Shown: positions 1 through 64,000 of the stretch, piece by piece
Position numbering within the stretch: the first letter of the stretch is position 1
How the letters are laid out: every line of letters begins with the position of its first letter
DNA from: an uncultured Chthonomonadaceae bacterium
GTDB taxonomy: Bacteria > Armatimonadota > Chthonomonadetes > Chthonomonadales > CAJBBX01
DNA: 64,000 bases
Direction: 5' to 3'
NCBI GenBank assembly: GCA_964429855.1
Contig: CAYSDM010000024.1
Location: 266-64,265, forward strand
Notes under the pieces: model-generated
The model's database searches: none
Seen by the model: the letters and a program-made list of their open reading frames with translations, nothing else
What the model was told of the DNA's origin: nothing
Made by a program: the position numbers and the translations under genes

Positions 1-1662
1 GCGGCTCCGGGCGAGACACCCATGTTGATCGGCGGCAGGCGGCTGACCGGATGGCAGCGCGAGGGAGAGCGTTTCTGGTCGGTTTCGATTCCTGAAGCCC
101 GCAGTCGCGGCTGGGATTTCCGGCTGTTGACGGTAAACGGATCGGCGCGCTCGCGCGCGCGGCTGCCAGAGACAGGTTACTTCACGCATTTAACCCGTTT
201 TGATGTGCCCTGGATGAGTACGACGGGCGGAGGCTGGCAGCGTAAGCCGACGGATCCGGAGTTAACCCGGCTTCAGTACCGTTCCGGTGATCTGGATGCC
301 GGGCTGGATATCGCCAACGCCGAACTGACGGTCTACCATATGTGGGATGAGTCGGTGGTCGGGCTGTCGGGGCACGATCCCGCCACGCAGACCCTCACCT
401 TCTCCAACCCCGCCGGGCATCCCCCCGGCGCGTTTGGCGTGCAGAAGTATGTGGTCTGGAACGTGCGTGAAGGGATGAAAAAGCCCGGACAGTGGTATCT
501 GGATCGGACGGCGGGAAAGCTGGTCTACTGGTCTCATCCCGGCGAAGATATGTCGAAGGCGGAGGTTCTTGCCCCCACGCTGACTTCTCTGATGCAAATT
601 CAGGGCAGCGTGAACAGTCTCGCGAAGTCCATTACGCTGCGCGGGATCACGTTTGCCGTCACCACCACGCCGCTCAAAGCGGGCGGTTTCGGGGCGGGCG
701 AGTTTGCCGGGGCGGTGGAGATGGTATACGCCTCAGACTGCCGCCTTGAGCGACTGACGCTGATAAACATCGCCGGACAAGCGATCCGGGCATGGAAGAC
801 GGACCGCCTGCGAATCGAAGGCTGCGAGATACGCGATGTCGGCGCATGCGGCATTCGCGCTGAAGGTGACGGCATGGAGATCGCCGATAACCACGTCTAT
901 CGGGTCGGCACTCTCTATCCGAGCGCGGTCGGAATCTGGATCGGAGGCAACCGCTCATCAGTCCGTCATAACGAGGTGCACGATACGCCCTACAGCGCGA
1001 TCATTGGCGGCGGCGAAGAGAACCGGATCGAATATAACCTGATCTATCGGGCCATGCAGACCCTGCACGACGGCGCAGGAATCTACTTCGGTTTCTGCAA
1101 GGGGATCGTCATTCGCGGCAATATCGTGCGGGATATCGAGGATACCGGGGGATACGGCGCATCCGCCTACTATCTGGATGAACAGGCCGAGAACTGTCTG
1201 GTGGAGGGAAACCTCTCGGTGAATGTAGCGCGTCCGGCGCATAACCATATGGCGCGCAACAACACCCTTCGCAACAACCTCTTCCTCGTCACCGGCAATG
1301 CCAGCATCACCTTTATGAAGTGTCAGGGGTATCGTGTGGAGAAGAACATCGTGCAGGCGACGGGCGAGATCACCCTGAGTGCGCCTCCACAGGGAATCGC
1401 CTCCATGCCCAACAACCTCTTCCATAGCGGTACGGGCAAGGTGCTGCTGGAGGCAATGAACGACTACAACTCGAAAGGCAAACAACCGTTGGAGCCGCGT
1501 GATGGCACGCGCTTCGCGGACCCGCGCCTGATCCACTCGAAAGCCGGAAACTATCCGTTTCGATCCGATTCGCCCGCAAAGGAACTGAAGATTGCGCCGC
1601 TGGATGTTCGGATCGCCGGGCGGCGAAAACCAGCGAAGGAATCGCCTCGAGCCGCGCCGTAA
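1..1662 (+). CDS. Right-handed parallel beta-helix repeat protein (pectate-lyase-fold; probably 5'-truncated by window edge)
   Basis: Frame 1 is open from nt 1, and there is no signal peptide at the first ATG (nt 22). Recurrent beta-helix turn motifs: EIADNHVYRVG, SVRHNEVHD, RIEYNLIYRA, VIRGNIVRD, TLRNNLFLVTG. Confidence 0.6.
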   Translation, partial: AAPGETPMLIGGRRLTGWQREGERFWSVSIPEARSRGWDFRLLTVNGSARSRARLPETGYFTHLTRFDVPWMSTTGGGWQRKPTDPELTRLQYRSGDLDAGLDIANAELTVYHMWDESVVGLSGHDPATQTLTFSNPAGHPPGAFGVQKYVVWNVREGMKKPGQWYLDRTAGKLVYWSHPGEDMSKAEVLAPTLTSLMQIQGSVNSLAKSITLRGITFAVTTTPLKAGGFGAGEFAGAVEMVYASDCRLERLTLINIAGQAIRAWKTDRLRIEGCEIRDVGACGIRAEGDGMEIADNHVYRVGTLYPSAVGIWIGGNRSSVRHNEVHDTPYSAIIGGGEENRIEYNLIYRAMQTLHDGAGIYFGFCKGIVIRGNIVRDIEDTGGYGASAYYLDEQAENCLVEGNLSVNVARPAHNHMARNNTLRNNLFLVTGNASITFMKCQGYRVEKNIVQATGEITLSAPPQGIASMPNNLFHSGTGKVLLEAMNDYNSKGKQPLEPRDGTRFADPRLIHSKAGNYPFRSDSPAKELKIAPLDVRIAGRRKPAKESPRAAP

Positions 1663-1722
1663 TCTGCAGGATAACGATTGCGCGGGTCGAGATCCGCCGT
1701 CCGCGCAGAAAGAGAACAAGCG

Positions 1723-1896
1723 ATGCAGGAAGAGAGTGATCTCTTGCTGGAAGACGACGACCCCAGAAAAGAGAACCCCCGTGAACTGGCAGAGAAAATG
1801 GCTTCTGATTCCGCCTCGATCATGCCGGAAGGAGTAGACGAAGAGCCTGAGTCCGCGCCGGAGACCTCTGAACCGGATACGACTGCGGATAATTAG
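1723..1896 (+). CDS. Small acidic, probably disordered hypothetical protein (57 aa from ATG 1723)
   Basis: ORF 1678..1896. The internal ATG gives MQEESDLLLEDDDPRKENPRE... No recognisable motif; support is only the open frame in an otherwise empty 250 nt gap. Confidence 0.25.
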   Translation: MQEESDLLLEDDDPRKENPRELAEKMASDSASIMPEGVDEEPESAPETSEPDTTADN

Positions 1897-1918
1897 GACG
1901 CGAGAAGGAGTTGAAGAG

Positions 1919-2665
1919 ATGGGATTGACGGATGCGGAGAAGGAGCGTTTTCAGGAAGAGGGATTTCTGATCTTTCCAGGACTGCTCGTACCGGAAAAGC
2001 GCGCGCGCTATATGGCGATTTTCCGGGAACTGGTGGAGCGCAGCAAAACAATGACGGCTCCGCAGGGAGGCTTTAACCTTGCGCCGGATGCGGAGGGACG
2101 CCCTACTCCAGGTGTGCTGCACAAGGTGCAGGGAGTCTGCGTGGAGGAGCCGCGCATCCTCGATCTGGCGCGAGAGCCGGAGATACTGGATCGGGCTGAA
2201 TCGCTGCTGGGACCGAACATAGATATGTTCGGCTCCAAGTTCTTCCCGATGATGGTTCGCGGCGCGACCTCCACCGGCTGGCATCAGGACAACCACTACT
2301 TCGGGACAAACTCCTTCCGTATCATCAGTTGCGCGATCTATCTGGAGGAGACGGATCGTGAAAATGGTTGTCTGCGCGTTGTGCCGCGCAGCCACCGCAC
2401 CGGGGAACTGGTCTCGCACACTGCCGGAACAGGCGTCTATGCGCATGGAGCCTGGACGGAGGTGGATGAGAGTCAGGCGGTGGATGTGGTCTGTCCGGGC
2501 GGAACGGTCGTCTTCTTCTCTGCGAATCTGCTGCACGGAGCGCGTCCGAACCTGAGCGACCGCTCCAGCTTTCGCACCGCCTGGCACTACATTCCCGGCG
2601 ACCTGAATCTGGAGTGGTTCCCGCGAGGCGGATATCAGGATCGGCATATTGTGCGCGGGGTATAG
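1919..2665 (+). CDS. Phytanoyl-CoA dioxygenase (PhyH) family Fe(II)/2-oxoglutarate oxygenase
   Basis: N-terminus EKERFQEEGFLIFPGLL. HxD iron motif in GWHQDNHYF and distal His in LLHGARPN. Confidence 0.8.
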   Translation: MGLTDAEKERFQEEGFLIFPGLLVPEKRARYMAIFRELVERSKTMTAPQGGFNLAPDAEGRPTPGVLHKVQGVCVEEPRILDLAREPEILDRAESLLGPNIDMFGSKFFPMMVRGATSTGWHQDNHYFGTNSFRIISCAIYLEETDRENGCLRVVPRSHRTGELVSHTAGTGVYAHGAWTEVDESQAVDVVCPGGTVVFFSANLLHGARPNLSDRSSFRTAWHYIPGDLNLEWFPRGGYQDRHIVRGV

Positions 2666-2673
2666 ACAGAAAA

Positions 2674-2709
2674 GCCCGCCATAGACAGATAGTCCGGTCT
2701 ATGGCGGGC
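2674..2709. terminator. Bidirectional intrinsic-terminator-like hairpin between convergent genes
   Basis: Perfect 13-bp stem gcccgccatagac / gtctatggcgggc with a 10-nt loop. The flanking aaaa on the + strand gives a T-run for the minus-strand transcript. Confidence 0.6.
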
Positions 2710-2716
2710 GCAAGGT

Positions 2717-3190
2717 CTATCGCTCTCTCTCCCGTATCACAAACTGCACCCTGTCGGGCAGGCGGGGAACGATACGCATGGCGAACGGCTGCGTAAGCGC
2801 AAGCGTAACAATCGTGCCTTTCCCCGGCTTAATCAGCGTGGCATTCACCGTTGCGCCGCGCACGCCGCGCCGTATTTCGCCGATGACAACCTCGAAACCG
2901 CCCGTCGGCTTCGTCCCGGCAAAGACCGCCACCACATGATATCGTCGAAAATCCACCGTCGGCGCTCTGCGGTCGGGAGCGTGTTCTTTCCATAACGCCG
3001 ACCACTCTCCAGCGTTCCGAATCACTGTTTGACGCGGTGCGCGTATATTCGAATGGAAGCCGGACAGCGCTCGAGAAACCTGCGCCTCCTGTAAGGTGGA
3101 CTCAGGCTGACCCTGTCCTGCCAGACCGATCATCAGACCGGCAGCCGCCAACAGGAATCCAGCGCCGCTATATACTAAGCTACGGAGCAT
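2717..3190 (-). CDS. PrcB-like (protease complex subunit PrcB C-terminal domain) secreted or membrane-anchored protein
   Basis: N-terminal hydrophobic segment GAGFLLAAAGLMIGLAG. Core W..LW....P.VDF....VVAVF.G.K.TGG in EWSALWKEHAPDRRAPTVDFRRYHVVAVFAGTKPTGGFEVVI. Confidence 0.6.
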   Translation of the reverse strand: MLRSLVYSGAGFLLAAAGLMIGLAGQGQPESTLQEAQVSRALSGFHSNIRAPRQTVIRNAGEWSALWKEHAPDRRAPTVDFRRYHVVAVFAGTKPTGGFEVVIGEIRRGVRGATVNATLIKPGKGTIVTLALTQPFAMRIVPRLPDRVQFVIRERER

Positions 3191-3316
3191 CTTCCCTATC
3201 CTCTCTCATGTTGACAACGACTATCACAGGCTCTATACGATCTCGCTCCCACAGATGTGACAGCGAACGATAATAGACATTTTATCGTAGAGAGAAGCAT
3301 ACAGGGAGAAAGCGCG

Positions 3317-3832
3317 ATGCATGGCAACGGCGAACAGAATACGCGCCTGTGTCCAGACTGCCGATCCACCTTGAAGCCGGAGACTTTTCAGGGGATCGAA
3401 CTGGATATCTGCGAAATCTGTGCGGGCATATGGTTTGATATGGGGGAGCTTCGTCGCCTGATGGATTCGGAGGAGCGCTCCCTGATAAAGACGGAAGACT
3501 GCGTCAAGCCGACGACGGATTCACGACCGAAACGATCCGATCTTCCCCGCCTGTGCCCGCGCTGTCGCCTTCCAATGAGTTCCCACCGCTATATGCATGT
3601 CTCGTTCATCTGGTTGGAAGGATGCGAGCGGTGCAGCGGCATATGGGTGGAGGAGGGAGAGCTTCAGCAGATCGAGGAGTGGCTCGTCAACAGAGAGCAG
3701 TTCGCCGCATCCCGTCCAGAGCACCTTCTGGCAGTAGATCAATATGAGCAGGAGCACGTGCGGCAAGTAGATCAGAAACGGATCATGGCGCACATGATGA
3801 GATGGCTGAAGATGCGCGCTCGATTGAGGTGA
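3317..3832 (+). CDS. Tandem zf-TFIIB-type zinc-ribbon protein
   Basis: Two CxxC...CxxC units each followed by GIWxxxGEL: CPDCRS..CEICAGIWFDMGEL and CPRCRL..CERCSGIWVEEGEL. ATG 3317 is preferred over GTG 3257 because of the GGGAG Shine-Dalgarno (SD) at 3304-3308. Confidence 0.65.
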   Translation: MHGNGEQNTRLCPDCRSTLKPETFQGIELDICEICAGIWFDMGELRRLMDSEERSLIKTEDCVKPTTDSRPKRSDLPRLCPRCRLPMSSHRYMHVSFIWLEGCERCSGIWVEEGELQQIEEWLVNREQFAASRPEHLLAVDQYEQEHVRQVDQKRIMAHMMRWLKMRARLR

Positions 3833-3847
3833 GAGGAGATAGCGCTG

Positions 3848-4480
3848 ATGCCGCGCCGTCTGATACTGGCTTCCGCCTCCCCCCGCCGCCGGGAACTTCT
3901 GTCGCTGCTGGGAATACCCTTTGAAGTGATGCCGGGGGAGGTGGATGAGGACGATTTTGACCCGGCGATGAATCCCCCCGTGCTCGCTGGCAAACTGGCA
4001 GTCGAAAAGGCAAATCACATCCTGCAGAGGCTTCAGGATGCCGATCTACTGGTTCTCGGCGCCGATACCATTGTCGTCGCCCAATCGGGCGCAGAGACGG
4101 CGATTCTGAATAAGCCGCAGGATGCGTCGGATGCGCGACGGATGCTCTCGCTGCTCTCCGGCGCTACCCACACGGTCTATACCGGAGTCGCGCTGGTCGG
4201 CAGAAGCGCGGAGGGAACCTCGCTGCCGGAGATCGCGGAAGTGGTGGGCACGCAGGTAACCTTTCGAGAATTAAACGCGGCGCTGATGGACGCCTATATC
4301 GCCACCGGAGAGCCGTTTGACAAGGCGGGAGCCTACGGGATTCAGGAGCGCGCCGCGCCTTTTGTCGAGGCGATCCACGGCGACTATTTCAACGTGGTCG
4401 GTCTGCCGGTGAAGACGGTAGCGCGTATGCTGGAACGCCTCGGCGTGGAGTGGTGGCGAGGGGCGGAGGCATTCCGATAG
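3848..4480 (+). CDS. maf: Maf-like nucleoside triphosphate pyrophosphatase
   Basis: LILASASPRRRELLSLLGIPF, GADTIVV, KAGAYGIQE, GDYFNVVGLP. Confidence 0.9.
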   Translation: MPRRLILASASPRRRELLSLLGIPFEVMPGEVDEDDFDPAMNPPVLAGKLAVEKANHILQRLQDADLLVLGADTIVVAQSGAETAILNKPQDASDARRMLSLLSGATHTVYTGVALVGRSAEGTSLPEIAEVVGTQVTFRELNAALMDAYIATGEPFDKAGAYGIQERAAPFVEAIHGDYFNVVGLPVKTVARMLERLGVEWWRGAEAFR

Positions 4481-4509
4481 AAGTCCGAAAAAGCGTCCCT
4501 GTACTGCTC

Positions 4510-5676
4510 TCAGGAGCAGCCCTGACGCAGATCGGCGACCACCTGCGCCACACAGGCTGCCGCGATCATACCGATCAGTGCAGCCGGGGGCAGCGCACCT
4601 CCCGCCGCGCCCAGTACCAGAATAGCTCCAGCGGTGGCGAATCGCCAGACCGCGCGCACTTTGCGGCGCGGGGCGGTGATGGTTGTGGTGCTGGCAAGAT
4701 GAATCAACGCCAGACAGCAGAGACAGACAGCGACGGAGACGCAGAGCAGCCACCGATCTTCCGGCGTGAGAATGCCTCCCATCCCCGGCGAGATCACGTG
4801 TTTGACCCCGATAGCCGCCGCCGTGATGCCGATCACCAGAGGCAGATGTGAATAGAGCCAGACCTGATAGGTGCGCACCTGTCCAGCGGAGAGCGCCTCC
4901 CAGGGAGAAGCGTTATTCTCCGCGTTGAAATAGACCCACCAGAGGCTAAAGGCGATGGATAGCCCGAACAGTCCGGAGAGCGCGGCGTGAGGTTCCAGAT
5001 CCTGTTTGGAGATTCCCGTGACGACCGCGACAATCGCTTCGCCCAGCACAATGATGGTAAACAGCCCGAAACGCTCCGGCAGATGGGAGATATGCGGCGG
5101 TATCCTTGCATGAAGCATCCCTGCCGTTAAAGGCGTTCCGATATCAATCGCCAGCCCCAGCGCCCAGAAGAGGTAACGCAGCGGCGCAGGCACAAACGCC
5201 GACGCGATCCATAGCATCGCGGCGATGCCGAATCCGACAGAGTAACGGTTCGTCAGTGGTCGCGCCGCCGGGATGTGGCGACCTGCCCAGAGATACTCCA
5301 GCACGAGCAGAGTCCGTACAAAGGCATAGGAGAGAGCAAAACCCGGCGCGTTCTCCGTAAAGCCGTCCGGGACATTCACCGCAAGTATGGCGACACCGAA
5401 CATCGTCAGAATGGTTAACAGGCGATGCCCCAGATCATCGGTGTCGAATCGCGTTGCGTAGAAGGTCTGCCCGATCCACGCCCACCAGACCGGAATGAAA
5501 AGCCCCACGAACTGTAATACGCCTCGCAGCGACACATCGTTATGCAGGTTGTTCGCCAGTTGCGCAATGGTAACTACAAAGATCAGGTCGTAGAACAGTT
5601 CCAGCCAGGTGGCGTGCCGCTCCTCTGCCTTTTTTCCTTCGACTCGTAACTGCGGATACCACAGACGTCTTCTCAC
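4510..5676 (-). CDS. Low temperature requirement protein A (LtrA) family membrane protein
   Basis: ATWLELFYDLIFVVTIAQLA N-terminal signature, followed by about 10 hydrophobic helices. Confidence 0.8.
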   Translation of the reverse strand: MRRRLWYPQLRVEGKKAEERHATWLELFYDLIFVVTIAQLANNLHNDVSLRGVLQFVGLFIPVWWAWIGQTFYATRFDTDDLGHRLLTILTMFGVAILAVNVPDGFTENAPGFALSYAFVRTLLVLEYLWAGRHIPAARPLTNRYSVGFGIAAMLWIASAFVPAPLRYLFWALGLAIDIGTPLTAGMLHARIPPHISHLPERFGLFTIIVLGEAIVAVVTGISKQDLEPHAALSGLFGLSIAFSLWWVYFNAENNASPWEALSAGQVRTYQVWLYSHLPLVIGITAAAIGVKHVISPGMGGILTPEDRWLLCVSVAVCLCCLALIHLASTTTITAPRRKVRAVWRFATAGAILVLGAAGGALPPAALIGMIAAACVAQVVADLRQGCS

Positions 5677-5848
5677 TTTTATGCTCCTGCGCTGTCCGGG
5701 GCAGTCCCCGTCAAAGCCACTTTATCATAGCAGAAGGAGAGCGCTTTTTAATTACCGGGAGCATGAAGAACAGGCGCATTCGGATATAGGGTTATAATGA
5801 AGGCATAGCTGGCGCAAACCGGCGCCCGTTCAGGAGAGACCATCATCC

Positions 5849-6961
5849 ATGACCGATTTCGACTATCAGGTACATCCCGACATTTTTCAGGCGGAGACGC
5901 TGCCATCGCAGATCTACACCGATCCGGTCCTCTATGAAGCGATAAAGGAGCGGATTTTTGTCTCCGGGTGGCAGTTCATCGCCGATACCGACAGCGTGAA
6001 AGCGCCGGGGCAGGTGCTTCCGTTGACCCTGCTGGAGGGATGCCTGGAGGAGCCGCTGCTGTTGACGCGAGATAGCGAGGATCAGATTCACTGTCTCTCC
6101 AATGTCTGCACGCACCGGGGCAGTTTGCTGGTCGAGAGGGGAGGAAATGAGCGGTTCCTGCGCTGCCGGTATCATGGCAGGCGGTTCGGACTGGACGGAA
6201 CTTTTCAGAGCATGCCGGAATTTGAGGGAGTTGTCGGATTTCCCTCCGAATCGGATCGCCTGCCGAAAGTCTCCTTCGGCATCTGGGGGAAGTTCATTTT
6301 CGCCTGCCTCTCCCCGGTATTTTCGCTGGAGGAGCTCCTGCTGCCCATGCGGGAGAGAGTCGGCTGGATGCCTCTTCCGCAGGCGTATCTCGATCTCTCC
6401 CGCTCTCGCGACTATCTGGTGCGCGCCAACTGGGCGCTCTATGTGGAGAACTATCTGGACGCGCTGCATATCCCCTTTGTTCACTATGAACTGGCGGAAG
6501 CGCTGGACTACAGCCTCTACGACACGGAAAACTACCGTTACTCCAACCTTCAGCTTGGCGTGACGACAGGAGCAGAGGATACCTTCACTCTTCCCGCCGA
6601 CTCGCCGGACTATGGCAAACAGGTTACCGCCTACTACTTCTGGCTCTTTCCGAACACCATGTTTAACTTCTACCCCTGGGGAGTCTCCATCAACGTCGTT
6701 CGTCCGCTGGGCGTGGATATGACGCGGGTCTCCTTCCTGCGTTATGTGTGGGATGCCGGACGGGGCGGGTCGCATGTCAGCGCGGATGCGGCGGTAGATC
6801 GGGTGGAGCGCGAGGATGAAGCGGTGGTGGAGATGGTGCAGAAGGGCGTCCGCTCGCGATTCTATACACGCGGACGCTACTCTCCGACCCGCGAAACCGG
6901 CACGCACCACTTTCATCGCCTTCTTGCGGAGTTTCTGGAAAAAGGCGCACAGGGCGGATAG
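5849..6961 (+). CDS. Rieske [2Fe-2S] aromatic-ring-hydroxylating oxygenase alpha subunit-like protein
   Basis: Rieske ligands CLSNVCTHRG (CxH) and CRYHGRRF (CxxH). AGGAG SD upstream. The large antisense ORF 5843..6916 is rejected. Confidence 0.85.
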   Translation: MTDFDYQVHPDIFQAETLPSQIYTDPVLYEAIKERIFVSGWQFIADTDSVKAPGQVLPLTLLEGCLEEPLLLTRDSEDQIHCLSNVCTHRGSLLVERGGNERFLRCRYHGRRFGLDGTFQSMPEFEGVVGFPSESDRLPKVSFGIWGKFIFACLSPVFSLEELLLPMRERVGWMPLPQAYLDLSRSRDYLVRANWALYVENYLDALHIPFVHYELAEALDYSLYDTENYRYSNLQLGVTTGAEDTFTLPADSPDYGKQVTAYYFWLFPNTMFNFYPWGVSINVVRPLGVDMTRVSFLRYVWDAGRGGSHVSADAAVDRVEREDEAVVEMVQKGVRSRFYTRGRYSPTRETGTHHFHRLLAEFLEKGAQGG

Positions 6962-6975
6962 AAACTGTATGAACG

Positions 6976-7004
6976 TTGACAGAGATGAGAGGATGTGTTA
7001 TGCT
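6976..7004 (+). promoter_or_regulatory. Sigma70-like promoter upstream of rimI-tsaD
   Basis: TTGACA (6976-6981), 17-nt spacer, TATGCT (6999-7004). It is flanked by the 8-bp inverted repeat aacgttga (6972) / tcaacgtt (7022). Confidence 0.5.
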
Positions 7005-7043
7005 CTATAGACAGACACACTTCAACGTTTTCGAGCTGTTCTG

Positions 7044-7595
7044 ATGGCGATCATCATTGATCCGATCTTTGTTGAGCCGATGCGGCGCAGCGATGTGCCG
7101 ACCGTCTCCAATATTGAGAAGCGCTGTTATGCCACTCCCTGGCATGAGAACGCCTACTATACCGAGTTGTCGAATCGGAGCGCGGTCTATCTGGTGGCGC
7201 GTCTGGACGGCGAGGTGGTCGGCTACTGCGGGATGTGGGTCATCATGGATGAGGCGCATATCACCACGCTGGCGGTAGACCCCGATCATCGCGGTAAGAA
7301 AATCGGTGAACGTCTGCTCCATTCCCTGCTGGAAGAGGCGATCCTGCACGGAGCCAACCGCGCCACGCTGGAGGTGCGGGAAGGCAACCTCGTCGCGCAG
7401 AATCTCTACCGCAAGTACGGCTTTCAGGATGCCGCCATCCGCAAGAACTACTACTCCGACAATCAGGAGAACGCCATCGTCATGTGGGCGGAGGGATTGC
7501 GGGAACCGCACTACCTGGAGAGGATGCGCGAACTCAAACGCCAGTTGTATCAAGCATACGATGATCATCTTAGGACTCGAGACGAGCTGCGATGA
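7044..7595 (+). CDS. rimI: Ribosomal-protein-alanine N-acetyltransferase (GNAT)
   Basis: GNAT acetyl-CoA motif LAVDPDHRGKKIGERLL and ATLEVREGNLVAQNLYRKYGF. Sits directly upstream of tsaD and overlaps it. Confidence 0.8.
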   Translation: MAIIIDPIFVEPMRRSDVPTVSNIEKRCYATPWHENAYYTELSNRSAVYLVARLDGEVVGYCGMWVIMDEAHITTLAVDPDHRGKKIGERLLHSLLEEAILHGANRATLEVREGNLVAQNLYRKYGFQDAAIRKNYYSDNQENAIVMWAEGLREPHYLERMRELKRQLYQAYDDHLRTRDELR

Positions 7596-8553
7596 GACCT
7601 CAGCGGCAGTTGTCGCCGACGGGACGCGGATTCTTTCCAACGTGGTCGCCAGTCAGGCGGATCTTCATGCGCGCTGGGGCGGCGTTGTGCCCGAAGTCGC
7701 CTCCCGCAAACATGTGGAGCGTCTCCTTCCGGTTATCTACGAGGCGCTGGAAGGCGCGAAAATCACCCTTCGCGACGTGGAAGGTATCGCCGTCACCAAC
7801 CGTCCCGGTCTGATCGGCGCGCTCTTGATCGGCGTCACCGCCGCGAAAGCGCTGGCTTACGGTTTCAAGCTTCCGCTGGTTGGCGTACATCATCTGGAAG
7901 GGCATCTCTACTCCAACTTTCTGGCGGCTCCCGACCTTGCGTTTCCCTTCGTCTGCCTGCTTGTTTCCGGCGGACACACGGAGATCGTTCTGGTGGAGAG
8001 CCATGAGAAGCGCGAATCGCTGGGTCGGACTCGCGATGATGCCGCCGGAGAGTGCTTCGATAAGTGCGCCCGCCTGATGGGGCTGCCCTATCCCGGAGGT
8101 CCGCATATTGATCGTCTGGCGGCGTCGGGCAACCCGAAGCTTATCGCTTTTCCACGCGCCTGGCTCGGAGATTCCGGCGACTTCAGCTTCAGCGGCTTGA
8201 AAACGGCGGTGCTGCGGTTTCTGGAGACAGACCGCGGAGCGACCCCGCAGGAAGATGTGGCGGCTTCGTTTCAGGCGGCGGTGGTGGAGCCGCTGGTACG
8301 AAAGACGATTCGCGCCGCGCAGACGACCGGCGTGAGAACCGTCGCCGTTGCCGGGGGCGTGGCAGCCAATCGCGGTCTGGTTCAGGCGATGCAGCAGGCG
8401 TGCAACGAAGCCGGACTGCGCATGATTATCCCCCCTCCCTCCCTCTGCACCGATAACGCCGCCATGATCGCCGCCGCAGGAGCGCCCCGTCTTCTGCGCG
8501 GCGAATCCGATCCGCTCAGTCTCGACTCCTTCGCCGCAGAACCTATCGGATAG
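7561..8553 (+). CDS. tsaD: tRNA N6-adenosine threonylcarbamoyltransferase TsaD
   Basis: MIILGLETSCDETSAAVV at ATG 7561, HHLEGHL, VAGGVAANRGL. The upstream extension to 7306 is out-of-family sequence overlapping rimI. Confidence 0.95.
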   Translation: MIILGLETSCDETSAAVVADGTRILSNVVASQADLHARWGGVVPEVASRKHVERLLPVIYEALEGAKITLRDVEGIAVTNRPGLIGALLIGVTAAKALAYGFKLPLVGVHHLEGHLYSNFLAAPDLAFPFVCLLVSGGHTEIVLVESHEKRESLGRTRDDAAGECFDKCARLMGLPYPGGPHIDRLAASGNPKLIAFPRAWLGDSGDFSFSGLKTAVLRFLETDRGATPQEDVAASFQAAVVEPLVRKTIRAAQTTGVRTVAVAGGVAANRGLVQAMQQACNEAGLRMIIPPPSLCTDNAAMIAAAGAPRLLRGESDPLSLDSFAAEPIG

Positions 8554-8605
8554 ACGATCCCGTATCTCGCAAAACCAAACGCAGGTTTTCCACGTACAGA
8601 AGAGT

Positions 8606-9319
8606 ATGAACAAACCTGATCCTCCGACATCGAATCCGCCTTCTGGAAACGCTAATCGGGCGCGGCGTCTGCTTCTTATCGCAAGCCTTGCCTCGCTGAT
8701 TCTCTGGTTCATTCCCGGAGCCAGCTATCTGACCTATCCCATCAAGCTGTTCGTCACCTTTATCCATGAGGGCGGCCATGCGTTGATGGCGATTCTGACA
8801 GGCGGCACGGTCGAATCCATTCGAATACACCCCGACACCAGCGGCGTCGCTTTTACCTCCGGCGGTTTTAACTTCCTGATCTATCAGGCAGGATACCTGG
8901 GAGCAACGCTGTTCGGGGCATTCTGTCTGATCCTGAACAGCCGTTCGGGCAGAGGACGCGCCATGCTTGTCGTGCTGCTGACGGCGGTTGCACTGATTAC
9001 TGCGATATGGACTCGCAACCTCTTCGGAATCATCAGCGGCTGCGTGATAGTACTGCTGCTGGCGGCCGCAGCGCGCCTCCTGACCGCGCAGGCGGCAGAC
9101 TTTCTGGCGGCTTTCCTCGCTGTACAGTTGAGCCTGAACGCGCTGTTTGATCTACGAAGCCTGCTCTGGATCACCACCTACTCCACTCTGGAGAACGATG
9201 CGGCGAACATGGCGCGAGACTACTTCCTTCCGGCGTGGTTCTGGGCAGGAATCTGGGCAGTCAGCGCGGCGGTCATTCTGTTTGGCGCACTGCGTATCTA
9301 CTGGCGCGACAGCCGATGA
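8606..9319 (+). CDS. Peptidase M50B-like membrane metalloprotease
   Basis: HExxH-type motif FIHEGGHALMAIL inside a polytopic membrane protein. Confidence 0.7.
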   Translation: MNKPDPPTSNPPSGNANRARRLLLIASLASLILWFIPGASYLTYPIKLFVTFIHEGGHALMAILTGGTVESIRIHPDTSGVAFTSGGFNFLIYQAGYLGATLFGAFCLILNSRSGRGRAMLVVLLTAVALITAIWTRNLFGIISGCVIVLLLAAAARLLTAQAADFLAAFLAVQLSLNALFDLRSLLWITTYSTLENDAANMARDYFLPAWFWAGIWAVSAAVILFGALRIYWRDSR

Positions 9320-9367
9320 TTCTCCTCTCTCCCTTCTCGAGTAGATCGTCAAGGTCGTTTGGATGGA

Positions 9368-9494
9368 TGTCATTCAGAGAGAGACATAACTGTCATTCTG
9401 AGCGTAGCCCAACCCGGTTGTCATTCTGAGCGAAGAATCTAAAGATGTCTCGCTGCGCTCGACATGACAATACTTCGTTGCGCTCAACAGGACA
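9368..9494. repeat. Cluster of short palindromic (REP/MITE-like) repeat units
   Basis: Three forward units tgtcattc(a/t)gag at 9368, 9391 and 9419. Two inverted partners: cgctgcgctcgacatgaca (9451-9469) and cgttgcgctcaacaggaca (9476-9494). Confidence 0.6.
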
Positions 9495-9638
9495 GCCAGA
9501 CCATGCAGCCCTTCTACCGTGAAGATGTACTAGCGTCATCAGGAAGGAATTCTGTAAAAAGAGGCGAATCCTACCGCCGGATGTTCAACTCATCCTCCAG
9601 CCGTTGCGACCAATAAAAAACTTGCGTCCCAGGCTTCA

Positions 9639-9667
9639 TTGACGTTTACGCAGCATGGGCATATAAT
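9639..9667 (+). promoter_or_regulatory. Near-consensus sigma70-like promoter upstream of the FHA/PP2C/kinase operon
   Basis: TTGACG (9639-9644), 17-nt spacer, TATAAT (9662-9667), 39 nt before ATG 9706. Confidence 0.55.
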
Positions 9668-9705
9668 AGGCACATACCTCTTATATTCACTCTCCAGAAC
9701 GTTAG

Positions 9706-10860
9706 ATGGACATTCTCGAAAAAATTAACCGTGTCTTCGCCGGATGGTATGAAGGACTGTTTGCCGCCGGGGAGGATGTTCGCCCGAAAGACATCCTGCG
9801 AAAAGTCCTCTTCACGCTGGAATCGTACCGTAAAGAGGGTTTTGATAATCAGGTCTATGTTCCCAATCAGTATGTGCTGGAGATCGCTGTGGAGGAGGAG
9901 GAGAGAGAGACGCTGCTCTCCTTTCTGGATGCAGAGGAGCTTTGCGCCGTCATTCGCCGTTACTGCCAGCAAAATCGGTATGCGATACGCGGCGATCTGG
10001 AGGTAACGATCAAAGAGGTTCCTCTGGAGACGCTGCCTGCGAAAGAGAAGATTCGCGTTCGCTGCCGTTACACTGCGCCAAAGCGTACAAAGACTACCGT
10101 TCCTGCTCCCATTGAAACCGCACATCCCGAATCGCGTCTCGAGACGGAAGAGGCGGATTCGCAGGAGCCGGGAACGGTCGCCTCCGTCTGGCAGGCGAAG
10201 CTGACCATCTTCTCGCCGGGCAAGCCCGCCTATGGGATCGCCCTGCCACCGGAAGGTCTGAGTATCGGGCGATCCGCGAAGCAGGGCAATCAACTGGTGC
10301 TGGAGGGGGACGGCATGGTTTCGCGTCGTCATGCGCGGATCGAGCGCGAAGCGGACGGGCGTTTTACGCTCTACGATCTCGGCGCGACAAACGGAACCAC
10401 TGTCAATGGCAGGCGCGTGGATAACTGCACCCTGCAGGACGGCGACGAGATTGTGATTGGCGCAACGCGAATCCATTTCCATCAGGCAGCGCCGCCTGAA
10501 TCGGAAGATATCCGCCAGAATGCCGTTCGCGCCGTCAACGCCGCTCATTCCGAAAAGGAGAGCCAGCCGCGCCTGATCTTAACCGACAGCGAACGCGACC
10601 TGGAGGTGTTCGTGATCTCCTCTGAGACGCTCATCGGGCGCGGCATGACCAACGATATCGTCCTGCCGGATCGCTCCGTAGCCACCCGCCATGCGCGGCT
10701 AGTGCGCGGCGCGCCTTATATTCTGGAGGCGCTGGATTCTGAGCATGAGACGCTGTTGAACGGTCAGCCGGTGCTGCCGGGAAAGCCCATTGCCGTTCTC
10801 AGCGGCGACATGCTGCGAATCGGCGTCATGACTCTCCGCTTTGAAGAGGGCAAGCCATGA
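9706..10860 (+). CDS. FhaA-like protein (DUF3662-type N-domain + two FHA domains)
   Basis: N-terminus MDILEKINRVFAGWYEGLF. FHA 1: LSIGRS...VSRRHARIEREADGRFTLYDLGATNGTTVNG. FHA 2: TLIGRG...VATRHARLV...LLNGQPV. Confidence 0.85.
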   Translation: MDILEKINRVFAGWYEGLFAAGEDVRPKDILRKVLFTLESYRKEGFDNQVYVPNQYVLEIAVEEEERETLLSFLDAEELCAVIRRYCQQNRYAIRGDLEVTIKEVPLETLPAKEKIRVRCRYTAPKRTKTTVPAPIETAHPESRLETEEADSQEPGTVASVWQAKLTIFSPGKPAYGIALPPEGLSIGRSAKQGNQLVLEGDGMVSRRHARIEREADGRFTLYDLGATNGTTVNGRRVDNCTLQDGDEIVIGATRIHFHQAAPPESEDIRQNAVRAVNAAHSEKESQPRLILTDSERDLEVFVISSETLIGRGMTNDIVLPDRSVATRHARLVRGAPYILEALDSEHETLLNGQPVLPGKPIAVLSGDMLRIGVMTLRFEEGKP

Positions 10861-10955
10861 GTATCGCCCTCGGTCTGGCGCGATTTCTCTTTCTTGCCTT
10901 TCTGGCGCTCTTTCTTCTCTATCTCGTGTGGCTCATTCGCCGCGATCTGGATTAG
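10857..10955 (+). CDS. 32-aa single-TM micro-protein, translationally coupled to the FhaA-like gene (below the ORF-track cut-off)
   Basis: ATGA start/stop overlap at 10857-10860. Translation MSIALGLARFLFLAFLALFLLYLVWLIRRDLD is a hydrophobic helix followed by RRD. Its stop is 3 nt before the PP2C start. Confidence 0.4.
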   Translation: MSIALGLARFLFLAFLALFLLYLVWLIRRDLD

Positions 10956-10958
10956 CGT

Positions 10959-12437
10959 GTGATGATGAGGCGACTCACCTGGGCACATCTCAGCGATGTA
11001 GGCAGAACGCGAAAGAACAATCAGGACAGCCTGGCGGTCGTGGAAGCGCAGGATCTGGACGGTCATCTGGAGGGGCTGTTCATCGTCGCGGACGGCATGG
11101 GAGGGCACGCGGGAGGCGAGGTCGCCAGCCGGGTCGCGATTGAAGTGATTCCGACAGTAGTGCGGGAGACGCTGGCGGTCGGGAACGGTCATGTTCCGGG
11201 AGAGCGCATGGCGACGGCGCTTCGGAAAGCCATCGCCGCCGCCAACGAAGCCATTCGCGAAAAGGCGCGCAACACGCCGGAGCTTCGCAGCATGGGAACC
11301 ACCTGCGTGGCCGCGCTGATTGGCGACGGACTGCTTGCTGTCGGGAATGTGGGAGACAGCCGCCTCTATATGCTCCGGGAGGGCGAACTGATCCAGGTAA
11401 CGAAAGATCACTCTCTGGTGCAGGAGTATATCCAGTCCGGCGAGATGAGTCCCGCGCAGGCGCGCAAGAGCCGATTTCGCAATATTCTGACACGCGCCGT
11501 GGGAATCGCGGGGAAGGTGGAGGCGGATGTCGAGGTCGTTCCGCTGCAGGAGGGCGACAGCCTGCTGCTGTGCAGCGACGGTCTCACCAACATGGTTCCC
11601 GAAACGGAGATCGCCCGAATCCTGGGAACCGTTCCTGATCCCGAAGAAGCCTGCCGGCAACTGGTGGAGACGGCGAATCGCAACGGCGGGGAGGATAATA
11701 TCACCGTCGTGATCGTCCGCAATGGAGAGTTTCGGGAGGTTCCGGTAAAGACTCATCTGGAGGAGCCGATTCCCGCGCCTGTCCCGGTTTCCGCTCCAGT
11801 CGCCGCGTCTCCGGCGCGTCGGAATCAGGATAAATTGAACCAGATCATGATGCTGGTCTGCTTTTTTGTGATCGGCGGGATTCTGGGCTATGCGACGGCG
11901 CGCAGTTCCGAGAGCAGCCAGAAGCCGAAGACTCTCGCTCCCGCGCAGAACACGCCCCCGCCCTCTCTTCCGGCGAAAGCGCCTGCGCCTCCTCCAGACT
12001 TCGGGAGCCTTCTCTACGATGCGCCGGTCACCATCTTCAAAAAGCCGATTCGCGGCGCTCCGCTGGCAACCGATACGGCAGGAAATATCTATGCGACCAC
12101 TGAGACGGGGCGCATCTATCATATTGCGCCGGACGGCAGATCGTTTCGCGATCTGGGCGCGCCGGTGAAGTCCCTGGGACAGGAGCCGCGCATTCGCATG
12201 ACGGCAGATTCCCAGGGCAATGTCTACATCGTCTCCAAAACGGAGCGGTGTATCTACCGTTTCGACTCGAAAGGAACGCGCCGGGGGGTCATCGGAGCGG
12301 GACAACTTCAGGCGCCTGAAGATATCGCCGTAGACGGCAGAGCGAATATCTACGTGGTGGACAAGGGGGTATTGAAACTCTTTCGCGCTCGCCACCCATT
12401 CGATAGAAGTTCGGGGGTGACCGATGGCGCTCGGTAA
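10959..12437 (+). CDS. PP2C-family Ser/Thr phosphatase with TM helix and C-terminal NHL-like beta-propeller repeats
   Basis: HLSDVGRTRKNNQDS, FIVADGMGGHAGGEVAS, LLLCSDGLTN, GGEDNITVVIV. TM segment IMMLVCFFVIGGILGYATA. Repeats GNIYATTETGRIYHI / GNVYIVSKTERCIYRF / ANIYVVDKGVLKLF. Confidence 0.9.
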   Translation: MMMRRLTWAHLSDVGRTRKNNQDSLAVVEAQDLDGHLEGLFIVADGMGGHAGGEVASRVAIEVIPTVVRETLAVGNGHVPGERMATALRKAIAAANEAIREKARNTPELRSMGTTCVAALIGDGLLAVGNVGDSRLYMLREGELIQVTKDHSLVQEYIQSGEMSPAQARKSRFRNILTRAVGIAGKVEADVEVVPLQEGDSLLLCSDGLTNMVPETEIARILGTVPDPEEACRQLVETANRNGGEDNITVVIVRNGEFREVPVKTHLEEPIPAPVPVSAPVAASPARRNQDKLNQIMMLVCFFVIGGILGYATARSSESSQKPKTLAPAQNTPPPSLPAKAPAPPPDFGSLLYDAPVTIFKKPIRGAPLATDTAGNIYATTETGRIYHIAPDGRSFRDLGAPVKSLGQEPRIRMTADSQGNVYIVSKTERCIYRFDSKGTRRGVIGAGQLQAPEDIAVDGRANIYVVDKGVLKLFRARHPFDRSSGVTDGAR

Positions 12438-14472
12438 GCTCGGAAAGTATGAGCGCGTGGATGTGCTGGGGCATGGAGCGACCGGCATCGTCTATCTGGC
12501 CTGGGACACTCTCCTCAAGAAGCAGATCGCTCTGAAGGAGGTGGATGTTCAGTTTGCCGACATCAACCGCTTCCTGGAGGAAGCGCGGGTGATGGATCGG
12601 CTGAATCACCCCAACATCGTCCGCGTCAACAGCGTGGATATTATCGAGGGGCGGGTTGTGATAGATATGGAGTATGTGAAGGGGCAGAACCTTCAGCATC
12701 TCCTGCGCCGTCTGGGGCGTCTGCCTCTCTCCGTCGCGCTGGATATCACCATTCAGGTTCTGGACGCGCTGATCTACGCGCACCAGATGCGAACTATCCA
12801 CCGCGACATCAAGCCCGCCAATATCCTCCTGAGCGCGACCGGACAGGTGAAGCTGACCGATTTCGGTCTGGCGGAGGTGCTTGCCAGCAACTCCTATGCG
12901 GGAGGAGCCGGAACCTACGCCTATATGGCTCCGGAAGACTTCTCCGAGGAGCGGCAGTCCGATCATCGCAGCGATCTCTGGGCCGTCGGAGTGACTTTCT
13001 ATGAGATGTTAACCGGGAGGCGCCCCTTCAATGTCGCCAGCGCGCGCGATCCGTTTGCCTGGCGGCGGGTATTGACCACGGAAGAGCCTGCTCCTTTGAC
13101 ACCGCTGCTTCTCTCCCTGCCGGGTTCCTCGCACTCTCCTGACGGAACCGAAGCCGCAACAGCAGGAGGCGCGGCATACGATGCCGAAGAAGACTCCTGG
13201 AGCTGTCCGATAACCTCTACACAGGCGGTCAGCGAGGTAGACGAAGCGAAGTTTCGTCGGGCGGTGCAGGCGGTCGTCACCTTCGCGCTGGCAAAAGAGA
13301 AGTCTGTTCGCTATGCGACCGCCGTCGAGTTTCGCACGGATCTGATCGCCATTCGCGACAGCTTTCCGACCCTGGTAGAGTTTCCGCAGGTCTCCGATGC
13401 GCAGGAGGAGGCGTCCAGCCACGCGCATCCGGCGGCGGAGATACTGGCGGAGGATTCCAATGTGACTCCGCCCACCACGATGGAGCCGCCGCAGCCTCTT
13501 CGTTTAGAGGCTGCGGAAGAGCCGGTCTCTGTCAGCATGCAGACGCTTGCGCCGGAAACGCCTGTCCCGGAAAGCGCAGCCGTTGCCCCAAAATCTCCGG
13601 AGCCGGTCGGCGAAACGCTTGCGCCTGTAAACGAAACGCTGATGCCGGAACCGGCGGCGCGACCTGCGCCGTTGCCGGCGGAACCTTCTTCAGAACACCG
13701 TACCGTCACCGTCAGAGACGGAAAAGCGAAACCGTCGCGCATTCACGCCGAACCGGAACGGATTGATTTTGGAGTCGTTCGCGCAGACGAAGAGCGCGTT
13801 CGGGTGCTGACGCTGAAAAATGAGGGAGGAGCGCGCTCCATTCGCGGCAGGGTGGTCCATGCTCCGGCATGGGTACAGATCACGCCGAGTTTCTTCTCCC
13901 GCCCGGAACCGAAGCTGAAAGTGATGTTTACGGCGGAAGGACAGGAGCTTGACGGCGATCAGGATGGAGAAGTCCGGGTTGAGACCGATCACGGCGATGT
14001 GCGCCTGTCTGTTCACGCGAAGGTTCAGCCACCCCGTCCACGTTTCAGCGCGGTGGCGCTCTGGTATGTGCCGCTCTTTGCCGTCACGCTGCTGCCCCCC
14101 CTGATCGTCGCCTGGGGCGGTCAGCAGGAGATAGCGCGCCTGATGGTTCCGGCGGCGTCGCTTGCTTCCGCGCTGCTGGCGGTAATGCTGATGATGGTCA
14201 CCATGTCCGCCGGGCTGGGTTCAGCGGAGCGGATGGCGTGCGGTATTCTGGCGTCCGTGATGGCGATTGTACTGGGCGTAACTTTCACGATTGTTCGGAG
14301 CCATAGCAGCGGCAGTCTGGATCAGATTATGATCGTGACCGCCGCGCCGTTTCTGGTGATGCTGGTCATGATGGCGTTTACGCGGAGGTACTGGCGGCTG
14401 TGGGCAGGGGCAATCGGTCTGATCGCAGTGCTTGCTGCCAGCGTTTTCGGGGTGGTGCTGATCGGAATATGA
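12424..14472 (+). CDS. Ser/Thr protein kinase (Hanks type) with Pro-rich linker, Ig-like domain and four C-terminal TM helices
   Basis: GHGATGIVY..IALKEV, HRDIKPANILL, LTDFGLAE, YMAPE. No PASTA repeats. C-terminal hydrophobic segments cover roughly aa 545-680. Overlaps the PP2C gene by 14 nt. Confidence 0.9.
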   Translation: MALGKLGKYERVDVLGHGATGIVYLAWDTLLKKQIALKEVDVQFADINRFLEEARVMDRLNHPNIVRVNSVDIIEGRVVIDMEYVKGQNLQHLLRRLGRLPLSVALDITIQVLDALIYAHQMRTIHRDIKPANILLSATGQVKLTDFGLAEVLASNSYAGGAGTYAYMAPEDFSEERQSDHRSDLWAVGVTFYEMLTGRRPFNVASARDPFAWRRVLTTEEPAPLTPLLLSLPGSSHSPDGTEAATAGGAAYDAEEDSWSCPITSTQAVSEVDEAKFRRAVQAVVTFALAKEKSVRYATAVEFRTDLIAIRDSFPTLVEFPQVSDAQEEASSHAHPAAEILAEDSNVTPPTTMEPPQPLRLEAAEEPVSVSMQTLAPETPVPESAAVAPKSPEPVGETLAPVNETLMPEPAARPAPLPAEPSSEHRTVTVRDGKAKPSRIHAEPERIDFGVVRADEERVRVLTLKNEGGARSIRGRVVHAPAWVQITPSFFSRPEPKLKVMFTAEGQELDGDQDGEVRVETDHGDVRLSVHAKVQPPRPRFSAVALWYVPLFAVTLLPPLIVAWGGQQEIARLMVPAASLASALLAVMLMMVTMSAGLGSAERMACGILASVMAIVLGVTFTIVRSHSSGSLDQIMIVTAAPFLVMLVMMAFTRRYWRLWAGAIGLIAVLAASVFGVVLIGI

Positions 14473-14503
14473 CACGCAAAAACGGCGTTCAGGAGCATCT
14501 TGT

Positions 14504-16066
14504 ATGAACCGTAAGTATATCAACTACGCGATCTTTATCGCCATTGTCGCGGTGGTGGTCGGTCTGGCGGTCAAACACAGCCGGGATATGCAGAACCTGG
14601 TCAATAACATGGCTGGAGACAACCGCGAGGCGCGAGTCGCTGCCGCTAAGGAGTTGGTGAAGGGCGAACAGTTTATGGACGCCATCACCGGCGAACTGGA
14701 AGAGAAGCGCGCAAAGATCGTACTGGCGCTGGAGGACTGGGGCGACAAGGATGCCACCAAGCAGTTGGTTGCGTTTCTCAAAGACCCGGAAAAGGATGTG
14801 CGGGAGCGCATCCTCCTGGCGCTGCTTGCCATCGGCGGGCGATCCGAGGAGAATCTGCAGGAGGTGATCAACGGGATCAAGGAGGGAGACGGCAATGTGC
14901 GCCGTCCCTGCGTGGTTACGCTGCAGGTGCTCGGGCAGAAGGATCGCGCAAGGGCGGGAACCATTCTCCGACAGACGCTGCCCTATGTGGATGACGCCAG
15001 GCTTGCCGGGCTGCTCGACCAGAGCAAGCCGGAGGTGACCGCGCTGATCGTCCCGAAGGTGGTGGAGTATATGAAGAAGGAGGGCGGGGCGCGCGGACCG
15101 GGCGGGGACGTGCTGGCGGCCTTAAAGGAACAGCGCGAGCAGAGCGTCTCCCTGCTGCTGCCGCTCCTTCAGGATAAAGATGAGGGAGTTCGCTCCGGCG
15201 CTGCCTCCGCGCTGGGCAAGCTGGGCAGTCCGACCGCAACGAAGAGCCTGATTGAGGTGATCGAGAAAGATACGGCGCAGGTACGGCGCGTCGCAATCGG
15301 CGCGCTGGCGCTGATTGCCGATCCTGCCGCCGAAGAGACGCTGGAGAGATCACTCGTCTCGCAGCAGACCGACAATGAGGCGCGCGCGCAGGCGGCGCTG
15401 GGTCTGGGAAGGATCGCCTCTCCGAAAGCGATTGATACCTTGATCGCCGCCCTGACTGATTTCGATCTGCGCGTGCAGGATGCCGCGGTTGCGGGTCTGG
15501 CGCGCGCTGGCGAGAAGGCGGTGGATCCGCTTCTCGTCGCGCTTCGTTCAAACAATGCAGAGCTGCGTATTCAGGCAGCGCATGCGCTGGAACGGATCGC
15601 CAGTCCCCGCGCCAACGCCGGACTACGCGCCGCGCTCAGCGATTCGAAATTAGAAGTGAAGAAAGCGGCGATCTCCGCACTCGGTTTCAAGGATAATCGC
15701 GAGGTTGTCGAGGCGCTGGCGGCGCTTCTCTCCGATCCGGACGGCTCTATCGCCTCGGAAGCGGCGGATGCGCTGGCGAAGATCGGCGTTCCGTCGCGGG
15801 AGGCGCTGGCAAAGGTGCTGACCGGAAACAACGATACCGCCGCCTTCTATGCCGCCCGCGCTCTGAGTCAGCAGGGATCAGAGGTGGTTCCCCTGCTTGA
15901 GAAAGCGTCTCAGTCGCCGGGCGCGGCGCGCTGGTCCGCCATTGCGCTGGGCAATGTCGGCGGGCAGCCTTCGGTAGAGGCATTGAAACGAATTGCGCAG
16001 AGCGCAGACCCCGATGCGAAGGCGGTCGCTCAGCAGGCGTTAATGCGGCTGGGTGTGAAAGAGTAG
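14504..16066 (+). CDS. HEAT (PBS-lyase type) repeat protein with N-terminal TM anchor
   Basis: N-terminal YAIFIAIVAVVVGLAV. More than 8 repeats of the form VRxxAAxALGxLGSPxAxxxLIxxL, e.g. VRSGAASALGKLGSPTATKSLIEVI and LRIQAAHALERIASPRANAGL. Confidence 0.8.
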   Translation: MNRKYINYAIFIAIVAVVVGLAVKHSRDMQNLVNNMAGDNREARVAAAKELVKGEQFMDAITGELEEKRAKIVLALEDWGDKDATKQLVAFLKDPEKDVRERILLALLAIGGRSEENLQEVINGIKEGDGNVRRPCVVTLQVLGQKDRARAGTILRQTLPYVDDARLAGLLDQSKPEVTALIVPKVVEYMKKEGGARGPGGDVLAALKEQREQSVSLLLPLLQDKDEGVRSGAASALGKLGSPTATKSLIEVIEKDTAQVRRVAIGALALIADPAAEETLERSLVSQQTDNEARAQAALGLGRIASPKAIDTLIAALTDFDLRVQDAAVAGLARAGEKAVDPLLVALRSNNAELRIQAAHALERIASPRANAGLRAALSDSKLEVKKAAISALGFKDNREVVEALAALLSDPDGSIASEAADALAKIGVPSREALAKVLTGNNDTAAFYAARALSQQGSEVVPLLEKASQSPGAARWSAIALGNVGGQPSVEALKRIAQSADPDAKAVAQQALMRLGVKE

Positions 16067-16094
16067 CCGTCCGTCAACGGCGACTTATCCGATT

Positions 16095-16125
16095 GGGTCT
16101 TTGCGGTCTCAGTACGCAAAGACCC
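16095..16125. terminator. Hairpin between convergent genes
   Basis: Perfect 11-bp stem gggtctttgcg / cgcaaagaccc with a 9-nt loop, followed by attctatt. Confidence 0.5.
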
Positions 16126-16186
16126 ATTCTATTCCAACACGTTCTTCGGTCCAGGTGAAGGCGTCTCTTCGTCAACGTCATCCCTA

Positions 16187-17473
16187 TCATCTCGTTCCAA
16201 CCGCTGCGAGATAGGCTTTCACGGCGGAGTGCATTCCCTGCACGATCCTGTCGGACGCGGCTCTATCCAGCCGATAGGCATCAATGCCCACGCCGGAAGG
16301 GTTCTCCACCGCATGGGCGTCCACCATCTCATTCCAGCTATAGAAGCCGATTCCGTTGGCAATCGCCGCCGTATCCATTCCGTGTTCGCCGCTCAACATC
16401 TCGCTGACCCGATAGCAGATCACCACATCCGCCCGGCTCATTTTACGAAAGCGCGTAATCGCATCGCGCTCCAGCTGAGTGGGACGCCCCTGTATCCAGC
16501 GCAGGATAAGAATATCGGCAAAGCGAAACGCCTCCGGCAGCGCGGCGCAGCTCCACTGATAGGCGGGTCCATGCGGATGGGGACAGTCGAAGGAATAGGG
16601 CATCTCCGCCAGAATCAGCAGGTCGGGGAAACGCCGTTTCAGGCGCTTCGTGATCTCTGTAAAGACAGCGTTTCCCGTCTCTGCCCGGAAGAGCGCATGA
16701 TCCCTTACGGCAGGCGGAAGATGCTTCTGCGGGTCGGAGTAGTCGAAGAGGCGCGTCTCTCGCGGATCAATCTCCTCAAATGCGCCGAACTGCGTGCCCC
16801 AGGCGCGATTCAACCGGGGCAGGTCTTCCTGATACCGCCGCTTGAGCCAGAGGATAAAGGCGCGATTCGTCTGCGCATCATACATGGTTATATCGAGTTC
16901 GCAGCCGAGAGTCACCACCGGACGCGCCTTCCCTTCTTTCATAACATGCAGCAGCGCGCCGTCTTTCGCATAGCGTTCCACATAACGGGAGACATAGGCA
17001 GTCAGGTAGTCCTTGAACTGTGCCGAGGTGATAAGCGAGCCGCCCTGACTACCGTCCTGTCTTACCGTCAGAGGAATGTCCGCCGAGACACCCAGCGCTT
17101 TCGCTGCCCACTGCCTCCGATCGCCTATCGAGATATCGTTGCCGCCATGCGCCTCCAGCCAGGGAACGATCACAAATCCGCACTCTTTCGCCAGCCGATG
17201 CTCGCGATCCAGCCATTTCCACTCCCCGTCCAGCGACTGCGAAAACTCATGATCCACCAGCAGCGTGTTGAACCCCATCGCCTTCAGCCGACGCAGATCA
17301 CGGCGGATCGCCTCATCATCGGACATCCAGGGCTGCCACCAGTGACCAAAGAAGTAGATAGCGACCATCGGTTCGCCGTTCGGAAGCCTCAGAGACGGCA
17401 GAGAGCGCGTTCCCTGCGCACATACCGATCCGGCAAGCAGCATGAGAAACATCAGTACGATCAACAGGCGCAT
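16187..17473 (-). CDS. Secreted TIM-barrel glycoside-hydrolase-like protein (GH42/GH5-like N-domain)
   Basis: Signal peptide MRLLIVLMFLMLLAGSVCAQG. DEAIRRDLRRLKAMGFNTLLVDHEF..WKWLDREHRLAKECGF resembles the first strands of beta-galactosidase-type barrels. Family assignment is tentative. Confidence 0.55.
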   Translation of the reverse strand: MRLLIVLMFLMLLAGSVCAQGTRSLPSLRLPNGEPMVAIYFFGHWWQPWMSDDEAIRRDLRRLKAMGFNTLLVDHEFSQSLDGEWKWLDREHRLAKECGFVIVPWLEAHGGNDISIGDRRQWAAKALGVSADIPLTVRQDGSQGGSLITSAQFKDYLTAYVSRYVERYAKDGALLHVMKEGKARPVVTLGCELDITMYDAQTNRAFILWLKRRYQEDLPRLNRAWGTQFGAFEEIDPRETRLFDYSDPQKHLPPAVRDHALFRAETGNAVFTEITKRLKRRFPDLLILAEMPYSFDCPHPHGPAYQWSCAALPEAFRFADILILRWIQGRPTQLERDAITRFRKMSRADVVICYRVSEMLSGEHGMDTAAIANGIGFYSWNEMVDAHAVENPSGVGIDAYRLDRAASDRIVQGMHSAVKAYLAAVGTR

Positions 17474-17666
17474 GGCGTTTTCTCCTCACTCCTTCATTCC
17501 TCTCCTGATTCCACGCCTGCGGGAAATATATCCTTCTCTCCCTTTTTCAGCGAGAGATATATCCCGAAAAGAAAGATTGGAACCCTGAATCGGATAACGG
17601 AATGAGTCAGATAGCGTCATCTATTGTTAAAAGCAAACAGATCTCTTTAAAAAATGTCACCCTGAC

Positions 17667-17695
17667 TGGACAAAGTCGTTGAAACTCGTTATACT
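17667..17695 (+). promoter_or_regulatory. Candidate sigma70-like promoter for the amidase-GerMN-murI operon
   Basis: TGGACA (17667-17672), 17-nt spacer, TATACT (17690-17695), within an AT-rich 290 bp spacer. Confidence 0.4.
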
Positions 17696-17762
17696 GTTGC
17701 GGCACTAACTATTCGGATATGCGCGTCAGAGACCTGCTCTATTCTACGGGAGGTATAGATTA

Positions 17763-19676
17763 GTGAGGAGATGCGAACCGCGTTTTCGATTCGCAGCGGG
17801 TGCGCTTATTGTCATCGCTCTCAGCCTGATGGCTTCGACAGCGAAGGCGGATACGCTGACTCCGGTGCGCCTGCAGGTAGACGGCAAAGATATCTCCCTG
17901 AAAGTACAGCCCCTCTTTGATGGACGCGAGGTCTATTTGCCGCTTGAGGCGTTACGCGCCTTTGGAATCTCCTGGTCTGTCCTGCGACGCGAGGAGAGTG
18001 TCACTCTCACCTTTCCCGACGGCATCTCCTCTGAATTTGCGCTGGCGCACCCCCGGCATCAGCCGATGCTTCCCCTTTCCACACTGGTAAACGCTCTCAA
18101 TCTCAAAGCGCAGGTGGAGAACGGCGTCTGCAGCGTTCGGCTGCCCCGAACGGAATCAAGGCGCGAAGCCGGTTCCTCCAGCCGGATTCAGCGATGGGGA
18201 GCCGTTCCTCCGCAATCTCCCCCCCCCTCTACACAGTCAGAGTACCGAAAGAACGAGACGGCGCGCACCGGAAGCTCAGGGATCAGCGCAAAGCAGCCAT
18301 CTGATATTCAGAAGGGCGAATCGCTCGAAAACTTCACCACGCGCCCGACCGAAAACCGACCGAAGAACACGGCGCAAACAGACAGGCAGTCAGAACCGCC
18401 GGTCGCTCCCACCTCTACCGCCCGTTTAACGGCGCACGCAGGCTCCTCCTCCCCCGTGGTGTCACGGACTCTTGCGGAGAAGCCGACAATCCCTGTCCGT
18501 CAGGATCGCGAGGTCAATCCTGCTCCCGCCGTCCCACCTCGACAGAACGGCGCGCCTCCGGTACAGATTGCGGCATCTGACGGAAACGGGGAGCGTATGC
18601 AGGCTCCTCAGTCGCTGGACGGACTCGGCTCCTACTTCCAGAGAGTCTTCGAGAACGCGCAGGAGCGGAAGCCGCCTGCGGCCGCGACGAAACCGGCTCC
18701 CATACTGACCGCTATTCAAGATGTCATTCTGGAGCCGATGGGCGATGACCGCGCCAGACTGCGGATCGTGACCGGTGGGCGCGTGGGAGTCAGCGTTCGG
18801 TTTCTACGCCAGCCGACGCGACTGGCGATAGATTTGCCCAATACGCGCCTCGATTCTGAAGCGCGCTCCTGGAATGTGAACCATCCCCTTCTGTCGGAGA
18901 TTCGCGCCCGGACAGGCGAAACGCCCAACATTACGCGCCTGGAACTGAATCTCTCCAAACTGATCAGCTACAGTCTGGTCTCCTCAGGTCAGGACGGCGT
19001 GATATTCAATCTGACCCTGCCGCGCAACGCCGGACAACCGATCCAGGATCTGGTGGTGGTGGTGGATCCGGGACACGGCGGCTCTTCCACCGGATGCAGC
19101 TGGCCCGTCGGCAGCCAGCGCGTCTATGAAAAGCATCTGGCGCTCTCAATGGCGAAAAAGCTGCGGGAGATCATGGAGGAGGCGGGTATAAACGTAATCA
19201 TGACGCGCACGGAGGATGTGGATGTCAGCCTTTCCGCGCGTCCCGCCATCGCCAGCGATAATAACGCCCATCTTTTTATCAGCCTGCATATTGACGACTG
19301 CCGAATTCCCAACTCCGCCTCTGGAACCACCGTATACTATCATAAGAGCGAGCCGAGCAGCCGCACGCTGGCGCACTCCATCATAGAACGGATCGCAATG
19401 GTCAGCGGTCTGCCCAGCCGGGGAGCGCGCTCTGATACCGTCCTCTATGCCAGCGGTCTGGCGGTTCTGCGCGAGAGCGTAACTCCGGCAGTTTTAATTG
19501 AAGTCGGGTATATTAACCATTCAACGGATCGCGCAAAGCTCATGGACTCCGGATTTCAACAGCGTGTCGCGCAGGCCATCTTCGACGGAATTCGCGGCTA
19601 TGTGGAGAGCGCGTTGCCGGAACGCCGCTTCTCCCCCATTGCCCGCGAGACAGAACAGAGCGACTCTCCGCGCTGA
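17763..19676 (+). CDS. N-acetylmuramoyl-L-alanine amidase (Amidase_3) with Cu-amine-oxidase-N-like and AMIN-like domains
   Basis: VVVVDPGHGG, LFISLHID, GTTVYYH, AVLIEVGYINH. N-terminal LQVDGKDISLKVQPLFDGREVYLPLEAL, then a long Pro/Ser-rich linker. Confidence 0.9.
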   Translation: MRRCEPRFRFAAGALIVIALSLMASTAKADTLTPVRLQVDGKDISLKVQPLFDGREVYLPLEALRAFGISWSVLRREESVTLTFPDGISSEFALAHPRHQPMLPLSTLVNALNLKAQVENGVCSVRLPRTESRREAGSSSRIQRWGAVPPQSPPPSTQSEYRKNETARTGSSGISAKQPSDIQKGESLENFTTRPTENRPKNTAQTDRQSEPPVAPTSTARLTAHAGSSSPVVSRTLAEKPTIPVRQDREVNPAPAVPPRQNGAPPVQIAASDGNGERMQAPQSLDGLGSYFQRVFENAQERKPPAAATKPAPILTAIQDVILEPMGDDRARLRIVTGGRVGVSVRFLRQPTRLAIDLPNTRLDSEARSWNVNHPLLSEIRARTGETPNITRLELNLSKLISYSLVSSGQDGVIFNLTLPRNAGQPIQDLVVVVDPGHGGSSTGCSWPVGSQRVYEKHLALSMAKKLREIMEEAGINVIMTRTEDVDVSLSARPAIASDNNAHLFISLHIDDCRIPNSASGTTVYYHKSEPSSRTLAHSIIERIAMVSGLPSRGARSDTVLYASGLAVLRESVTPAVLIEVGYINHSTDRAKLMDSGFQQRVAQAIFDGIRGYVESALPERRFSPIARETEQSDSPR

Positions 19677-19687
19677 GAACCGAATCT

Positions 19688-20230
19688 ATGCGACGCCCGT
19701 TACCGATTCTGATACTATCGCTGCTGATCCTCTTCGGCGGAGGACTGGGCTTCTGGTACGCCAGTTCCCGTCCGCCACAGCCCCCTACGCCCCCGACACC
19801 CGTTCAGAAGGGCGAAGTCGAGATCACTCGCCCCGGACAGACCGGAAATGATGTCACGCTCAAGCCGGAGAAGCGGCAGATTCCCCCCGGCAGCAGCCAG
19901 ATCGCGCAGACACTCGAAGCCCTCTTCGAGACCGCGCAGGACAATAAGGGAACCAGCGCCTTTCCGAAAGGCGTGAAGCTGCACAGCGTCAAGATCGAAA
20001 ACGGGGTCGCCACAATAGACCTCAGCGCAGACTTTCAGGGAGTTAATCAGCAGGGAGACACAGGGGAATCGCTGGCGTATAACGCGCTGCGAAAAGCGCT
20101 GGCGCAGTTCCCCGAGGTCGAGAAGATGCGGGTTCTCGTGGACGGCAAACCTTTCGAAGGCGAACACAGCGGAGCATGGATGGATATTCCGGTACGCGAC
20201 CCCAGCACGGCGTCGGGAAGCAATCCCTGA
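19688..20230 (+). CDS. GerMN domain protein
   Basis: N-terminal TM, then LEALFE....FPKGVKLHSVKIENGVATIDLSADF...ALRKALAQFPEVEKMRVLVDGKPF. Located next to an amidase gene. Confidence 0.7.
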   Translation: MRRPLPILILSLLILFGGGLGFWYASSRPPQPPTPPTPVQKGEVEITRPGQTGNDVTLKPEKRQIPPGSSQIAQTLEALFETAQDNKGTSAFPKGVKLHSVKIENGVATIDLSADFQGVNQQGDTGESLAYNALRKALAQFPEVEKMRVLVDGKPFEGEHSGAWMDIPVRDPSTASGSNP

Positions 20231-21075
20231 TGCCGGAAGCGCGTCCCATCGGGATATTCGATTCAGGGGTTGGCGGTCTGACGGTAGCAGGCGCGCTGCT
20301 GCGACGCCACTCCCGCCTTCCGATTCTCTATGTGGCGGATCAGGCGCATGTTCCCTATGGCGGTCGTCCGCTGGAAGAGATTCGCGGCTTTGCGACCGCC
20401 ATCAGCGCGTTTCTGGCGCGGCAAAACTGCCGCGCCATTCTTATGGCGTGCAACATCTCTTCGGCAACCGCGCTGCCCTCCGTCTCGCAGTCTCTCTCCC
20501 CGCTTCCAGTTCATGGGATGATCGCCCCGGCTGTCCGCCGCGCGCTGCAATCGCTGGCAGTGTCGCAATCCGAAAATGCGCCCCGGATCGGCGTTCTAGC
20601 GACCGCCGGAACGGTGCAGAGCGGAGCCTACGCCGTCGCGCTGCACTCCCTGAACAGGCGTTGTCAGGTGACGCAGGTTCCCTGTCCGAAGTTCGTTCCG
20701 CTGGTGGAAGCGGGAGAGATAGAGAGCGCGGCGGCGCGGGAAGCTGCCTGCGAATACCTGACTTTGCTGGCAGAGTCGCGCTGTCAAACCGTAATCCTCG
20801 GCTGTACACACTACCCTTACCTGCTTCCCACGCTCCAGAGAGTTGCAGCAGACCTCTTTCCGTCGCCGGTCACCTTCATTGACCCGGCGGAGGCGCTTGC
20901 CGACGCTCTGCCAATCCCTATGGATCCCGACGACATCTCATCTCCTCTGCGCCTGCTGCTGACGACCGGCGATCCGGAGCATTTCCGTCGTCAGATACCC
21001 CGTTTCCTTCCGGATGTCTCCTGCGAGGTGCGCGCCGCCCGCTGGCAAACGGACGGATCACTGCAAATTGCCTGA
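20230..21075 (+). CDS. murI: Glutamate racemase
   Basis: IGIFDSGVGGLTV. Catalytic Cys motifs ILMACNISSA and VILGCTHYP. ATG 20230 overlaps the GerMN stop (TGATG). Confidence 0.9.
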   Translation: MPEARPIGIFDSGVGGLTVAGALLRRHSRLPILYVADQAHVPYGGRPLEEIRGFATAISAFLARQNCRAILMACNISSATALPSVSQSLSPLPVHGMIAPAVRRALQSLAVSQSENAPRIGVLATAGTVQSGAYAVALHSLNRRCQVTQVPCPKFVPLVEAGEIESAAAREAACEYLTLLAESRCQTVILGCTHYPYLLPTLQRVAADLFPSPVTFIDPAEALADALPIPMDPDDISSPLRLLLTTGDPEHFRRQIPRFLPDVSCEVRAARWQTDGSLQIA

Positions 21076-21418
21076 CATCCCCTCTCTCGTAAACACCTAT
21101 TGATTGTCTGAATCCAATTTACGAAACGCTGTTAAATATATCACAGTCAGTAATACAGACGCCTCAACACCGTCCTGGAAAGTATGTTTAATTTTAAGCG
21201 ATCCGACAAAAACCCGGCAGGAACTTCCCTGACGCAAGAGGAATTGAGCAATGTGGCACTGAATGCTCATAGAAGTATCTTGCTGCGCGATTTGCTATTG
21301 GCTCTGAGGTGACCGGTCCATTCAGGCGTCCCTCACACGTGATAATCCAACCCCATTCTTACGTGAATGACAGGCTGCCGTCAGAGACGAGACCCTGACG
21401 AGCAGCCCATATAAGCGA

Positions 21419-22918
21419 GTGAGTCTCATGTTTACCTGCCGAGTCTGTGGACGTTCTATAGCGGAGCCAAACCCGGAGAATCGCTACTGCCCCTACTGTG
21501 GAACCGCGTTCGTCCTCTCCTGCACCAATGAGCTTTGTGGAAACCGCGCGGATGGCATCGTCGTCCGCCGCAGCGCGACCTGCGGACAGTGCGGCGCGCT
21601 CTACCGCTATGCTCCCTCCAGCGGACTGCCGGTCCTTGTGCGTCACCTTGGACCGTTTCTTCCCCCGGAAGAGTCTGCGTCCGTGGCGGCCCAAACCGAA
21701 TCGCCCGCATTTCTCCAGGACCTTCTGCCAGCAAGCGGCAATCCTTTCAGCGATTCCGCCCTGCTCTCGCAGCAGCCTCCCGACATCTCCATCCCCGAAA
21801 AAGAGGCGGATTTTGCGGTCAATACGCGCCTGCACGATGTCGAAGCGCGGCATGGACGCATCTATCTGGTTCCTCAAAACGGGATGGTACAGGCGCTGGA
21901 TTACGAGTCCCTGACCCGCCTCAATTTCTGGGCGGGAGAGGTGCTGCCAAACTGGGTTCCCACTAATCCGCAGCCGGTAAAACTTCAGGTCTCTGAAACC
22001 ATCGTCTATGTGTTGCATCGGGGAGCCATCAGCGGTTACGACGCGGGCAACGGCAAAGCGATCTTCTCCCTCACCGTCAACGACCTGCGCGATATCCACT
22101 GCCTGCTCGTGCGTAACCGGCTGCTGGTGGTCGGCACGGCGGGAGATCAGAAAGAGTATGCGCGGCTTTTCGACATCGAACATCTGTGCGATGCCCGCAC
22201 TCCCGCCAAACGCCCGCTATGGGAGGGCGAGGTGCGCGGAAGCATCGCGCCGGGACAGGCGCTTCCAGCGAAACGACTGGGCGTTTTTGGCGGCTACTTC
22301 TACCTGATCTCCCGCAGCAGCCAGCTTCTTGCCCTGCCGATGGAGGGCGGCGGCTTTGAAACGATGTATGACAACTGGGGATCGCGCTCCATCCACGCCT
22401 GGACGATGAATGAGAGAGCAGGCATACTGTTCCTCTCCCCGCCCACCCCGCAGGGCTACTACTCGCTGGTGACCTTCACGCCGGGAACCGGAAAACCGGT
22501 CTCCAACGAGACTCAGTTGATGACGGTTCGCCCGCGCGAAAAGCCGCGCAGCGTCCTGCTCTGGGATGAAGACATCCTGCTGCTGGATGAGGCGGGAAGC
22601 CTGCAGAGACTTCCCCTGATCAATCCCAACAACCCGACGGCGAACTGGGGCGCGCTGACCGGTCTGCAGAATATTGCCGACCTCTATCCGCCTCTCCTGA
22701 TTCCCTGGGGCAAGCAGATGCACTTCGTTATGCAGGTAAAGGAGCAGCTATCTCACTCTTTCCGCCATGTTCCGCTGAGCAAGGCGTCTACCGGCTTCAG
22801 CGCCAAACTGCCGGCATCTCCCTCGGCGCGAGACGATGTGCGAGCTATCTACTGTGGTCCGAATATCTACGTGTGTAATATGACCAATGGGAACATTAAA
22901 CGACTACCTCTTCGCTAG
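21419..22918 (+). CDS. Double zinc-ribbon + PQQ/BamB-like beta-propeller protein (cluster gene A)
   Basis: CRVCG..14..CPYCG and CTNELCG..13..CGQCG at the N-terminus. Repeated strand patterns follow: IYLVPQNGMVQALD, VYVLHRGAISGYDAGNGK, FYLISRSSQLLALP, ILLLDEAGSLQRLP, IYVCNMTNGNIKRLP. The start could instead be ATG 21428. Confidence 0.7.
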   Translation: MSLMFTCRVCGRSIAEPNPENRYCPYCGTAFVLSCTNELCGNRADGIVVRRSATCGQCGALYRYAPSSGLPVLVRHLGPFLPPEESASVAAQTESPAFLQDLLPASGNPFSDSALLSQQPPDISIPEKEADFAVNTRLHDVEARHGRIYLVPQNGMVQALDYESLTRLNFWAGEVLPNWVPTNPQPVKLQVSETIVYVLHRGAISGYDAGNGKAIFSLTVNDLRDIHCLLVRNRLLVVGTAGDQKEYARLFDIEHLCDARTPAKRPLWEGEVRGSIAPGQALPAKRLGVFGGYFYLISRSSQLLALPMEGGGFETMYDNWGSRSIHAWTMNERAGILFLSPPTPQGYYSLVTFTPGTGKPVSNETQLMTVRPREKPRSVLLWDEDILLLDEAGSLQRLPLINPNNPTANWGALTGLQNIADLYPPLLIPWGKQMHFVMQVKEQLSHSFRHVPLSKASTGFSAKLPASPSARDDVRAIYCGPNIYVCNMTNGNIKRLPLR

Positions 22919-24464
22919 GCGCGTAAGCCGCGCCCGATCCGGCTCTCCCGGACGTCGGACACTGCTGTTTCCGGCGCTGATGATGCTCCTTTCACTGGGA
23001 CTGCTCTCCCCGCAGTCTGCTCTTTCGCAGACGCCTTATCGGGGCGACTTTTTCGATGTCTATCAGGAGATCACGCGCCAGCTTGCCACTCAATACAGGA
23101 TGGTCTGCAACCGACGTCTGCATGTGGTGCTGGTGCTGGACGTGTCGCGCAGCACGCAGCAAAACGGGATGGAGATCCGGTTCGGTCAGATATGGTCGAA
23201 GATGTGGGATAACTTCCTGCGCGATGGCGATATGGTGACGCTGCTTCCCTTTGCGTCCAATTCGCTGCCGACATCCGGTCCCTTCAAGAAATCCGACAAG
23301 AGCGGTTTTGACTCGGCGGTGGCGAAAGCGAAGAAAGACACTGCGCAGGATACCGGAACCGCGCTCTACACCGTGCAGCAGTCTGCACTGACAGAGGCGA
23401 AGCGCATTGCGGAGTCGGATAAAGACCGCGCCGTACTGGTGCTGATGTTCACCGATCTCGACGGTCCCAATGTCACGGCGAACACTCTGACTCAGGAGAA
23501 CAATGTCCGGGACACGGTCATCCCTGAGTTGATGAAAGAGTTCACGGTAGGCAGCCCGAAGAAGGAGCCGGCGCAGCCCCGCCCCACCCCGACGCCCGGT
23601 CAGCCTGCGCCCGGTCAACAGGGAACGCCTCCGCCCCCGGGTCTGCTGTTGATGCACAAGAAGTTCTACTCCATCCAGTCGGATGATCGAAAAGGCGCGT
23701 CTCCGCTCTGGCTTCACTCCGCGATGGAGTCGAAATGGCAGCAGAAGAAGGAGCAGGCGGTTTCACGCAAGATCGAGTCGCGTCCTACGGAGCCTCCTCC
23801 TCCTCCGGAGCCTCAGCCTGACCGCCGCCCGATCATTCGTCTGCTGGGTCTTCTGATCGGCTTTCTTGGATTTGCGTTTCTGCCGTTCCTGCGCTTCCGC
23901 GTGAAGGTGGTTCCCTCCGGCATCTCTCCCATCGGCGACACCGATAAAAAGGTCTCCGCCTATGGCAAGGTCACCGTCGCCGCGTGCAACACCGCCGAAA
24001 CGCCGGAGCCGCGCGATCTGTGGCTGCCCCTCCCCTACAGTAGCGCGACCCCGGAGCCGCTTATCACCATTAAAGGGCTGAAACCCGGCTCCTGCGTGGT
24101 TGAGAAGATTGGCGGTCATATGCTGACACCAGACGGAGAGGCTGCCAGCACCGTAGATATTCCCTACGGCGAGTCGGAGACGATTCGTGTCGGCATACGT
24201 CCCAATGAACTCTATCCCCTGCAGATTGTTCCGGGTTCCTGGATGGAGGGGAAACTGATCCCGCTTCTGATGACGATGCTCTTCTTCCTGTTCGGCTTTA
24301 TCGTGCTGGTGATCGGTCTGGCGATGAAAGCGCCGGAGCAGCCGGTGGCTCCAGAGCCGGAGCCTGCGATCACCGATGTCTGTCGCGCCACCGGCGGCAG
24401 CCTGATGGAGAGCGGCAGGATCGTTGTCTCGGAACTCAAATCATCGTCTGAAAATCGGGCATAA
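22887..24464 (+). CDS. vWA (MIDAS) domain membrane protein (cluster gene B)
   Basis: Signal/anchor RRTLLFPALMMLLSLGLLSPQSALSQ. MIDAS DxSxS in VVLVLDVSRST, then GTALY and VLMFTDLDG. Pro-rich linkers, and TM segments IIRLLGLLIGFLGFAFLPFL and LIPLLMTMLFFLFGFIVLVIGLAM. The start is uncertain and overlaps gene A by 32 nt. Confidence 0.7.
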   Translation: MGTLNDYLFARRVSRARSGSPGRRTLLFPALMMLLSLGLLSPQSALSQTPYRGDFFDVYQEITRQLATQYRMVCNRRLHVVLVLDVSRSTQQNGMEIRFGQIWSKMWDNFLRDGDMVTLLPFASNSLPTSGPFKKSDKSGFDSAVAKAKKDTAQDTGTALYTVQQSALTEAKRIAESDKDRAVLVLMFTDLDGPNVTANTLTQENNVRDTVIPELMKEFTVGSPKKEPAQPRPTPTPGQPAPGQQGTPPPPGLLLMHKKFYSIQSDDRKGASPLWLHSAMESKWQQKKEQAVSRKIESRPTEPPPPPEPQPDRRPIIRLLGLLIGFLGFAFLPFLRFRVKVVPSGISPIGDTDKKVSAYGKVTVAACNTAETPEPRDLWLPLPYSSATPEPLITIKGLKPGSCVVEKIGGHMLTPDGEAASTVDIPYGESETIRVGIRPNELYPLQIVPGSWMEGKLIPLLMTMLFFLFGFIVLVIGLAMKAPEQPVAPEPEPAITDVCRATGGSLMESGRIVVSELKSSSENRA

Positions 24465-24506
24465 CGTCCTTCGTATAATCCCATTCCCCTGACGGGAGGA
24501 GTATCC

Positions 24507-24824
24507 ATGGCAGGACTTTTCGGAGATATGATGGCTCTGATCTGGATCGCGCTGATGGTGATCGGAATGATCTTTCTGGTCTACATGGTGCTTTTCTGGA
24601 TCTACTTCGGGATCTGTAAACTGAACGGACCGGTCGCAATCCGGATTGCGTGGACAGTCGGCGTTCTCAGCCTGCTGATCGTGCTCGCTTTCATCTTTCC
24701 CTTCCAGGCTCCCTATTTCAATCCGCTCAGCGGGGATATAGGTTCGCTGGTCAACATGGCGATTGTGGCGGTGATCTCGATGTTCTTTCTGATTATCGTC
24801 TGGGTGACCAAACCGAGTCTGTAA
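24507..24824 (+). CDS. Small polytopic (3-4 TM) membrane protein (cluster gene C)
   Basis: 105 aa, almost entirely hydrophobic helices. GGAGGAG SD 6 nt upstream. Confidence 0.6.
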   Translation: MAGLFGDMMALIWIALMVIGMIFLVYMVLFWIYFGICKLNGPVAIRIAWTVGVLSLLIVLAFIFPFQAPYFNPLSGDIGSLVNMAIVAVISMFFLIIVWVTKPSL

Positions 24825-24927
24825 GGTGTTCCTTCGTTCGCTTCCGGCGAAATAGCATGTATCGAATCAGAGGCTGCGCTCCGCGGCGCGCGGAAGCCCC
24901 TCTCACGCATTGTCAAGGAGACTGCAC

Positions 24928-27900
24928 ATGCTGCGTCCTGCACTGGTAATTGCCCTCGGCGGCACCGGCACGAACATCGTGCTCCGTCTGCGCGAACGCT
25001 TCCATATGATGTATGGAACTCCCGATCCGGAGGGCGTGCGCTATATTTTCGTAGATACCGACACGAAAAATAATCTGAGCCGGAGAGAGCTTCAGGGCTA
25101 TGCGGGTCGTACTATCGGGATCGCGGTCGGTCCCAACACCCTGAACGATCTGCAGATCCCCAACTCTCCTACGTCGCAGCGGCTTCGACTGGACGACTGG
25201 TTTGACCCCGACCTTCGCGGGCGGTTGACCAATCAGAGCTTTCAGGCGGGCGTTGGCGGGGTGCGTATGTACGGGCGGCTGGTGCTGCTGGCGGCGGATC
25301 AACTGCGGCAGCTTACGGAACTGATCAGCAATGACATTCAAGCGCTTCGCCGTAACGCCGCCGGAAACGATCCCGGCTCCCTGCACATCTTCGTCGCATC
25401 CTCCTCTGGAGGCGGAACCGGCAGCGGCTCCTTCATTGACATGGGCTATCTGACCCGGCTGATACTGCAGGACTTAGCGGTTCCGGGAGGCGTCTGCGAA
25501 CGTGAGGGGCTGCTGGCAATCGCCGTGCCGACCCTCGTTCCCGCGCCGCAGCAGGCGCGCAACTCCGCCGCCATGCTCTCCGAAATGGACTACTTCTGCG
25601 AGCCGGGAAATATCTTCCAGGCGGTCTATATTGATCGCCCCCTGCCGGAGAGCATTGGACGGGAAGCCCCCTACGACTATATTCTGCTCTCCTCCCCGAC
25701 CCAGGGAGATCAGGTGCTCAGCGAAAATCCCGTTCAGGCGATGGGGCTTCTGGAGAGCAAAATGGCGGACTATATCTTCATCCGCCTGACCGAACCCGGA
25801 CGCCTCGGCGGTCTGCTGCGCGATGTCCGCACCAACTGGCAGACCACTCCCCGCGACAACCGGGGCTATCCCAACCGCTTTATGACCTTCGGCGTCAGCA
25901 TCCGTCAGTTCCCCGTCGGTCTGGTGGAGATGCTCGGTTACCGTTACGCCATCCGCAACTTCACCTGGGGATGGCTGAAGCGACCCCGCGAGGGCGACTC
26001 CATTCTGGACGACTCCGAACTGGCAACCAGACCGGATATACAGCAGGCGTACACCAACGATCTGGCGGCTCTGCGCAAGCTAATCGGTCTGCCATCGGTG
26101 CATGAGCAGACCGGCAAGCAGCCCCGCGATGCCGTGAACGACGCGCTCTACGCCGAACTGATCCAGACCCAGCAGGAGGCGCTGGAGGCCTCTCTTCGCA
26201 GCCGCGCCAACGACGGCAAGGTGGACGATCTGTTCCAGTACTCCGGTGCGGATCAGCCCGTAGCTCCCGGCTCTCCCGGTTATGTTGCTGGAACGATCAG
26301 CCGTAACGCCACGCGCCTGATGAATCCCAATGAGCCTGCCAGTCTGTTCAATCGCATCCGCGATTACCTGTATGCGGCAGCATTTGATCGAACGCGAGGA
26401 CCGCGCTATGCCCAGCGACTGGCGCGCGACCTGGTGGAGGAGATGCGCCGCGAAGAAGAGTTCATGGATGAAGTGCTGCGCGCCGCCGGAATGGTGGGAA
26501 CCGGCGGAACCGGCGGAGGCGGTCTCAACCGCGCACAGAAGGTGCGCCGCGATTTTCTGCTGCTATTCTGGGCAGACACGGCGGCAAAGCGGGAGCGCGG
26601 CGGCAGTGGCGGCGGAGCCAGCGGCCCCTATGCCAACCGACGGTTTGAGACCAGCCTGTTGGAATCCAAGAAGTTTATCTATGGCACGCTGCGGGATAAG
26701 CTTCTGGTCGGCGGTGAAAACCTGGAAGGACGCTTCAAGCGACTCTCCGCCTATATCGAAGCCTGGGCGAATCAGGCGGAGATGTCGGCGGCGGACAATG
26801 AGAAGCTGGTCGAGAACCTGCCCTACGGCACGATCTATCCGAAAGACCGCATTGAAGAGAAGTGGAAGAACCTGACCCCGACCGTCTCGCAGGATAGTCT
26901 GGAGCCGCTTCAGCGTCAAACCCGCAGCCAGCAGTTCGGCGTGGATATGCCCAAAGACCCACGTGGCGCGCCGGACTTTGCCCCGTTTGAGAACATCGGC
27001 GAACAGATTCGCGCCGCGCTGCGATCAGAGGCGGGAGAGTCCGCCAGCTCGATCTACGGAGAATCGGTGCTGCGCCTGATCGCCGAGATCAACGAAGGAA
27101 ACCTGGAGCCGACATGCCAGCAGATGGCGTCGGAGAGCCGCCCGCTGCTGAATCTGCGGCTGGACGCGCCGGGATACGCCGAACTGCTCAACAGCCGCAC
27201 CTCCTTCGGTCAGCCGACCTACCTCTGGTTCGCGATGGCAAGCCCGGAAGCGGATTTCAACTCCTATCAGGCGTTCTGGACAAGCACCCTGCGCGCCGCG
27301 CAGGGGATCACCCCGGTGGTGCGCGCCAATCCCGACGCCCCCATCCGCGACGACCTGAAGATCAAAAATGGCAGCATTGCAGCCCTGATATTCGTCCGAG
27401 CCGCCTTCCCCTCGCGCATTATCAACCAGTATGAGCAGGATGATCGCTGGGGACTGCTCTTCCCGCCCAATGCGACGACGATCACCACGCCCTTCACGCA
27501 GACCGGCATCCTCCTGCCGCCCCCGCTTGCCGTGTTGGACGAGGCGCGCGTACTGCTGATGCTCGGCGAGACTCTGCGAGTCATGCCCAACGACCCGAAC
27601 GAGTTTGCGACCGAACCCAAAATCACCTGGGGCGGCGCGGAGCACACGTTCGAGTATCAGCTCGGTCCGTATGAAGTGGAGCGAATGCGCTACCCGAAGA
27701 ACGACTTTGAGCGCGCCGCCTATCTTCTGGCTGTCAACGAGAAGGCTCTCAGCGCGCTGCGAAAAGCTCTCAACCTGCGCGCCGGAGATATGAACCAGCG
27801 AGGCATTATCGCGGAGAAGATCGTTCAGGAGATACACAAACTCAACGACCGTATCCTTAACGCCCCCGGCGGCGCGATGCAGGGCTACTACGACAGCCTC

Positions 27901-28122
27901 GATCTTGGCGGCATCAAGTATCCGGAATCGCGCAAGATGCTGTTCGAAGGCGCAAAAAAACTCGGCATTGACCTGTTCATCATAGACCCCAGTCTGCACC
28001 CCTGGGCGAAACCAAGCGATGCCGACAGTCTCTGGCGATGCAACAAGTGCAACTATGTCCTGGGAGCCGAGGTGCCGGATATGCAGGGCGAGTGTCCTAA
28101 CTGCGGTCATCCTAACCGTTAG
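24928..28122 (+). CDS. Large tubulin/FtsZ-superfamily GTPase-like protein with C-terminal zinc ribbon (cluster gene D)
   Basis: T1-like VIALGGTGTNIV, FVDTD, and the tubulin signature in VASSSGGGTGSGSFIDMGYL. C-terminus CNKCN..16..CPNCG. AAGGAG SD at 24915-24920 supports ATG 24928 over the track's TTG 24910. Confidence 0.85.
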   Translation: MLRPALVIALGGTGTNIVLRLRERFHMMYGTPDPEGVRYIFVDTDTKNNLSRRELQGYAGRTIGIAVGPNTLNDLQIPNSPTSQRLRLDDWFDPDLRGRLTNQSFQAGVGGVRMYGRLVLLAADQLRQLTELISNDIQALRRNAAGNDPGSLHIFVASSSGGGTGSGSFIDMGYLTRLILQDLAVPGGVCEREGLLAIAVPTLVPAPQQARNSAAMLSEMDYFCEPGNIFQAVYIDRPLPESIGREAPYDYILLSSPTQGDQVLSENPVQAMGLLESKMADYIFIRLTEPGRLGGLLRDVRTNWQTTPRDNRGYPNRFMTFGVSIRQFPVGLVEMLGYRYAIRNFTWGWLKRPREGDSILDDSELATRPDIQQAYTNDLAALRKLIGLPSVHEQTGKQPRDAVNDALYAELIQTQQEALEASLRSRANDGKVDDLFQYSGADQPVAPGSPGYVAGTISRNATRLMNPNEPASLFNRIRDYLYAAAFDRTRGPRYAQRLARDLVEEMRREEEFMDEVLRAAGMVGTGGTGGGGLNRAQKVRRDFLLLFWADTAAKRERGGSGGGASGPYANRRFETSLLESKKFIYGTLRDKLLVGGENLEGRFKRLSAYIEAWANQAEMSAADNEKLVENLPYGTIYPKDRIEEKWKNLTPTVSQDSLEPLQRQTRSQQFGVDMPKDPRGAPDFAPFENIGEQIRAALRSEAGESASSIYGESVLRLIAEINEGNLEPTCQQMASESRPLLNLRLDAPGYAELLNSRTSFGQPTYLWFAMASPEADFNSYQAFWTSTLRAAQGITPVVRANPDAPIRDDLKIKNGSIAALIFVRAAFPSRIINQYEQDDRWGLLFPPNATTITTPFTQTGILLPPPLAVLDEARVLLMLGETLRVMPNDPNEFATEPKITWGGAEHTFEYQLGPYEVERMRYPKNDFERAAYLLAVNEKALSALRKALNLRAGDMNQRGIIAEKIVQEIHKLNDRILNAPGGAMQGYYDSLDLGGIKYPESRKMLFEGAKKLGIDLFIIDPSLHPWAKPSDADSLWRCNKCNYVLGAEVPDMQGECPNCGHPNR

Positions 28123-28143
28123 GCAGAGCGAATCCGCGCGTTC

Positions 28144-28175
28144 CCGCAGATCGCGTCTGGCGGCTCGATCTGCGG
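28144..28175 (+). other. Intra-operon stem-loop between the GTPase and protease genes
   Basis: Perfect 10-bp stem ccgcagatcg / cgatctgcgg with a 12-nt loop and no U-tract. Confidence 0.4.
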
Positions 28176-28201
28176 AGAGACGCTAGAGCGAGGAGAAAAC
28201 G

Positions 28202-29107
28202 GTGCGCTACTACAAACAGGACTGGGTGGCTATGGGAGTGAAACCGGGAGGCGGCTCGACCGGCAGCATTCCGCTGGCAGCGCTCTTTTCCGTGATTCTG
28301 CTGGCGGGGCTGGGGGTTCTGGCGTTTTTCCTGGGCAACTTCAGCGGATTTGGCGGCGGCAATCCCGGCGATGCGACTGTCTTCATAGACTGCCAGTGGC
28401 AGATTAATCTGGCGGATGGACGGCAGGTACAGACTGGAGGAAGCGGTTCCGGCACGATCATCCATCCCAACGGCAAAGTCATCACCAATCACCATGTCGT
28501 CTTCATGAACAGCCTGAAGACACAGGAAGGCGAGATACCGCTCGATCAGGAGGTCGAGGCGTCGAAGATCACCGTCTACCTTCGCAGCGGAACCAACGAG
28601 GTGAAGAAGATGGAGGCGCAGGTCTTAGATACCGACCGCACCGGAAAGACCTGGACGGGCGCATCGCTGGACGATATGTGGCACGACTGGGCAGTTCTTC
28701 AGATCAAGAATCCCCCGCCCGATCTGCCCTATGTACGCATCGGGGACAGTCGCAAGGTGGGGCAGAACAACAAGATCACTGTCTTCGGCTTTCCGCTGGG
28801 ACAGAAATACCAGGTCGAAGAGGGCAAAGGTCCAGCGATGACGGTGGTTCCCGGCGTGGTGAAGCGGATCGTTCCGCCCAACCCCAACACCTTCTTCTAT
28901 TTCGTTCACAGCGCGAATGTGCAGCCCGGCAACAGCGGCGGTCCGCTCATCAACGACGCCTCGAAGGAGCAGGTCGGAATCAATACACGGATTTCCGTCA
29001 TTCGCAGCATGGAGGGAGCCTCCAGCGATGAACACTATACGATCCCAACCCACAAACTGGAAGAGGTCTGGAAGAAGCACGCGAAGTCACAGGCGTTCGG
29101 CAAGTAG
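28202..29107 (+). CDS. Membrane-anchored trypsin-like (S1/HtrA-type catalytic domain) serine protease (cluster gene E)
   Basis: N-terminus MRYYKQDW + TM. Complete triad context: His in GKVITNHHVV, Asp in HDWAVLQI, Ser in GNSGGPLIN. GTG start with AGGAG SD. Confidence 0.85.
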   Translation: MRYYKQDWVAMGVKPGGGSTGSIPLAALFSVILLAGLGVLAFFLGNFSGFGGGNPGDATVFIDCQWQINLADGRQVQTGGSGSGTIIHPNGKVITNHHVVFMNSLKTQEGEIPLDQEVEASKITVYLRSGTNEVKKMEAQVLDTDRTGKTWTGASLDDMWHDWAVLQIKNPPPDLPYVRIGDSRKVGQNNKITVFGFPLGQKYQVEEGKGPAMTVVPGVVKRIVPPNPNTFFYFVHSANVQPGNSGGPLINDASKEQVGINTRISVIRSMEGASSDEHYTIPTHKLEEVWKKHAKSQAFGK

Positions 29108-29139
29108 TCCTCTGATCGCAACAGGGCAGGAGCAAGCGA

Positions 29140-29985
29140 ATGCGATACTATAAACAGGACTGGGCCGTGTCCGGTCCGGTCAAAGAGACCAGCGGCGGAA
29201 GCATTCCGCTCGCCATCCTATTCTCTTTGATCATCTTTATTGCGCTGGGAGTGCTGGCTTTCCTCTTCGGCGGCGCGCTTCCGTCTATCGGGCGCGAAGA
29301 CCTGAAGAATGTGGTGCTCATCATCAGCACGCAGTATCCGGGAGAACAGACGCGATTTTTCACCTCCGGCGTGCTGATTAAGTCGGATGGGACTCTCATC
29401 ACGACCTACAAGAACCTGAACCGGGCAGATCAGGGCGGTAATCTGGTCAAACCAGAGAAGATCGTCGTGATCCTTCCGCCGGAGAAGCAGGGAGACCAGC
29501 CGCGCGAATTTGAAGCGCAGGCGCTGGATGCCAATAAGTCGCCGGAAGAGGCGCTCTCCAGCGATCTGGAGAAGATGTGGCACGACTGGGAACTGGTGAA
29601 GATCAAGAACCCGCCGAAAGGACTGCGCGCCCTGCCCATCGGCGACAGCGCCAGCATCAAGCCGCAGGATAAGGTCACGGTCGCCGGTCTCTCGCAGGCG
29701 CAGCAGCCCATGCGATACGAAGGCATCAATATCGCCGACGGGCAGATCACCAAAGTGGTGCCGCCGAACAATCCCCGCAACTCCATCTACTTTGCGCACG
29801 ATGTCAAGGTGGATCGCGGCAGTTCGGGCAGCGCGGTGGTGGACCAGCGCACCGGACAGATGATCGGTCTGCATATCAAAACCGATACCGACGAGCGAAC
29901 CGGACGTTCGGAGTACTTCGCCGTCCCGTCGCGCAAGCTCGCGGACGCCTGGCGCGCCGCGGGGCTGGATAACTATCCGAAGTAG
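29140..29985 (+). CDS. Paralogous membrane-anchored trypsin-like protein lacking the catalytic His (probable pseudo-protease; cluster gene F)
   Basis: Same MRYYKQDW + TM N-terminus. The aligned His position reads GTLITTYKNL, Asp is kept (HDWELVKI), and the Ser context is GSSGSAVV. Confidence 0.75.
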   Translation: MRYYKQDWAVSGPVKETSGGSIPLAILFSLIIFIALGVLAFLFGGALPSIGREDLKNVVLIISTQYPGEQTRFFTSGVLIKSDGTLITTYKNLNRADQGGNLVKPEKIVVILPPEKQGDQPREFEAQALDANKSPEEALSSDLEKMWHDWELVKIKNPPKGLRALPIGDSASIKPQDKVTVAGLSQAQQPMRYEGINIADGQITKVVPPNNPRNSIYFAHDVKVDRGSSGSAVVDQRTGQMIGLHIKTDTDERTGRSEYFAVPSRKLADAWRAAGLDNYPK

Positions 29986-29999
29986 CAGGAGACGCACCT

Positions 30000-32474
30000 A
30001 TGAACTGCATGGTCTGTCAGCGACAATTCGACCCCAACGATCCCGATATCTGTTACTGTCCGCGCTGCGGATGGTCGCTGGGACAGTTGAGCGTTGCGCT
30101 GCATCCCGAAACCCTGATTCTTGCCGGTCCGCGTCCGGTTCCACTGACCCTGATCTGCCGTAATACCGGATTCGGGAAGCTGAAGTGCGAACTGGATCGC
30201 GACAGCCTGCCGCCGGGCGTTACGCTCGCGCAGGGCAGCGAGTCCTCGCTGCAACTCACCTCGCAGCCTCAGGAGATTCGCCTGCTGGTAGACCCGCGAA
30301 ATCTGGAGAAAAATCTGTCGGTGCTGCCGGTGGTGCTCCACTCGTATGATCGGCGCGGACAGCATCGGATGGATTTTCGTCCGGCGTCTCTGGAAGCGGG
30401 GCGCGTCGCGCAGCCCTGCGCCCTTCCTATTCAGAGAATGCGCTTCGGTCCGGTGCAGATTTTTCAGGAGATGCTGCTGTTTCGCAGCCTTCAGCGCAAA
30501 CAGAAACTTCAGGTGCAGAATCTGGGCGATGTGGAGGTGGTGCTGGCATTGACGGCGCCCTCCGGCTTTCAGCTTCGTTATGGCAGCCAGCCTCCCGCCG
30601 GATCGTTCACCATGCGTTTGAGCGGAACGCCGGTTCCAGAAGAGATCACGGTCGAAGCGACCACAACCGGCGCGCCCGTTCAGCGCGGAGGCGCGCCGCT
30701 GATTCTGCGCGTGGAGGTGGCGGATCTGCCGGATGACAGCCGGGATATTCAACTGCTCTGGATTCCGGAAGAGACGGTCGAGACCCAGCGTAAGCGATGG
30801 ATCATCGGCATTGACTTTGGCACGGCCAAGACCGCCATCTTCTACAGCGACTGCAACCTGCCCCAGCCGCAGCCCCGCCCCGCCAGATGGCTGATGCCGA
30901 CCGGTGATGTTCGCATCAAAGTTCCGTCGGTCATCATGTATCCGTACACCAGCCCGCTTCCGCCGCGCTGCGGTTGGGATGTGCCGGAGACCGCCGAGGT
31001 GGACGGGCGCGATGTGGTGGTGCGCTCCATTAAGAAGCGGCTGACGGACGAGACGGCGATTGAATACGAGTTGTCGGACGGAACCGTTCTGACGGTGGAT
31101 CAGGTGGTCGAACACTATCTGCGGTTTATTGTGGGCAAGTTCCGGCAGCAGGATGCTTTTCGGGGCGAAGGCAACCCGTTTGACAACGCGCAGGTAGTGT
31201 TGAGCCTGCCGGTGCGCGATGATGAGGAGCAGTACGAGGAGCAGAAGCGGCGCACGATCAATGCGGCAGTGCGTGTCGGGTTAAATGAAGACCAGATTCT
31301 CTGCTATACGGAGCCGGAGTGCGCGGCGGTAGACTTTCTGCGTCGGCGGCAGGAGCTAGGCATGACGGTGCAGCAGGGCGACCTGCTGTGCGTCTTCGAC
31401 TGCGGGGCGGGAACGACGGATATCTGCCTGCTTCAGCTTCACTACAGCGGCGGCGAACTCAGCTTCACCCGACGCGCGCTGGCGGGATTCCCCTTCGGCG
31501 GAGACGTGATTGACGAACTGCTGACCCAGTATGTGCTGGATGAGTGGCTGGAGAAGGGCAAGTTCCACGAGTATAACGCCGACTTCTCAATGTTCCATCT
31601 CAAGGGCGAAGCGCAGGCGCGCACACGGCGGTTCCTGCTCTCTGCGCTGCGCCGGGTCAAGGAGCGTCTCGCGTTTGTAGACCCGGATCAGCTTCAGCCC
31701 AACAACGAGCAGAGCGTCTCCTTCAGCTACAACAACGATCCGGCCGACGCGATCCCGATCACCTGGTCTCTGATCGAGACGCTGTTCCGTCCCTATGTGC
31801 AGAAGATTCTCAGCGAGGGCTTTGATCCCAATGATATGATTCCGGACTGGACGAAAGAGCAGCCGCAGGGGCGTCCGGTGGGAGTGAAGCTGCCTTCGCT
31901 CAACTCCGTGCTGTGGCGCGAGGGGCTGGATGCCGTGGACATCCGCTGGCTCTGTCTGACGGGAGGAAGCAGTTTTATCCCGTTCCTGGTGAAGATGCTG
32001 CAGAATATGTTCCCGCACGCCGCGCTGGTTCCTCCGGTCACCATGATCCCGGATATGCTGCGTGAGCAGGATACGCCGATGACCCTCAATGTGGCGCAGG
32101 GCGCGGCGGCGCGCCCCCTCTACCGGGTCGAGGGACAGCTTCCGCTGGACTACCTGCTTCAGTATAGCTCCAGCAGCGGAATGACCGAACCGACCGTTGT
32201 GCTGACCAAAGGCGGCGCGCCGGGCAAGATCGGACCGCAGCAGGCGTACCGGCTGATGGCGGGTGATACCGGCACGCTCCGGCTGATCGCGCAGGTTGGC
32301 GGAGAGCGTGGAACCGTCTACAAGAAAATCCTGAAAAACCCGTATGAGGACAAGCATATCAGCGTGCTGGCGCAGGTCGAATACGGACGTGATATGAAGG
32401 TCTATCTGACCATCTCCTTCGGGGTAGACAACGACGTGATACCTATTCTGGAGAAGATCGCCGTCGTCGAATAG
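30000..32474 (+). CDS. Hsp70/actin-fold ATPase with N-terminal zinc ribbon and two beta-sandwich-like domains (cluster gene G)
   Basis: CMVCQ..11..CYCPRCG. Phosphate-1 IIGIDFGTAKTAIFYS, phosphate-2 VFDCGAGTTDICLLQL, adenosine motif LCLTGGSSFIPFLVKML. Short beta-rich C-terminus with no helical lid. Confidence 0.85.
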   Translation: MNCMVCQRQFDPNDPDICYCPRCGWSLGQLSVALHPETLILAGPRPVPLTLICRNTGFGKLKCELDRDSLPPGVTLAQGSESSLQLTSQPQEIRLLVDPRNLEKNLSVLPVVLHSYDRRGQHRMDFRPASLEAGRVAQPCALPIQRMRFGPVQIFQEMLLFRSLQRKQKLQVQNLGDVEVVLALTAPSGFQLRYGSQPPAGSFTMRLSGTPVPEEITVEATTTGAPVQRGGAPLILRVEVADLPDDSRDIQLLWIPEETVETQRKRWIIGIDFGTAKTAIFYSDCNLPQPQPRPARWLMPTGDVRIKVPSVIMYPYTSPLPPRCGWDVPETAEVDGRDVVVRSIKKRLTDETAIEYELSDGTVLTVDQVVEHYLRFIVGKFRQQDAFRGEGNPFDNAQVVLSLPVRDDEEQYEEQKRRTINAAVRVGLNEDQILCYTEPECAAVDFLRRRQELGMTVQQGDLLCVFDCGAGTTDICLLQLHYSGGELSFTRRALAGFPFGGDVIDELLTQYVLDEWLEKGKFHEYNADFSMFHLKGEAQARTRRFLLSALRRVKERLAFVDPDQLQPNNEQSVSFSYNNDPADAIPITWSLIETLFRPYVQKILSEGFDPNDMIPDWTKEQPQGRPVGVKLPSLNSVLWREGLDAVDIRWLCLTGGSSFIPFLVKMLQNMFPHAALVPPVTMIPDMLREQDTPMTLNVAQGAAARPLYRVEGQLPLDYLLQYSSSSGMTEPTVVLTKGGAPGKIGPQQAYRLMAGDTGTLRLIAQVGGERGTVYKKILKNPYEDKHISVLAQVEYGRDMKVYLTISFGVDNDVIPILEKIAVVE

Positions 32475-32508
32475 TCTACTGTGCGAACCATGACGCATGA
32501 GGGATCCC

Positions 32509-34524
32509 ATGAAGATGACCCCCTATTCCATGCCATGTTTAAGCGTCAGGCGACTGCGCCTGCTGCCGATTCTTGCGCTGCTGCTGCTGTCGCTGCCGTT
32601 AGACGCGCAGTCAGTCTATACCCCCTGGCAGAAGGGGAACGGAAAGATACAACCGACCGGTGACAGGCAGGCGATAATACAGCCGCCGAAGGCCGCCGGG
32701 GAGTATGCCTTCATTCAGTTGAACGAACTCAAGGGAAAGAGCTGGAGCGTTCAGGCTAAAGTCATTCTGGAGGGTGTCGTTCCGACGAATCTGCCGAAAA
32801 ATGCCATCACTCCGATCTTTCAGCTAAACAATAAGATGGCTGAACCGGGTAAGTGGAACTACCAGATGGCGCTGAGTCTGGACTGGGGGCAGGATGGCAA
32901 ATCCACGCCGCGCATCGCGCTCCCTCAGGGTCTGAGACGCGACTTTCAGCCGATCCAACTGCCTCAGGTCTTCCATGTTCGCGTCCAGCGCAAAGAAGAT
33001 CAGGTAACCATCGCGCTGCTGAAAGAGAGCAGCGAGCCGCCGCTGAGCGAAGTCACTCTTCCCGCCACCGGAGATACCCTCTACATGACATGGGGTTCGC
33101 TGGGGACCGATACGAAACACACCACCTTTGAATGGCGGATCAACGATCTGGAGATCAAGCAGGGAGAAGCCGCCAGCCCCGGCGTGACTCCCCAACCCGT
33201 ACAGAATCAAGGGGGGGCGGCGGAGGGGCAGCCACAGGCGGAGGATCCCCGCGTGAGCAAGGCGACACAGCAGGCGGGAGGCGCGCTCGTGCTGGGCGCG
33301 CTTGCGCTGCTGGCGTCGCTGCTGGCAATTGTGCTGACCGTCGTGACCTTTGTGCTGAACCGCGGAAAAGGAGCCAAAGATTCCGGGGAACTGCCCGGCA
33401 AAATCACCGCCATCGAAACGCGGGTGAATACGCTCAACAGTCAGATGGCGACCAAACAGGATATCCAGAACAGCCGGGAGCAGATCACGAAAGACCTGAC
33501 AGAGAGGGTGCAGCAGGGTTTCGTAAAACTGGATGATCGGATGAAGGCGGCGGAGGCGGCGGTTCAGTCCGCCAGCTCCTCCGCGCCGCCGTCCTCCAGT
33601 GATGGACTGGACTATCGTGTGCAAAGCTGTGAGGCGCAACTGCAGCAGATCGCCGGGCAGATTCAGAATCAGAACAGCGACATCAGCAACCTTCGCGCCA
33701 CGCTGAATACGCTGATGGATAAGATCACTCTCCTGAATCGCGCGCTCCAGCAGATGGAGCAGGCGCAGCGCAACGCCCAGCAGGTTCAGACGACGGCTGC
33801 CGTCTCCCCCTCCACGCCAACTGCGAACGCCGGGACCGTGGAACCCGGTCTGGAAGATCGTTATCATACGACCCATCCGGCGACAACGCCAGCGGTCACC
33901 ATCATCCAGAGCGGGCCGAGCGGGACGCCGCCCGCCGATAACGGCGGAACGGTTGTCTCCTCCACGCCGCCTGCATCCTCTAACGCTCCTCTCTGGGAGA
34001 CACAGTGGAGGCAGCTCCGGCAGAGCCTCAACGCCCATCGCGCTTCGGTAACCGTCGAGAGCTTCAGCAAAGACCTGGATATGCTGGAGACCTACTTCAA
34101 GACGCTGATCGAAAAGTGGGAGACGCTCAAGCCGCCCGCCGAAGACGCGCATATGTGGGATGAGTGGCTGTTCAGTAATCTGGACTACCATCTCTATCAG
34201 GCGCCGCGCCTGACCTCGCTCGGAGAGGTTTCGCCGGAGATTCGAGGCGCGCTGGAGCGGATGCGCTCCGTGATCGAACAGGCGCAGGAGGCGCGCAAAG
34301 CGCAGTTGCGCGAGTGGGAACTGGAACGAATCGAGGGCGTTCCCGGCAAAGACCGCGCCACCGCCTATGTCATGGAAGCCGACCCGGAGAACCCGCCGGA
34401 GCCGACCACCGATCCGCGAAAGGACTACACCTTCTCGCATATCGTTCCCGGCAGAGGCGGATACCGGTTCCGGGGGCGCGTGCTGCGGAAAACGCACGCC
34501 GTTTTCTATCAGTTCAAGGGATAG
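32509..34524 (+). CDS. Single-pass receptor-like protein: signal peptide, beta-rich ectodomain, TM, long coiled coil, C-terminal domain (cluster gene H)
   Basis: Signal peptide [52 protein letters not shown]-rich heptad region ([24 protein letters not shown] ... [29 protein letters not shown]). GAGGGA SD supports ATG 32509. Confidence 0.7.
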
Positions 34525-34541
34525 TCGAAGGGAGTGGCTCT

Positions 34542-36101
34542 GTGACGACTGCCGCCGCGCCGTTTGCGCTGGAGATGCGTAACATCGCCAAGTCCTACCC
34601 CGGCGTTCGCGCGCTGGAGGATGTGAGTCTTCAGGTTGCGCCGGGAGAAGTTCACGCGCTGGTCGGCGAAAACGGAGCGGGCAAGTCTACCCTGATGAAG
34701 ATTCTCGCCGGGGCGCAGCCGAAAGACTCCGGCTTCATTCTGCTGAACGGACACCCGGTGAACATCGTCAGCCCGCAGCAGGCGATGGATCTCGGCATCT
34801 CCATCATCTACCAGGAGTTTAACCTCGTCCCCTACCTGAACGCCGCCGAGAACATCTTTCTCGGGCGAGAGCCGGGGGCGAAGATTCCCGGTTTTGTGGA
34901 CTTCGGGCGCATGTACCGCGAGTCGCAGGCGATCATTGACCGTCTCGGTGTCCCGGTCAATGTTCGCACACCCGTCAATCGCCTCTCCGTCGCGCAGCAG
35001 CAGATGGTCGAGATTGCCAAGGCGACCTCCCGTAAAAGTCGCATCATCGTGATGGATGAACCCTCCGCCACCCTGACGGAGCATGAGCTTCAGAGCCTCT
35101 TCAACCTGATCCGCCAACTGAAGCGCGAAGGCGTCGCCATCGTCTACATCTCCCATCGGCTGGAAGAGATTTTCGAGATATGCGACCGTGTGACGGTGCT
35201 TCGTGACGGACACTGGATCGCCACCGAGAATATCGGCGATCTCAAACGCGAAGATATCATCCGCCTGATGGTAGGACGCGAACTCAAACAGATGATTCCC
35301 AAAGAGACCGCTCCGATCGGCGCGCCGGCTCTGGAGGTGCGGAATCTGTCGCGTAAAGGCGTGCTGCGCGAGATTAACCTGACCGTTCATCAGGGAGAGA
35401 TTCTCGGGCTGGCGGGACTTGTGGGAGCCGGTCGCACGGAACTGGCGCGCGCCATCTTCGGAGCCGATCCGATAGACGGCGGATACATTCAGCTTTTTGG
35501 GAAACCGGTGCGAATCCGTTCTCCGCGACAGGCGATCCAGATGGGGATTGGCCTGGTGACCGAAGATCGAAAGGCGCAGGGGCTGGTGCTGGGCATGGCG
35601 GTGCGCGAAAACATCACTCTCGCCAACCTGCCCGCCCTATCGGTACTGAACTTCATTCAGGCGGGGCGCGAACGCGAAGTCGCCCGTAAATATGTCAACG
35701 ACCTCTCCGTGAAGACGCCCACCATTGAGCAGACGGTACAGAACCTCTCCGGCGGCAATCAGCAGAAGGTGGTTCTTGCCAAGTGGCTCTTTACACAGTC
35801 GAAAGTACTGATCTTCGATGAGCCGACGCGCGGCATTGATGTCGGCGCAAAAACCGAAATCTATCAGTTGATGAACAGACTGGCGGCGCAGGGCGCAGCC
35901 ATTATCATGATCTCCTCGGAACTGCCGGAAGTGCTCGGAATGAGCGACCGTATTCTGGTGATGCATGAGGGAAGAATTGCCGGTGAGTTATCTCGTCAGG
36001 AGGCGACCCAGGAGAAGATCATGCATCTGGCGACAGGCGGAGACCACGAGGAGGAGTCGCCATCGCCGAACAGGGAGAAAATAGACGAGACCAAAGCCTG
36101 A
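34542..36101 (+). CDS. Sugar-type (RbsA/MglA-like) tandem-domain ABC transporter ATP-binding protein
   Basis: GTG 34542 with GAAGGGAG SD. Walker [24 protein letters not shown], second-half signature [15 protein letters not shown], Walker [12 protein letters not shown]. No permease or binding-protein gene is adjacent. Confidence 0.85.
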
Positions 36102-36149
36102 GAACGCAATCCGCTGAATGATGGAGCATATCGCAGAGAAAGGAGGGCA

Positions 36150-38405
36150 ATGATGCCTATCCTGCAAGAAGAAGCTCTTAACTATCATGCCGCTTATCCT
36201 GCCGGTAAACTCTCTGTCGTCCCCACAAAACCGTGCAGGACTCAACGCGACCTCAGTCTGGCATATACGCCGGGAGTCGCGATCCCCTGTCTGGAAATCC
36301 ATCGAGACCCGAGCCTGATCTACCAGTACACCGCGCGTGGCAATCTCGTAGCCGTCATCTCCAACGGAACCGCCGTGCTGGGTCTGGGCAACATTGGGGC
36401 GGGAGCCGGCAAGCCCGTCATGGAGGGCAAAGCCGTCCTCTTCAAGCGTTTCGCCGATATTGATGTCTTCGACATCGAACTGGCGACCGAAAACCCCGCG
36501 GAGATTATTCGCACCTGTCAGCTTCTGGAGCCTACCTTCGGCGGCATCAATCTGGAGGACATCAAAGCGCCGGAATGTTTTGAGATAGAAGAGGAACTGA
36601 AGCGCACCATGCAGATTCCGGTGTTCCATGATGACCAGCATGGAACCGCCATCATCTCTGGAGCCGCGCTTATCAATGCGCTGGAACTGGTGGGAAAATC
36701 CATCTCCGAGGTGAAGCTGGTCATCAATGGAGCCGGAGCGAGCGGTATCTCCTGTGCCAGACACTACCTCAAACTGGGCGTACAACCGGAGAATATCACC
36801 TTCTGCGACAGCAAAGGGGTGATCTATACGGGTCGCAAAGAGGGTATGAACCGTTACAAGGAGTGTTTCGCGCGCGAAACCGATCTTCGCACGCTGGAGG
36901 AGGCGCTGTGTGGCGCGGATGTATTCGTCGGACTCTCCGCTGCCAACTGCGTCAGCCCGGAGATGCTCAAGGTGATGGCGGACGATCCAGTGGTCTTCGC
37001 GATGGCCAACCCCGACCCCGAAATTCCCTATGATGTCGCGAAGGCCGCGCGCCCCGACATCGTGATGGCGACCGGACGCTCCGACTATCCGAATCAGGTG
37101 AATAATGTGCTGGGCTTCCCCTTCATCTTTCGAGGCGCGCTGGATGTGCGGGCGACCGCCATCAACGACGAGATGAAACTGGCGGCGACCCGCGCGCTGG
37201 CGGATCTGGCGAAGGAGGATGTGCCCGACTCGGTGCGACGCGCCTACGGAGTGGAGTTGATGGAGTTCGGTCGGGACTACATTATTCCCAAGCCGTTCGA
37301 TTCGCGGGTGCTGATCCGGGAGGCGTCCGCGGTGGCGCTGGCGGCGATGGAGACCGGCGTCGCCCGGCAGCCGATAGATATCGAGGAGTATCAGGATCAA
37401 CTGGAACGGCGTCTGGGAAAAGCGCATGAGGTGATGCGCGTGATGATCCACAAAGCGCAGCGCAAGCCCCGCCGCATCGTCTTTCCGGAGGGCGAAGAGC
37501 CGAAAATCCTGCGCGCCTGTCAGATGCTGGCGGATGAGCATATCGGTATTCCGGTGCTGATCGGTCGTGAAGAGATCATTCGACAGAATATCGCCGAACT
37601 GCATCTGCATCTGTCGGAGGTAGAAGTGATCGAGCCGCAGAAGTTCCCGCGTCTCGCCGACTACTGCGAGACGCTCTACCGGCTTCGGCAGCGAAAAGGG
37701 GTGACCTCGCAGGAGGCGCAGCAGCTCATTCTGGATCGAAACACCTTCGCGGCGATGATGGTCTACAAGGGAGACGCGGATGCGCTGATCGGTGGACTGA
37801 CGCAGCACTACCCCGACACGCTGCGCCCCGCCCTGCAGGTGATTCCGGTCACGGAAGGATTTCATCGGGTCTCCGGCGTCTATATGCTGATTACTCCGAA
37901 GGGGCATCTCTACTTTCTGGCGGACTGCACGGTCAATATCGAGCCGACGGCGGAAGAGCTTGCGGAGATCGCCATCAGCACGGCGAATGTGGCGCGAGAG
38001 TTCGATGTCGAGCCGCGAGTTGCCATGCTCTCCTTCTCCAACTTCGGCAGCACCCGGCATCCCCTCTCCGAGAAGATGCGGCAGGCGACGGAGATCGTCA
38101 AGCGGCGCGCCCCGGAACTGATGGTGGATGGCGAAATGCAGGCGGACACCGCCGTTACGCCCGAGATTCTGGAGGAGACCTACCCCTTCAGTTCGCTGAA
38201 AGGCAGCGCGAATGTGCTGATTTTTCCCAATCTGGAGTCGGCGAACATCGCCTACAAACTGCTGAACCGAATCGGCGGCGTCGAGGTGCTGGGTCCGATT
38301 CTGGTGGGGATGTCCCGCCCGGTTCATGTGCTTCAGCGCGGCGCGGAGGTCAACGACATCGTGAACATGGCGACGATAGCGGTGGTGGACGCGCAGTCGG
38401 ATTAG
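36150..38405 (+). CDS. maeB: NADP-dependent malic enzyme with C-terminal phosphotransacetylase-like domain
   Basis: [52 protein letters not shown]. The 751-aa length fits the MaeB architecture. Confidence 0.95.
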
Positions 38406-38426
38406 TTCCGGGTCACCCACACAGGG

Positions 38427-38448
38427 AGGGCTGGCTTCCGCCAGCCCT
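38427..38448 (+). terminator. Hairpin downstream of maeB
   Basis: 9-bp stem agggctggc / gccagccct with loop ttcc and a weak T-tract. Confidence 0.4.
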
Positions 38449-38552
38449 TCGCGCCTGTCTGCCGGACAAAGAGGATTGCCGGGAGACGATGAAGAATAGT
38501 GCCGCTGTCTGATAAGTCTGAAGATGCACTGTGGAGAAGGGAGAGATCATCC

Positions 38553-39455
38553 ATGCAGTTAGGAATGGTGGGGCTGGGGCGCATGGGAGCCAATATGGTG
38601 CAGCGGCTCCTCAATGGCGGGCATCAGGTGGCGGCGTTTGACCGAAATCCTGCCGCTGTTGAGGAGATTGCCTCCAGAGGCGCGGTCGGCGCGACCTCAC
38701 TGGAGGATCTCGCGCGGAAACTGAATGCGCCTCGCGCCCTCTGGATCATGGTTCCGGTCGGCGCGCCGGTGCAGCAGACCATAGATGCCCTGCGTCCGCA
38801 CCTGCAGCCCGGCGATATTCTCATAGATGGCGGCAACTCCAACTTTCACGACAGCCGCCGCCGCGCCGAAGAGCTTGCTTCTGCAGGCATTCACTATGTG
38901 GATGTGGGCACTTCGGGCGGTGTATGGGGTCTGGAGAAGGGCTACTGCCTGATGATCGGCGGAGCGAGGGAGGCGTTTGAGCATCTGGAGCCGCTCTTTA
39001 AAACGCTGGCGCCGCCGGACGGCTACGCCTATGTGGGACCGAGCGGCGCAGGTCACTTTGTTAAGATGGTGCATAACGGCATCGAATATGGGATGCTCCA
39101 GGCGTATGGCGAAGGATTCGAAGTTCTGCACGCCTCCGATTACGATCTCGACCTGCATCAGATCGCGCACCTGTGGAATCAGACAAGCGTGGTACGCTCC
39201 TGGCTCCTCGAATTGGCGGAACGCGCCTTCGAGAAGGAGGGCGACCTGGCAAGCATTCGCGGTTATGTTGAGGATACGGGTATGGGTCGCTGGACAATAC
39301 AGGAGGCGATGGATAAGAACATCCCCGCGCCGGTGCTGACACTCTCCCTCCTGGCGCGATTTGCCTCCCGGCAAGAGGAGTCGTTTTCGGCGAAAGTGAT
39401 CGCCGCCCTGAGAAATGAGTTTGGAGGTCATGCGGTCAAGCGCGAGAAGCCTTAA
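38553..39455 (+). CDS. gnd: 6-phosphogluconate dehydrogenase (decarboxylating, short form)
   Basis: MQLGMVGLGRMGANMV at ATG 38553 (GGAGAAGGGAG SD), and GAGHFVKMVHNGIEYG. Confidence 0.85.
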   Translation: MQLGMVGLGRMGANMVQRLLNGGHQVAAFDRNPAAVEEIASRGAVGATSLEDLARKLNAPRALWIMVPVGAPVQQTIDALRPHLQPGDILIDGGNSNFHDSRRRAEELASAGIHYVDVGTSGGVWGLEKGYCLMIGGAREAFEHLEPLFKTLAPPDGYAYVGPSGAGHFVKMVHNGIEYGMLQAYGEGFEVLHASDYDLDLHQIAHLWNQTSVVRSWLLELAERAFEKEGDLASIRGYVEDTGMGRWTIQEAMDKNIPAPVLTLSLLARFASRQEESFSAKVIAALRNEFGGHAVKREKP

Positions 39456-39487
39456 CCCCTTGCCCTATTCTCCACAGATCGCCTGTC

Positions 39488-40399
39488 ATGACCATGATTA
39501 TAGACTTCCACACCCATATCGGCGATCTGCGCTCGCCATATAATCTCCAGCGCGCGCCTATCACGGCAGAAGACCTGATCGCGCGTCTGGACGACGAGGG
39601 CATCGCCCTTGCCGTCGTCCTGCCCTGGCCCAACGCGCCGGAAGCAGTGGAGTTTCCCGGACTGTTTGCCCCGCAGCCGGACGTGATCGGGCAGATTCGG
39701 GAGGCAGCCCGCTTCCCGGATCGGCTGATCCCCTTCGGCAACGCCGACCCGCGCTGGGGCGGGAACTCGCCGCGCGCAGACTTCTCCTGGCTCCTGGAGC
39801 GATTCGTAGAGATGGGCTGCCGGGGTATAGGTGAAGTGGCTGCCAATCTTCCCTTTGACGATCCGCGTGTTGTGAACCTGTTCCGGCAGTGCGGCGCATG
39901 GAATCTGCCCGTGACGATTGAGAGTACCGGTCCCGGCGAAGGCAGGTACGGTCTGGTGGACACCGCCGGATCACCGCATCTGGAGCGCCTGCTCCATCAG
40001 GCGCCGGAAACCGTCGTCGTCGGACACGGTCCTGGCTTCTGGGCTGACATCTCCGGCGACGCGAAGACGGAGGATCGGCTCGGCTATCCCGGAGGACCGG
40101 TGGTGGAAGGGGGCGGCGTGCCGAAGTTGATGCGCGCCTGCCCCAACCTCTACGCTGATATCTCTGCGGGCAGCGGTTATAATGCGCTCACCCGCGATGA
40201 ATCTTTCGGCGTCCGCTTTCTGAACGAGTTTCAGGACAAATTGCTTTTCGGAACGGATGTCTGCTTCGCGGATGCCGAGGGGCGGATGCCGCAGTTGCCT
40301 TATCTGCGCCGTCTCCATTCCGAAGGAAAGATCGGTCCGGAAGCCCTGGACAAAATACTCTACCGAAATGCGCTGCGCCTATTGCGCCTGCCGACATAG
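39488..40399 (+). CDS. Amidohydrolase-family (TIM-barrel metal-dependent hydrolase) protein
   Basis: IIDFHTHIGD metal-binding start, HGPGFW, LLFGTDVCF. Confidence 0.75.
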   Translation: MTMIIDFHTHIGDLRSPYNLQRAPITAEDLIARLDDEGIALAVVLPWPNAPEAVEFPGLFAPQPDVIGQIREAARFPDRLIPFGNADPRWGGNSPRADFSWLLERFVEMGCRGIGEVAANLPFDDPRVVNLFRQCGAWNLPVTIESTGPGEGRYGLVDTAGSPHLERLLHQAPETVVVGHGPGFWADISGDAKTEDRLGYPGGPVVEGGGVPKLMRACPNLYADISAGSGYNALTRDESFGVRFLNEFQDKLLFGTDVCFADAEGRMPQLPYLRRLHSEGKIGPEALDKILYRNALRLLRLPT

Positions 40400-40524
40400 C
40401 GCAGCCCTGATTCTATTCTGACGAAGATAGACATCGCCGAGCACCAGCCGGAGCAGCGTCGGCGGTTGCAGTAACGCAAGAGAAGCCGTAGAGACCTGTC
40501 CCATTCAGTGCGGAGGAAGAGAGA

Positions 40525-42120
40525 ATGTCGTCCGGTGAAACGCGGTCTATTCATCCATTGTCCAGCATAGCGTCCGGCACAACCACCGTAGAGGGGCCTA
40601 TCGTCAGCCGCTCCGTACTGGAGCGTCCTTCGGAAGGCAGCGCTTTCATCATCTTCGGCGCCAGCGGCGACCTGACTCGCCGAAAACTGATCCCCGCGCT
40701 CTACAATCTTGCCTGCGCCAGCCTGCTGCCGTATGGTTTTGTCGTCTTCGGATTTGCCGTCACCCCGAAGAGCGATGAGCAGTTCCGCAATGAGATGCGC
40801 GAATGGGTCATGAACTCCCCGGAAGCCAATGTCTTCCGGCAGGACATCTGGGAAACATTCGCCGAGCAGCTTCACTATATCACGGCGGACTTTGAGAGCG
40901 CGGAGGGTTACCAGGAACTCGCGCGACGGCTGCGGGAACTGGACGAGAGCGACGACTGCCCGGATAACCGCCTGTTCTACTGCGCGACCCCGCCCAGTTT
41001 CTTCCCGGTCATCGTAAGCAATCTGGGGAAGCACGGACTAACCACGCGAGCGAACGGTTCCAGCGCCTGGACCCGAATCATCATCGAAAAGCCCTTTGGA
41101 CACGACCTGCAGAGCGCGATCAAGCTCAATGAAACCATTCACGAGGTCTTTCAGGAAGAGCAGATATACCGCATAGATCACTATCTTGGCAAAGAGACGG
41201 TGCAGAATATCCTCGCCTTCCGGTTCGCAAACTCCATCATCGAGCCGATCTGGAATCGCCGGTATGTAGACCATGTGCAGATTACGGCAGCGGAGACGCT
41301 GGGCGTGGAGCATCGCGCCCGCTACTATGAGGAGGCGGGCTGCCTGCGCGATATGTTCCAGAATCACCTGCTGCAGTTGATGGCGCTGCTGGCGATGGAC
41401 GCCCCGGTACGCTACGATGGGCGATCCGTGCGAGACCGCAAAGCCGATGTGCTGCGCTCCATCGTGCCGATGAACCCGGAGAATCTGGCGGAAGTGGCGG
41501 TGCGCGGGCAGTATGGTCCCGGAGCCATCAACAATCTGTCGGTTCCTGGCTATCGCGAAGAGCCGGATGTCTCTCCCGCCTCCAATGTTGAAACCTTCGC
41601 CGCGATGAAGCTGATCGTGGATAACTGGCGTTGGGCGGATGTTCCCTTCTACATCCGTTCGGGAAAGCGGCTGCCCGCCAAACGCACGGAGATCGCCATT
41701 CAGTTCAAGCGCGTTCCACACCTCTTCTTTCGCGAGACGGCGGATCAGATCGAGCCGAACGTGCTGACCATCCGCGTACAGCCGGATGAGGGCATCTCGC
41801 TGAAACTGGGAGCGAAACAGCCCGGACCGCAGATGCACATCCGGCAGGTAAAGATGGAGTTCTCCTATGGAGATGCGTTCGGCGTGAACCCGGAGACCGC
41901 CTATGAAACCCTGCTGCTGGATGCCATGCAGGGCGACCCGACCCTGTTCAATCGCAGCGATGCGGTAGAACTGGCATGGGAGGTGCTGGAGCCGGTGCTG
42001 GAGACATGGTCGGCGACGCGCCCCTTCCACCCCTTCCCCAACTACGCCGCTGGAACCTGGGGACCGGCATCGGCAGACGCGCTGATCGCCCGGGATGGAC
42101 GCGCCTGGAAGAACAGCTGA
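40525..42120 (+). CDS. zwf: Glucose-6-phosphate 1-dehydrogenase
   Basis: [34 protein letters not shown]. Confidence 0.95.
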
Positions 42121-42148
42121 CGCCGCCGCATTCGGGAGTGGAGGAGAG

Positions 42149-43045
42149 ATGCGCTTGATTACCTGCCTGCTGTTGCTGGGGCTGATTATGCCTCTGTTCG
42201 GCTCTGCTTTTCCCCGACGAAAAGCGCAGGAAGAGCCGCCGTTCAAGATTCCGCTCTGGTCTCGTGGCGCGCCGGGAGCGAAAGGCAGCGACCCTGCCGA
42301 CACGCCCTTCATCGCCGTCTATCGTCCGCCTGCAGAGAAAGCCAACGGCGCGGCGGTGGTGATCTGTCCCGGCGGCGGCTACGGATTTCTGGCTCCACAT
42401 GAGGCGGAACCGATCGCGAAATGGCTGAACTCGCTGGGGGTAACCGGACTTGTGCTGACCTATCGCCTCGGACCCCGTTACCATCATCCGGCGATGCTTC
42501 AGGATGCCTCCCGCGCCATTCGTATGGCGCGCGCCCATGCGGTGGAATGGAAACTGGACGAAAAGCGAATAGGCATTCTGGGATTCTCCGCCGGGGGGCA
42601 TCTGGCATCCACCGCCGCCACGCACTTTGACGCCGGAGACCCTGCTGCCGACGATCCCATTGAAAGAGTCTCCTCACGCCCGGATATTGCGATTCTGATC
42701 TATCCGGTCATCACCATGAGCGATCCTTACACGCATGCAGGATCGCGCTCCAACCTGCTGGGCAGAAGTCCCTCGCCGGAGCTTGTGAAACTGCTCTCCA
42801 ATGAAAGACAGGTGACGCCGCAGACGCCGCCTGTCTTTCTGGTGCATACCACCCAGGATTCGGTTGTGCCGTTGGAGAACAGCCTGCTGTTCGCGCTTGC
42901 CTGCCGGAAAGCGGGCGTTCCGGTCGCCATGCAGGTCTACGAAAAAGGGCAGCACGGTTTCGGACTGGGCGGAAATGACCCGATTCTTTCGACCTGGCCC
43001 CCGCAGTGCGCGGCATGGATGAAGTCCCGGGGCTTTATCCGCTGA
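42149..43045 (+). CDS. Secreted alpha/beta-hydrolase (esterase/lipase type)
   Basis: Signal peptide [20 protein letters not shown] at ATG 42149. VVICPGGGY oxyanion region, nucleophile elbow GFSAGGH, distal QHGF. Confidence 0.75.
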
Positions 43046-43055
43046 CCGTCTCCTC

Positions 43056-44024
43056 CTACGGATCCTGCCGATAACGATGCGCCTCGTCAATGGCGGCGCG
43101 CAGGTTCTCCCAGGGCGTTCCGCCGGGAACGGTGCAGTCCGCGCCCAGAAGAAAGCGTCCGGGAGCCTCCTGCAGAACCCGGCGCGCCTCGCGGCGGACC
43201 TCCTCTTCGGTTCCCGCCGCCAGAACGCCCTTGCGCTCCATGCCTCCCATAAACGGGCGTCCGAACAGTCGCGATAGCTCCACGCTGCTCAAGGTTGTAC
43301 CGCCGATGACGGGATTGCAGTTAACAACATGACCGGGATAGTCCAGGAAAGGCGTCAGATCGTCGTAGCCGCCATACTCGTCGCTGTGATAGTCGCAGAT
43401 GTGCAGGATGTTGAAGGGACAGCGGCGATTGATCTCCTCCATTAACGCCAGATCATACGGCTTCACATAACGAGTAAAGAGCGAGGGATCGCGGAACCGG
43501 CGGCTCTCGCCTCCCTGCGTGGAGTGGTAGAAGCCATCTACGCCGATCTCGATACAGGCTCTCACAAACCCGAGCAGGCTGTCCGTCACGATCTCCAGCC
43601 CCTTTTTCACCGCGTCCGGATTCTCGTGGAGGTGGCTGTTCAGCGTATCCCTGCCGCCCAGATGTCCCGCGCACATCAGCGGCGAATAGAGTGTCAATAC
43701 GATCAGCGCCTCCCCCTTCATTGTCTCCACCAGCCCGCGCACCACCTCCAACTGCGGCTCGAAGAAGTCCAGTCCCAGATGCGGCACAGATGCCCAGTCC
43801 TCCGGTCGGGACACCGGATACGCGGGAAAGGTTCGCTCATACTGAATCTTCACGAAGTCCATCCCGGTGAAGCGGAAGAACTCCTGATGCTTTGCGACGG
43901 CTGCCGCTCCTCGATGATACTCAGGCGGAAAGTGCAGGAAGAAGGCGGCGGGAATATAGGTCTGTGGCGGATTGCCCTCCAGTCCCCCATCCAGCAGGCT
44001 TAGAACGGCGTCTCTTCGATTCAT
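43056..44024 (-). CDS. Uroporphyrinogen-decarboxylase (URO-D) family protein
   Basis: N-terminus MNRRDAVLSLLDG. C-terminus GRFLLGADCTVPGGTPWENLRA. Length and pattern fit URO-D/MtaA-like TIM barrels. Tentative. Confidence 0.65.
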   Translation of the reverse strand: MNRRDAVLSLLDGGLEGNPPQTYIPAAFFLHFPPEYHRGAAAVAKHQEFFRFTGMDFVKIQYERTFPAYPVSRPEDWASVPHLGLDFFEPQLEVVRGLVETMKGEALIVLTLYSPLMCAGHLGGRDTLNSHLHENPDAVKKGLEIVTDSLLGFVRACIEIGVDGFYHSTQGGESRRFRDPSLFTRYVKPYDLALMEEINRRCPFNILHICDYHSDEYGGYDDLTPFLDYPGHVVNCNPVIGGTTLSSVELSRLFGRPFMGGMERKGVLAAGTEEEVRREARRVLQEAPGRFLLGADCTVPGGTPWENLRAAIDEAHRYRQDP

Positions 44025-44266
44025 GGTCTGCCCCCTGACGGCGTTTATCTTCTCAATTCCGCTATCGGGATGGGACTCTCCTGCTCAATCCAGAAATCCG
44101 GCAGCCCGAAATCAAACCGGTTCGTCGGCGAATTGTTTTCCGCGCGTCATGAAAGAAGGTAGGATTTTGACGGTATTTCGCACAACTGAATAGATAGCTG
44201 GACATGGCTGCATGAAGGCGGAGGCGCGCTTTCCTGCCGTCGGGGAAATAGATAGAAGGATTCGGT

Positions 44267-47200
44267 ATGAAGCGTATCACTGGAATATCGGGTAGATGTC
44301 TGGGATTGTCGGCGTTGACCCTGCTGCTGGCGGCTTTGACCGTCATGGCGGCGTCGCAGACGAAACGTCCCGCGCCAGTAATGTTCAATCGGGACATTCG
44401 CCCGATCCTGTCGGAGAACTGTTTCGCCTGTCACGGTCCCGATCAGAACAAACGGATGGCGGGACTGCGGCTGGATGTTCGCTCCGAGGCAGTAAAGCGT
44501 GGAACCATTGTCCCCGGAAAACCGGAGCAGAGCCGCCTGATTACCCGTGTCTTCGCAAAGCAGCCGCAGTTACGGATGCCTCCCCCTTCCACGCATCGAG
44601 CACTGACTCCCGCGCAGAGATCGCTGCTTCGGCAATGGATCGCCGAAGGCGCGAAATATGAGAAGCACTGGTCTTTCGTTCCGGTTCCAGCGCAGGTCGC
44701 TCTCCCGAACGTCAAAAATGCCGCCTGGGTTCGCAACCCGATTGACCGATTCGTGCTGGCGCGTCTGGAGCAGGAGCGTCTAAAGCCCTCGCCTCCTGCA
44801 TCGCGCGCAGACTGGCTGCGCCGGGTCACCTTCGACCTGACCGGACTGCCGCCTGCTCCCGCCGAAATCGCCGCGTTTCTGGAAGACCGATCGCCACAGG
44901 CATATGAAAAGGTGGTGGACCGCCTGCTGGCAAGCCCGCGATATGGAGAGCGGATGGCGCAGCCCTGGCTCGATGTGGCGCGTTATGCCGACAGCTACGG
45001 TTATCAGAGCGACCAGCTTTCGCCTACCTGGCCCTACCGCGACTGGACGGTTCGGGCTTTTAACAGCAATCTCCCCTACGATCAGTTCATTACCTGGCAG
45101 CTTGCGGGCGATCTGCTGCCCTCCCCCACACGCGAACAGCGGCTGGCAACTGCCTTCAATCGCCTGCACCGCATGACAGGAGAAGGCGGGAGCGTTGCGG
45201 AGGAGTGGCGGATCGAAGGGGTCTCAGATCGCGTGCACACCTTCGGCATGGCGTTCCTCGGCCTGACTCTGGAGTGCGCTCGCTGCCACGATCATAAGTA
45301 CGATCCTATCTCCCAGCGCGACTACTACGCGCTCTCCGCCTTCTTCAACAGCATTGACGAGTACGGCCTGTATGACCGCGCCGACATTGTGCCGACGCCG
45401 ACTCTGCTCCTGCCAACTCCGGAGCAGGAGAAGGCTCTGTCCGTCGCCCGCGAGACATTAGCGGCGCGTGAACGGGAATATGCAAAGACACGCGCCGAGA
45501 GGGAGACCGCCTTCCGCGAGTGGCTGGCATCCCCGACGCCGCTTTCACATCCAGACATGATCGGACGGTTCGATTTCGAGCGGTTTGACGGCGCGACGCT
45601 GCCGAATCTGGTTCCGGGAGAGAAGCGAAACGGCGCGCGGCTGGATGAGGTTCCTCTGGTGGAAGGACGCTCAGGAAAGGCGGCGCGTCTGGATGGAGAG
45701 AACAACGTCAACTTCCCGGAACTCGGTCGGTTCACCCGGCATACGCCCTTTACCATCGCCTTCTGGATGCGCGATCCGCGCCTGATCGAAGAGCCACTGG
45801 TCGTCTTCCAGGCATGCAGCGGAACCGATGTCGGACCGCACGGCTACGATCTGATGATGGAGAAGGGCGTGTTGACGGCGCGGCTCTTCCGCCACTGGCC
45901 CGGCAATGCCATCGCGGTGCGAACCCGGGAGTCGGTTCCGAAAGATGCCTGGACGCACGTCGCCGTTACCTACGATGGCTCAAGCCGCGTTGCCGGACTG
46001 AAAATCTACCTTAACGGCAGGCTTGCAGACAGTGAGATGCTACGGGACCACATGGTGAAGGGGATCGGTCAGCACACGCTGATCTTCGGGCAGCGTTTTC
46101 GAGATCGCGGTTTCAAAGGCGGACTGATTGACGAACTGAATATCTATGCCCGCGATCTATCGGCAGTGGAGGTGGCGCAGGTCTACGACGGGCGCAGCCT
46201 CGCTCTGGCGCTGGCGCAGCCGCAAAAGAACGAAGCCGCTCTGCGAGAATACTACTTTTCCGCTCTGGACTCTCCCACAAGAGAATCGGCGCAGAAGCTG
46301 GCGGCGGCGCGCGCGCAGGTCATCGCGCAGGAAGACGCCCAGTTCGAGATCGCCGTGATGGAAGAGATGTCTCAGCCTCGCCCCACCTTTGTGCTGGCGC
46401 GAGGACAGTATGACGCGCCGAAGACCGCCGCAAATCGGGTCTACCGCCACACTCCCGCCGCGATTCTCTCCTTCCCGGAGGGTCTGCGGCGGGACAGGCT
46501 GGGTCTGGCGCAGTGGCTCACTCTTCCCGACAACCCGCTCACCGCGCGGGTCGCCGTCAACCGCCTCTGGGCGCTCTTCTGGGGGAGAGGGCTGGTGGAG
46601 ACCGCCGAAGACTTCGGCATTCAGGGACGCCTACCCTCGCATCCGGAGCTTCTCGACTGGCTGGCGCGTGAATTCATGCGGTCAGGGTGGAACGTCAAGA
46701 GTCTGATCCGGCAGATCGTTCTCTCCAACGCCTACCGGCAGGCTTCAGCGGTGCGTCCAGACCTGCGTGAGCGCGATCCGAATAATATACTGCTGGCGCG
46801 CGGTCCCAGTCATCGTCTGAAAGCGGAGATGATTCGTGACGCCGCACTGTTTGCCAGCGGCTTGCTGGAGGAGCGTCCGGGAGGACCTCCGGTCAGCCCC
46901 TATCAGCCGGGCGATCTCTGGCGCGAGAGCAACACGATGAGTCCGGCGTACCGGCAGAGCGTCGGAACCGATCTGTATCGGCGCAGTCTCTATACGGTCT
47001 GGAAACGCACGGCTCCCATGCCGAACATGATGGCGTTTGACGCCGTCACCCGTGAGGTCTGCGTGGCGCGTCGTCAGACAACGAACACGCCTCTGCAGGC
47101 GCTGGTGCTGCTCAACGACACGCAGTTTATCGAGGCGGCGCGCGTTCTGGCGGAGCGCGCTCTGAAGGAGGGCGGTAAAAGCGACAGAGAACGCATACGC

Positions 47201-47434
47201 TTTATGTTCCTGCGGCTCGCCTCTCGCGAACCGACCACAAAAGAGTCGCATCTTCTGACCTCGCTCTGCGAACAGCAGCGCGCCATGTTTATTAAAGAGC
47301 CGGAGCGCGCCGCAAAACTGATACGGATCGGAGAGCGCAAGCCCGATCCTGCGCTCCCTCCCATCGAAACGGCAACGGCGGCGGTTCTGGCGCAGACGAT
47401 CCTGAACCTCGATGCCGCTGTCTGGAAGCGATAA
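44267..47434 (+). CDS. PSCyt (planctomycete cytochrome c) / DUF1549 / LamG-like / DUF1553 / PSD1 domain protein
   Basis: Haem site FNRDIRPILSENCFACHGPD. DUF1549-like NPIDRFVLARLEQERLKPSPPA. DUF1553-like CARCHDHKYDPISQRDYYALSAFFN. LamG-like insert (FTIAFWM..WTHVAVTYDG..LKIYLNGRL). Confidence 0.85.
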   Translation: MKRITGISGRCLGLSALTLLLAALTVMAASQTKRPAPVMFNRDIRPILSENCFACHGPDQNKRMAGLRLDVRSEAVKRGTIVPGKPEQSRLITRVFAKQPQLRMPPPSTHRALTPAQRSLLRQWIAEGAKYEKHWSFVPVPAQVALPNVKNAAWVRNPIDRFVLARLEQERLKPSPPASRADWLRRVTFDLTGLPPAPAEIAAFLEDRSPQAYEKVVDRLLASPRYGERMAQPWLDVARYADSYGYQSDQLSPTWPYRDWTVRAFNSNLPYDQFITWQLAGDLLPSPTREQRLATAFNRLHRMTGEGGSVAEEWRIEGVSDRVHTFGMAFLGLTLECARCHDHKYDPISQRDYYALSAFFNSIDEYGLYDRADIVPTPTLLLPTPEQEKALSVARETLAAREREYAKTRAERETAFREWLASPTPLSHPDMIGRFDFERFDGATLPNLVPGEKRNGARLDEVPLVEGRSGKAARLDGENNVNFPELGRFTRHTPFTIAFWMRDPRLIEEPLVVFQACSGTDVGPHGYDLMMEKGVLTARLFRHWPGNAIAVRTRESVPKDAWTHVAVTYDGSSRVAGLKIYLNGRLADSEMLRDHMVKGIGQHTLIFGQRFRDRGFKGGLIDELNIYARDLSAVEVAQVYDGRSLALALAQPQKNEAALREYYFSALDSPTRESAQKLAAARAQVIAQEDAQFEIAVMEEMSQPRPTFVLARGQYDAPKTAANRVYRHTPAAILSFPEGLRRDRLGLAQWLTLPDNPLTARVAVNRLWALFWGRGLVETAEDFGIQGRLPSHPELLDWLAREFMRSGWNVKSLIRQIVLSNAYRQASAVRPDLRERDPNNILLARGPSHRLKAEMIRDAALFASGLLEERPGGPPVSPYQPGDLWRESNTMSPAYRQSVGTDLYRRSLYTVWKRTAPMPNMMAFDAVTREVCVARRQTTNTPLQALVLLNDTQFIEAARVLAERALKEGGKSDRERIRFMFLRLASREPTTKESHLLTSLCEQQRAMFIKEPERAAKLIRIGERKPDPALPPIETATAAVLAQTILNLDAAVWKR

Positions 47435-47436
47435 AG

Positions 47437-48576
47437 GTGAATCGAAAAGAGCGATTGATGGCGACGCTGCGCGGGGAGAGAGTAGACCGTCCGCCCGTAT
47501 GTTTCTATGAATTGAACGGGTTGGATGAGAATACGGAGAGCGCCGATCCCTACAACATCTTTTCCGATCCCTCCTGGCAGCCGCTTCTCCAGTTGACGCG
47601 GGAGAAGACGGATCGGATCGTGATGCGCGGCATTCCGTTCCGAGACGCTTCCGCCGAGCCAATGAGCGAGTTGACGACGGTCGAAACGGAGGAGCGCGAC
47701 GGGGAGCTTATCACCAGGGTTACCATACGCGCCGGAAACCGAATCCTCACCGGGCGCACAAAGCGACAGGCGGCGATCAACACGGTCTGGACGGAAGAAC
47801 ATCTGCTGAAAAGTGTGGAGGATGTGAAAGCCTATCTGGAGATTCCCGCGCCGCCCTTCGGAGGAACGCCTGACCCGTCGCATGCGCAGGCGACCGAAGA
47901 GGCGCTGGGAGATACCGGAATCGTAATGGTGGACTCGCCCGATCCTCTGGTGATGGCGGCATCCCTTTTTGAGATGGGAGAGTACACGATCTTCGCGCTG
48001 ACGGAGCCAAAGCTGTTTCGCCGGCTGCTGGATCGCTTTGCGGAGACGCTCTATCCTCGCGTGGAGGCGATTGCCGCCGCCTTTCCCGGTCACCTCTGGC
48101 GCATCTATGGACCGGAATACGCCTCTCCGCCCTATCTGCCTCCATACCTCTTCCGGGAATATGTGGCTGCGTATGACCATCCGCTCGTGGAGAGCATTCA
48201 GCGGTATGGCGGTTATGCGCGAATCCATTCGCACGGACGCCTGCGGGCCATTCTGGACGATATCGCCGGGATGAAACCGGACGGTCTCGATCCTATCGAG
48301 CCGCCGCCGCAGGGAGATATGCAGTTATGCGAGGTGTGGGAGAAGATGGGCAGGGAGACGGTTCTGTTCGGTAATCTGGAGATCAGCGACATCGAGACTC
48401 TGCCCACACCTCTGTTTGTGGTGAAGGTAAAACGCGCTCTGTCGGAAGGAGTGAGGGAAGGCGGTCGGGGATTCGTGCTGATGCCCTCCGCCTGCCCGCT
48501 CGGACGAACGCTGCCCGCTCTCACCCTCTGTAACTATGAGGCGATCATAGATCAGGTCGAACGTTTTTCAGCGTAA
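47437..48576 (+). CDS. Uroporphyrinogen-decarboxylase (URO-D) family protein
   Basis: KERLMATLRGERVDRPPV N-terminal pattern and GRGFVLMPSACPLG C-terminal pattern. Starts 2 nt after the preceding stop. Confidence 0.7.
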   Translation: MNRKERLMATLRGERVDRPPVCFYELNGLDENTESADPYNIFSDPSWQPLLQLTREKTDRIVMRGIPFRDASAEPMSELTTVETEERDGELITRVTIRAGNRILTGRTKRQAAINTVWTEEHLLKSVEDVKAYLEIPAPPFGGTPDPSHAQATEEALGDTGIVMVDSPDPLVMAASLFEMGEYTIFALTEPKLFRRLLDRFAETLYPRVEAIAAAFPGHLWRIYGPEYASPPYLPPYLFREYVAAYDHPLVESIQRYGGYARIHSHGRLRAILDDIAGMKPDGLDPIEPPPQGDMQLCEVWEKMGRETVLFGNLEISDIETLPTPLFVVKVKRALSEGVREGGRGFVLMPSACPLGRTLPALTLCNYEAIIDQVERFSA

Positions 48577-48588
48577 TGGGGGAACAAT

Positions 48589-51488
<2,900 letters not shown>

Positions 51489-51512
51489 CGCCCAAAGACT
51501 TCGCCGTATGCA

Positions 51513-51550
51513 AACAGGTTCCTCGCCCAACCGACGGGGAACCTGTTCTT
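51513..51550 (+). terminator. Hairpin downstream of eno
   Basis: 10-bp stem aacaggttcc / ggaacctgtt with a 15-nt loop, followed by cttg. Confidence 0.5.
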
Positions 51551-51645
51551 GCAGACGGCGGGCTGCTCATTCGGAAGAGGAATAGCGTCCGGCAGTGTAT
51601 AATGAACCGATAACAACGTCACGATAAAAAGGCGCACAGTCATCT

Positions 51646-53076
51646 ATGAGGAAAACGCGGATCGTTTGTACCCTCGGACCGGCTTCGTTGAAGCGCAGCG
51701 TGTTGGAGAAGATGCTGAATGCCGGGATGGATGTGGCGCGCCTGAACTTCTCTCACGGCTCCCATGAACAGCATGCCCAGACCATCGCCCTGCTGCGCTC
51801 CCTGAGCGCCTATCGTGAAAAACCGCTGGCGATCCTGCAGGACCTCTCCGGCCCCAAGGTGCGCCTGGGAAAGATCGCCTGCGGAACCGTCCCGCTTCGT
51901 CGGGGACAGCAGATCGTCCTGACCACGCGCAGCGTGCCGGGAGATCATCAGGAGGTGCCGCTGCCTGTCCCCGAACTGGTCGCCGCCCTGCGTCCCGGAG
52001 ACCGACTCTTCGCCGACGACGGGCGCGTGGAGATGCGCGTTCTGGAGGTATCCGCCACCGACGTTCTGGCGCGAACGGTCGTTCCGGGAGACCTGAGCAG
52101 TAACAAGGGGGTGATGTCGCCGGGCGTTTCGCTGGATATTCCCGGCGTGACCTCCAAAGATATCACAGACCTGCGCTTCGGGCTGGCGCAGGGCGTGGAC
52201 TGGGTCGCCGCCTCCTTCATTCGCAAGCCGGAAGACCTCGCTCCCCTGCGCGAGGTGATGCGCGAAATGGATATTCATCGCCCGATCATCGCCAAGATCG
52301 AAAAATGGGAGGCGGTGAAGCGGATCGAAGAGATTATCGCCTGCGTGCAGGGCGTCATGGTGGCACGAGGCGATCTGGGCGTCGAGATACCGATTGAAGA
52401 GGTGCCGGGCGTTCAGAAGAAGATCATCCGACTATGCAACCGCGCCGGCAAACCGGTGATCACCGCGACGCAGATGCTCGACTCGATGATTCACAACCCG
52501 CTTCCAACCCGCGCGGAGGTGACCGATGTGGCTAACGCGATCCTGGATGGAACCGACGCGGTGATGCTCTCCGGAGAGACGGCGGCGGGACAGTATCCGC
52601 TCGAATCGGTGCGGATGATGGCGAAGATCGCCGCGGAGACGGAACCGCAGGTACCGGATCGAGCCGCCTTTTCCGGCATTCGCCCCGGACGCGCCGATGC
52701 TGCCGAAGTGGTGGCACAGGGCGCTGTGGAGATGGCTCGCGCGCTGCGCGCCGCCGCGATCATCTGCGCGACGACCTCGGGCAGTACGGCGCGGCTGATC
52801 GCCAAATATCGCCCCGATACGCCGGTTGTCGCGCTGACGCATCAGTCGGAGACCTTCCGGCGCCTGGCGCTGACCTGGGGCGTGCGCCCGATCCTGATAA
52901 GCGCCATTGCCGACACCGATGAGATGATGGAGAAGTCCATCGCGGCGGTGGTAGAGAAAAAGATCGTCCGAACCGGCGACCTGGTCGTATTGACGGCGGG
53001 CGTCCCTGTGAATATCGTTGGCAACACCAACCTGATTCGAGTCCATACCGTCGGGCAGCCGATTCGCGCCCGTTAA
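51646..53076 (+). CDS. pyk: Pyruvate kinase
   Basis: RKTRIVCTLGPAS, NFSHGSHE, MVARGDLGVEIP, MLSGETAAG. Confidence 0.95.
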   Translation: MRKTRIVCTLGPASLKRSVLEKMLNAGMDVARLNFSHGSHEQHAQTIALLRSLSAYREKPLAILQDLSGPKVRLGKIACGTVPLRRGQQIVLTTRSVPGDHQEVPLPVPELVAALRPGDRLFADDGRVEMRVLEVSATDVLARTVVPGDLSSNKGVMSPGVSLDIPGVTSKDITDLRFGLAQGVDWVAASFIRKPEDLAPLREVMREMDIHRPIIAKIEKWEAVKRIEEIIACVQGVMVARGDLGVEIPIEEVPGVQKKIIRLCNRAGKPVITATQMLDSMIHNPLPTRAEVTDVANAILDGTDAVMLSGETAAGQYPLESVRMMAKIAAETEPQVPDRAAFSGIRPGRADAAEVVAQGAVEMARALRAAAIICATTSGSTARLIAKYRPDTPVVALTHQSETFRRLALTWGVRPILISAIADTDEMMEKSIAAVVEKKIVRTGDLVVLTAGVPVNIVGNTNLIRVHTVGQPIRAR

Positions 53077-53108
53077 AACGGTTCGCAGAGCCTCAGAAAG
53101 AGGGGATC

Positions 53109-53417
53109 ATGAGCCGATCAGAAAACCAGACCGTTCCCCCCCGCCGACAGATCGCGCTGCTGTTTATCTTGCAGATGGCGCTGGTCATCGGGATGATACA
53201 TCTCGGCGTCCAGACCGGCGAGCGGTGGATGCGCGCGCGGGAGATGCGCCGGGAGAATGCCCGGATCGAGCGCAGGCTGCTGGAGGTTCAGCAGGAGAAT
53301 CAGCGGCTTCGCCGGGAAGCGCAGGCGCTTCAGACCCCGAACGGCATGGAGCGGGAGGCGCGTCGTCTGGGCTATGTTCGCCCGGGAGAGGTTCCGTTAA
53401 TCGTTTTGCCGCAATAG
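53109..53417 (+). CDS. Septum formation initiator (FtsB/DivIC family)
   Basis: One TM (IALLFILQMALVIGMI), a leucine-zipper-like coiled coil (ERRLLEVQQENQRLRREAQAL), and conserved LGYVRPGEV. Confidence 0.7.
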   Translation: MSRSENQTVPPRRQIALLFILQMALVIGMIHLGVQTGERWMRAREMRRENARIERRLLEVQQENQRLRREAQALQTPNGMEREARRLGYVRPGEVPLIVLPQ

Positions 53418-53496
53418 CAGCCACGACAGAGAGCATCCCTTCCTGCGGACATGGCGCAATGCCGTGTCCGCTTTGCACATCCGCAGGCGGAAAAAG

Positions 53497-54096
53497 ATGG
53501 AAACACTGTTCAGCATCTGTATCGGGGTGGGTTTAAGCGCGGCGGTCGGTTTCCGGGTGTTTGTGCCGCTCCTGATTCTGAGCATCGCCTCCTACGCCGG
53601 ATCCCTTCCCCTGTCAGACAGCTTTGCCTGGGTCGGGACGCTGCCCGCGCTGATCGCCTTCAGCATCGCCACGTTGTGCGAGGTTGCCGCCTACTTTATT
53701 CCCTGGCTGGATCACCTGCTGGATGTTATCGCCACTCCCGCAGCGGTGGTTGCGGGAACCGTCGTAACGGCAAGCGTCGTCGCCGATCTCAACCCGTTTC
53801 TGCAATGGTCGCTGGCGATTATCGCCGGAGGAGGCACAGCTGGTCTGATTCAGGGAGGAACCGGCGCAGCGCGGGCGATGTCCACCGCCGCCACCGGAGG
53901 ACTGGGCAACCCGATTTTTGCGCTGGTCGAGGCGGTCAGTTCCATCGCACTCTCGCTGCTGGCGCTGCTGCTTCCCATCATGGCGTTTGCGCTGGCTCTC
54001 TCGCTGGTCTCCATCGGGATCGCAGTTATCATCCTGTTTCGACGCGCCCTTGCGAAACGCAACATATCGCCTCCCATCCGCGATAAACATGGATAA
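53497..54096 (+). CDS. DUF4126-like membrane protein
   Basis: METLFSICIGVGLSAAVGFRVFVPLLILSIA and Gly-rich helices. Start chosen at the internal ATG 53497. Confidence 0.7.
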   Translation: METLFSICIGVGLSAAVGFRVFVPLLILSIASYAGSLPLSDSFAWVGTLPALIAFSIATLCEVAAYFIPWLDHLLDVIATPAAVVAGTVVTASVVADLNPFLQWSLAIIAGGGTAGLIQGGTGAARAMSTAATGGLGNPIFALVEAVSSIALSLLALLLPIMAFALALSLVSIGIAVIILFRRALAKRNISPPIRDKHG

Positions 54097-54273
54097 AGAG
54101 GCGGGAAAAGAGAGTATTGCCGTCGTACAAAGAACCTGAATGCATAATGAGGATGGCGACTCGCTTCCAGACGCCCTCCGCCAAACAGCAGCCCGACTGC
54201 CTATCTGTTTCAATGCCGTCATTGCGGCGCATCTGGAGGATACCGGGATTCCGATTAAGAAGGGAAAACGATC

Positions 54274-55173
54274 ATGGCACGCACCTACAACTACCTGACA
54301 TCCGAGCAGATCGAGCATTTTCTGGAGAAAGGCCATATCGTTCTGCACGACTGCTTTTCGCGAGAGACCGCAAACCAACTGACGGAATTTGCCTGGACAC
54401 GTCTGGGCTACGATCCCAACGATCCCTCCACCTGGGAGAAGTCTCGCATTCACATGCCTTCGCGGGAAAGACTGGAGGTGCGCGACTTCGCTCCGAAAGC
54501 CTGGGGAGCCGCCTGCGAACTGATGGGCGGCGAGGATCGGGTCGAACAGCCTGCCTGGTGGGGCGACTCGTTTATTATCAACTTTCGCGACGGCGCAGAC
54601 CGCCCCTGGGAGCCGCCTTCCGCACAGTCACCTGGCTGGCACAAGGACGGCGACTGGTTCCTGCACTTTCTGGACAGCCCGGAACAGGCGCTCCTGACGC
54701 TGGTCATCTGGTCTGATATCGAACATCAGGGCGGTGGAACCTATGTCGCCTGCGATTCGGTCGGACCGGTGGCTCGTTTTCTGGTCGAGCACCCGGAGGG
54801 CGTTCAACCGGGCGGCTTTGATTTTCGCGCGCTTGTCAGCCAGTGCAGCGATTTTCTTGAGTTCACCGGAAAGGTCGGAGACGTGGTGCTGCTGCATCCC
54901 TACATCCTGCATGCCTCCTCGCAGAACCTCTCCGGCAAGCCGCGATTTCTGACCAACCCCTGCTTCCATCTGCGCGAACCGATGCAGTTCAACCGCGCCA
55001 ATCCCGACGACTATTCGCTGGTAGAACAGGCGGTGCTGCGCTCTCTGGGCGTGGAGAGTCTGGATTTCCAGCCCGCTGCGCCGCGCGAGCGCATTGTCCC
55101 GGAGCGCGAGCGTATCCAGCAGAAGATGCGCGAGGAAGAGGAGGCGCGAATCGCGCAGGCAACCGCCGGATGA
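54274..55173 (+). CDS. Phytanoyl-CoA dioxygenase-like Fe(II)/2OG oxygenase
   Basis: LTSEQIEHFLEKGHIVLHDCF, HxD in GWHKDGDWF, distal His in LLHPYILHASSQN. Confidence 0.7.
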   Translation: MARTYNYLTSEQIEHFLEKGHIVLHDCFSRETANQLTEFAWTRLGYDPNDPSTWEKSRIHMPSRERLEVRDFAPKAWGAACELMGGEDRVEQPAWWGDSFIINFRDGADRPWEPPSAQSPGWHKDGDWFLHFLDSPEQALLTLVIWSDIEHQGGGTYVACDSVGPVARFLVEHPEGVQPGGFDFRALVSQCSDFLEFTGKVGDVVLLHPYILHASSQNLSGKPRFLTNPCFHLREPMQFNRANPDDYSLVEQAVLRSLGVESLDFQPAAPRERIVPERERIQQKMREEEEARIAQATAG

Positions 55174-55186
55174 GCGATGCGTAAAA

Positions 55187-55224
55187 CCGCCGCGAAGGAA
55201 GCCTCTTCGCGGCGGCTATTTTTC
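55187..55224 (+). terminator. Rho-independent terminator
   Basis: 11-bp GC stem ccgccgcgaag / cttcgcggcgg with a 7-nt loop, followed by ctattttt. Confidence 0.75.
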
Positions 55225-55263
55225 TGCTATTCTCCTTACAGCACAGTATATGCCTGATCTGCC

Positions 55264-55668
55264 ATGCGTAACTCCTTCCGATTTCCGCCCGCCTTCTACC
55301 ACGCGCTGGAGCAGTTTAACGCCGGAGAGTACTTCGCCTGTCACGAGACTTTGGAGGAACTATGGATACCGGAGACGGATACGATCCGGGAGGTCTATCA
55401 GGGAATTCTCCATGCGGCGGTCGCCTGTTACCATCTGGTTGAACGCGAAAACTGGCACGGCGCAGAGCGGCAGTTAGGGCGCGCTCTGCGTCGGCTGGCT
55501 CCCTGGCTCTCCATCATCGAGAGCGTGGATCTGGCGCAGATGCAATCGGACTGCCAGCGCCTGCGCTCCCACCTGCACGCCCTGGGATATGCGCGTGTCC
55601 GGGAGTACGATTCTTCACTGCTGCCCCGAATCATCTTTTTTAAACCCTGTGAGAAAGAGTTTAGTTAA
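55264..55668 (+). CDS. DUF309 domain protein
   Basis: FNAGEYFACHETLEELW...GILHAAVACYH pattern. Confidence 0.75.
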   Translation: MRNSFRFPPAFYHALEQFNAGEYFACHETLEELWIPETDTIREVYQGILHAAVACYHLVERENWHGAERQLGRALRRLAPWLSIIESVDLAQMQSDCQRLRSHLHALGYARVREYDSSLLPRIIFFKPCEKEFS

Positions 55669-55781
55669 TCTAATAAACTATCAAGATAAGGTACTATAGC
55701 AACCATATTTCGTCAAGCAGCCTCGAACCGTTGCATCCATCACGGGATTTCATCCCGTCACCCGGTATAAGGAGTCTATCC

Positions 55782-57101
55782 ATGTATCGTTTACGGCAGA
55801 CGTATACCCCGGCATTGATCGTTGTCCTCGTCCTGGGAATCTGGCTGAACGGGTGCGGGGGCGGAGGCAGTACTCCGGAGAAGTTTGAGGAAAAGTTCGC
55901 CACATCGCGAGAGGCGTTTCGTCCCCTGTCCGACAAACTGCTGGCTCTCTTCACGGTGGGCAACACGGGAACGCTTAACACCAGTCAGGCGGAAGGTCTG
56001 AAAGTACGGCTGAACACCGACGCGACCCGACTTTCCATCGAGTTTCACAACGAGGCACAGGGACTGGTCATCAGTCCGGTGGAGTTGCTACCCGATCCAG
56101 CGGCATCGGGCGGTTTCCGGGCGGAAAATGTGCAGGCGTTTGGACGAAATGACCTGATACTGCTGGCGCGCGTTCACGAAAATGGACCGGACGGCACCGA
56201 GATATCCCTGATGATTACCACCCCTGCCACACGCGCCGCTTCACGCACACGCGCGGTCATTAATACGTCTGCGGATCGAGCGGAAAGGCGTCAAGCCTAT
56301 AAACGTCACAATGCGGAGTTGATCCGTCAGAACGTCTGCAACGATCTGGAGCGGTTCGCCTGCATGGTTCAGGATATTGTAGATACTGGCGTAAGCAAGT
56401 TCGGTCGTGACCAGGCTGCCCTGGATCTGATCATGGACGATCTGGTGGATATCTTCGTTCCCGCCGGTTACTACAAGAGCAGCATGATGCGGTTGGAGCC
56501 GACCCTTCAGGAAGACGTGCTTACCGATCCGGGTCCCGCCTGCGGCAATGCGAAGGGACTGAGCGGTTTTGCTCCAGAGTTTCGCAACGGGGAGGGGCGT
56601 TTCCGCCACTTTATGGCGAATGCCTCCTCAAAGCGGTTCGCACCCGGATTCATCGTGAATCTGACAGCGCGCTTCGTAGGAGGCGACTGGGGGTGGAAGA
56701 ACGACCCGACCGGAGATATCGCCGCCGATCTGGCAACCAACGCAGCCGGACGCGATTTCTACGATTTCCTGTTTGGTCTGAAAGGGGACAACCGCCTCGG
56801 TGATGGCGTGACCGTCAAAGAGTGGATCAGGAACAAGTTCAAAGACCCGAACGATCCGAATCGCACGAATGTTCTGTTGAAGCTGAATAAACAGGTCGGT
56901 CCGTATGCCGCTGGAACCGAGATCGCCCTCTGCCGGATACGCGGATGTATGATCAATCCGATCCATCTTCCCAATTGCGCATATGAGCATATGCATGCTC
57001 AGCATGAAGAGGGAATCTTCATTGATGATCAGGGTCCTTATACGGATACGGAGCATACGAAATGCGGCTATGGCGAGATCGTTCGCCGCCCCTCCAACTG
57101 A
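55782..57101 (+). CDS. Hypothetical lipoprotein with Cys/His-rich C-terminus
   Basis: ATG 55782 after an AAGGAG SD. Lipobox LVLGIWLNGCGGGG. C-terminus CRIRGCMINPIHLPNCAYEHMHAQHEE...HTKCGYG. No family recognised. Confidence 0.6.
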   Translation: MYRLRQTYTPALIVVLVLGIWLNGCGGGGSTPEKFEEKFATSREAFRPLSDKLLALFTVGNTGTLNTSQAEGLKVRLNTDATRLSIEFHNEAQGLVISPVELLPDPAASGGFRAENVQAFGRNDLILLARVHENGPDGTEISLMITTPATRAASRTRAVINTSADRAERRQAYKRHNAELIRQNVCNDLERFACMVQDIVDTGVSKFGRDQAALDLIMDDLVDIFVPAGYYKSSMMRLEPTLQEDVLTDPGPACGNAKGLSGFAPEFRNGEGRFRHFMANASSKRFAPGFIVNLTARFVGGDWGWKNDPTGDIAADLATNAAGRDFYDFLFGLKGDNRLGDGVTVKEWIRNKFKDPNDPNRTNVLLKLNKQVGPYAAGTEIALCRIRGCMINPIHLPNCAYEHMHAQHEEGIFIDDQGPYTDTEHTKCGYGEIVRRPSN

Positions 57102-57424
57102 AGTAATCAAAATCAGCGCATATATCCTGTGTTTTTTGGGTAACTATGTCTAGCCATATCCAGTATTATATGGTAGACTACTCATAACACTGATAACAGA
57201 TTTCATAGCATAAACTTTATGCCTTTGTCTGCACAGCAGAGACGCTGCGCGGGCAGAGGCTTTCGGCTTATTGGCAGCCGCGAATCGGCATCGGGCTGCA
57301 GTCCTTGATGACACGATGCCGGAGAAGGATATAATCGCCCCATGTTCGCAGTACATACCAACTGGTTCGGAGCCGTGCAGATGCATGGCTGGATGGCGTT
57401 GTCTGGAGAGATGACGGAACGTTA

Positions 57425-57476
57425 GGCGTCCCGTCGGACAGAGAGGATCAGAAGGATCTCTGTCGGCGGAGACGCC
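57425..57476 (+). promoter_or_regulatory. Long imperfect stem-loop in the leader of the ABC exporter operon
   Basis: About 19 bp pair in three blocks (ggcgtc/gacgcc, ccgtc/ggcgg with one G-U, gacagaga/tctctgtc) with two 1-nt bulges and a 12-nt loop. It ends 28 nt before ATG 57504. Confidence 0.35.
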
Positions 57477-57503
57477 CTGTTCACGCGAAAAGGTTATAAG
57501 CTC

Positions 57504-59264
57504 ATGCGAAACTTTTTCCGGCTTCTTCGCGAAGTTAGACGCTACTGGAAGGTACTGCTGTTAATCGGCTTTTTGACGCTGATTGCCGCAGCGCTGGGTC
57601 TTCCCGGTCCCCTCATCATCAAATACCTCGTTGACCACCTTGTCAGCCGCCAGCCCTTCAGCATTTTTGCGGTTTTCTGCGCCCTCGTCGGAGTCGCCAT
57701 CGCCAGCGGTCTGGTTGGATTTGCCCTCACCATGTCCGTCACCTATCTCGGACAGCGTTTCAAATTCGATATGCGCCGCAAGCTCTACGCGCATATGCAG
57801 ACGCTCTCGCTGGGCTACTTCGAGAAGAACCAAACCGGCAAACTCATGTCCAACATCACCAACGATGTGGCGACGCTGGATCAACTGATCGGCGGCGGTT
57901 TTGTCACGCTTGTCTCCGATCTGGTGACTCTGACCGCGGTACTTATCATCATCTTCACCATGAACTGGCAGCTTGCGCTGGTGGGCATGTCGGTATTCCC
58001 CTTCTATATCGCCAACTACCTGGTGCATATCGGCAAGATCAAACGCACCGCCGACGACATTCGCGAAGAGCGCGACGTGATGCTGGGCGACCTGCAGGAG
58101 AAGCTGGCAGGCGCGCTGGTGGTTAAGTCGTATGCCAAGGAGCGATCCGAGGTGCTTCAGTTTGTCGGTCAGAACCGGAGCCTGCTGGGTTTGAATGTTC
58201 GTCAGGGCGTGCTGGGAACCCGGTTGTGGACTATCGCCGAGTTTATCGGAAGCGGTCTGGGAGTCGCATTGATTCTCTGGTTCGGCGGACGACAGGTCAT
58301 GCAGGGCAACCTGTCTCCGGGCGCTCTGGTGGCGTTCGTCTCCTTCATCACCGGCTATCTTTACGGTCCTATTCTGCGCCTGATCCAGTTAAACGATCAG
58401 ATTGCGCGCACTAACGCCGCGCTCCGCCGCATCTTTGCCACGCTCGACACCGAGCCAAACATCAAAGACCGCCCGGACGCCAAACCCCTCCCTCCCATTA
58501 AGGGTGCGGTTCGCTATGAGAATGTCTGGTTCGAATATGAGCCGGGACAGCCAGTACTCAAGGGGATCAACCTGGACATCCGACCGGGCATGATGGTGGC
58601 TCTGGTGGGACAGTCCGGCTCCGGCAAAACGACGATGATCAACCTTCTGCAACGGCACTACGACGTGACGGAGGGCAGGATCACGGTAGATGGATACGAC
58701 CTGCGCGATGTAACGCTGCTCTCCCTGCGGAAACAGGTGGGAGTCGTCATCCAGGAGACCATCCTGTTCAACACCACCATCCGCGAAAATATACGTTACG
58801 GGCGGCTGGAGGCGACGGACGAAGAGGTGGAGGCGGCAGCACGCGCCGCCAATATCGCCCATGTCATCGAAGGGCTTCCCAAAGGCTACGATACGCGCAT
58901 CGGCGAAGAGGGAATCAAACTCTCCGGCGGAGAGAAACAGCGGCTTGCCATTGCCCGCGCCATCCTCTCCGACCCGCGCATTCTAATCCTGGATGAAGCC
59001 ACCTCCTCGCTGGACTCCGAGACGGAGACGCTCATTCAGGAGGCGCTGGAGCACCTGATGCAGGGGCGTACCTCTTTTGTCATCGCCCACCGCCTCTCCA
59101 CCATTGTCAAAGCCGATCTGATCGTCGTCATGGAGAAGGGGAACATCCGGGAGATGGGCAGTCATCAGGAACTGCTGCAGCAGGGCGGAGTCTACGCTGA
59201 CCTCTACAATCAACAGTTCAAAGTCGCCCTGGACGCGATCCAGACGGAGGGAGCCGCCGCTTAG
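57504..59264 (+). CDS. ABC exporter, fused permease/ATPase subunit (canonical NBD)
   Basis: Six N-terminal TM helices. Walker A GQSGSGKTT, signature LSGGEKQR, Walker B ILILDEATS, H-loop FVIAHRLS. Confidence 0.9.
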   Translation: MRNFFRLLREVRRYWKVLLLIGFLTLIAAALGLPGPLIIKYLVDHLVSRQPFSIFAVFCALVGVAIASGLVGFALTMSVTYLGQRFKFDMRRKLYAHMQTLSLGYFEKNQTGKLMSNITNDVATLDQLIGGGFVTLVSDLVTLTAVLIIIFTMNWQLALVGMSVFPFYIANYLVHIGKIKRTADDIREERDVMLGDLQEKLAGALVVKSYAKERSEVLQFVGQNRSLLGLNVRQGVLGTRLWTIAEFIGSGLGVALILWFGGRQVMQGNLSPGALVAFVSFITGYLYGPILRLIQLNDQIARTNAALRRIFATLDTEPNIKDRPDAKPLPPIKGAVRYENVWFEYEPGQPVLKGINLDIRPGMMVALVGQSGSGKTTMINLLQRHYDVTEGRITVDGYDLRDVTLLSLRKQVGVVIQETILFNTTIRENIRYGRLEATDEEVEAAARAANIAHVIEGLPKGYDTRIGEEGIKLSGGEKQRLAIARAILSDPRILILDEATSSLDSETETLIQEALEHLMQGRTSFVIAHRLSTIVKADLIVVMEKGNIREMGSHQELLQQGGVYADLYNQQFKVALDAIQTEGAAA

Positions 59265-59279
59265 CGGCTAGAGCCAGCC

Positions 59280-61034
59280 ATGAATAACTTCTCGCGACTG
59301 CTGAGCTATCTGAAACCTTACCGAACGCGAGTCGGTATAGCGGTCGGATTGATGCTGCTGGTAACTCTGACCGCGCTGCCGATGCCGCGCATCACGCAGT
59401 ACGTCATTGACGATGTGCTGCCGAAAAAGCAGTTTCACGCTCTCAATTACGTCTTTCTGATGGTGGTGCTGCTCTATCTGATACGCGGGACGATCTCCTT
59501 TCTGCTCAACTACCTGATTAGCTGGCTCGGACAGCGCATTGTCTTTGATCTGCGCTTCCAGTCTTACCGGCATATCAACCGTCTGTCGCTCTCCTACTAC
59601 GACAAACGACAGACCGGCAAGATCATGGCGCGGGTGATTGACGACATCAACGTCATTCAGTACATGATTACCGGCGGCTTTGTCACGCTGATCACCGATA
59701 TTCTGACTCTGGTGGTCGTTATCCCGGTAGTCTTCTGGATGGACTGGCGGCTTGCGCTCATCTCCATCACCGTCGTCCCGATCTACGTAGCCTGCTACAA
59801 ACTATTTCTGAAAAAGATTCGTCGGTTGAGCGAACAGCTTCGGGAGAAGTGGGACGCCCTGCTGGGCGCGCTGCAGGAGAAGATCACAGGCATTACGGTC
59901 GTGAAGGCGTTTGCGCGAGAGACCCATGAGACCGAACGGTTTATGTATACGGTGCAGGATAACTTCTCGCTCGGAATGCAGCAGGCAAAACTCAATCGAA
60001 CGCTGGGCGTCGTCGCCACCGTGATACGCGCCGTCGGAACAGGACTAATCTTCTGGGTGGGGACAAAACTGGTGCTGGGAGAGCAGCTTCAGCCGGGCGA
60101 GTTGATCGCCTTTGTCGGCTATATCGGCTATCTTTACGATCCCTCCGTCCGACTGGTGGACTTCAACATTCAGGCGCAGTGGGCAGGCGCGGCGATGGAT
60201 CGCGTCTTTGAAACGCTGGATACGCGCCCGGAGATCACCGATGCGCCGAATGCGGTTACCATCCGCGAGATGAAGGGGGCGGTGGAGTTCAAGAACGTCA
60301 CGTTCGGTTATGAGGCAGACAGTCCTGTGCTGCGAAATATCAACCTGAATGTAGAACCCGGCAAGGTGGTCGCCATCGTGGGACCGTCCGGCGCGGGCAA
60401 GACCAGTCTGGTGAACCTGATTGCCCGCTTCTATGATGTGAGTGAAGGGGCAGTGTTGATTGATGGGGTGGATGTGCGGCAGATTCGTCTGGAATCGATC
60501 CGGCGTCAGATCGGATATGTCAGTCAGGAGTCGCTGCTCTTCTCCGTCTCCATCCGTGAAAATATCGCCTACGGCAATAAAGAGGCGACGGATGAGCAGA
60601 TCATACAGGCGGCGAAAGACGCCGATCTGCACGACTTCATCACATCGCTGCCGGACGGCTACGACACCAAGATCGGCGAAGACGGAATCAAGATGTCCGT
60701 CGGGCAGAAGCAGCGTCTGGCGATTGCTCGCGCCACGCTGACCAATCCGCGCATTCTGATCCTGGACGACGCCACCTCCGCCCTCGACTCCAGAACGGAA
60801 GCCAATGTGCAGCAGGCGCTGGAGCGCGTGATGCAAGGACGCACCAACTTCGTCATCGCGCACCGCCTCTCCACCATCGTCAACGCCGACCAGATCATCG
60901 TCCTGGATCGCGGCGAGATCGTGGACCTCGGGACACATGCGGCACTGGTGGCACGCCCCGGTGTCTACAAAAATCTGTACGATGAGCAGTTCAAGAGCGC
61001 GCAGGAAGAGGCTCTCACTGCGCTGCTGGGATAA
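59280..61034 (+). CDS. ABC exporter, fused permease/ATPase subunit (non-canonical NBD)
   Basis: Walker A GPSGAGKTS, signature variant MSVGQKQR, Walker B ILILDDATS (Asp in place of the catalytic Glu), H-loop FVIAHRLS. Confidence 0.9.
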   Translation: MNNFSRLLSYLKPYRTRVGIAVGLMLLVTLTALPMPRITQYVIDDVLPKKQFHALNYVFLMVVLLYLIRGTISFLLNYLISWLGQRIVFDLRFQSYRHINRLSLSYYDKRQTGKIMARVIDDINVIQYMITGGFVTLITDILTLVVVIPVVFWMDWRLALISITVVPIYVACYKLFLKKIRRLSEQLREKWDALLGALQEKITGITVVKAFARETHETERFMYTVQDNFSLGMQQAKLNRTLGVVATVIRAVGTGLIFWVGTKLVLGEQLQPGELIAFVGYIGYLYDPSVRLVDFNIQAQWAGAAMDRVFETLDTRPEITDAPNAVTIREMKGAVEFKNVTFGYEADSPVLRNINLNVEPGKVVAIVGPSGAGKTSLVNLIARFYDVSEGAVLIDGVDVRQIRLESIRRQIGYVSQESLLFSVSIRENIAYGNKEATDEQIIQAAKDADLHDFITSLPDGYDTKIGEDGIKMSVGQKQRLAIARATLTNPRILILDDATSALDSRTEANVQQALERVMQGRTNFVIAHRLSTIVNADQIIVLDRGEIVDLGTHAALVARPGVYKNLYDEQFKSAQEEALTALLG

Positions 61035-61090
61035 ATACGGGTATACTCTGGTACGCAACCTTCCGACCTGCGCGTAACGTATAGGAAATG

Positions 61091-61122
61091 ATCCGGGCGT
61101 CTGCTTAAACGCCCGGATCTTG
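61091..61122 (+). terminator. Hairpin downstream of the ABC exporter pair
   Basis: 10-bp stem atccgggcgt / acgcccggat with an 8-nt loop, followed by cttgt. Confidence 0.55.
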
Positions 61123-61148
61123 TAAAGTCGCCCTTGAAGGATGGATGC

Positions 61149-61802
61149 ATGATCAACAGTCACCTCGTCTGGAATCTTTTTCTGGCGGTCATACCGGTTG
61201 TGTTAGCCTGGACGCTTGCCTGGGGACTGACCCGCCAGGGCAAGCAGCGACATCTGCCCCTTCTGGTCTGTCTGCCGCTGGCGGTCGCATGGCTGGTCTT
61301 TCTGCCGAACACCTGTTACCTGCTGACCCAGTGGCGGCATCTTCTCTTTGATGCGCGCTGGGAGGGGCTTCTGGACAGCGGACATGCAGACCGCCTCGCG
61401 ATGCTCTCCACCGCCAAATGGTCGCTCTTTTTTCTGATCTACAGCGGAACCGGCGTAATTCTCTTCACCCTGGCGATTCGCCCGATGGAACGCTGGCTGC
61501 GCTCCATCAACCATAAATTCTATCTCTACGCGCCGTTCTTCTTTTTCCTGATGTCGTTCGGAGTCTATCTGGGGCTGATTCCTCGCGCTAACTCCTGGGA
61601 CATTCTCTCCAATCCACTCTGGTTATGGCAGCAGACTCTCTATGCTCTGGGGAACACCACGCTAATAACAGCGATTGTCGTCTTCGGGTTAATCCTCTGG
61701 GCGCTCTACGAGGCGATTGATCTGTGGGTGGACGGCGTGGCGGAGCGACTGCATCGCTGGGGCATTCTGCGTTCCCCGGCGCGCGCCCGCGCAACGGCAT
61801 AG
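61149..61802 (+). CDS. DUF1361-like membrane protein
   Basis: HLVWNLFLAVIPVVLAW N-terminal pattern, polytopic. ATG 61149 is preferred over TTG 61134. Confidence 0.7.
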   Translation: MINSHLVWNLFLAVIPVVLAWTLAWGLTRQGKQRHLPLLVCLPLAVAWLVFLPNTCYLLTQWRHLLFDARWEGLLDSGHADRLAMLSTAKWSLFFLIYSGTGVILFTLAIRPMERWLRSINHKFYLYAPFFFFLMSFGVYLGLIPRANSWDILSNPLWLWQQTLYALGNTTLITAIVVFGLILWALYEAIDLWVDGVAERLHRWGILRSPARARATA

Positions 61803-61809
61803 ACAGACG

Positions 61810-62148
61810 ATGAAGATCACCGGTCCGGGCAAACACCTCTCGATCTATATCGGCGAATCCGACCGATGGCACGGCAAAGCGCTCTACATGGCAATCGTGG
61901 AGCGTGCCCGCCAGGAGGGACTTGCGGGAGCCACTGTGACGCGCGGCATCGAGGGATTCGGAGCCAACAGCCGCATCCATACCGCCTCCATTCTGCGCCT
62001 CTCGGAAGACCTGCCCATTCGGATCGAGATCATTGATAACGCCGAACGAATCTCGCGATTCCTGCCGCTGCTGGATGAGATGGTGTCCGAAGGGCTGATA
62101 ACCGTTCAGGACTGCGAGATCGTGAAATACACGCACGCCGATAAATGA
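61810..62148 (+). CDS. DUF190 (PII-like fold) protein
   Basis: LSIYIGESDRWHGKALYMAIVERARQEGLAGATVTRGIEGFG at ATG 61810. Confidence 0.75.
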   Translation: MKITGPGKHLSIYIGESDRWHGKALYMAIVERARQEGLAGATVTRGIEGFGANSRIHTASILRLSEDLPIRIEIIDNAERISRFLPLLDEMVSEGLITVQDCEIVKYTHADK

Positions 62149-62166
62149 TAATCCAGAAACGAAACC

Positions 62167-62958
62167 ATGACCACCTCTTACCATAACCACACGACCTGGA
62201 GCGATGGAACGACCGCGCTTTCCGAGATGATTGAAGCTGCCGAACAGATCGGGTTGCAGGAACTGGGTATCTCCGATCACTTTGTGCTCTATCCCGGCGG
62301 CGAACAGGTCGGATGGACGATGCCGCTGGATCGGTTGGGGGACTATGTGGGGGAGATTTATGAGGCGGGACAGAGCGCGAAGGTGACGGTGCGCGCCGGA
62401 ATAGAAGCCGACTACTTCCCGGAGACGGTCGAAACATTGCGCGGGCTTCTGGCGCAGCATCCTTTTGACTACGTGATCGGGTCTGTCCACTATCTGAATG
62501 GCTTCCCGATAGATGAGCATCGCCGTTACTGGGATGCCCTCTCCATAGAGCAGCGCGAAGAGAACTGGCGGCTCTACTGGGAGCGAATCCGGCTGCTGGC
62601 GGAGAGTCGGGTCTACGATTTTGTGGGACACCTGGACCTGCCCAAGAAGTTCGGACACCTGCCGACCACCTCGCACGCAAAGGCGGAGAGCACCGCGCTG
62701 GACGCCATTGCGGCCGCCGACATGGCGATTGAGATCAATACCGCCGGATGGAGCCTGCCGGTACAGGAAGCCTATCCTGCTCTCTCGCTGCTGCGCGCCG
62801 CCCGTGAACGCGACATTCCCCTGCTTATTAACGCCGACGCCCACACGCCCGCGCATCTCACCCGCCACTTCGACCGCGCCCGCGACCTTGCCCGGGAAGC
62901 CGGGTACACCCATCTTGTTCGCTACGAACGCCGTCAGAGGGTTCCGGTCCCGCTCTGA
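62167..62958 (+). CDS. PHP-family histidinol-phosphatase-like protein
   Basis: YHNHTTWSDG metal motif, GISDHF, GSVHYL, VGHLDL, INADAHTP. Confidence 0.8.
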   Translation: MTTSYHNHTTWSDGTTALSEMIEAAEQIGLQELGISDHFVLYPGGEQVGWTMPLDRLGDYVGEIYEAGQSAKVTVRAGIEADYFPETVETLRGLLAQHPFDYVIGSVHYLNGFPIDEHRRYWDALSIEQREENWRLYWERIRLLAESRVYDFVGHLDLPKKFGHLPTTSHAKAESTALDAIAAADMAIEINTAGWSLPVQEAYPALSLLRAARERDIPLLINADAHTPAHLTRHFDRARDLAREAGYTHLVRYERRQRVPVPL

Positions 62959-62977
62959 CACGGCTTCATTCTGCCGC

Positions 62978-64000
62978 CTAATCCCGCGTCGGCGCTTTCA
63001 CCCGCTCCAGCAGCAGTTTAATGATCCGATCCGAATCCATGCCTTCGGCTTCTGCATTGAAGTTGGTGATGATTCGATGACGCAGCACCGGCAGGGCGAC
63101 CTCGGCGACATCGCGGGTCGTGGCGTCGTGGCGTCCATAGAGCGCGGCGCGCGCTTTCGCCCCCAGCACCAGATACTGCGAGGCGCGCGGTCCGGCGCCC
63201 CAGCTTACGTACTCTTTGATGAAGTCCGGCGCTTCCGATTCGGTCGGGCGCGTGGCGCGGGCAAGCTCCATCGCATACTGCAGCACATGATCCGTCGCGA
63301 TGATGCGCCGAACGGTCTCCTGCAGGGCGATGATATCCTCCGCATGCAGCGTCTCCGAAACCTCGGATTTGAGCGCGCCGGTCGTGGCGCGAAGGATGCC
63401 CATCTCCTCCTCCGCGCTGGGATAGCGCACCGAGATCATAAACATGAAGCGATCCAGTTGCGCCTCCGGGAGTGGATAGGTTCCCTCCTGCTCGATGGGA
63501 TTCTGAGTCGCCAGCACGAAGAAGGGCGCGGGAAGCGGATAGGAGTGTCCTGCCGCCGTGACATGATGCTCCTGCATCGCCTCCAGCAGAGCCGCCTGCG
63601 TCTTCGGGGGCGTGCGGTTAATCTCGTCGGCGAGGATCATATTGGCGAAGATCGGTCCGCGGGCAAACACAAAGGTGCGCTCGCGGGTCACCTTATCTTC
63701 CTGAATGATCTCCGTTCCGGTGATGTCGGCAGGCATCAGGTCGGGGGTGAACTGAATGCGTTTGAAGGAGAGGGAGAGCGTTCGCGCCAGCGTGCTGACC
63801 AGCAGCGTCTTTGCCAGCCCCGGCACGCCCACCAGCACGCAGTGACCGCGCGCAAAGATGGCGATCATTAACTCCTCGATCACCTCATGCTGCCCGATGA
63901 CCACGCGCCCGATCTGCGTTCGGATATTTTCGTAGGCGTCATGCAGCCTCTGCAGCGCCTGTTCGTCAGGATGCTCCCGGGACGCGGCAGTATCCGGGTT
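62978..64000 (-). CDS. MoxR-family AAA+ ATPase (5' end beyond window)
   Basis: Walker A GVPGLAKT, Walker B LADEINR, VLATQNPIEQEGTYPLPEAQLDRF. The minus-strand frame stays open with no ATG from 63904 to the window edge (..DAYENIRTQIGRVVIGQHEV), so the track's GTG 63904 start is probably internal. Confidence 0.9.
   Translation of the reverse strand, partial: NPDTAASREHPDEQALQRLHDAYENIRTQIGRVVIGQHEVIEELMIAIFARGHCVLVGVPGLAKTLLVSTLARTLSLSFKRIQFTPDLMPADITGTEIIQEDKVTRERTFVFARGPIFANMILADEINRTPPKTQAALLEAMQEHHVTAAGHSYPLPAPFFVLATQNPIEQEGTYPLPEAQLDRFMFMISVRYPSAEEEMGILRATTGALKSEVSETLHAEDIIALQETVRRIIATDHVLQYAMELARATRPTESEAPDFIKEYVSWGAGPRASQYLVLGAKARAALYGRHDATTRDVAEVALPVLRHRIITNFNAEAEGMDSDRIIKLLLERVKAPTRD

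Follow-up and report, generated by a model that had tools for sequence, protein, structure and literature searches.

A membrane-associated eight-gene cluster combining a tubulin-like GTPase, an Hsp70/GrpE-like pair, a vWA protein and trypsin-like proteases in a Chthonomonadaceae bacterium

The window, i.e. the whole 64,000-nucleotide stretch of DNA that was analysed, contains eight co-directional open reading frames (A-H) on the + strand between positions 21419 and 34524, with intergenic gaps of -32, 42, 103, 79, 32, 14 and 22 nt. These coordinates confirm an earlier sequence-only reading of the locus, which had described eight genes with gaps of 103 nt or less, one 32-nt overlap and, for most genes, good Shine-Dalgarno sites. 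The latter are of the GGAG type and precede C, D, E, F and G; no clear Shine-Dalgarno sequence was found upstream of A, B and H. The features of the cluster are as follows.

Gene A, 21419..22918, + strand, 499 aa: cytoplasmic; two N-terminal Cys4 zinc ribbons, then a BamB/PQQ-like beta-propeller
Gene B, 22887..24464, + strand, 525 aa: signal peptide, extracytoplasmic vWA domain, two TM helices
Gene C, 24507..24824, + strand, 105 aa: small polytopic membrane protein, three TM helices
Gene D, 24928..28122, + strand, 1064 aa: FtsZl1/Tubulin_2 GTPase with a long extension and a C-terminal Cys4 zinc ribbon
Gene E, 28202..29107, + strand, 301 aa: one-TM trypsin/HtrA-like protease, extracytoplasmic
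Gene F, 29140..29985, + strand, 281 aa: E paralog sharing its tail and TM, with the catalytic His replaced
Gene G, 30000..32474, + strand, 824 aa: zinc ribbon, two beta-sandwich domains, Hsp70 nucleotide-binding domain (NBD), region like the beta substrate-binding domain (SBD-beta-like)
Gene H, 32497..34524, + strand, 675 aa: signal peptide, ectodomain, TM, coiled coil, GrpE-like C-terminus

Membrane segments are found in B (signal peptide plus two), C (three), E and F (one each) and H (signal peptide plus one), and Cys4 zinc ribbons in A (two), at the C-terminus of D and at the N-terminus of G, in line with the five membrane-anchored and three zinc-ribbon proteins counted previously; the ribbons of A and G are detectably similar. 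The signal-peptide/TM pattern fits the earlier proposal of a periplasm-facing layer over cytoplasmic NTPases, in which D, G and A would lie inside the cell and the vWA domain, the H ectodomain and the protease domains outside. GC content is flat over the cluster, and its neighbours in the window are housekeeping genes (amidase, GerM, MurI, ABC ATPase, malic enzyme, G6PD, TsaD), with an AmiC-like amidase, GerM and glutamate racemase preceding it on the same strand. As the ABC ATPase gene starts only 17 nt past H, spacing alone cannot fix the downstream border, which is instead given by synteny. Farther upstream, at 7-10 kb from the cluster, is a non-conserved kinase/PP2C pair.

Profile searches returned the domains that had been called from the letters, namely Tubulin_2, HSP70, VWA, Trypsin_2 and a PQQ_2/BamB-like propeller. 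D belongs to the FtsZl1/Tubulin_2 family of the FtsZ/tubulin superfamily on the evidence of profile, motifs and fold. The Pfam match to Tubulin_2 (PF13809) has E=2e-36 and 126 bits against a cut-off of 27, and the tubulin-like part (residues 1-350) carries T1 GGTGTN, a T3-like GVGGVRMxGR and T4 GGGTGSG, the first and last of which are invariant in 18 D homologs; a T7-type catalytic loop could not be assigned from the alignment. Foldseek places the AF2 model (pLDDT 83.7) closest to CetZ2, FtsZ and tubulin over ~340 columns (probability 1.00, TM ~0.5 on target), which suggests a complete two-domain FtsZ-like core, as judged from the model; the 2010 sequence analysis of FtsZl1 gave no alignment past helix H5 (PMC2875224). 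Beyond the core lies a scaffold-like helical and alpha/beta extension of ~700 aa with the Cys4 zinc ribbon at C1038-C1059. D is presumed to polymerise.

The two zinc ribbons of A (C7/C10/C24/C27 and C35/C40/C55/C58) are conserved in orthologs, the first being invariant in all eight, and thus support the long start at 21419. The A profile matches beta-propellers (designed Ika8, 1e-5; BamB, 9e-4), PQQ_2 is detected in 4 of the 8 orthologs (best E=2e-5), and in 12 loci D is preceded by a homolog of A. B scores above the Pfam gathering cut-off for VWA (E=3e-5) with an intact MIDAS (D85-x-S87-x-S89 ... T ... D190), of which D85, S87, S89 and D190 are conserved. This metal-dependent adhesion domain, displayed on the outer side of the membrane, is followed by TM1 (316-334), a conserved beta-rich cytoplasmic loop of ~115 aa, TM2 (460-478) and a short tail; C74 and the tail residue C499 are invariant. 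B also aligns with vWA proteins that adjoin Tubulin_2 in Spirochaetota, Chloroflexi and Firmicutes (hhalign probability 94-96%). C has homologs in loci L002, L007, L086 and L100 and no match in Pfam, NCBIfam or PADLOC; small polytopic proteins hold its position in other phyla, with no detectable homology to C.

E and F had been read as tandem trypsin-like paralogs with a membrane anchor, which holds for both (Trypsin_2 at E=2e-21 and E=3e-16, respectively, and one TM each), but the loss of the catalytic His in F had been missed. In E, an N-terminal cytoplasmic tail (MRYYKQDW...) precedes TM 25-43 and the triad H98, D162, S245; the triad and the YY motif are present in 10 orthologs, YY being invariant. 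The corresponding position of F is Lys (TTYKN versus TNHHV in E), and F is therefore probably an inactive pseudo-protease. A protease copy in locus L006 has Ser replaced by Glu, and Kaur et al. (PMC7159879, section 12) note inactive copies as a trait of peptidases in the effector position of conflict systems. E gives NCBIfam matches of the Do/HtrA type at scores far under the DegP/DegS/HtrA cut-offs, and no PDZ domain was found in it with Pfam or NCBIfam. In the E/F tails the invariant YY is cytoplasmic and has basic residues alongside. Aromatic peptides with basic flanks are the kind of peptide that Hsp70s bind.

G is a true Hsp70 that lacks the helical lid. The Pfam HSP70 match (25.6 bits against a cut-off of 20.6) is reinforced by a 27-sequence G profile that matches the DnaK NBD at E=8e-27 and by Foldseek alignment of the AF2 model (pLDDT 88.8) with near-full-length DnaK over ~600 columns (E=1e-22). 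A zinc ribbon (1-28) and beta-sandwiches (30-255) precede the NBD (~262-705), an actin fold with its phosphate-1, phosphate-2, connect and adenosine motifs, in which DFGT, EPxxA, DxGxGTTD and GG are invariant; the SBD-beta-like region (715-824) is all-beta in the model and was compared with DnaK as part of the ~600-column alignment. With regard to the FNIII-repeat component of DO-GTPase/GAP1-N2 conflict systems (see below), the model shows the two N-terminal beta-sandwich domains in G, and a Pfam search with the whole protein gave no fn3 match. No HPD motif or DnaJ Pfam match, indicative of a J-domain, occurs in A-H.

For H, the description as a single-pass coiled-coil protein stands (ectodomain ~40-262, TM 269-287, cytoplasmic coiled coil), but overlooked the GrpE-like domain at its C-terminus (~585-675, motif PGxGGYRxxGRVLRxTxAVFY). 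An 87-sequence H-family profile aligns with nine annotated GrpE sequences over 78 columns (hhalign probability 88.7%, P=2.6e-6), against P>=0.11 for 20 shuffled controls and for reversed controls; the GrpE signature compared is the end of the four-helix bundle plus the beta domain with GY-x-x-x-R-x-[IL]-R-P-[AS]. By HMMER alone the relationship is marginal (4ani_A at E=0.47; 1 of 87 members matches PF01025, at 0.003). Among the 90 representatives of the family, the domain is always C-terminal, behind N-terminal parts of 130-1489 aa, and in every locus inspected the H-family gene comes immediately after a G-like one. The H C-terminus is conserved in all sister loci, and for the ectodomain no homolog is detectable in any of them. 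The GrpE-like domain thus makes H a predicted membrane-anchored exchange factor for G, and G and H a putative dedicated Hsp70/exchange-factor pair; the exchange activity of H on G is predicted from gene adjacency only.

The order A-B-(C)-D-E-G-H was found again in 12 independent loci, mostly Armatimonadota-like. As the D proteins of these loci share only ~25-50% identity and the flanking genes differ between unrelated genomic surroundings, the recurrence indicates that the grouping is more than chance. The ABC gene, the upstream genes and the flanking cell-wall genes of the window are not kept beside the cluster in sister loci. These results support the earlier proposal of one functional unit, with A-H behaving as a conserved whole. 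The distribution is narrow: a word-indexed search of 5.8e9 proteins returned only 22 D and 32 G homologs, and the full-length subfamily occurs in only 4-5 of 185,579 species genomes. One copy (L005) is flanked and interrupted by IS elements. Modules are also exchanged between loci, in that the ZorAB-like pair described below is in or out, the protease is duplicated or H occurs in tandem copies; the protease is single in sister loci, and the F-type second copy is specific to the window lineage. Further afield, Tubulin_2 genes stand beside Hsp70-like, vWA 2-TM and zinc-ribbon genes in Acidobacteriota, WOR-3 and Spirochaetota, where a GrpE+SH3+PEGA protein and an FGE-sulfatase domain accompany them; Kaur et al. 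(PMC7159879) list such components for conflict systems.

In 7 of the 12 sister loci, including the nearest relatives of the window, the position of F between the protease and Hsp70 genes is occupied by a ZorAB-like proton-motor pair, an observation that was inaccessible from the window itself. The ZorA-like member is MotA/ExbB-like with a long tail (590-730 aa), and the ZorB-like member is MotB/OmpA-like with a conserved TM Asp; profiles of the pair match ZorA (8qyy) at E=1e-6, MotB at 6e-14 and PADLOC ZorB1 at 3e-22. With profiles built from the sister-locus proteins, no ZorA or ZorB was detected in the window at E<=1. In Zorya, an experimentally proven defence system, ZorAB detects invading phage and passes the signal on through a cytoplasmic tail (Hu et al. 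2024, PMC11946911).

Taken together, the evidence leans towards conflict rather than envelope remodelling, the two roles considered from the outset. We propose, with about even confidence, that the cluster is a self-contained membrane-spanning conflict system of the anti-phage/abortive-infection type, a variant of the FtsZl1/Tubulin_2-vWA systems devoid of their GTPase. This reading draws on the gene order retained in 12 loci despite D identity down to ~25% and unrelated flanks, on the very sparse distribution and the IS elements at L005, and on an H ectodomain without sister counterpart while the GrpE-like end is conserved. It draws further on the inactive protease copies (His to Lys in F; Ser to Glu in L006), a trait described in PMC7159879, on the stator pair of the seven sister loci, on the Acidobacteriota/WOR-3/Spirochaetota loci with components of the conflict systems of Kaur et al., and on the G-H pairing, with its clean controls and strict adjacency. 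In such a system, the vWA domain and/or the ectodomain of H would sense a disturbance of the envelope, and a peptidoglycan-bound ZorAB-like proton motor may share the sensing in the seven sister loci. The signal would cross the membrane via H, whose GrpE-like domain would alter nucleotide exchange on G, and the beta domain of G would bind clients or let them go, the most plausible candidates being D itself and the protease YY tails; both the trigger and the clients are our suppositions. GTP-dependent assembly of D at the membrane would then cluster the complex and turn on extracytoplasmic proteolysis, by which either the cell's own envelope would be damaged (abortive infection) or invader proteins cleaved, with F acting as a possible regulatory or decoy subunit. 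Against the conflict reading, no PADLOC system model matches in the window, as the earlier reading had left to be checked, and the window copy is without ZorAB. Its neighbourhood is housekeeping rather than a defence island and GC is flat, no J-domain partner is encoded, and no nuclease, NADase or pore-forming effector is present in the cluster; the sole enzymatic output is an HtrA-like protease for which envelope quality control is equally possible.

The less probable but still serious alternative is a housekeeping envelope or membrane-remodelling machine, as Makarova and Koonin inferred for FtsZl1 operons from their vWA/OmpA/TM-protein context (PMC2875224). In this reading, a membrane complex would be organised by an FtsZ-like polymer together with its own Hsp70/GrpE pair. 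The complex would hold the vWA adhesin and the HtrA-like proteases in place for upkeep of peptidoglycan or the outer membrane, for vesicle formation or for quality control of periplasmic proteins. The AmiC-like amidase, GerM and glutamate racemase genes upstream on the same strand, the resemblance of E to the quality-control proteases Do/HtrA/DegS, and the MotAB/TolQR-like stators and OmpA-type peptidoglycan binders of sister loci, which are also typical of envelope maintenance, would all be accommodated, as would the missing toxin-type effector and defence-island context. However, the cell-wall neighbours are kept in no sister locus, the extreme sparseness of the distribution is unusual for a housekeeping role, and the counterpart-less ectodomains, dead proteases and IS-flanked or modular versions look accessory and fast-evolving.

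We consider it improbable that the cluster is a membrane-tethered Hsp70 motor that moves or matures one specific client at or across the membrane, which by analogy with the mitochondrial import motor (a membrane-tethered Hsp70 plus Mge1, a GrpE homolog) might serve secretion or assembly of a surface structure, with G/H pulling on or folding the protease tails or the B loop and D as a scaffold. The SBD-beta-like domain of G, the membrane-anchored GrpE-like factor, the invariant aromatic E/F tail with its basic flanks and the conserved B loop between two TM helices are consistent with such a motor, but the cluster has no conserved gene for a translocon, secretin or substrate, the J-domain for a power stroke is missing, and the tubulin GTPase, the propeller protein and the optional ZorAB-like motor are left unexplained. 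An accidental co-directional run of genes with separate functions is very improbable: although the run continues into the ABC ATPase 17 nt past H and A, B and H have no clear Shine-Dalgarno, the order is kept in 12 loci with differing surroundings where the ABC and upstream genes are not, G and H make up a putative cognate pair of Hsp70 and GrpE-like factor, and A and G share similar zinc ribbons.

The combination had not been recognised in the sequence-only reading, but precedents exist. Makarova & Koonin 2010 (PMC2875224) described FtsZl1 operons that also contain genes for vWA, OmpA, GTPase and kinase proteins, and the cluster resembles them in that D belongs to the family and has a long helical C-terminal extension, a MIDAS-intact vWA protein (B) and several TM proteins adjoin D, and OmpA-type proteins occur, the last in sister loci only. 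It differs in that the divergent P-loop GTPase, the kinase and OmpA are not found in A-H, and in having Hsp70, GrpE-like, trypsin-like and zinc-ribbon-propeller partners that are absent from PMC2875224. A vWA-MoxR ternary system was considered separately and rejected, since A-H contain neither a Walker A motif nor an AAA match.

Further precedents are the tubulin-vWA and HSP70-GrpE modules tied to DO-GTPase conflict systems by Kaur, Burroughs, Iyer & Aravind 2020 (PMC7159879). Common to the cluster and these DO-GTPase/GAP1-N2 systems are a tubulin extended by a C-terminal helical region, a vWA domain displayed outside the cell by a multi-TM protein, an HSP70 together with GrpE, regulatory NTPase components that bear zinc ribbons, action close to the membrane, and trypsin-like peptidases with frequent inactive copies. 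The defining GTPase, a TRAFAC-clade protein with a Walker A motif and usually with two N-terminal zinc ribbons and followed by the gene for GAP1 (PMC7159879), is missing from the cluster together with a candidate GAP1. The Firmicutes loci that we retrieved match the published DO-GTPase layout exactly; their DO-GTPase family gives matches to window proteins at the level of zinc ribbons only (P=0.009-0.07), and the protein that follows it (c43), presumed from its position to be GAP1, gives no hhalign match to the window families (P>=0.24). The cluster further differs in that its GrpE-like domain is part of a protein with a TM anchor and an ectodomain and that the tubulin and HSP70-GrpE themes, non-overlapping in PMC7159879, occur together; no Armatimonadota-like taxon is mentioned there.

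With Zorya the cluster shares the ZorA/ZorB-type pair, in the seven sister loci only; the ZorC, D, E, F and G effectors are nowhere present, and the partners are instead tubulin, Hsp70, GrpE-like protein and protease. Compared with DnaK-GrpE, G keeps all nucleotide-binding motifs and has an SBD-beta-like domain, and the H C-terminus aligns with the last bundle helix and beta domain of GrpE. Unlike DnaK, G is lidless and bears a zinc ribbon and two beta-sandwich domains in addition; unlike GrpE, H is anchored in the membrane and has an ectodomain; and the cluster encodes no J-domain protein. E resembles HtrA/DegS in its N-terminal TM anchor, extracytoplasmic S1C-type domain and intact His-Asp-Ser triad, and departs from them in its lack of PDZ, its conserved cytoplasmic YY tail and its pairing with a His-less paralog. 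The cluster is thus an uncharacterised variant of the predicted FtsZ-like/vWA conflict or envelope systems; it merges the tubulin and Hsp70-GrpE themes and dispenses with the P-loop GTPase and GAP1.

The eight genes A–H follow one another in the window as listed here.

21419-22918, + strand: gene A, zinc ribbons and a beta-propeller
22887-24464, + strand: gene B, a vWA protein
24507-24824, + strand: gene C, a small membrane protein
24928-28122, + strand: gene D, tubulin-like (alternative TTG start possible at 24910)
28202-29107, + strand: gene E, trypsin-like
29140-29985, + strand: gene F, trypsin-like
30000-32474, + strand: gene G, an Hsp70
32497-34524, + strand: gene H, with a GrpE-like end

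From A to H the intergenic distances are -32, 42, 103, 79, 32, 14 and 22 nt, in agreement with the sequence-only reading of eight co-directional genes with gaps of at most 103 nt and a single 32-nt overlap. Its remark that most of them carry a Shine-Dalgarno sequence holds for five of the eight (GGAG type, ahead of C, D, E, F and G; absent ahead of A, B and H). A consensus scan of the cluster gave no convincing internal promoter or terminator (counts at or near shuffle expectation), GC content is flat across it (0.59-0.61) with no anomaly, and tRNA and Rfam searches returned nothing. A two-domain ABC ATPase gene (34542-36101, + strand) begins 17 nt past the stop codon of H; a joint transcript with the cluster is possible, but the gene lies outside the conserved unit. 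Thus, spacing cannot delimit the cluster, whereas conservation does. The order A-B-(C)-D-protease-...-Hsp70-GrpE-like is kept in 12 independent loci, i.e. the window itself (L001) and the sister loci L002, L004, L005, L006, L009, L086, L087, L088, L097, L098 and L100; L003 has the same D protein as L002 and was not counted separately. Across these loci D is 25-50% identical, and the flanks are completely different (glycosyltransferases, transposases, an AAA_21 ATPase, Imm1, TCA-cycle genes). The earlier proposal that A–H form one functional unit is supported, as regards a conserved unit, by this gene order, which persists in all 12 loci amid unrelated flanks; homologs of B, the protease, G and H accompany those of D, as the proposal would require.

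Relatives are sparse. A word-indexed search of 5.8e9 proteins returned only 22 relatives of D and 32 of G, those with names coming from Armatimonadetes, Capsulimonadaceae and Fimbriimonadaceae MAGs, and in a set of 185,579 species genomes the full-length homologs nearest to D come from Chthonomonas and Armatimonadia MAGs and one UBP9 MAG. An Armatimonadota-like source for the window is thus probable. At L005 the cluster is bordered by IS-type transposase genes (DDE_3, Y1_Tnp and DDE_Tnp_1; 1344-9681 and 18370-19500), and the expected place of C, between the B and D homologs, is taken by one of them.

In the window, the cluster has a housekeeping neighbourhood. Immediately upstream of A, on the same strand (17763-21075, +), lie genes for an AMIN+Amidase_3 cell-wall amidase, a GerM-domain protein and glutamate racemase, separated from A by 343 nt; peptidoglycan genes stand beside the cluster in the window locus only. 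Further upstream (9706-16066, +), genes for an FhaA-like FHA protein, a PP2C phosphatase fused to beta-propeller repeats, a Ser/Thr kinase and a HEAT-repeat protein follow in a row, 5 kb from A and with unrelated genes in between. Kinase/PP2C modules occur with some FtsZ-like 1 (FtsZl1) and vWA systems, and kinase-containing operons were described in 2010; however, the PP2C, kinase and FHA genes were rejected as members of the system because they are absent beside the cluster in every sister locus. At 44267-50088 (+) the window also encodes a 1055-aa PSCyt1/PSCyt2/PSD1 protein that has a laminin-G domain, together with a DUF1501 protein; such a gene pair is typical of Planctomycetes-like genomes.

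Gene D was read earlier as a tubulin/FtsZ-type GTPase from its motifs, and this assignment is confirmed. Residues 12-340 match Pfam Tubulin_2 (PF13809, E=2e-36), the FtsZl1 family of Makarova and Koonin (PMC2875224; equivalence stated in PMC9871819), and the motifs GGTGTN (T1), GVGGVRMxGR (T3-like) and GGGTGSG (T4) show no variation among 18 homologs. As the AlphaFold2 model (pLDDT 83.7) aligns with CetZ2, FtsZ and tubulins over ∼340 columns, residues 1-350 resemble a complete FtsZ-type core. The other 700 residues form a helical and then an alpha/beta part, with a Cys4 zinc ribbon at the end. Gene G, previously termed an Hsp70-like ATPase, encodes a genuine Hsp70: a 27-sequence profile matches DnaK nucleotide-binding domains (E=8e-27), all nucleotide-binding motifs are invariant, and the model (pLDDT 88.8) aligns with near-full-length DnaK over ∼600 columns. 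The protein consists of a zinc ribbon, two beta-sandwich domains, the nucleotide-binding domain and an SBD-beta-like domain, and the helical lid is absent. The zinc ribbons of A (21419-21500) and G (30000-30080) are alike (CxxC ... [RY]YCPxCG), the A-family HMM matches G-like ORFs at about 1e-4, and the C-terminal ribbon of D (28030-28122) bears a weak resemblance to the one in Firmicutes DO-GTPases (P=0.009); a common docking or sensing role is possible. The Walker A motif that a DO-GTPase or MoxR would have is present in none of A–H.

The H protein begins with a signal peptide and an ectodomain (about 40-262), followed by a TM helix (269-287) and a coiled-coil region, and closes with a C-terminal domain. 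The sequence-only description of a single-pass coiled-coil protein stands as far as it goes, but missed the GrpE-like end. No sister locus has a detectable relative of the ectodomain, but all of them conserve the last ∼170 residues, in which the motif PGxGGY...L...A..Y is invariant; this motif is similar to the GrpE C-terminus. Early comparisons were negative or marginal: a 7-sequence HMMER profile against PDB and Pfam gave a spurious BurrH repeat match, the word-indexed search just 4 relatives (none annotated), and hhalign with thin profiles a probability of 1.7-5%. An exhaustive HMMER search of 1.84e9 representative proteins yielded 90 relatives, in which the domain is always C-terminal and preceded by N-terminal parts of widely differing length. 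The likeness becomes convincing only when an 87-sequence H-family profile is aligned with nine authentic GrpE sequences, i.e. E. coli GrpE (99.5% identical to an annotated grpE gene) and eight further annotated or homologous GrpE genes. Here hhalign gives a probability of 88.7% (P=2.6e-6) over 78 columns, which span the final helix of the bundle plus the beta domain (E. coli GrpE 117-194), as against P>=0.11 for 20 column-shuffled controls and P=0.63 for the reversed alignment. Since, in addition, an H-family gene directly follows the G-like Hsp70 gene in every locus examined, distant members included, these comparisons argue with moderate confidence for G and H as a cognate Hsp70/exchange-factor pair. 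No J-domain (HPD) is found in the cluster. H is duplicated in tandem in four loci. Tandem H-family pairs follow an Hsp70-like gene at L006:6696-8371, L086:16530-18878, L098:10001-12040 and L099:1880-3602, and L100 has a second G-like gene after H. GrpE works as a dimer and, by analogy, the tandem paralogs might form heterodimers.

The remaining genes largely agree with what had been read from them. In A, the first zinc ribbon shows no variation among 8 orthologs, and the body of the protein matches beta-propellers (Ika8, 1e-5; BamB, 9e-4; PQQ_2 in 4/8 orthologs). B, described as a vWA protein with intact MIDAS and TM helices, indeed combines a signal peptide and a vWA domain whose MIDAS residues are conserved with an invariant Cys pair and two TM helices, which flank a conserved 115-aa loop. 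For C, a 3-TM protein, no family was detectable; neither C, the cytoplasmic loop of B nor the H ectodomain has relatives outside the close subfamily. E and F are both Trypsin_2/HtrA-like. In each, a short and basic tail at the N-terminus is followed by a single TM helix, past which lies a protease domain that by the positive-inside rule would be extracytoplasmic. The view of tandem TM-anchored paralogs holds in fold and anchoring, and E has a full triad (H98/D162/S245), but F has Lys at the catalytic His position and is probably an inactive paralog of E. An N-terminal YY occurs in 10/10 proteases compared, mostly as RYYxxxW. The earlier count of five membrane-anchored proteins (B, C, E, F, H) and three with zinc ribbons (A, D, G) is correct.

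The protease gene is single in all loci but the window. In L006, a Chthonomonas calidirosea MAG, the sole protease (3491-4279) reads GGEGGP in place of GNSGGP, exchanging the catalytic Ser for Glu; its domain may act without catalysis, or this copy may be decaying. In seven loci, among them that of the closest relative, L100 (D 49% identical), two additional genes stand between protease and Hsp70. The first is MotA/ExbB-like with a long tail (590-730 aa), the best natural PDB match of its profile being ZorA (8qyy, E=1.2e-6, 270 colinear residues); the second is MotB/OmpA-like with a conserved TM Asp (MotB 6ysf, 6e-14; PADLOC ZorB1, 3e-22).

L002, 14212-17291: ZorA-like and ZorB/MotB-like pair
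L004, 7665-10189: ZorA-like and ZorB/MotB-like pair
L009, 14040-16750: ZorA-like and ZorB/MotB-like pair
L088, 14058-16771: ZorA-like and ZorB/MotB-like pair
L097, 4117-6827: ZorA-like and ZorB/MotB-like pair
L098, 3849-6580: ZorA-like and ZorB/MotB-like pair
L100, 4754-7461: ZorA-like and ZorB/MotB-like pair

The pair is often followed by a ∼290-aa gene without known family, and no ZorAB-like gene is found in the window at E<=1. With a single protease elsewhere and the stator pair in seven loci, the closest relative among them, the window arrangement is derived: the stator was lost and the protease duplicated into a probably inactive copy. The sister clusters may represent an undescribed Zorya-like type with tubulin/Hsp70 partners. 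They couple ZorAB-type motors to a wholly different effector set, which bears on the wiring of Zorya-like sensors.

We know of no FtsZl1/Tubulin_2 system that has been studied experimentally, the role having been guessed since 2010 as membrane remodelling or conflict. For the present cluster we put the chances of a conflict system at about even, based on the sparse, context-independent distribution, ectodomains lacking detectable counterparts at sister loci, inactive enzyme copies, IS association and the Zorya-type module; against it stand the housekeeping neighbourhood in the window, the absence of a PADLOC system match and the lack of a classical toxic effector. Envelope remodelling or quality control is a less probable role, so that of the two options offered by the sequence-only reading, defence and envelope, the former now carries more weight, and its single conserved unit is retained. 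A dedicated Hsp70 motor for a membrane client appears unlikely, and the conserved gene order makes it very improbable that A–H are no functional unit. Within the conflict reading, the sensor of an envelope signal would be the vWA domain, the H ectodomain or, at sister loci, the stator; H would relay the signal to G as altered nucleotide exchange; G would bind or let go of the protease tails or D; D would assemble at the membrane; and extracytoplasmic proteolysis would be turned on. The observed side of this mechanism consists of the parts with their likely sidedness, the G-H pairing, the His loss in F, the YY tails and the ZorAB-like exchange. Only tentatively do we propose an undescribed class of prokaryotic immune or signalling machine, in which a transmembrane GrpE-like receptor would turn an extracellular signal into exchange on a dedicated Hsp70 controlling an FtsZ-like polymer and, via cytoplasmic tails, extracytoplasmic proteases. 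If the GrpE-like receptor is real, it would carry signals across the bacterial membrane in a new way and give both Hsp70 and a tubulin homolog a new function, and the sister loci would be a fourth kind of Zorya-like system, with a ZorAB motor feeding a tubulin/Hsp70 module and not nucleases.

Clustering of the ORFs of 85 Tubulin_2 loci places the cluster in a wider class. Tubulin_2 lies beside an Hsp70-like gene also in Acidobacteriota, WOR-3, Spirochaetota and Thermoanaerobaculia. Further genes there encode a zinc-ribbon protein, a 2-TM protein, a small polytopic protein and a GrpE+SH3+PEGA protein, joined in one locus by an FGE-sulfatase protein, whereas a Walker A GTPase is missing from all of these loci. 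The 2-TM protein of the spirochaete set is a vWA protein (hhalign 96% to B). Homology of A to the same-position zinc-ribbon proteins of Acidobacteriota and WOR-3 was rejected (just 47% probability, zinc-ribbon region alone). The cross-phylum core is thus architectural for A and C, with homology demonstrable only for D, G and the vWA domain. The trypsin-like protease is limited to the Armatimonadota-type subfamily. The Spirochaetota loci L031, L046 and L048 have, after Tubulin_2, a second tubulin-like paralog of ∼800-870 aa (N-terminus IIVVGLGKFG...) as well as a canonical-type 560-aa Hsp70 (PF00012, E=4e-109), and L031 encodes a 3-TM FGE-sulfatase protein. Firmicutes loci show the published layout (vWA, tubulin, two more genes, a zinc-ribbon Walker-A GTPase, a large downstream gene), and their candidate GAP1 and other partners match no window family.

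PADLOC gave only generic protease and coiled-coil matches for A–H and no system, NCBIfam nothing specific, and no published description of a tubulin/Hsp70/trypsin or ZorAB/tubulin combination was found in the literature. The earlier impression that this is not a named system thus holds, although related FtsZl1 and DO-GTPase/GAP1 systems have been predicted. The former are operons with vWA, P-loop GTPase, kinase and OmpA proteins, for which membrane remodelling was proposed (PMC2875224). The latter were read as NTP-gated, near-membrane conflict systems with often catalytically dead peptidases, their GAP1-N2 type having three non-overlapping themes, tubulin+vWA, HSP70+GrpE and kinase+PP2C+vWA (PMC7159879). 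The window cluster shares with DO-GTPase/GAP1 systems the tubulin, extracellular vWA, Hsp70-GrpE pair, zinc ribbons and peptidase logic, but lacks the defining DO-GTPase and GAP1, joins two themes reported as exclusive, has its GrpE-like part anchored in the membrane and comes from a phylum that Kaur et al. do not mention (PMC7159879). It falls outside the DO-GTPase systems; given that no paper on either combination was found, it is an undescribed form of computationally predicted systems and not categorically new. Being compact and without the GTPase/GAP1 layer, it is an entry point that makes the FtsZl1 family testable through a recognisable Hsp70 with its membrane-anchored GrpE-like partner, an assayable protease output and a conserved short tail, an obvious candidate docking peptide, and it may put the Hsp70-GrpE cycle to a new, transmembrane use.

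Follow-up and report, generated by a model that had tools for sequence, protein, structure and literature searches.

A typical FtsZl1 protein, with a predicted FtsZ-like GTPase fold and a C-terminal zinc ribbon, in a conserved eight-gene cluster of Armatimonadota

The 1064-aa protein encoded at positions 24928..28122 of the window (the whole 64,000-nucleotide stretch of DNA analysed) is a typical member of the described FtsZ-like 1 (FtsZl1) family, from a genome of the Armatimonadota (Chthonomonadales). Taken as a whole, the evidence is best explained by a role for this protein in binding GTP and serving as the assembly scaffold of a membrane-spanning complex, a reading that we consider somewhat better than even. 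The reading frame ends at 28122 on the + strand and could start at TTG 24910 or ATG 24928. The N-termini of the orthologues line up with ATG 24928, and the coordinates of the first-pass annotation were therefore correct. Full-length orthologues were found at 25-50% identity, and the protein matched Pfam PF13809 (Tubulin_2) with E = 2e-36 (126.4 bits against a cut-off of 27), so the tubulin/FtsZ motifs did not arise by chance. The reading frame is a genuine gene.

24928..28122 (stop codon included), + strand: gene for the FtsZl1/Tubulin_2 protein, 1064 aa, from the open reading frame list, the PF13809 match and the full-length orthologues

The PF13809 match covered residues 6-334, corresponding to model positions 1-344 of 356, and the same domain was carried by all 14 homologues examined. 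In contrast, PF00091 (Tubulin) scored 21.6 bits, under its cut-off of 33, and TIGR00065 (ftsZ) scored 12.1, under its cut-off of 295. The Pfam search of the protein gave no match to FtsZ_C or Tubulin_C. The PF13809 family is FtsZl1, described in 2010 (Makarova & Koonin, Biol Direct 5:33, PMC2875224) as having inserts between T1 and T4, a vWA gene as its hallmark neighbour, co-occurrence with canonical FtsZ and a proposed multicomponent 'membrane-remodelling' role. The literature searched held no experiments on any FtsZl1 member, and no solved FtsZl1 structure was detectable by sequence in the PDB.

The protein shared with this family an N-terminal FtsZ-like core with a GGGTG(S/T)G loop (here GGGTGSG, residues 161-167) and inserts between T1 and T4, similarity to FtsZ that could not be traced past H5, with neither a T6-H7/T7 region nor an FtsZ C-terminal domain that could be aligned, and a length of about 1050 aa in which an FtsZ-like domain is followed by a long helical middle and a C-terminal domain. 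It also shared the vWA gene directly upstream and the membrane-protein neighbours. The secondary structure of the model agreed with the family layout of about 1000 aa, in which the C-terminal domain is mostly helical. Its size, its fusion to a zinc ribbon and its setting had at first been called unusual, a claim that was not supported, as the protein is a standard member of FtsZl1: 154 sampled family sequences had a median length of 1061 aa, the zinc ribbon occurred in 20 of 131 long members, and a vWA gene lay upstream in 31 of 62 loci (with HSP70 downstream in 6 of 53). In the representative library, related proteins formed 1572 clusters, mostly of 900-1200 aa, matching query residues 1-350.

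We examined the N-terminal domain by structure prediction and by alignment. Every motif quoted in the first-pass annotation was located in the protein, and in profile-profile alignment with E. coli FtsZ the GTPase motifs, three in all, fell on T1, on the NTD of T2 and on T4, in the order first proposed.

24928..25929, + strand: FtsZ/tubulin-like GTPase domain, residues 1-334 (Pfam 6-334, Foldseek, pLDDT about 85-95)
24946..24981, + strand: T1-like loop VIALGGTGTNIV, residues 7-18, aligned to FtsZ VIGVGGGGGNAV
25048..25062, + strand: T2-like FVDTD, residues 41-45, aligned to FtsZ AVNTD
25084..25290, + strand: insert specific to the family, lying between T2 and T3/H3 (about residues 53-121), from the hhalign gap opposite FtsZ and conserved columns
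25399..25452, + strand: T4 tubulin signature SSSGGGTGSGSFIDMGYL, residues 158-175, aligned to FtsZ AAGMGGGTGTGAA

Foldseek searches of the PDB with the AlphaFold model returned 330 matches at E <= 1e-3, and the best 50 were all FtsZ, CetZ, TubZ, tubulin or BtubA (FtsZ 5zue, E = 5e-6, TMt 0.50-0.54; also CetZ2, TubZ, tubulin and BtubA), with about 340 columns aligned to FtsZ-like folds. The viral matches of the model were FtsZ, tubulin and PhuZ. Using hhalign, residues 6-179 aligned with E. coli FtsZ, with a gap opposite residues 53-121 or so. Thus the proposed tubulin/FtsZ-superfamily membership stood: as modelled, residues 1 to about 340 took a fold matching FtsZ, CetZ, TubZ and tubulin, and T1 to T4 aligned to FtsZ. 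The same fold match and alignment place GGGTGSG in the predicted nucleotide pocket.

Among 69 diverse family members, G11 and G14 of T1 and G163 of T4 were invariant, while G12 and T13 of T1, D43 of the T2-like FVDTD, and G162, T164, G165, G167 and D171 of T4 were at least 90% conserved. Within the insert lay the T3-like segment FxxGVxGVRMYGRL (residues 105-118) and W91, which was conserved. As modelled, residues 1-334 are an FtsZ-like fold with the T1, T2, T3-like and T4 nucleotide-binding loops intact. In these loops (with DTD in place of NTD in T2) and in predicted fold the domain resembles FtsZ, tubulin, CetZ, TubZ and PhuZ. It differs from them in scoring under the Pfam Tubulin and TIGR ftsZ cut-offs, in its insert of about 70 residues, in having no recognisable C-terminal (activation) domain and only a candidate T7 loop, and in the 730 additional residues and zinc ribbon that follow. 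The GTPase part, first estimated at about 200 aa, was found to be longer: the conserved family domain comprises about 334 aa, although direct alignment with FtsZ does end near residue 180; the part beyond the recognisable domain is accordingly about 730 aa, not about 850 aa.

25975..27207, + strand: mostly alpha-helical middle, about residues 350-760 (DSSP on the model; no solved-structure match)
26395-26409, + strand: subfamily motif RGPRY, within the helical middle
26497-26523 and 26599-26625, + strand: two Gly-rich disordered loops, within the helical middle
27220..27957, + strand: C-terminal alpha/beta region with motif RxxFPxRxI, about residues 765-1010 (model secondary structure)
28039..28104, + strand: zinc ribbon C1038-x2-C1041-x14-C1056-x2-C1059 (Cys positions in the sequence, orthologue conservation)

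The full-length AlphaFold model had a pLDDT of 85 and a pTM of 0.75. In this model the remaining 730 residues are a confidently predicted, compact helical and alpha/beta body that resembles no solved fold: residues 345-1064 gave no fold match among solved structures, and the C-terminal alpha/beta region gave none in the PDB. This departs from the FtsZl1 description: in the Armatimonadota subfamily the model shows the middle region as compact and helical, not as an extended coiled coil. The motif RGPR[YFW] occurred in only 15 of 131 sampled family sequences of at least 700 aa. The Gly-rich GTGGTGGGG (residues 524-532) and GGSGGGASG (residues 558-566) were both variable loops modelled with low confidence (pLDDT < 50 at 523-532 and 558-564). 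In the alpha/beta region, R824, F827 and P828 were conserved among orthologues and kept in the 69-sequence consensus. The C-terminal zinc ribbon was present as first described and conserved (10 of 14 orthologues), though its spacer had been miscounted and reads CNKCN-x13-CPNCG instead of x16. Because its match to the rubredoxin-like PF21349 (RUBY_RBDX) was weak and below cut-off (E = 4e-4, 20.2 bits against 26.5), we assigned the ribbon to no specific family.

25789..25857, + strand: candidate T7/H8-like segment TEPGRLGGLLRDVRTNWQTTPRD, residues 288-310, with spacing as in E. coli FtsZ TRPGLMNVDFADVRT when the two were set side by side

In canonical FtsZ and tubulin, acidic T7 residues (NxDxxD) supply catalysis by completing the active site of the next subunit. 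A true cytomotive filament, that is, a divergent FtsZ/TubZ-like polymer with polymerisation-activated GTPase serving cell shape, division or envelope constriction, appears very unlikely. The predicted FtsZ-like fold across about 340 aligned columns and the conservation of all GTP-contacting loops T1-T4 are consistent with a filament, and TEPG-x7-DVRT after an H7-like helix resembles the E. coli FtsZ T7/H8. Family-wide, N303 (62%) and D310 (75%) were partly conserved, and an acidic residue was often found at 299 (D in 28%) or 302 (D in 36%). However, hhalign gave no confident alignment beyond T4/H5, past residues 180 to 220 or so, the candidate T7 included, and the 'PG' of the putative T7 varied even among orthologues, with a variable loop length. 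In the model secondary structure, a single long strand (318-327) was followed by an all-helical region, and the C-terminal beta-sheet domain of FtsZ and tubulin was not evident past residue 330. Polymerisation-coupled hydrolysis is unsupported, because resemblance to the FtsZ sequence stops near residue 180, no FtsZ_C or Tubulin_C domain was found and T7 is only a candidate. The sub-threshold PF00091 and TIGR00065 scores and the co-occurrence of FtsZl1 with canonical FtsZ (Makarova & Koonin, PMC2875224) also argue against a filament. Genes for the cell-wall proteins AmiC, GerM and MurI lie nearby, which is in line with a filament, but these neighbours were not conserved in the related loci L002-L008.

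The gene stood fourth in a run of eight co-oriented, closely packed genes; neighbouring genes overlapped by as much as 32 nt or were separated by up to 103 nt, and terminator-like sites were not in excess within the cluster. It was surrounded by membrane-protein genes, as the first reading had it.

21419..22918, + strand: 499-aa protein, probably with a beta-propeller, that carries two zinc ribbons at its N-terminus (sequence, orthologues)
22887..24464, + strand: vWA membrane protein (Pfam VWA E = 3e-5, above cut-off)
24507..24824, + strand: small 105-aa polytopic membrane protein (sequence; conserved in L001, L002, L003 and L005)
28202..29107, + strand: N-terminally TM-anchored trypsin-like serine protease (Trypsin_2 E = 2e-21)
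29140..29985, + strand: paralogous TM-anchored trypsin-like protein (Trypsin_2 E = 3e-16)
30000..32474, + strand: 824-aa protein combining an Hsp70/actin-fold ATPase domain with a zinc ribbon at its N-terminus (Pfam HSP70 E = 4.5e-6, above cut-off)
32497..34524, + strand: membrane coiled-coil protein with signal peptide, ectodomain, TM segment, coiled coil and conserved C-terminal domain (sequence)

Gene content and order were conserved in divergent Armatimonadota loci (L001-L008, 25-50% identity by tblastn and phmmer); each cluster gene was recovered in at least three of these eight loci, several of which lie on truncated contigs. The flanking genes varied between genomes with the cluster intact, and the neighbours here were housekeeping genes. 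The GC content of the cluster equalled that of its flanks.

The 499-aa protein had orthologues upstream in L001, L003 and L005-L008, and its PQQ_2, beta-propeller and DZR matches were all sub-threshold. In the vWA protein the DxSxS MIDAS motif reads DVSRS; the protein also has a signal/TM segment, a Pro-rich linker and two further TM segments. The first protease carried a cytoplasmic tail, MRYYKQDW, an N-terminal motif that was conserved, and had orthologues in L001-L004 and L007. Its paralogue lacked the catalytic His in pairwise alignment (TNHHVV versus TTYKNL) and is a probable pseudo-protease. The Hsp70-like protein matched DnaK nucleotide-binding domains in the PDB, contained the motifs IGIDFGTAKT, FDCGAGTTD and LTGGSSFIP, and had orthologues at E of about 1e-96 in L002-L004, where the coiled-coil protein's C-terminal domain occurred once or twice downstream. 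With topology assigned from hydrophobic segments only, three partners are predicted to have large extracytoplasmic domains (the vWA protein, one or two trypsin-like proteases and the coiled-coil ectodomain), and the three zinc-ribbon proteins (the double-zinc-ribbon protein, the tubulin-like protein and the Hsp70-like ATPase) are predicted to be cytoplasmic. Compared with many FtsZl1 operons, the cluster was without a P-loop GTPase, an OmpA-like protein or an adjacent protein kinase, and had instead trypsin-like proteases, an Hsp70-like ATPase and a double-zinc-ribbon protein.

In the scaffold reading, the FtsZl1 protein would bind GTP through its T1-T4 pocket and, in the GTP state, self-associate on the inner face of the membrane. 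The assembly would organise the membrane-anchored vWA and protease partners and thereby couple the cytoplasmic nucleotide state to envelope events, and the Hsp70-like ATPase may assist assembly or disassembly of the scaffold. This proposed role is the 'membrane-remodelling' role of Makarova & Koonin (PMC2875224). In a bolder form, which we regard as distinctly unlikely, a cryptic T7-like acidic element (D299, N303, D310) would allow FtsZl1 to polymerise GTP-dependently on the membrane together with the co-encoded Hsp70/actin-fold ATPase, the two NTPases making up a previously uncharacterised cytoskeletal machine of Armatimonadota, spanning the membrane and driving or gating the vWA and protease modules outside. 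If true, bacteria would have, beside FtsZ and TubZ/PhuZ, a tubulin-superfamily cytoskeleton of a third functional type.

The opposite case, a non-polymerising nucleotide-gated switch or pseudo-GTPase scaffold in which the FtsZ-like domain senses GTP/GDP or merely holds the fold while the C-terminal body and zinc ribbon act, seems to us most improbable. The pTM of the model fell from 0.75 for the compact single chain to 0.51 when the N-domain was removed, suggesting packing of the GTPase domain against the body. Three cytoplasmic partners bear zinc ribbons, which points to a defined hetero-complex, and the apparent lack of an FtsZ C-terminal domain and of a clear T7 loop also fits a switch. However, the T1 and T4 glycines and the T3-like GxxRxxGR were strictly conserved family-wide, which argues for real nucleotide chemistry, and to our knowledge all characterised members of the superfamily (FtsZ, tubulin, TubZ, CetZ, PhuZ) self-associate.

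We also compared the cluster with the GTPase-centric biological-conflict systems (Kaur, Burroughs, Iyer & Aravind 2020), whose components include trypsin, HSP70, tubulin homologues and membrane vWA proteins that expose the vWA domain outside the cell (Kaur et al. 2020, eLife 9:e52696). As an anti-phage or programmed-death system, tubulin and Hsp70 would form NTP-dependent assemblies, the vWA protein would bind peptides and the trypsin-like peptidases would release or activate effectors. We judge this unlikely. The cluster did contain all four components, and it resembled the GAP1-N2 DO-GTPase systems in its tubulin homologue with a C-terminal helical extension, TM-anchored external vWA protein, HSP70-family ATPase, trypsin, zinc ribbons and membrane proximity. 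Active and inactive protease paralogues recall peptidase cascades or decoys, and the cluster stays whole while flanking genes differ between genomes. However, the defining core (one or two DO-GTPases of the TRAFAC P-loop clade with GAP1, and an FNIII-repeat protein) was not found: no cluster protein gave a GTPase Pfam match or had a Walker A motif/P-loop, the only nearby P-loop protein being an ABC-F ATPase conserved only in the close relative L001, and there was no Pfam match to GAP1 (N2, M and C domains) or FNIII repeats in the cluster, with a library that may lack their models. The cluster held no recognisable toxic effector. PADLOC (PADLOC-DB 2.0) gave no match for the tubulin-like, vWA, double-zinc-ribbon or small membrane protein, and only weak, generic trypsin, coiled-coil or Hsp70 matches for the remaining proteins. 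The GC content equal to the flanks and the housekeeping neighbours also weigh against a conflict system. In addition, tubulin and HSP70, together here, are separate, non-overlapping themes in the conflict systems, and these themes are restricted to Firmicutes and Actinobacteria, in contrast to the Armatimonadota studied here (Kaur et al. 2020, eLife 9:e52696).

Few branches of the tubulin/FtsZ superfamily diverge as far as FtsZl1, and the Armatimonadota instance, as an additional member of a known family, adds little that is new in kind. What is gained is a full-length FtsZl1 architecture, confidently modelled, and a conserved, cleanly delimited cluster of eight genes in a phylum that includes a culturable relative, Chthonomonas calidirosea, the source of the related locus L004. 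The residues identified here (the T1/T4 glycines, D299, N303, D310 and the zinc-ribbon cysteines), aided by the protease tail MRYYxxDW as a partner motif, make the question of polymer or switch experimentally approachable for FtsZl1.

The tubulin-like ORF lies on the plus strand and ends at 28122, with a start at either 24910 (TTG) or 24928 (ATG). The N-termini of 13 homologues matched the ATG at 24928, giving a 1064-aa product. Full-length homologues at 25-50% identity were present in the protein collection and a copy at 95% identity was found in a Chthonomonadales MAG; judged by these sequence matches, the gene is real. Long antisense ORFs over the gene (e.g. 27025-28110, minus strand) were rejected as ordinary high-GC artefacts, the underlying coding gene being conserved.

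The protein matched PF13809 (Tubulin_2 / Tubulin like) over residues 6-334 (E = 2e-36, 126 bits, cut-off 27), and the canonical model PF00091 (Tubulin/FtsZ) and the NCBIfam ftsZ equivalog scored far under their cut-offs. PF13809 has been equated with the FtsZ-like 1 (FtsZl1) family (PMC9871819), which was defined in 2010 by Makarova & Koonin (PMC2875224). In that paper FtsZl1 proteins have family-specific inserts between loops T1 and T4, cannot be aligned past helix H5, and include an extended helical region as well as a C-terminal domain that is largely helical; their genes lie in predicted operons together with genes for membrane proteins and for a protein with a vWA domain (PMC2875224). The features listed in the first-pass annotation fit this description exactly, and together with the PF13809 match this shows that it was right to recognise a tubulin-type GTPase. 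A search covering every protein of a representative library (1.84 billion sequences) returned 1572 clusters of related proteins (E <= 1e-3), the majority 900-1200 aa long and matching query residues 1 to ~350, and the median family length was 1061 aa (n=154 sampled sequences). With such lengths, and with FtsZl1 operons that include a vWA protein, neither the size nor the context is unusual, contrary to the initial impression. Neither tubulin nor FtsZ was matched when all PDB sequences were searched with the protein (phmmer) and with a family profile of 69 sequences; the only matches, to spectrin, coiled-coil and rubrerythrin sequences, were insignificant, so a solved relative is not detectable by sequence. 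No functional or structural study of any FtsZl1 protein turned up in literature searches; the tubulin-like protein is a further member of a known family lacking experimental characterisation.

All of the motifs quoted at first pass were located in the protein. The terminal spacer had been misread as x16, and the sequence reads CNKCN-x13-CPNCG.

Motifs of the tubulin-like protein (plus-strand gene 24928-28122)
Residues 7-18: motif VIALGGTGTNIV
Residues 41-45: FVDTD
Residues 158-175: motif SSSGGGTGSGSFIDMGYL
Residues 524-532 and 558-566: two Gly-rich stretches
C1038-x2-C1041-x14-C1056-x2-C1059: terminal Cys4 motif

Profile-profile alignment was performed against the E. coli FtsZ sequence. VIALGGTGTN paired with VIGVGGGGGN at T1, FVDTD with AVNTD at T2, and SSSGGGTGSG with AGMGGGTGTG at T4, while residues 53-121 formed a large gap and the alignment ended at about residue 180. 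A relaxed hhalign run against E. coli FtsZ with an 88-sequence alignment of the N-domain reached residue 358 but had zero confidence past T4/H5, and was thus unusable for placing T6 or T7. Across 69 aligned sequences from diverse members of the family, G11, G14, G108, G163 and E219 were invariant, and G12, T13, D43, W91, R113, G162, T164, G165, G167, D171, N212, P248, G322 and P329 were at least 90% conserved. This pattern of conservation across the 69 family members argues for real nucleotide binding.

The AlphaFold2 model, built from a 14-sequence alignment, had a mean pLDDT of 85 and a pTM of 0.75, with the T1 and T4 blocks at 89-93. Foldseek of this model against the PDB gave 330 matches at E <= 1e-3, the best 50 of which were all FtsZ, CetZ2, TubZ, alpha/beta-tubulin or BtubA. 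The closest match was 5zue (E = 5e-6), and target-normalised TM was 0.50-0.54 over ~340 aligned columns. Matches in the BFVD viral library were confined to the N-domain and comprised only phage FtsZ, tubulin and PhuZ. Since the best 50 PDB matches and the viral matches all belong to the tubulin superfamily, the predicted fold is tubulin/FtsZ-like, and the refuting outcome named in the first-pass annotation, a fold of another kind, did not arise.

An H7-like helix (268-288) is followed by TEPGRLGGLLRDVRTNW, which by eye is similar in spacing to TRPGLMNVDFADVRTVM of E. coli FtsZ (PG-x7-DVRT). The PG of this candidate T7 loop varied even among orthologues, as did the loop length, and among 107 family segments the only recurring residues were N303 (62%), D310 (75%) and a D at 299 (28%) or 302 (36%). 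Past residue 330 the secondary structure of the model was all-helical, and the four-stranded sheet of the FtsZ C-terminal domain was not evident there. An FtsZ-like cytomotive role proper is a lower-probability reading of the protein, as is a role as a pure switch or pseudo-enzyme, and we consider it unlikely that the tubulin-like and actin-fold proteins form a polymerising machine across the membrane.

Residues 345-1064, modelled separately, had a pLDDT of 78 and matched none of the solved structures in Foldseek (best E = 0.9), so that no fold is assignable to the C-terminal 720 aa. The Gly-rich stretches were low-confidence, poorly conserved loops. Removal of the N-domain lowered pTM from the full-length 0.75 to 0.51, which suggests that the modelled body is compact and packed on the GTPase domain. 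The C-terminal zinc ribbon was kept in 10/14 orthologues and was found at the C-terminus of 20/131 long family representatives, and by these counts is a recurrent accessory of the family. Two motifs of the body, D-x3-RGPRY-x-L and R-x2-FP-x-R-x-I (residues 487-498 and 824-835), were invariant among orthologues and survived partially in the 69-sequence family consensus; both mark conserved candidate functional sites. RGPRY was rejected as a family-wide motif, with RGPR[YFW] in 15/131 sampled sequences of at least 700 aa and a looser, position-restricted pattern in 18/101 sequences, and is subfamily-specific.

The window comes from an Armatimonadota genome (order Chthonomonadales), and full-length orthologues were found only in the Armatimonadota loci L001-L008. 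Even with the tubulin-like protein at only 25-50% identity, these loci repeated the gene content and order. Several of them are truncated contigs, however, and any given partner was recovered from three or more of the eight loci only.

Conserved gene cluster in the window (all plus strand)
21419-22918: double-zinc-ribbon protein, ~490 aa (499 aa in the window), N-terminal pair of zinc ribbons, weak hints of a beta-propeller
22887-24464: vWA membrane protein, DxSxS MIDAS motif intact
24507-24824: small polytopic membrane protein
24928-28122: tubulin-like protein
28202-29107 and 29140-29985: trypsin-like proteases (one or two), N-terminal TM anchor
30000-32474: Hsp70/actin-fold ATPase, 824 aa, N-terminal zinc ribbon, phosphate- and adenosine-binding motifs intact
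32497-34524: membrane coiled-coil proteins (one or two), common C-terminal domain

Neighbouring cluster genes in the window overlap by up to 32 nt or lie up to 103 nt apart, and a promoter/terminator scan of the cluster found nothing above chance. The tight spacing and the lack of excess terminator-like sites are consistent with one operon. The GC content of the cluster was the same as that of its flanks.

The protease N-terminus MRYY(K/S/Q)xDW, a short predicted cytoplasmic tail before the TM helix, is conserved in the window, L002 (3613), L003 (13204) and L004 (3491), and may serve to dock a cytoplasmic partner. The catalytic-His motif TNHHVV of the first protease is replaced by TTYKNL in the second paralogue (29140-29985), which is probably a pseudo-protease because the catalytic His is missing. 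Cys4 zinc ribbons occur in all three predicted cytoplasmic proteins, two N-terminal in the double-zinc-ribbon protein (21419-22918), one N-terminal in the Hsp70-like ATPase (30000-32474) and one C-terminal in the tubulin-like protein (28039-28104), which suggests an interaction mode common to the three. The Hsp70-like ATPase has an unusual layout, with the zinc ribbon and ~250 aa ahead of the ATPase domain, and no Hsp70 substrate-binding domain was recognisable in its 824 aa; it is conserved in L002-L004 (E about 1e-96).

Among loci of the wider Tubulin_2 family (L009-L080), a vWA protein was the largest same-strand ORF just upstream in 31/62. The largest downstream ORF encoded an HSP70 in 6/53 loci from other phyla, a Macro-domain protein in 5/53, a P-loop GTPase (MMR_HSR1/Dynamin_N) in 3/53 and a second Tubulin_2 in 3/53; CarboxypepD_reg/PEGA proteins also recurred downstream. 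Given these upstream vWA and downstream HSP70 counts, the order vWA, tubulin-like, Hsp70 is not unique to Armatimonadota.

A Ser/Thr protein kinase gene (12424-14472; Pkinase E = 6e-50, PADLOC PD-T4-6 kinase matches generic), ~7 kb upstream of the cluster, is followed by one for a HEAT-repeat protein (14504-16066), a pair syntenic in the close relative L001 only. FtsZl1 genes are often kinase-linked in other lineages (Makarova & Koonin, PMC2875224). Directly upstream (17763-21075) are an AMIN-domain N-acetylmuramoyl-L-alanine amidase, a GerM-like (Germane) protein and a glutamate racemase-like protein, a cell-wall trio whose adjacency to the cluster is absent from L002-L008. Downstream, the listed GTG start of an ABC-F ATPase ORF (34314-36101) lies ~200 nt inside the end of the coiled-coil gene, and in L001 the ABC-F similarity is split, with the ORF beginning past the upstream stop; from this overlap and split similarity, the true start probably lies further downstream.

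The main rival reading is that the cluster is a conflict system in the sense of Kaur et al. 2020 (PMC7159879), whose GTPase-centric systems have tubulin, HSP70, TM-anchored vWA proteins and trypsin among their listed components. However, the defining DO-GTPase is absent from the cluster, the GAP1 pair was not detected, no effector was recognisable there, and PADLOC models matched generic domains only, with no defence-system assignment. Tubulin and HSP70 are also separate themes in that work, in Firmicutes and Actinobacteria only. DO-GTPases often bear two N-terminal zinc ribbons, so the 499-aa double-zinc-ribbon protein was considered as a degenerate DO-GTPase, and was rejected as it has no P-loop and only the weak beta-propeller hints.

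The analysis shows the predicted fold, the motif conservation and the gene linkage, and the best-supported reading of the tubulin-like protein is as the scaffold of a membrane complex. It would bind GTP via T1-T4 and, presumably by self-assembly, form a nucleotide-dependent assembly scaffold at the cytoplasmic side of the membrane. The scaffolded complex would span the membrane, with the vWA domain, the protease domains and the ectodomain of the coiled-coil protein as its predicted outer parts, and with the Hsp70-like ATPase and the double-zinc-ribbon protein as putative cytoplasmic partners; the direction of coupling is likewise one that we infer. The scaffold reading is in line with the 'multicomponent membrane-remodelling system' put forward in 2010 (PMC2875224), and our additions are modest: a full-length model and the Armatimonadota-specific partners, namely the proteases, the Hsp70-like ATPase and the double-zinc-ribbon protein.

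Follow-up and report, generated by a model that had tools for sequence, protein, structure and literature searches.

A tandem pair of YY-tagged HtrA-like proteins, one with an intact catalytic triad and one a putative pseudoprotease, in a conserved FtsZl1/Tubulin_2 operon

In a 64,000-nucleotide stretch of DNA from an uncultured Chthonomonadaceae bacterium (hereafter, the window), two adjacent genes encode neighboring paralogs with the HtrA fold, one active-looking and the other, judging from its residues, catalytically dead. Both are assigned by sequence to a rare, previously undescribed family of HtrA-like (S1C-type, PDZ-less) proteins that we call YY-tagged. All features described here lie on the plus strand, with positions counted in the window. 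Gene E (28202..29107, 301 aa, GTG start) encodes an HtrA-like serine protease with one TM pass, a YY tag, and all three triad residues, and gene F (29140..29985, 281 aa, ATG start) encodes a YY-tagged, single-pass, putative pseudoprotease of the same fold. The two proteins are 32% identical across 296 columns (BLASTP, expect value 8e-46). Shine-Dalgarno-like sites precede both genes (GAGGAG at 28190-28195 and AGGAG at 29128-29132), and each start is the first possible one past an in-frame stop; therefore, the N-terminal stub cannot be extended upstream in either protein.

An earlier note, made from the sequence alone, had described a shared layout for the two proteins, and our analysis bears it out. 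Both ORF translations begin with MRYYKQDW, and both contain a glycine-rich segment (GGS..SIPLAxLFS) that leads into a TM helix, seen as AF2 helices and hydropathy peaks. The trypsin-like domain proposed for each is matched by Pfam Trypsin_2 (2.4e-21 for E, 2.7e-16 for F). The sequence contexts given for the catalytic positions were all located: TNHHVV, HDWAVLQI, and GNSGGP in E, and TTYKNL, HDWELVKI, and GSSGSA in F. Neither Pfam nor NCBIfam places a PDZ domain in E or F, and both proteins end a few residues past the protease domain.

In E, the stub (28202..28225) is predicted to be disordered (AF2 pLDDT <50 for residues 1-5, mean 48 for residues 1-10), and the TM helix spans aa 25-45 (28274..28336; AF2 helix 25-45, hydropathy peak 2.62 at residues 25-43). 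The protease domain (aa 55-296, 28364..29089) has the His-Asp-Ser triad H98, D162, and S245, encoded at 28493-28495, 28685-28687, and 28934-28936, respectively, and an extra hairpin at aa 101-119, past the catalytic His. The AF2 model has a pLDDT of 81.8, the sequence matches HtrA 1l1j in the PDB (phmmer, 8.6e-13), and dN/dS is 0.10-0.17.

Several lines of evidence support the classification of F as a pseudoprotease, as predicted from sequence and model. Behind a stub (29140..29163) that is also predicted to be disordered (AF2 pLDDT <50 across most of residues 1-19) and a TM helix at aa 22-43 (29203..29268; AF2 helix 22-43, hydropathy 3.03), the degenerate protease domain (aa 55-273, 29302..29958) has Lys91 at the His position (29410-29412), a retained Asp149 (29584-29586), and Ser229 (29824-29826). 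In each of the four F orthologs, Lys occupies the catalytic His position; two of them (P0048 and P0050) also have Ala in place of the Ser nucleophile. A substitute catalytic His would have refuted the earlier reading of F as catalytically dead; the only His residues are at 148, 220, and 245, and residues 1-147 have none, so the N-terminal barrel is devoid of His. The fold itself is kept: the AF2 model (pLDDT 85, pTM 0.78) is a confident HtrA fold, with DegQ/DegP/DegS/HtrA1 as its best Foldseek matches (approximately 1e-13 to 1e-11). These structural matches, together with the Trypsin_2 hits of both proteins and the PDB HtrA chains matched by E, underlie the HtrA/S1C assignment. A dN/dS of 0.12-0.18 indicates purifying selection, with no sign of diversifying selection, and rules out F as a decaying pseudogene. 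Thus, the earlier reading that F is dead is supported, and the loss of its His is conserved among its orthologs. A recombination tract covers part of the N-terminal barrel of F (29327..29626), where two relatives that are ~99% identical drop to 81%; dS values support this tract.

The stub is far more similar between the paralogs than the rest of the proteins, with 8/8 residues identical versus 32% identity for the whole pair. At the DNA level, the two stubs differ at 3 of 24 positions, namely, the GTG/ATG start and the synonymous pairs CGC/CGA and TAC/TAT. These synonymous differences rule out recent gene conversion or an RNA-level signal as the source of the shared stub, as does the retention of YY and W in distant orthologs with other codons and other neighboring residues. 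The stub is retained in each of the eight E and F orthologs, and its conservation holds well beyond the window lineage. In an exhaustive HMMER search, we recovered approximately 35 clusters of 230-304 aa proteins with stub, TM helix, and protease domain, arranged as (R)YYxx[DN]W, linker, TM helix, and protease domain; the consensus of the stub reads M-R-Y-Y-x-x-[DN]-W. In an alignment of 25 family sequences, with a mean column identity of 32%, Y3 and Y4 never vary, and H98, D162, and S245 are "nearly invariant." YY occurs in the first 15 aa of 36 of 37 family members versus 4 of 283 other HtrA-like proteins collected, and the position of the motif in family members is always within the first 3-15 residues. 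The N-tail varies in length from 19 to 59 aa across the family, with a linker parting the stub from the TM helix. This pattern of conservation supports the earlier suggestion that the stub is a selected peptide.

Other searches yielded few additional candidates. E and F are the only stub-plus-TM ORFs in the window, and a stub search in 10 other loci gave two extra matches (an internal start in the vWA-position gene of L103 and a short ORF in L014), both judged spurious. A word-indexed profile search returned mostly PDZ-bearing HtrA proteins and gained only a Burkholderiales-type subfamily. A metagenome scan with the family alignment found 80 generic HtrA loci, none adjoining tubulin-like or Hsp70-like genes.

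Comparing the window operon with 10 loci from Armatimonadota, Burkholderiales-type, and unassigned metagenome contigs (11 operons in total) gives the FtsZl1 system a defined conserved core, composed of a predicted beta-propeller, vWA protein, tubulin-like protein, YY-protease, Hsp70-like ATPase, and coiled-coil protein. Homologs of A, G, and the coiled-coil protein are present wherever the contig extended that far, and a vWA-type gene is present in several operons. Gene A (21419..22918) encodes a Zn ribbon (CxxC..CxxC) and a PQQ-like beta-propeller (profile match to designed "Cake" propellers in the PDB, 9e-7), with no TM segment or signal peptide evident by eye; its homologs occur in 7 of the 10 other loci, and the remaining three contigs end before that position. 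Gene B (22887..24464) combines an N-terminal signal-like hydrophobic segment with a vWA domain (Pfam VWA, 3.2e-5; intact MIDAS motif, DVSRS) and, judged by eye, hydrophobic stretches downstream of it. Gene C (24507..24824) encodes a small, largely hydrophobic protein of 105 aa that is probably membrane embedded and has homologs in L012, L014, and L105. Gene D (24910..28122) encodes a Tubulin_2/FtsZl1 protein (Pfam, 2e-36) with a GGGTGSG signature and a C-terminal Zn ribbon; directly 3' of this gene lies the protease gene, in 11/11 operons. Downstream of the protease pair, gene G (30000..32474) encodes an N-terminal Zn ribbon and an Hsp70/actin-fold ATPase (Pfam HSP70, 4.5e-6); it is kept in all operons (tblastn 1e-61 to 1e-153 across the 10 loci) and has no relative in plasmid or phage collections. 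Gene H (32497..34524), with hydrophobic N-terminal and mid segments, a coiled coil, and a conserved C-terminal ...GRGGYR... domain, is the fastest-evolving member of the operon (dN/dS 0.24-0.42), and homologs of its C-terminal part are found in 9 of the 10 other loci. The window operon is flanked by murI, an ABC ATPase gene, and a malic enzyme gene.

The tandem arrangement is restricted to the Chthonomonadales lineage of the window among the 11 operons sampled, and we regard it as lineage specific because the other 10 operons carry one protease each. In a neighbor-joining (NJ) tree, F sits on a long branch and its nearest non-F relative is E, with weak support for an E+F sister grouping (35/100 bootstraps). 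Across the family, the triad has been lost independently at least six times while YY remained invariant, and the sole protease is catalytically dead in 3 of the 11 operons: L012, L102 (P0063), and L104 (P0100). Because these proteases are dead, the conserved role of the YY-protease family probably does not involve catalysis, and controlling E is unlikely to be the sole reason for F. An active partner is evidently not required in the dead-only operons, which weakens the idea that F regulates E.

The earlier note had placed the stub in the cytoplasm, and family-wide charge counts agree with this: K+R residues number 112 in the N-tails versus 62 in the 25 aa past the TM helix (Wilcoxon p=4.6e-4). 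By the positive-inside rule alone, an N-in topology of E and F is statistically supported. A docking-peptide role for the stub would fit both its conservation and this predicted topology.

With modest confidence, we favor an explanation in which the stub of E and F couples an HtrA-fold ectodomain to cytoplasmic machinery, with E cleaving and F acting non-catalytically. Their family is a fixed component of a conserved operon centered on the FtsZl1/Tubulin_2 protein, and the stub, with its flexible linker of variable length, would face the cytoplasm and serve as the handle for the extracytoplasmic domain. The likeliest partner of the stub may be tubulin-like D, with beta-propeller A and Hsp70-like G as alternative candidates; gene order cannot tell these apart because all three co-occur. 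The earlier reading had named D and G, and A is a third candidate that it lacked. E would supply proteolysis. F, as a diverged non-catalytic copy, would provide another tether as well as a surface for binding or allostery, and would probably do so within mixed HtrA-type oligomers that contain E, in the manner of MamO and MamE; this hetero-oligomer idea is drawn solely by analogy with HtrA trimers. Because some operons make do with a single dead protease, the conserved function of the ectodomain is more likely to be ligand or partner binding than cleavage.

Two other explanations concern F itself. It is possible, but doubtful, that F works independently of E, as a post-duplication, non-catalytic receptor or decoy that binds a ligand and signals via its own YY stub; an envelope or invader-derived protein is one example of such a ligand. 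The dead proteases that suffice singly in three operons, the long branch of F, and the recombination tract in its N-terminal barrel would all suit a receptor, as would the position of the L104 operon between BrxB/BrxE and GmrSD genes and the proposal, made for related conflict systems, that inactive enzyme domains serve as decoys (Kaur et al. 2020, PMC7159879). However, the ligand is putative, F evolves under purifying selection with no diversifying signal, and the window operon sits amid housekeeping genes in all close relatives. It is far less probable that F is a non-canonical enzyme in which Lys91 serves as general base for Ser229. Such a Ser-Lys dyad would account for the Lys kept at the His position in every F ortholog and for the retention of Asp149, Gly227, and Ser229 in the window copy, but GNSGGP is changed to GSSGSA in F, and we judge the dyad very unlikely because Ser229 is Ala in two orthologs that are otherwise equally constrained. 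Ser-Lys dyads occur in other folds; none is known in the chymotrypsin fold.

Other alternatives concern the stub and its location. Rather than a docking peptide, the stub could be a determinant of membrane insertion, interfacial anchoring, or turnover, which we think unlikely; an aromatic interface anchor and an extreme N-terminal degradation signal are specific versions of this. The location of the motif in the first 3-15 residues and its content of interface-preferring Tyr and Trp are compatible with such a role, and docking partners are at present candidates. Signal anchors, though, can work without sequence conservation, and the motif is confined to the proteases of this operon type, being rare among other HtrA-like proteins, many of which are membrane anchored. 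The variable length of the linker also makes a helix-dependent interfacial role less plausible. An inverted arrangement, with the protease domains in the cytoplasm beside the tubulin-like and Hsp70-like proteins and the YY tail outside the cell, seems improbable to us. Cytoplasmic defense proteins do include trypsin-like domains (in PADLOC, E matches RT-Protease_XI at 2e-11 and LmuA), and the charge bias around the TM helix of F alone is ambiguous, but the bias across the family favors N-in, and several members have K/R clusters just before the TM helix, with N-tails of up to 59 aa. The closest structural relatives (DegS, DegP, DegQ, and HtrA1) are extracytoplasmic proteases. Judged by eye, B and H also appear to have extracytoplasmic domains, because they have N-terminal hydrophobic signal-like segments.

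We rate MamE/MamO as the closest known counterpart of the E/F pair. Magnetosome gene clusters also carry actin-like MamK and FtsZ-like proteins. In magnetotactic bacteria, MamO is a degenerate protease that promotes MamE-dependent proteolysis (Hershey et al. 2016, PMC4794232). Both cases involve a membrane-associated HtrA-type protease encoded with a retained degenerate paralog, non-catalytic in MamO, and both involve several independent origins of pseudoproteases (PMC4794232). The E/F pair differs in that E scores only 21.4 and 17.0 bits on the NCBIfam MamE and MamO models (cutoffs of 800), E and F have no PDZ or other additional Pfam domain, and their operon lies outside a magnetosome island; two traits specific to the E/F family are its YY stub and its fixed Tubulin_2 neighbor. 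DegS of E. coli, an HtrA anchored in the membrane at its N-terminus, acts as site-1 protease in the sigma-E envelope stress pathway, and its PDZ domain detects C-terminal YxF peptides. It resembles E and F in that an extracytoplasmic HtrA domain follows an N-terminal TM anchor, and the F model has the DegS protease domain among its best structural matches. Unlike DegS, E and F have no PDZ domain; E scores 30 bits on the DegS model (cutoff 423), and we know of no conserved cytoplasmic N-terminal peptide in DegS. Clostridioides difficile likewise keeps catalytically dead serine protease paralogs, CspC and CspA, which sense for or regulate active CspB; however, the Csp proteins adopt the subtilisin fold, occur as soluble proteins of the spore, and belong to an unrelated pathway.

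At the level of the operon, FtsZl1/Tubulin_2 proteins were already described from genomes in 2010 (PMC2875224), and a membrane-remodeling machine was proposed in which FtsZl1 is combined with a vWA protein of the membrane and additional membrane proteins (Makarova & Koonin 2010, PMC2875224). The window operon has the same defining elements in D, B, and its membrane proteins. The main text of that study includes neither a protease nor an Hsp70, whereas in its supplementary table FtsZl1 adjoins a Do-type serine protease in Gemmata, and a DnaK-like gene is given for Magnetospirillum (PMC2875224). The YY stub, the evolution of pseudoproteases, and the A-B-D-protease-G-H core are absent from that description (PMC2875224). 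Our literature search turned up no subsequent functional or comparative work on FtsZl1/Tubulin_2 beyond its inclusion by Kaur et al. (2020), whose DO-GTPase/GAP1 conflict systems contain tubulin homologs, extracellular-vWA proteins, an Hsp70 family, Zn ribbons, and membrane components, with recurring trypsin-like peptidases and inactive enzyme domains (PMC7159879). Tubulin, vWA, Hsp70, Zn-ribbon, and membrane parts are thus common to both operon types. All eight operon proteins lack a Walker A motif and a GTPase family match, and we reject membership in the DO-GTPase systems because the P-loop is absent. Nor does the operon correspond to a known anti-phage system in PADLOC, which gave generic protease and coiled-coil matches with no system-level match, and no matches for A, B, C, and D.

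More tentatively, the YY proteins might be transmembrane coupling subunits of an envelope-spanning machine powered by a tubulin-like GTPase and an actin/Hsp70-fold ATPase, with the protease fold as sensor and YY acting at the membrane to recruit or nucleate an FtsZl1 polymer. A periplasmic protease fold that is mainly a ligand sensor would explain the repeated loss of catalysis. If true, such a machine could serve envelope remodeling or anti-invader defense, and YY would be a new short linear motif. As an invariant eight-residue peptide on a single-pass protein, the stub offers an experimental handle that can be mutated, synthesized, or used as bait. The operon framework is also a natural test case of protease-fold repurposing, since active, dead, and paired versions all occur within it.

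Genes E (28202-29107; 301 aa, GTG start) and F (29140-29985; 281 aa, ATG start) are neighbouring paralogs on the same strand, and both open with the N-terminal stub MRYYKQDW. Each start is the earliest possible after an in-frame stop codon, and a Shine-Dalgarno-like site lies upstream of it. The two proteins align over their full length (32% identity, E = 8e-46), and both match Pfam Trypsin_2 (2.4e-21 for E and 2.7e-16 for F). Their AlphaFold2 models are confident (pLDDT of 81.8 for E and 85 for F; pTM of 0.78 for each) and have a common plan: a low-confidence N-terminal tail, a single predicted TM helix (residues 25 to 45 in E and 22 to 43 in F), and a two-barrel protease domain. The F model adopts the HtrA-type chymotrypsin fold, with DegQ, DegP, DegS, and HtrA1 as top PDB matches; unlike E, F does not match HtrA chains by sequence. 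The tandem pair described in the earlier note is real, and every motif quoted there is present. E also has an insertion of approximately 20 residues directly after the catalytic His (residues 101 to 119; 28502-28558), predicted to form an extra beta-hairpin. This hairpin is missing from F and other aligned family members, and its position is reminiscent of the regulatory LA loop in DegP-type HtrAs.

The proposal that F is catalytically dead now has stronger evidence than the earlier note could have known. In the family alignment, the catalytic-His motif is ungapped (ITNHHVV in E vs ITTYKNL in F), and Lys91 of F occupies the catalytic position. Because residues 1 to 147 of F contain no His, the N-terminal barrel offers no substitute, and the pseudoprotease call stands. 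The loss is conserved: all four F orthologs from close relatives have Lys at this position, and in two of them (P0048 and P0050, motif GSAGSA) the nucleophile Ser is Ala. Pairwise dN/dS across four lineages is 0.12 to 0.18 for F, which rules out a decaying gene, and 0.10 to 0.17 for E. Judged from sequence, these replacements in a protein that keeps its fold and remains under selection support pseudoprotease status for F.

We searched 1.84 billion representatives exhaustively with HMMER and found 14 proteins below 1e-30. Approximately 35 clusters (50% identity, 230 to 304 aa) have the same plan as E and F; we refer to them as the YY-protease family. The stub consensus is M-R-Y-Y-x-x-[DN]-W-V, with an alternative flavour, [FT]-Y-Y-[AP]-N-N-x-[IV]-L, in one clade. 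M1, Y3, and Y4 are invariant in a 25-sequence alignment (32% mean column identity), whereas the catalytic residues H98, D162, and S245 are just nearly invariant. Independent losses of triad residues occurred in P0063 (Ser to Glu), P0065, P0074, P0100, P0162, the L012 protein, and the F clade. YY lies within the first 15 residues of 36 of 37 members, a set chosen partly by this motif, vs 4 of 283 other HtrA-like proteins compared, and it is present on every full-length protein among the best-scoring matches. The stretch that joins the stub to the TM helix is highly variable, with N-tails of 19 to 59 aa. Conservation of the stub in orthologs thus extends to YY across the family, supporting, at the sequence level, a selected peptide. 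None of the curated Pfam, NCBIfam, or PADLOC models is specific to this family, and we found no description of it in the literature.

E and F are the two proteases of an eight-gene cluster encoded on one strand. Of the other products, A (21419-22918) joins a Zn ribbon to a PQQ-like beta-propeller; B has a signal-like segment at its N terminus, a vWA domain whose MIDAS motif is intact, and additional hydrophobic stretches; C is small and hydrophobic; D (24910-28122) is a Tubulin_2/FtsZl1 protein that contains GGGTGSG and has a Zn ribbon at its C terminus; G (30000-32474) joins a Zn ribbon to an Hsp70/actin-fold ATPase; and H (32497-34524) combines hydrophobic segments and a coiled coil with a C-terminal ...GGYR... 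domain. The A and B genes share 32 nt (22887-22918) and other spacers are 14 to 85 nt, which fits transcription of the cluster as one unit. Pfam gives no match for protein A; its assignment follows from a profile of eight orthologs, which matches a PQQ-repeat protein as well as designed 'Cake' beta-propellers (9e-7), and A is plausibly a peptide-binding platform. The CxxC...CxxC ribbons of A (21437-21499), G (30006-30068), and D (28039-28104), soluble-looking proteins with no TM segment noticed, may be a common targeting module; those of A and G are alike (C-x-V-C ... Y-C-P-x-C-G).

The synteny comparison covered 11 distinct operons: the window type, L003, L012, L013, L014, the Burkholderiales-type L016-L020, and L101-L105. 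A YY-protease gene immediately follows the Tubulin_2 gene in all 11, with overlapping stop and start codons in some, and G lies directly downstream in eight and three to four genes downstream in three. Wherever the contig extended far enough, we found homologs of both A and the C-terminal domain of H. This domain (...PG.GGYR..., 34300-34521) is kept in 9 of the 10 other operons, and H is the fastest-evolving gene (dN/dS 0.24 to 0.42); in Burkholderiales-type loci the domain forms two small stand-alone proteins (L019, 17136-17696 and 18624-19175). Two proteases occur only in the window's lineage. The sole protease is catalytically dead in L012 (3613-4410; Gln/Glu/Asn), L102 (3491-4282; Ser to Glu), and L104 (8594-9373; Asp/Asn/Phe), and the triad is intact in L013, a close relative of L012.

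The window comes from a Chthonomonadales (Armatimonadota) genome, and the nearest record is CALLMM010000011.1 (protein G 93% identical). The window's copy has a housekeeping neighbourhood in all close relatives. The L104 operon has BrxB/BrxE (BREX) genes on one side and a GmrSD restriction gene on the other (1-2330, 16970-18817), and L101 is flanked by transposases (1643-2089, 5882-6721, 15410-16540), a hint that the operon may elsewhere occupy defence islands or mobile elements, in contrast to the window's setting. Just upstream of the L105 operon (1541-3262) is a further Hsp70/MreB-fold protein that carries a fused FHA domain; next to it are a sigma-70-type factor and a Ser/Thr kinase, and the group may be a regulatory addition.

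Across 32 non-redundant family members, Lys and Arg total 112 in the N-tails vs 62 in the 25 residues that follow the TM helix (23 members with this bias, 4 equal, 5 reversed; Wilcoxon p = 4.6e-4, n = 32). This excess statistically favours an arrangement like that of DegS, with the stub in the cytoplasm and the protease domain outside it, and we consider a reversed topology improbable. On the account we favour, the YY peptide and flexible linker would be the cytoplasmic handle of a transmembrane adaptor with an HtrA-fold outer part. That the stub is instead an insertion, turnover, or interface signal seems unlikely. Given the fixed gene order, the tubulin-like D is the leading candidate partner; alternatives with the same degree of co-conservation are the beta-propeller A and the Hsp70-like G.

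On the same account, E would supply proteolysis, and F would be a retained non-catalytic copy that contributes another handle plus a surface for binding or allostery, probably in mixed HtrA-type oligomers with E. Operons with only a dead protease suggest that the conserved ectodomain role is binding instead of cleavage. F could act alone as a sensor or decoy, which we think doubtful though worth entertaining, and residual Ser-Lys activity, using Lys91, is very improbable. The earlier note's idea that F scaffolds E is a hypothesis, as is the identity of any docking partner.

The closest functional precedent is MamE/MamO, an HtrA protease activated by a degenerate paralog, in which the pseudoprotease evolved convergently (PMC4794232); sequence scores exclude E and F as members of that pair. 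DegS has the same anchor-plus-HtrA plan but, unlike E and F, carries a PDZ domain. The gene cluster conforms to the vWA/FtsZl1 operon class of Makarova and Koonin 2010 (PMC2875224), whose supplementary tables include a Do-type protease and a DnaK-like gene adjoining FtsZl1 in single genomes; the main text mentions neither protease nor Hsp70. Kaur et al. 2020 (PMC7159879) described tubulin/vWA/Hsp70 modules within DO-GTPase systems, but the P-loop GTPase defining those systems is missing from the window operon. Protease/pseudoprotease pairs and FtsZl1-vWA operons are known kinds, of which E/F is a variant; what is new is the invariant and previously undescribed motif at the N terminus, tying an HtrA fold to a tubulin-like system.

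E is the closest non-F relative of F (35% identity vs ≤30% for all others), and in a neighbour-joining tree the F clade groups as sister to E, with a far longer branch and bootstrap support of just 35/100. Most probably the pair arose by duplication within this lineage, after which F lost catalysis and changed at an accelerated pace. The operons of two relatives, L005 and L008, share about 99% DNA identity (97 to 100% in nearly every 300-bp segment) but are just 81% identical over 300 bp at 29327-29626. There, L008 resembles L001 (92%) and L005 resembles the window (89%), each a different, more distant lineage, which points to a short recombination tract in the N-terminal barrel of F.
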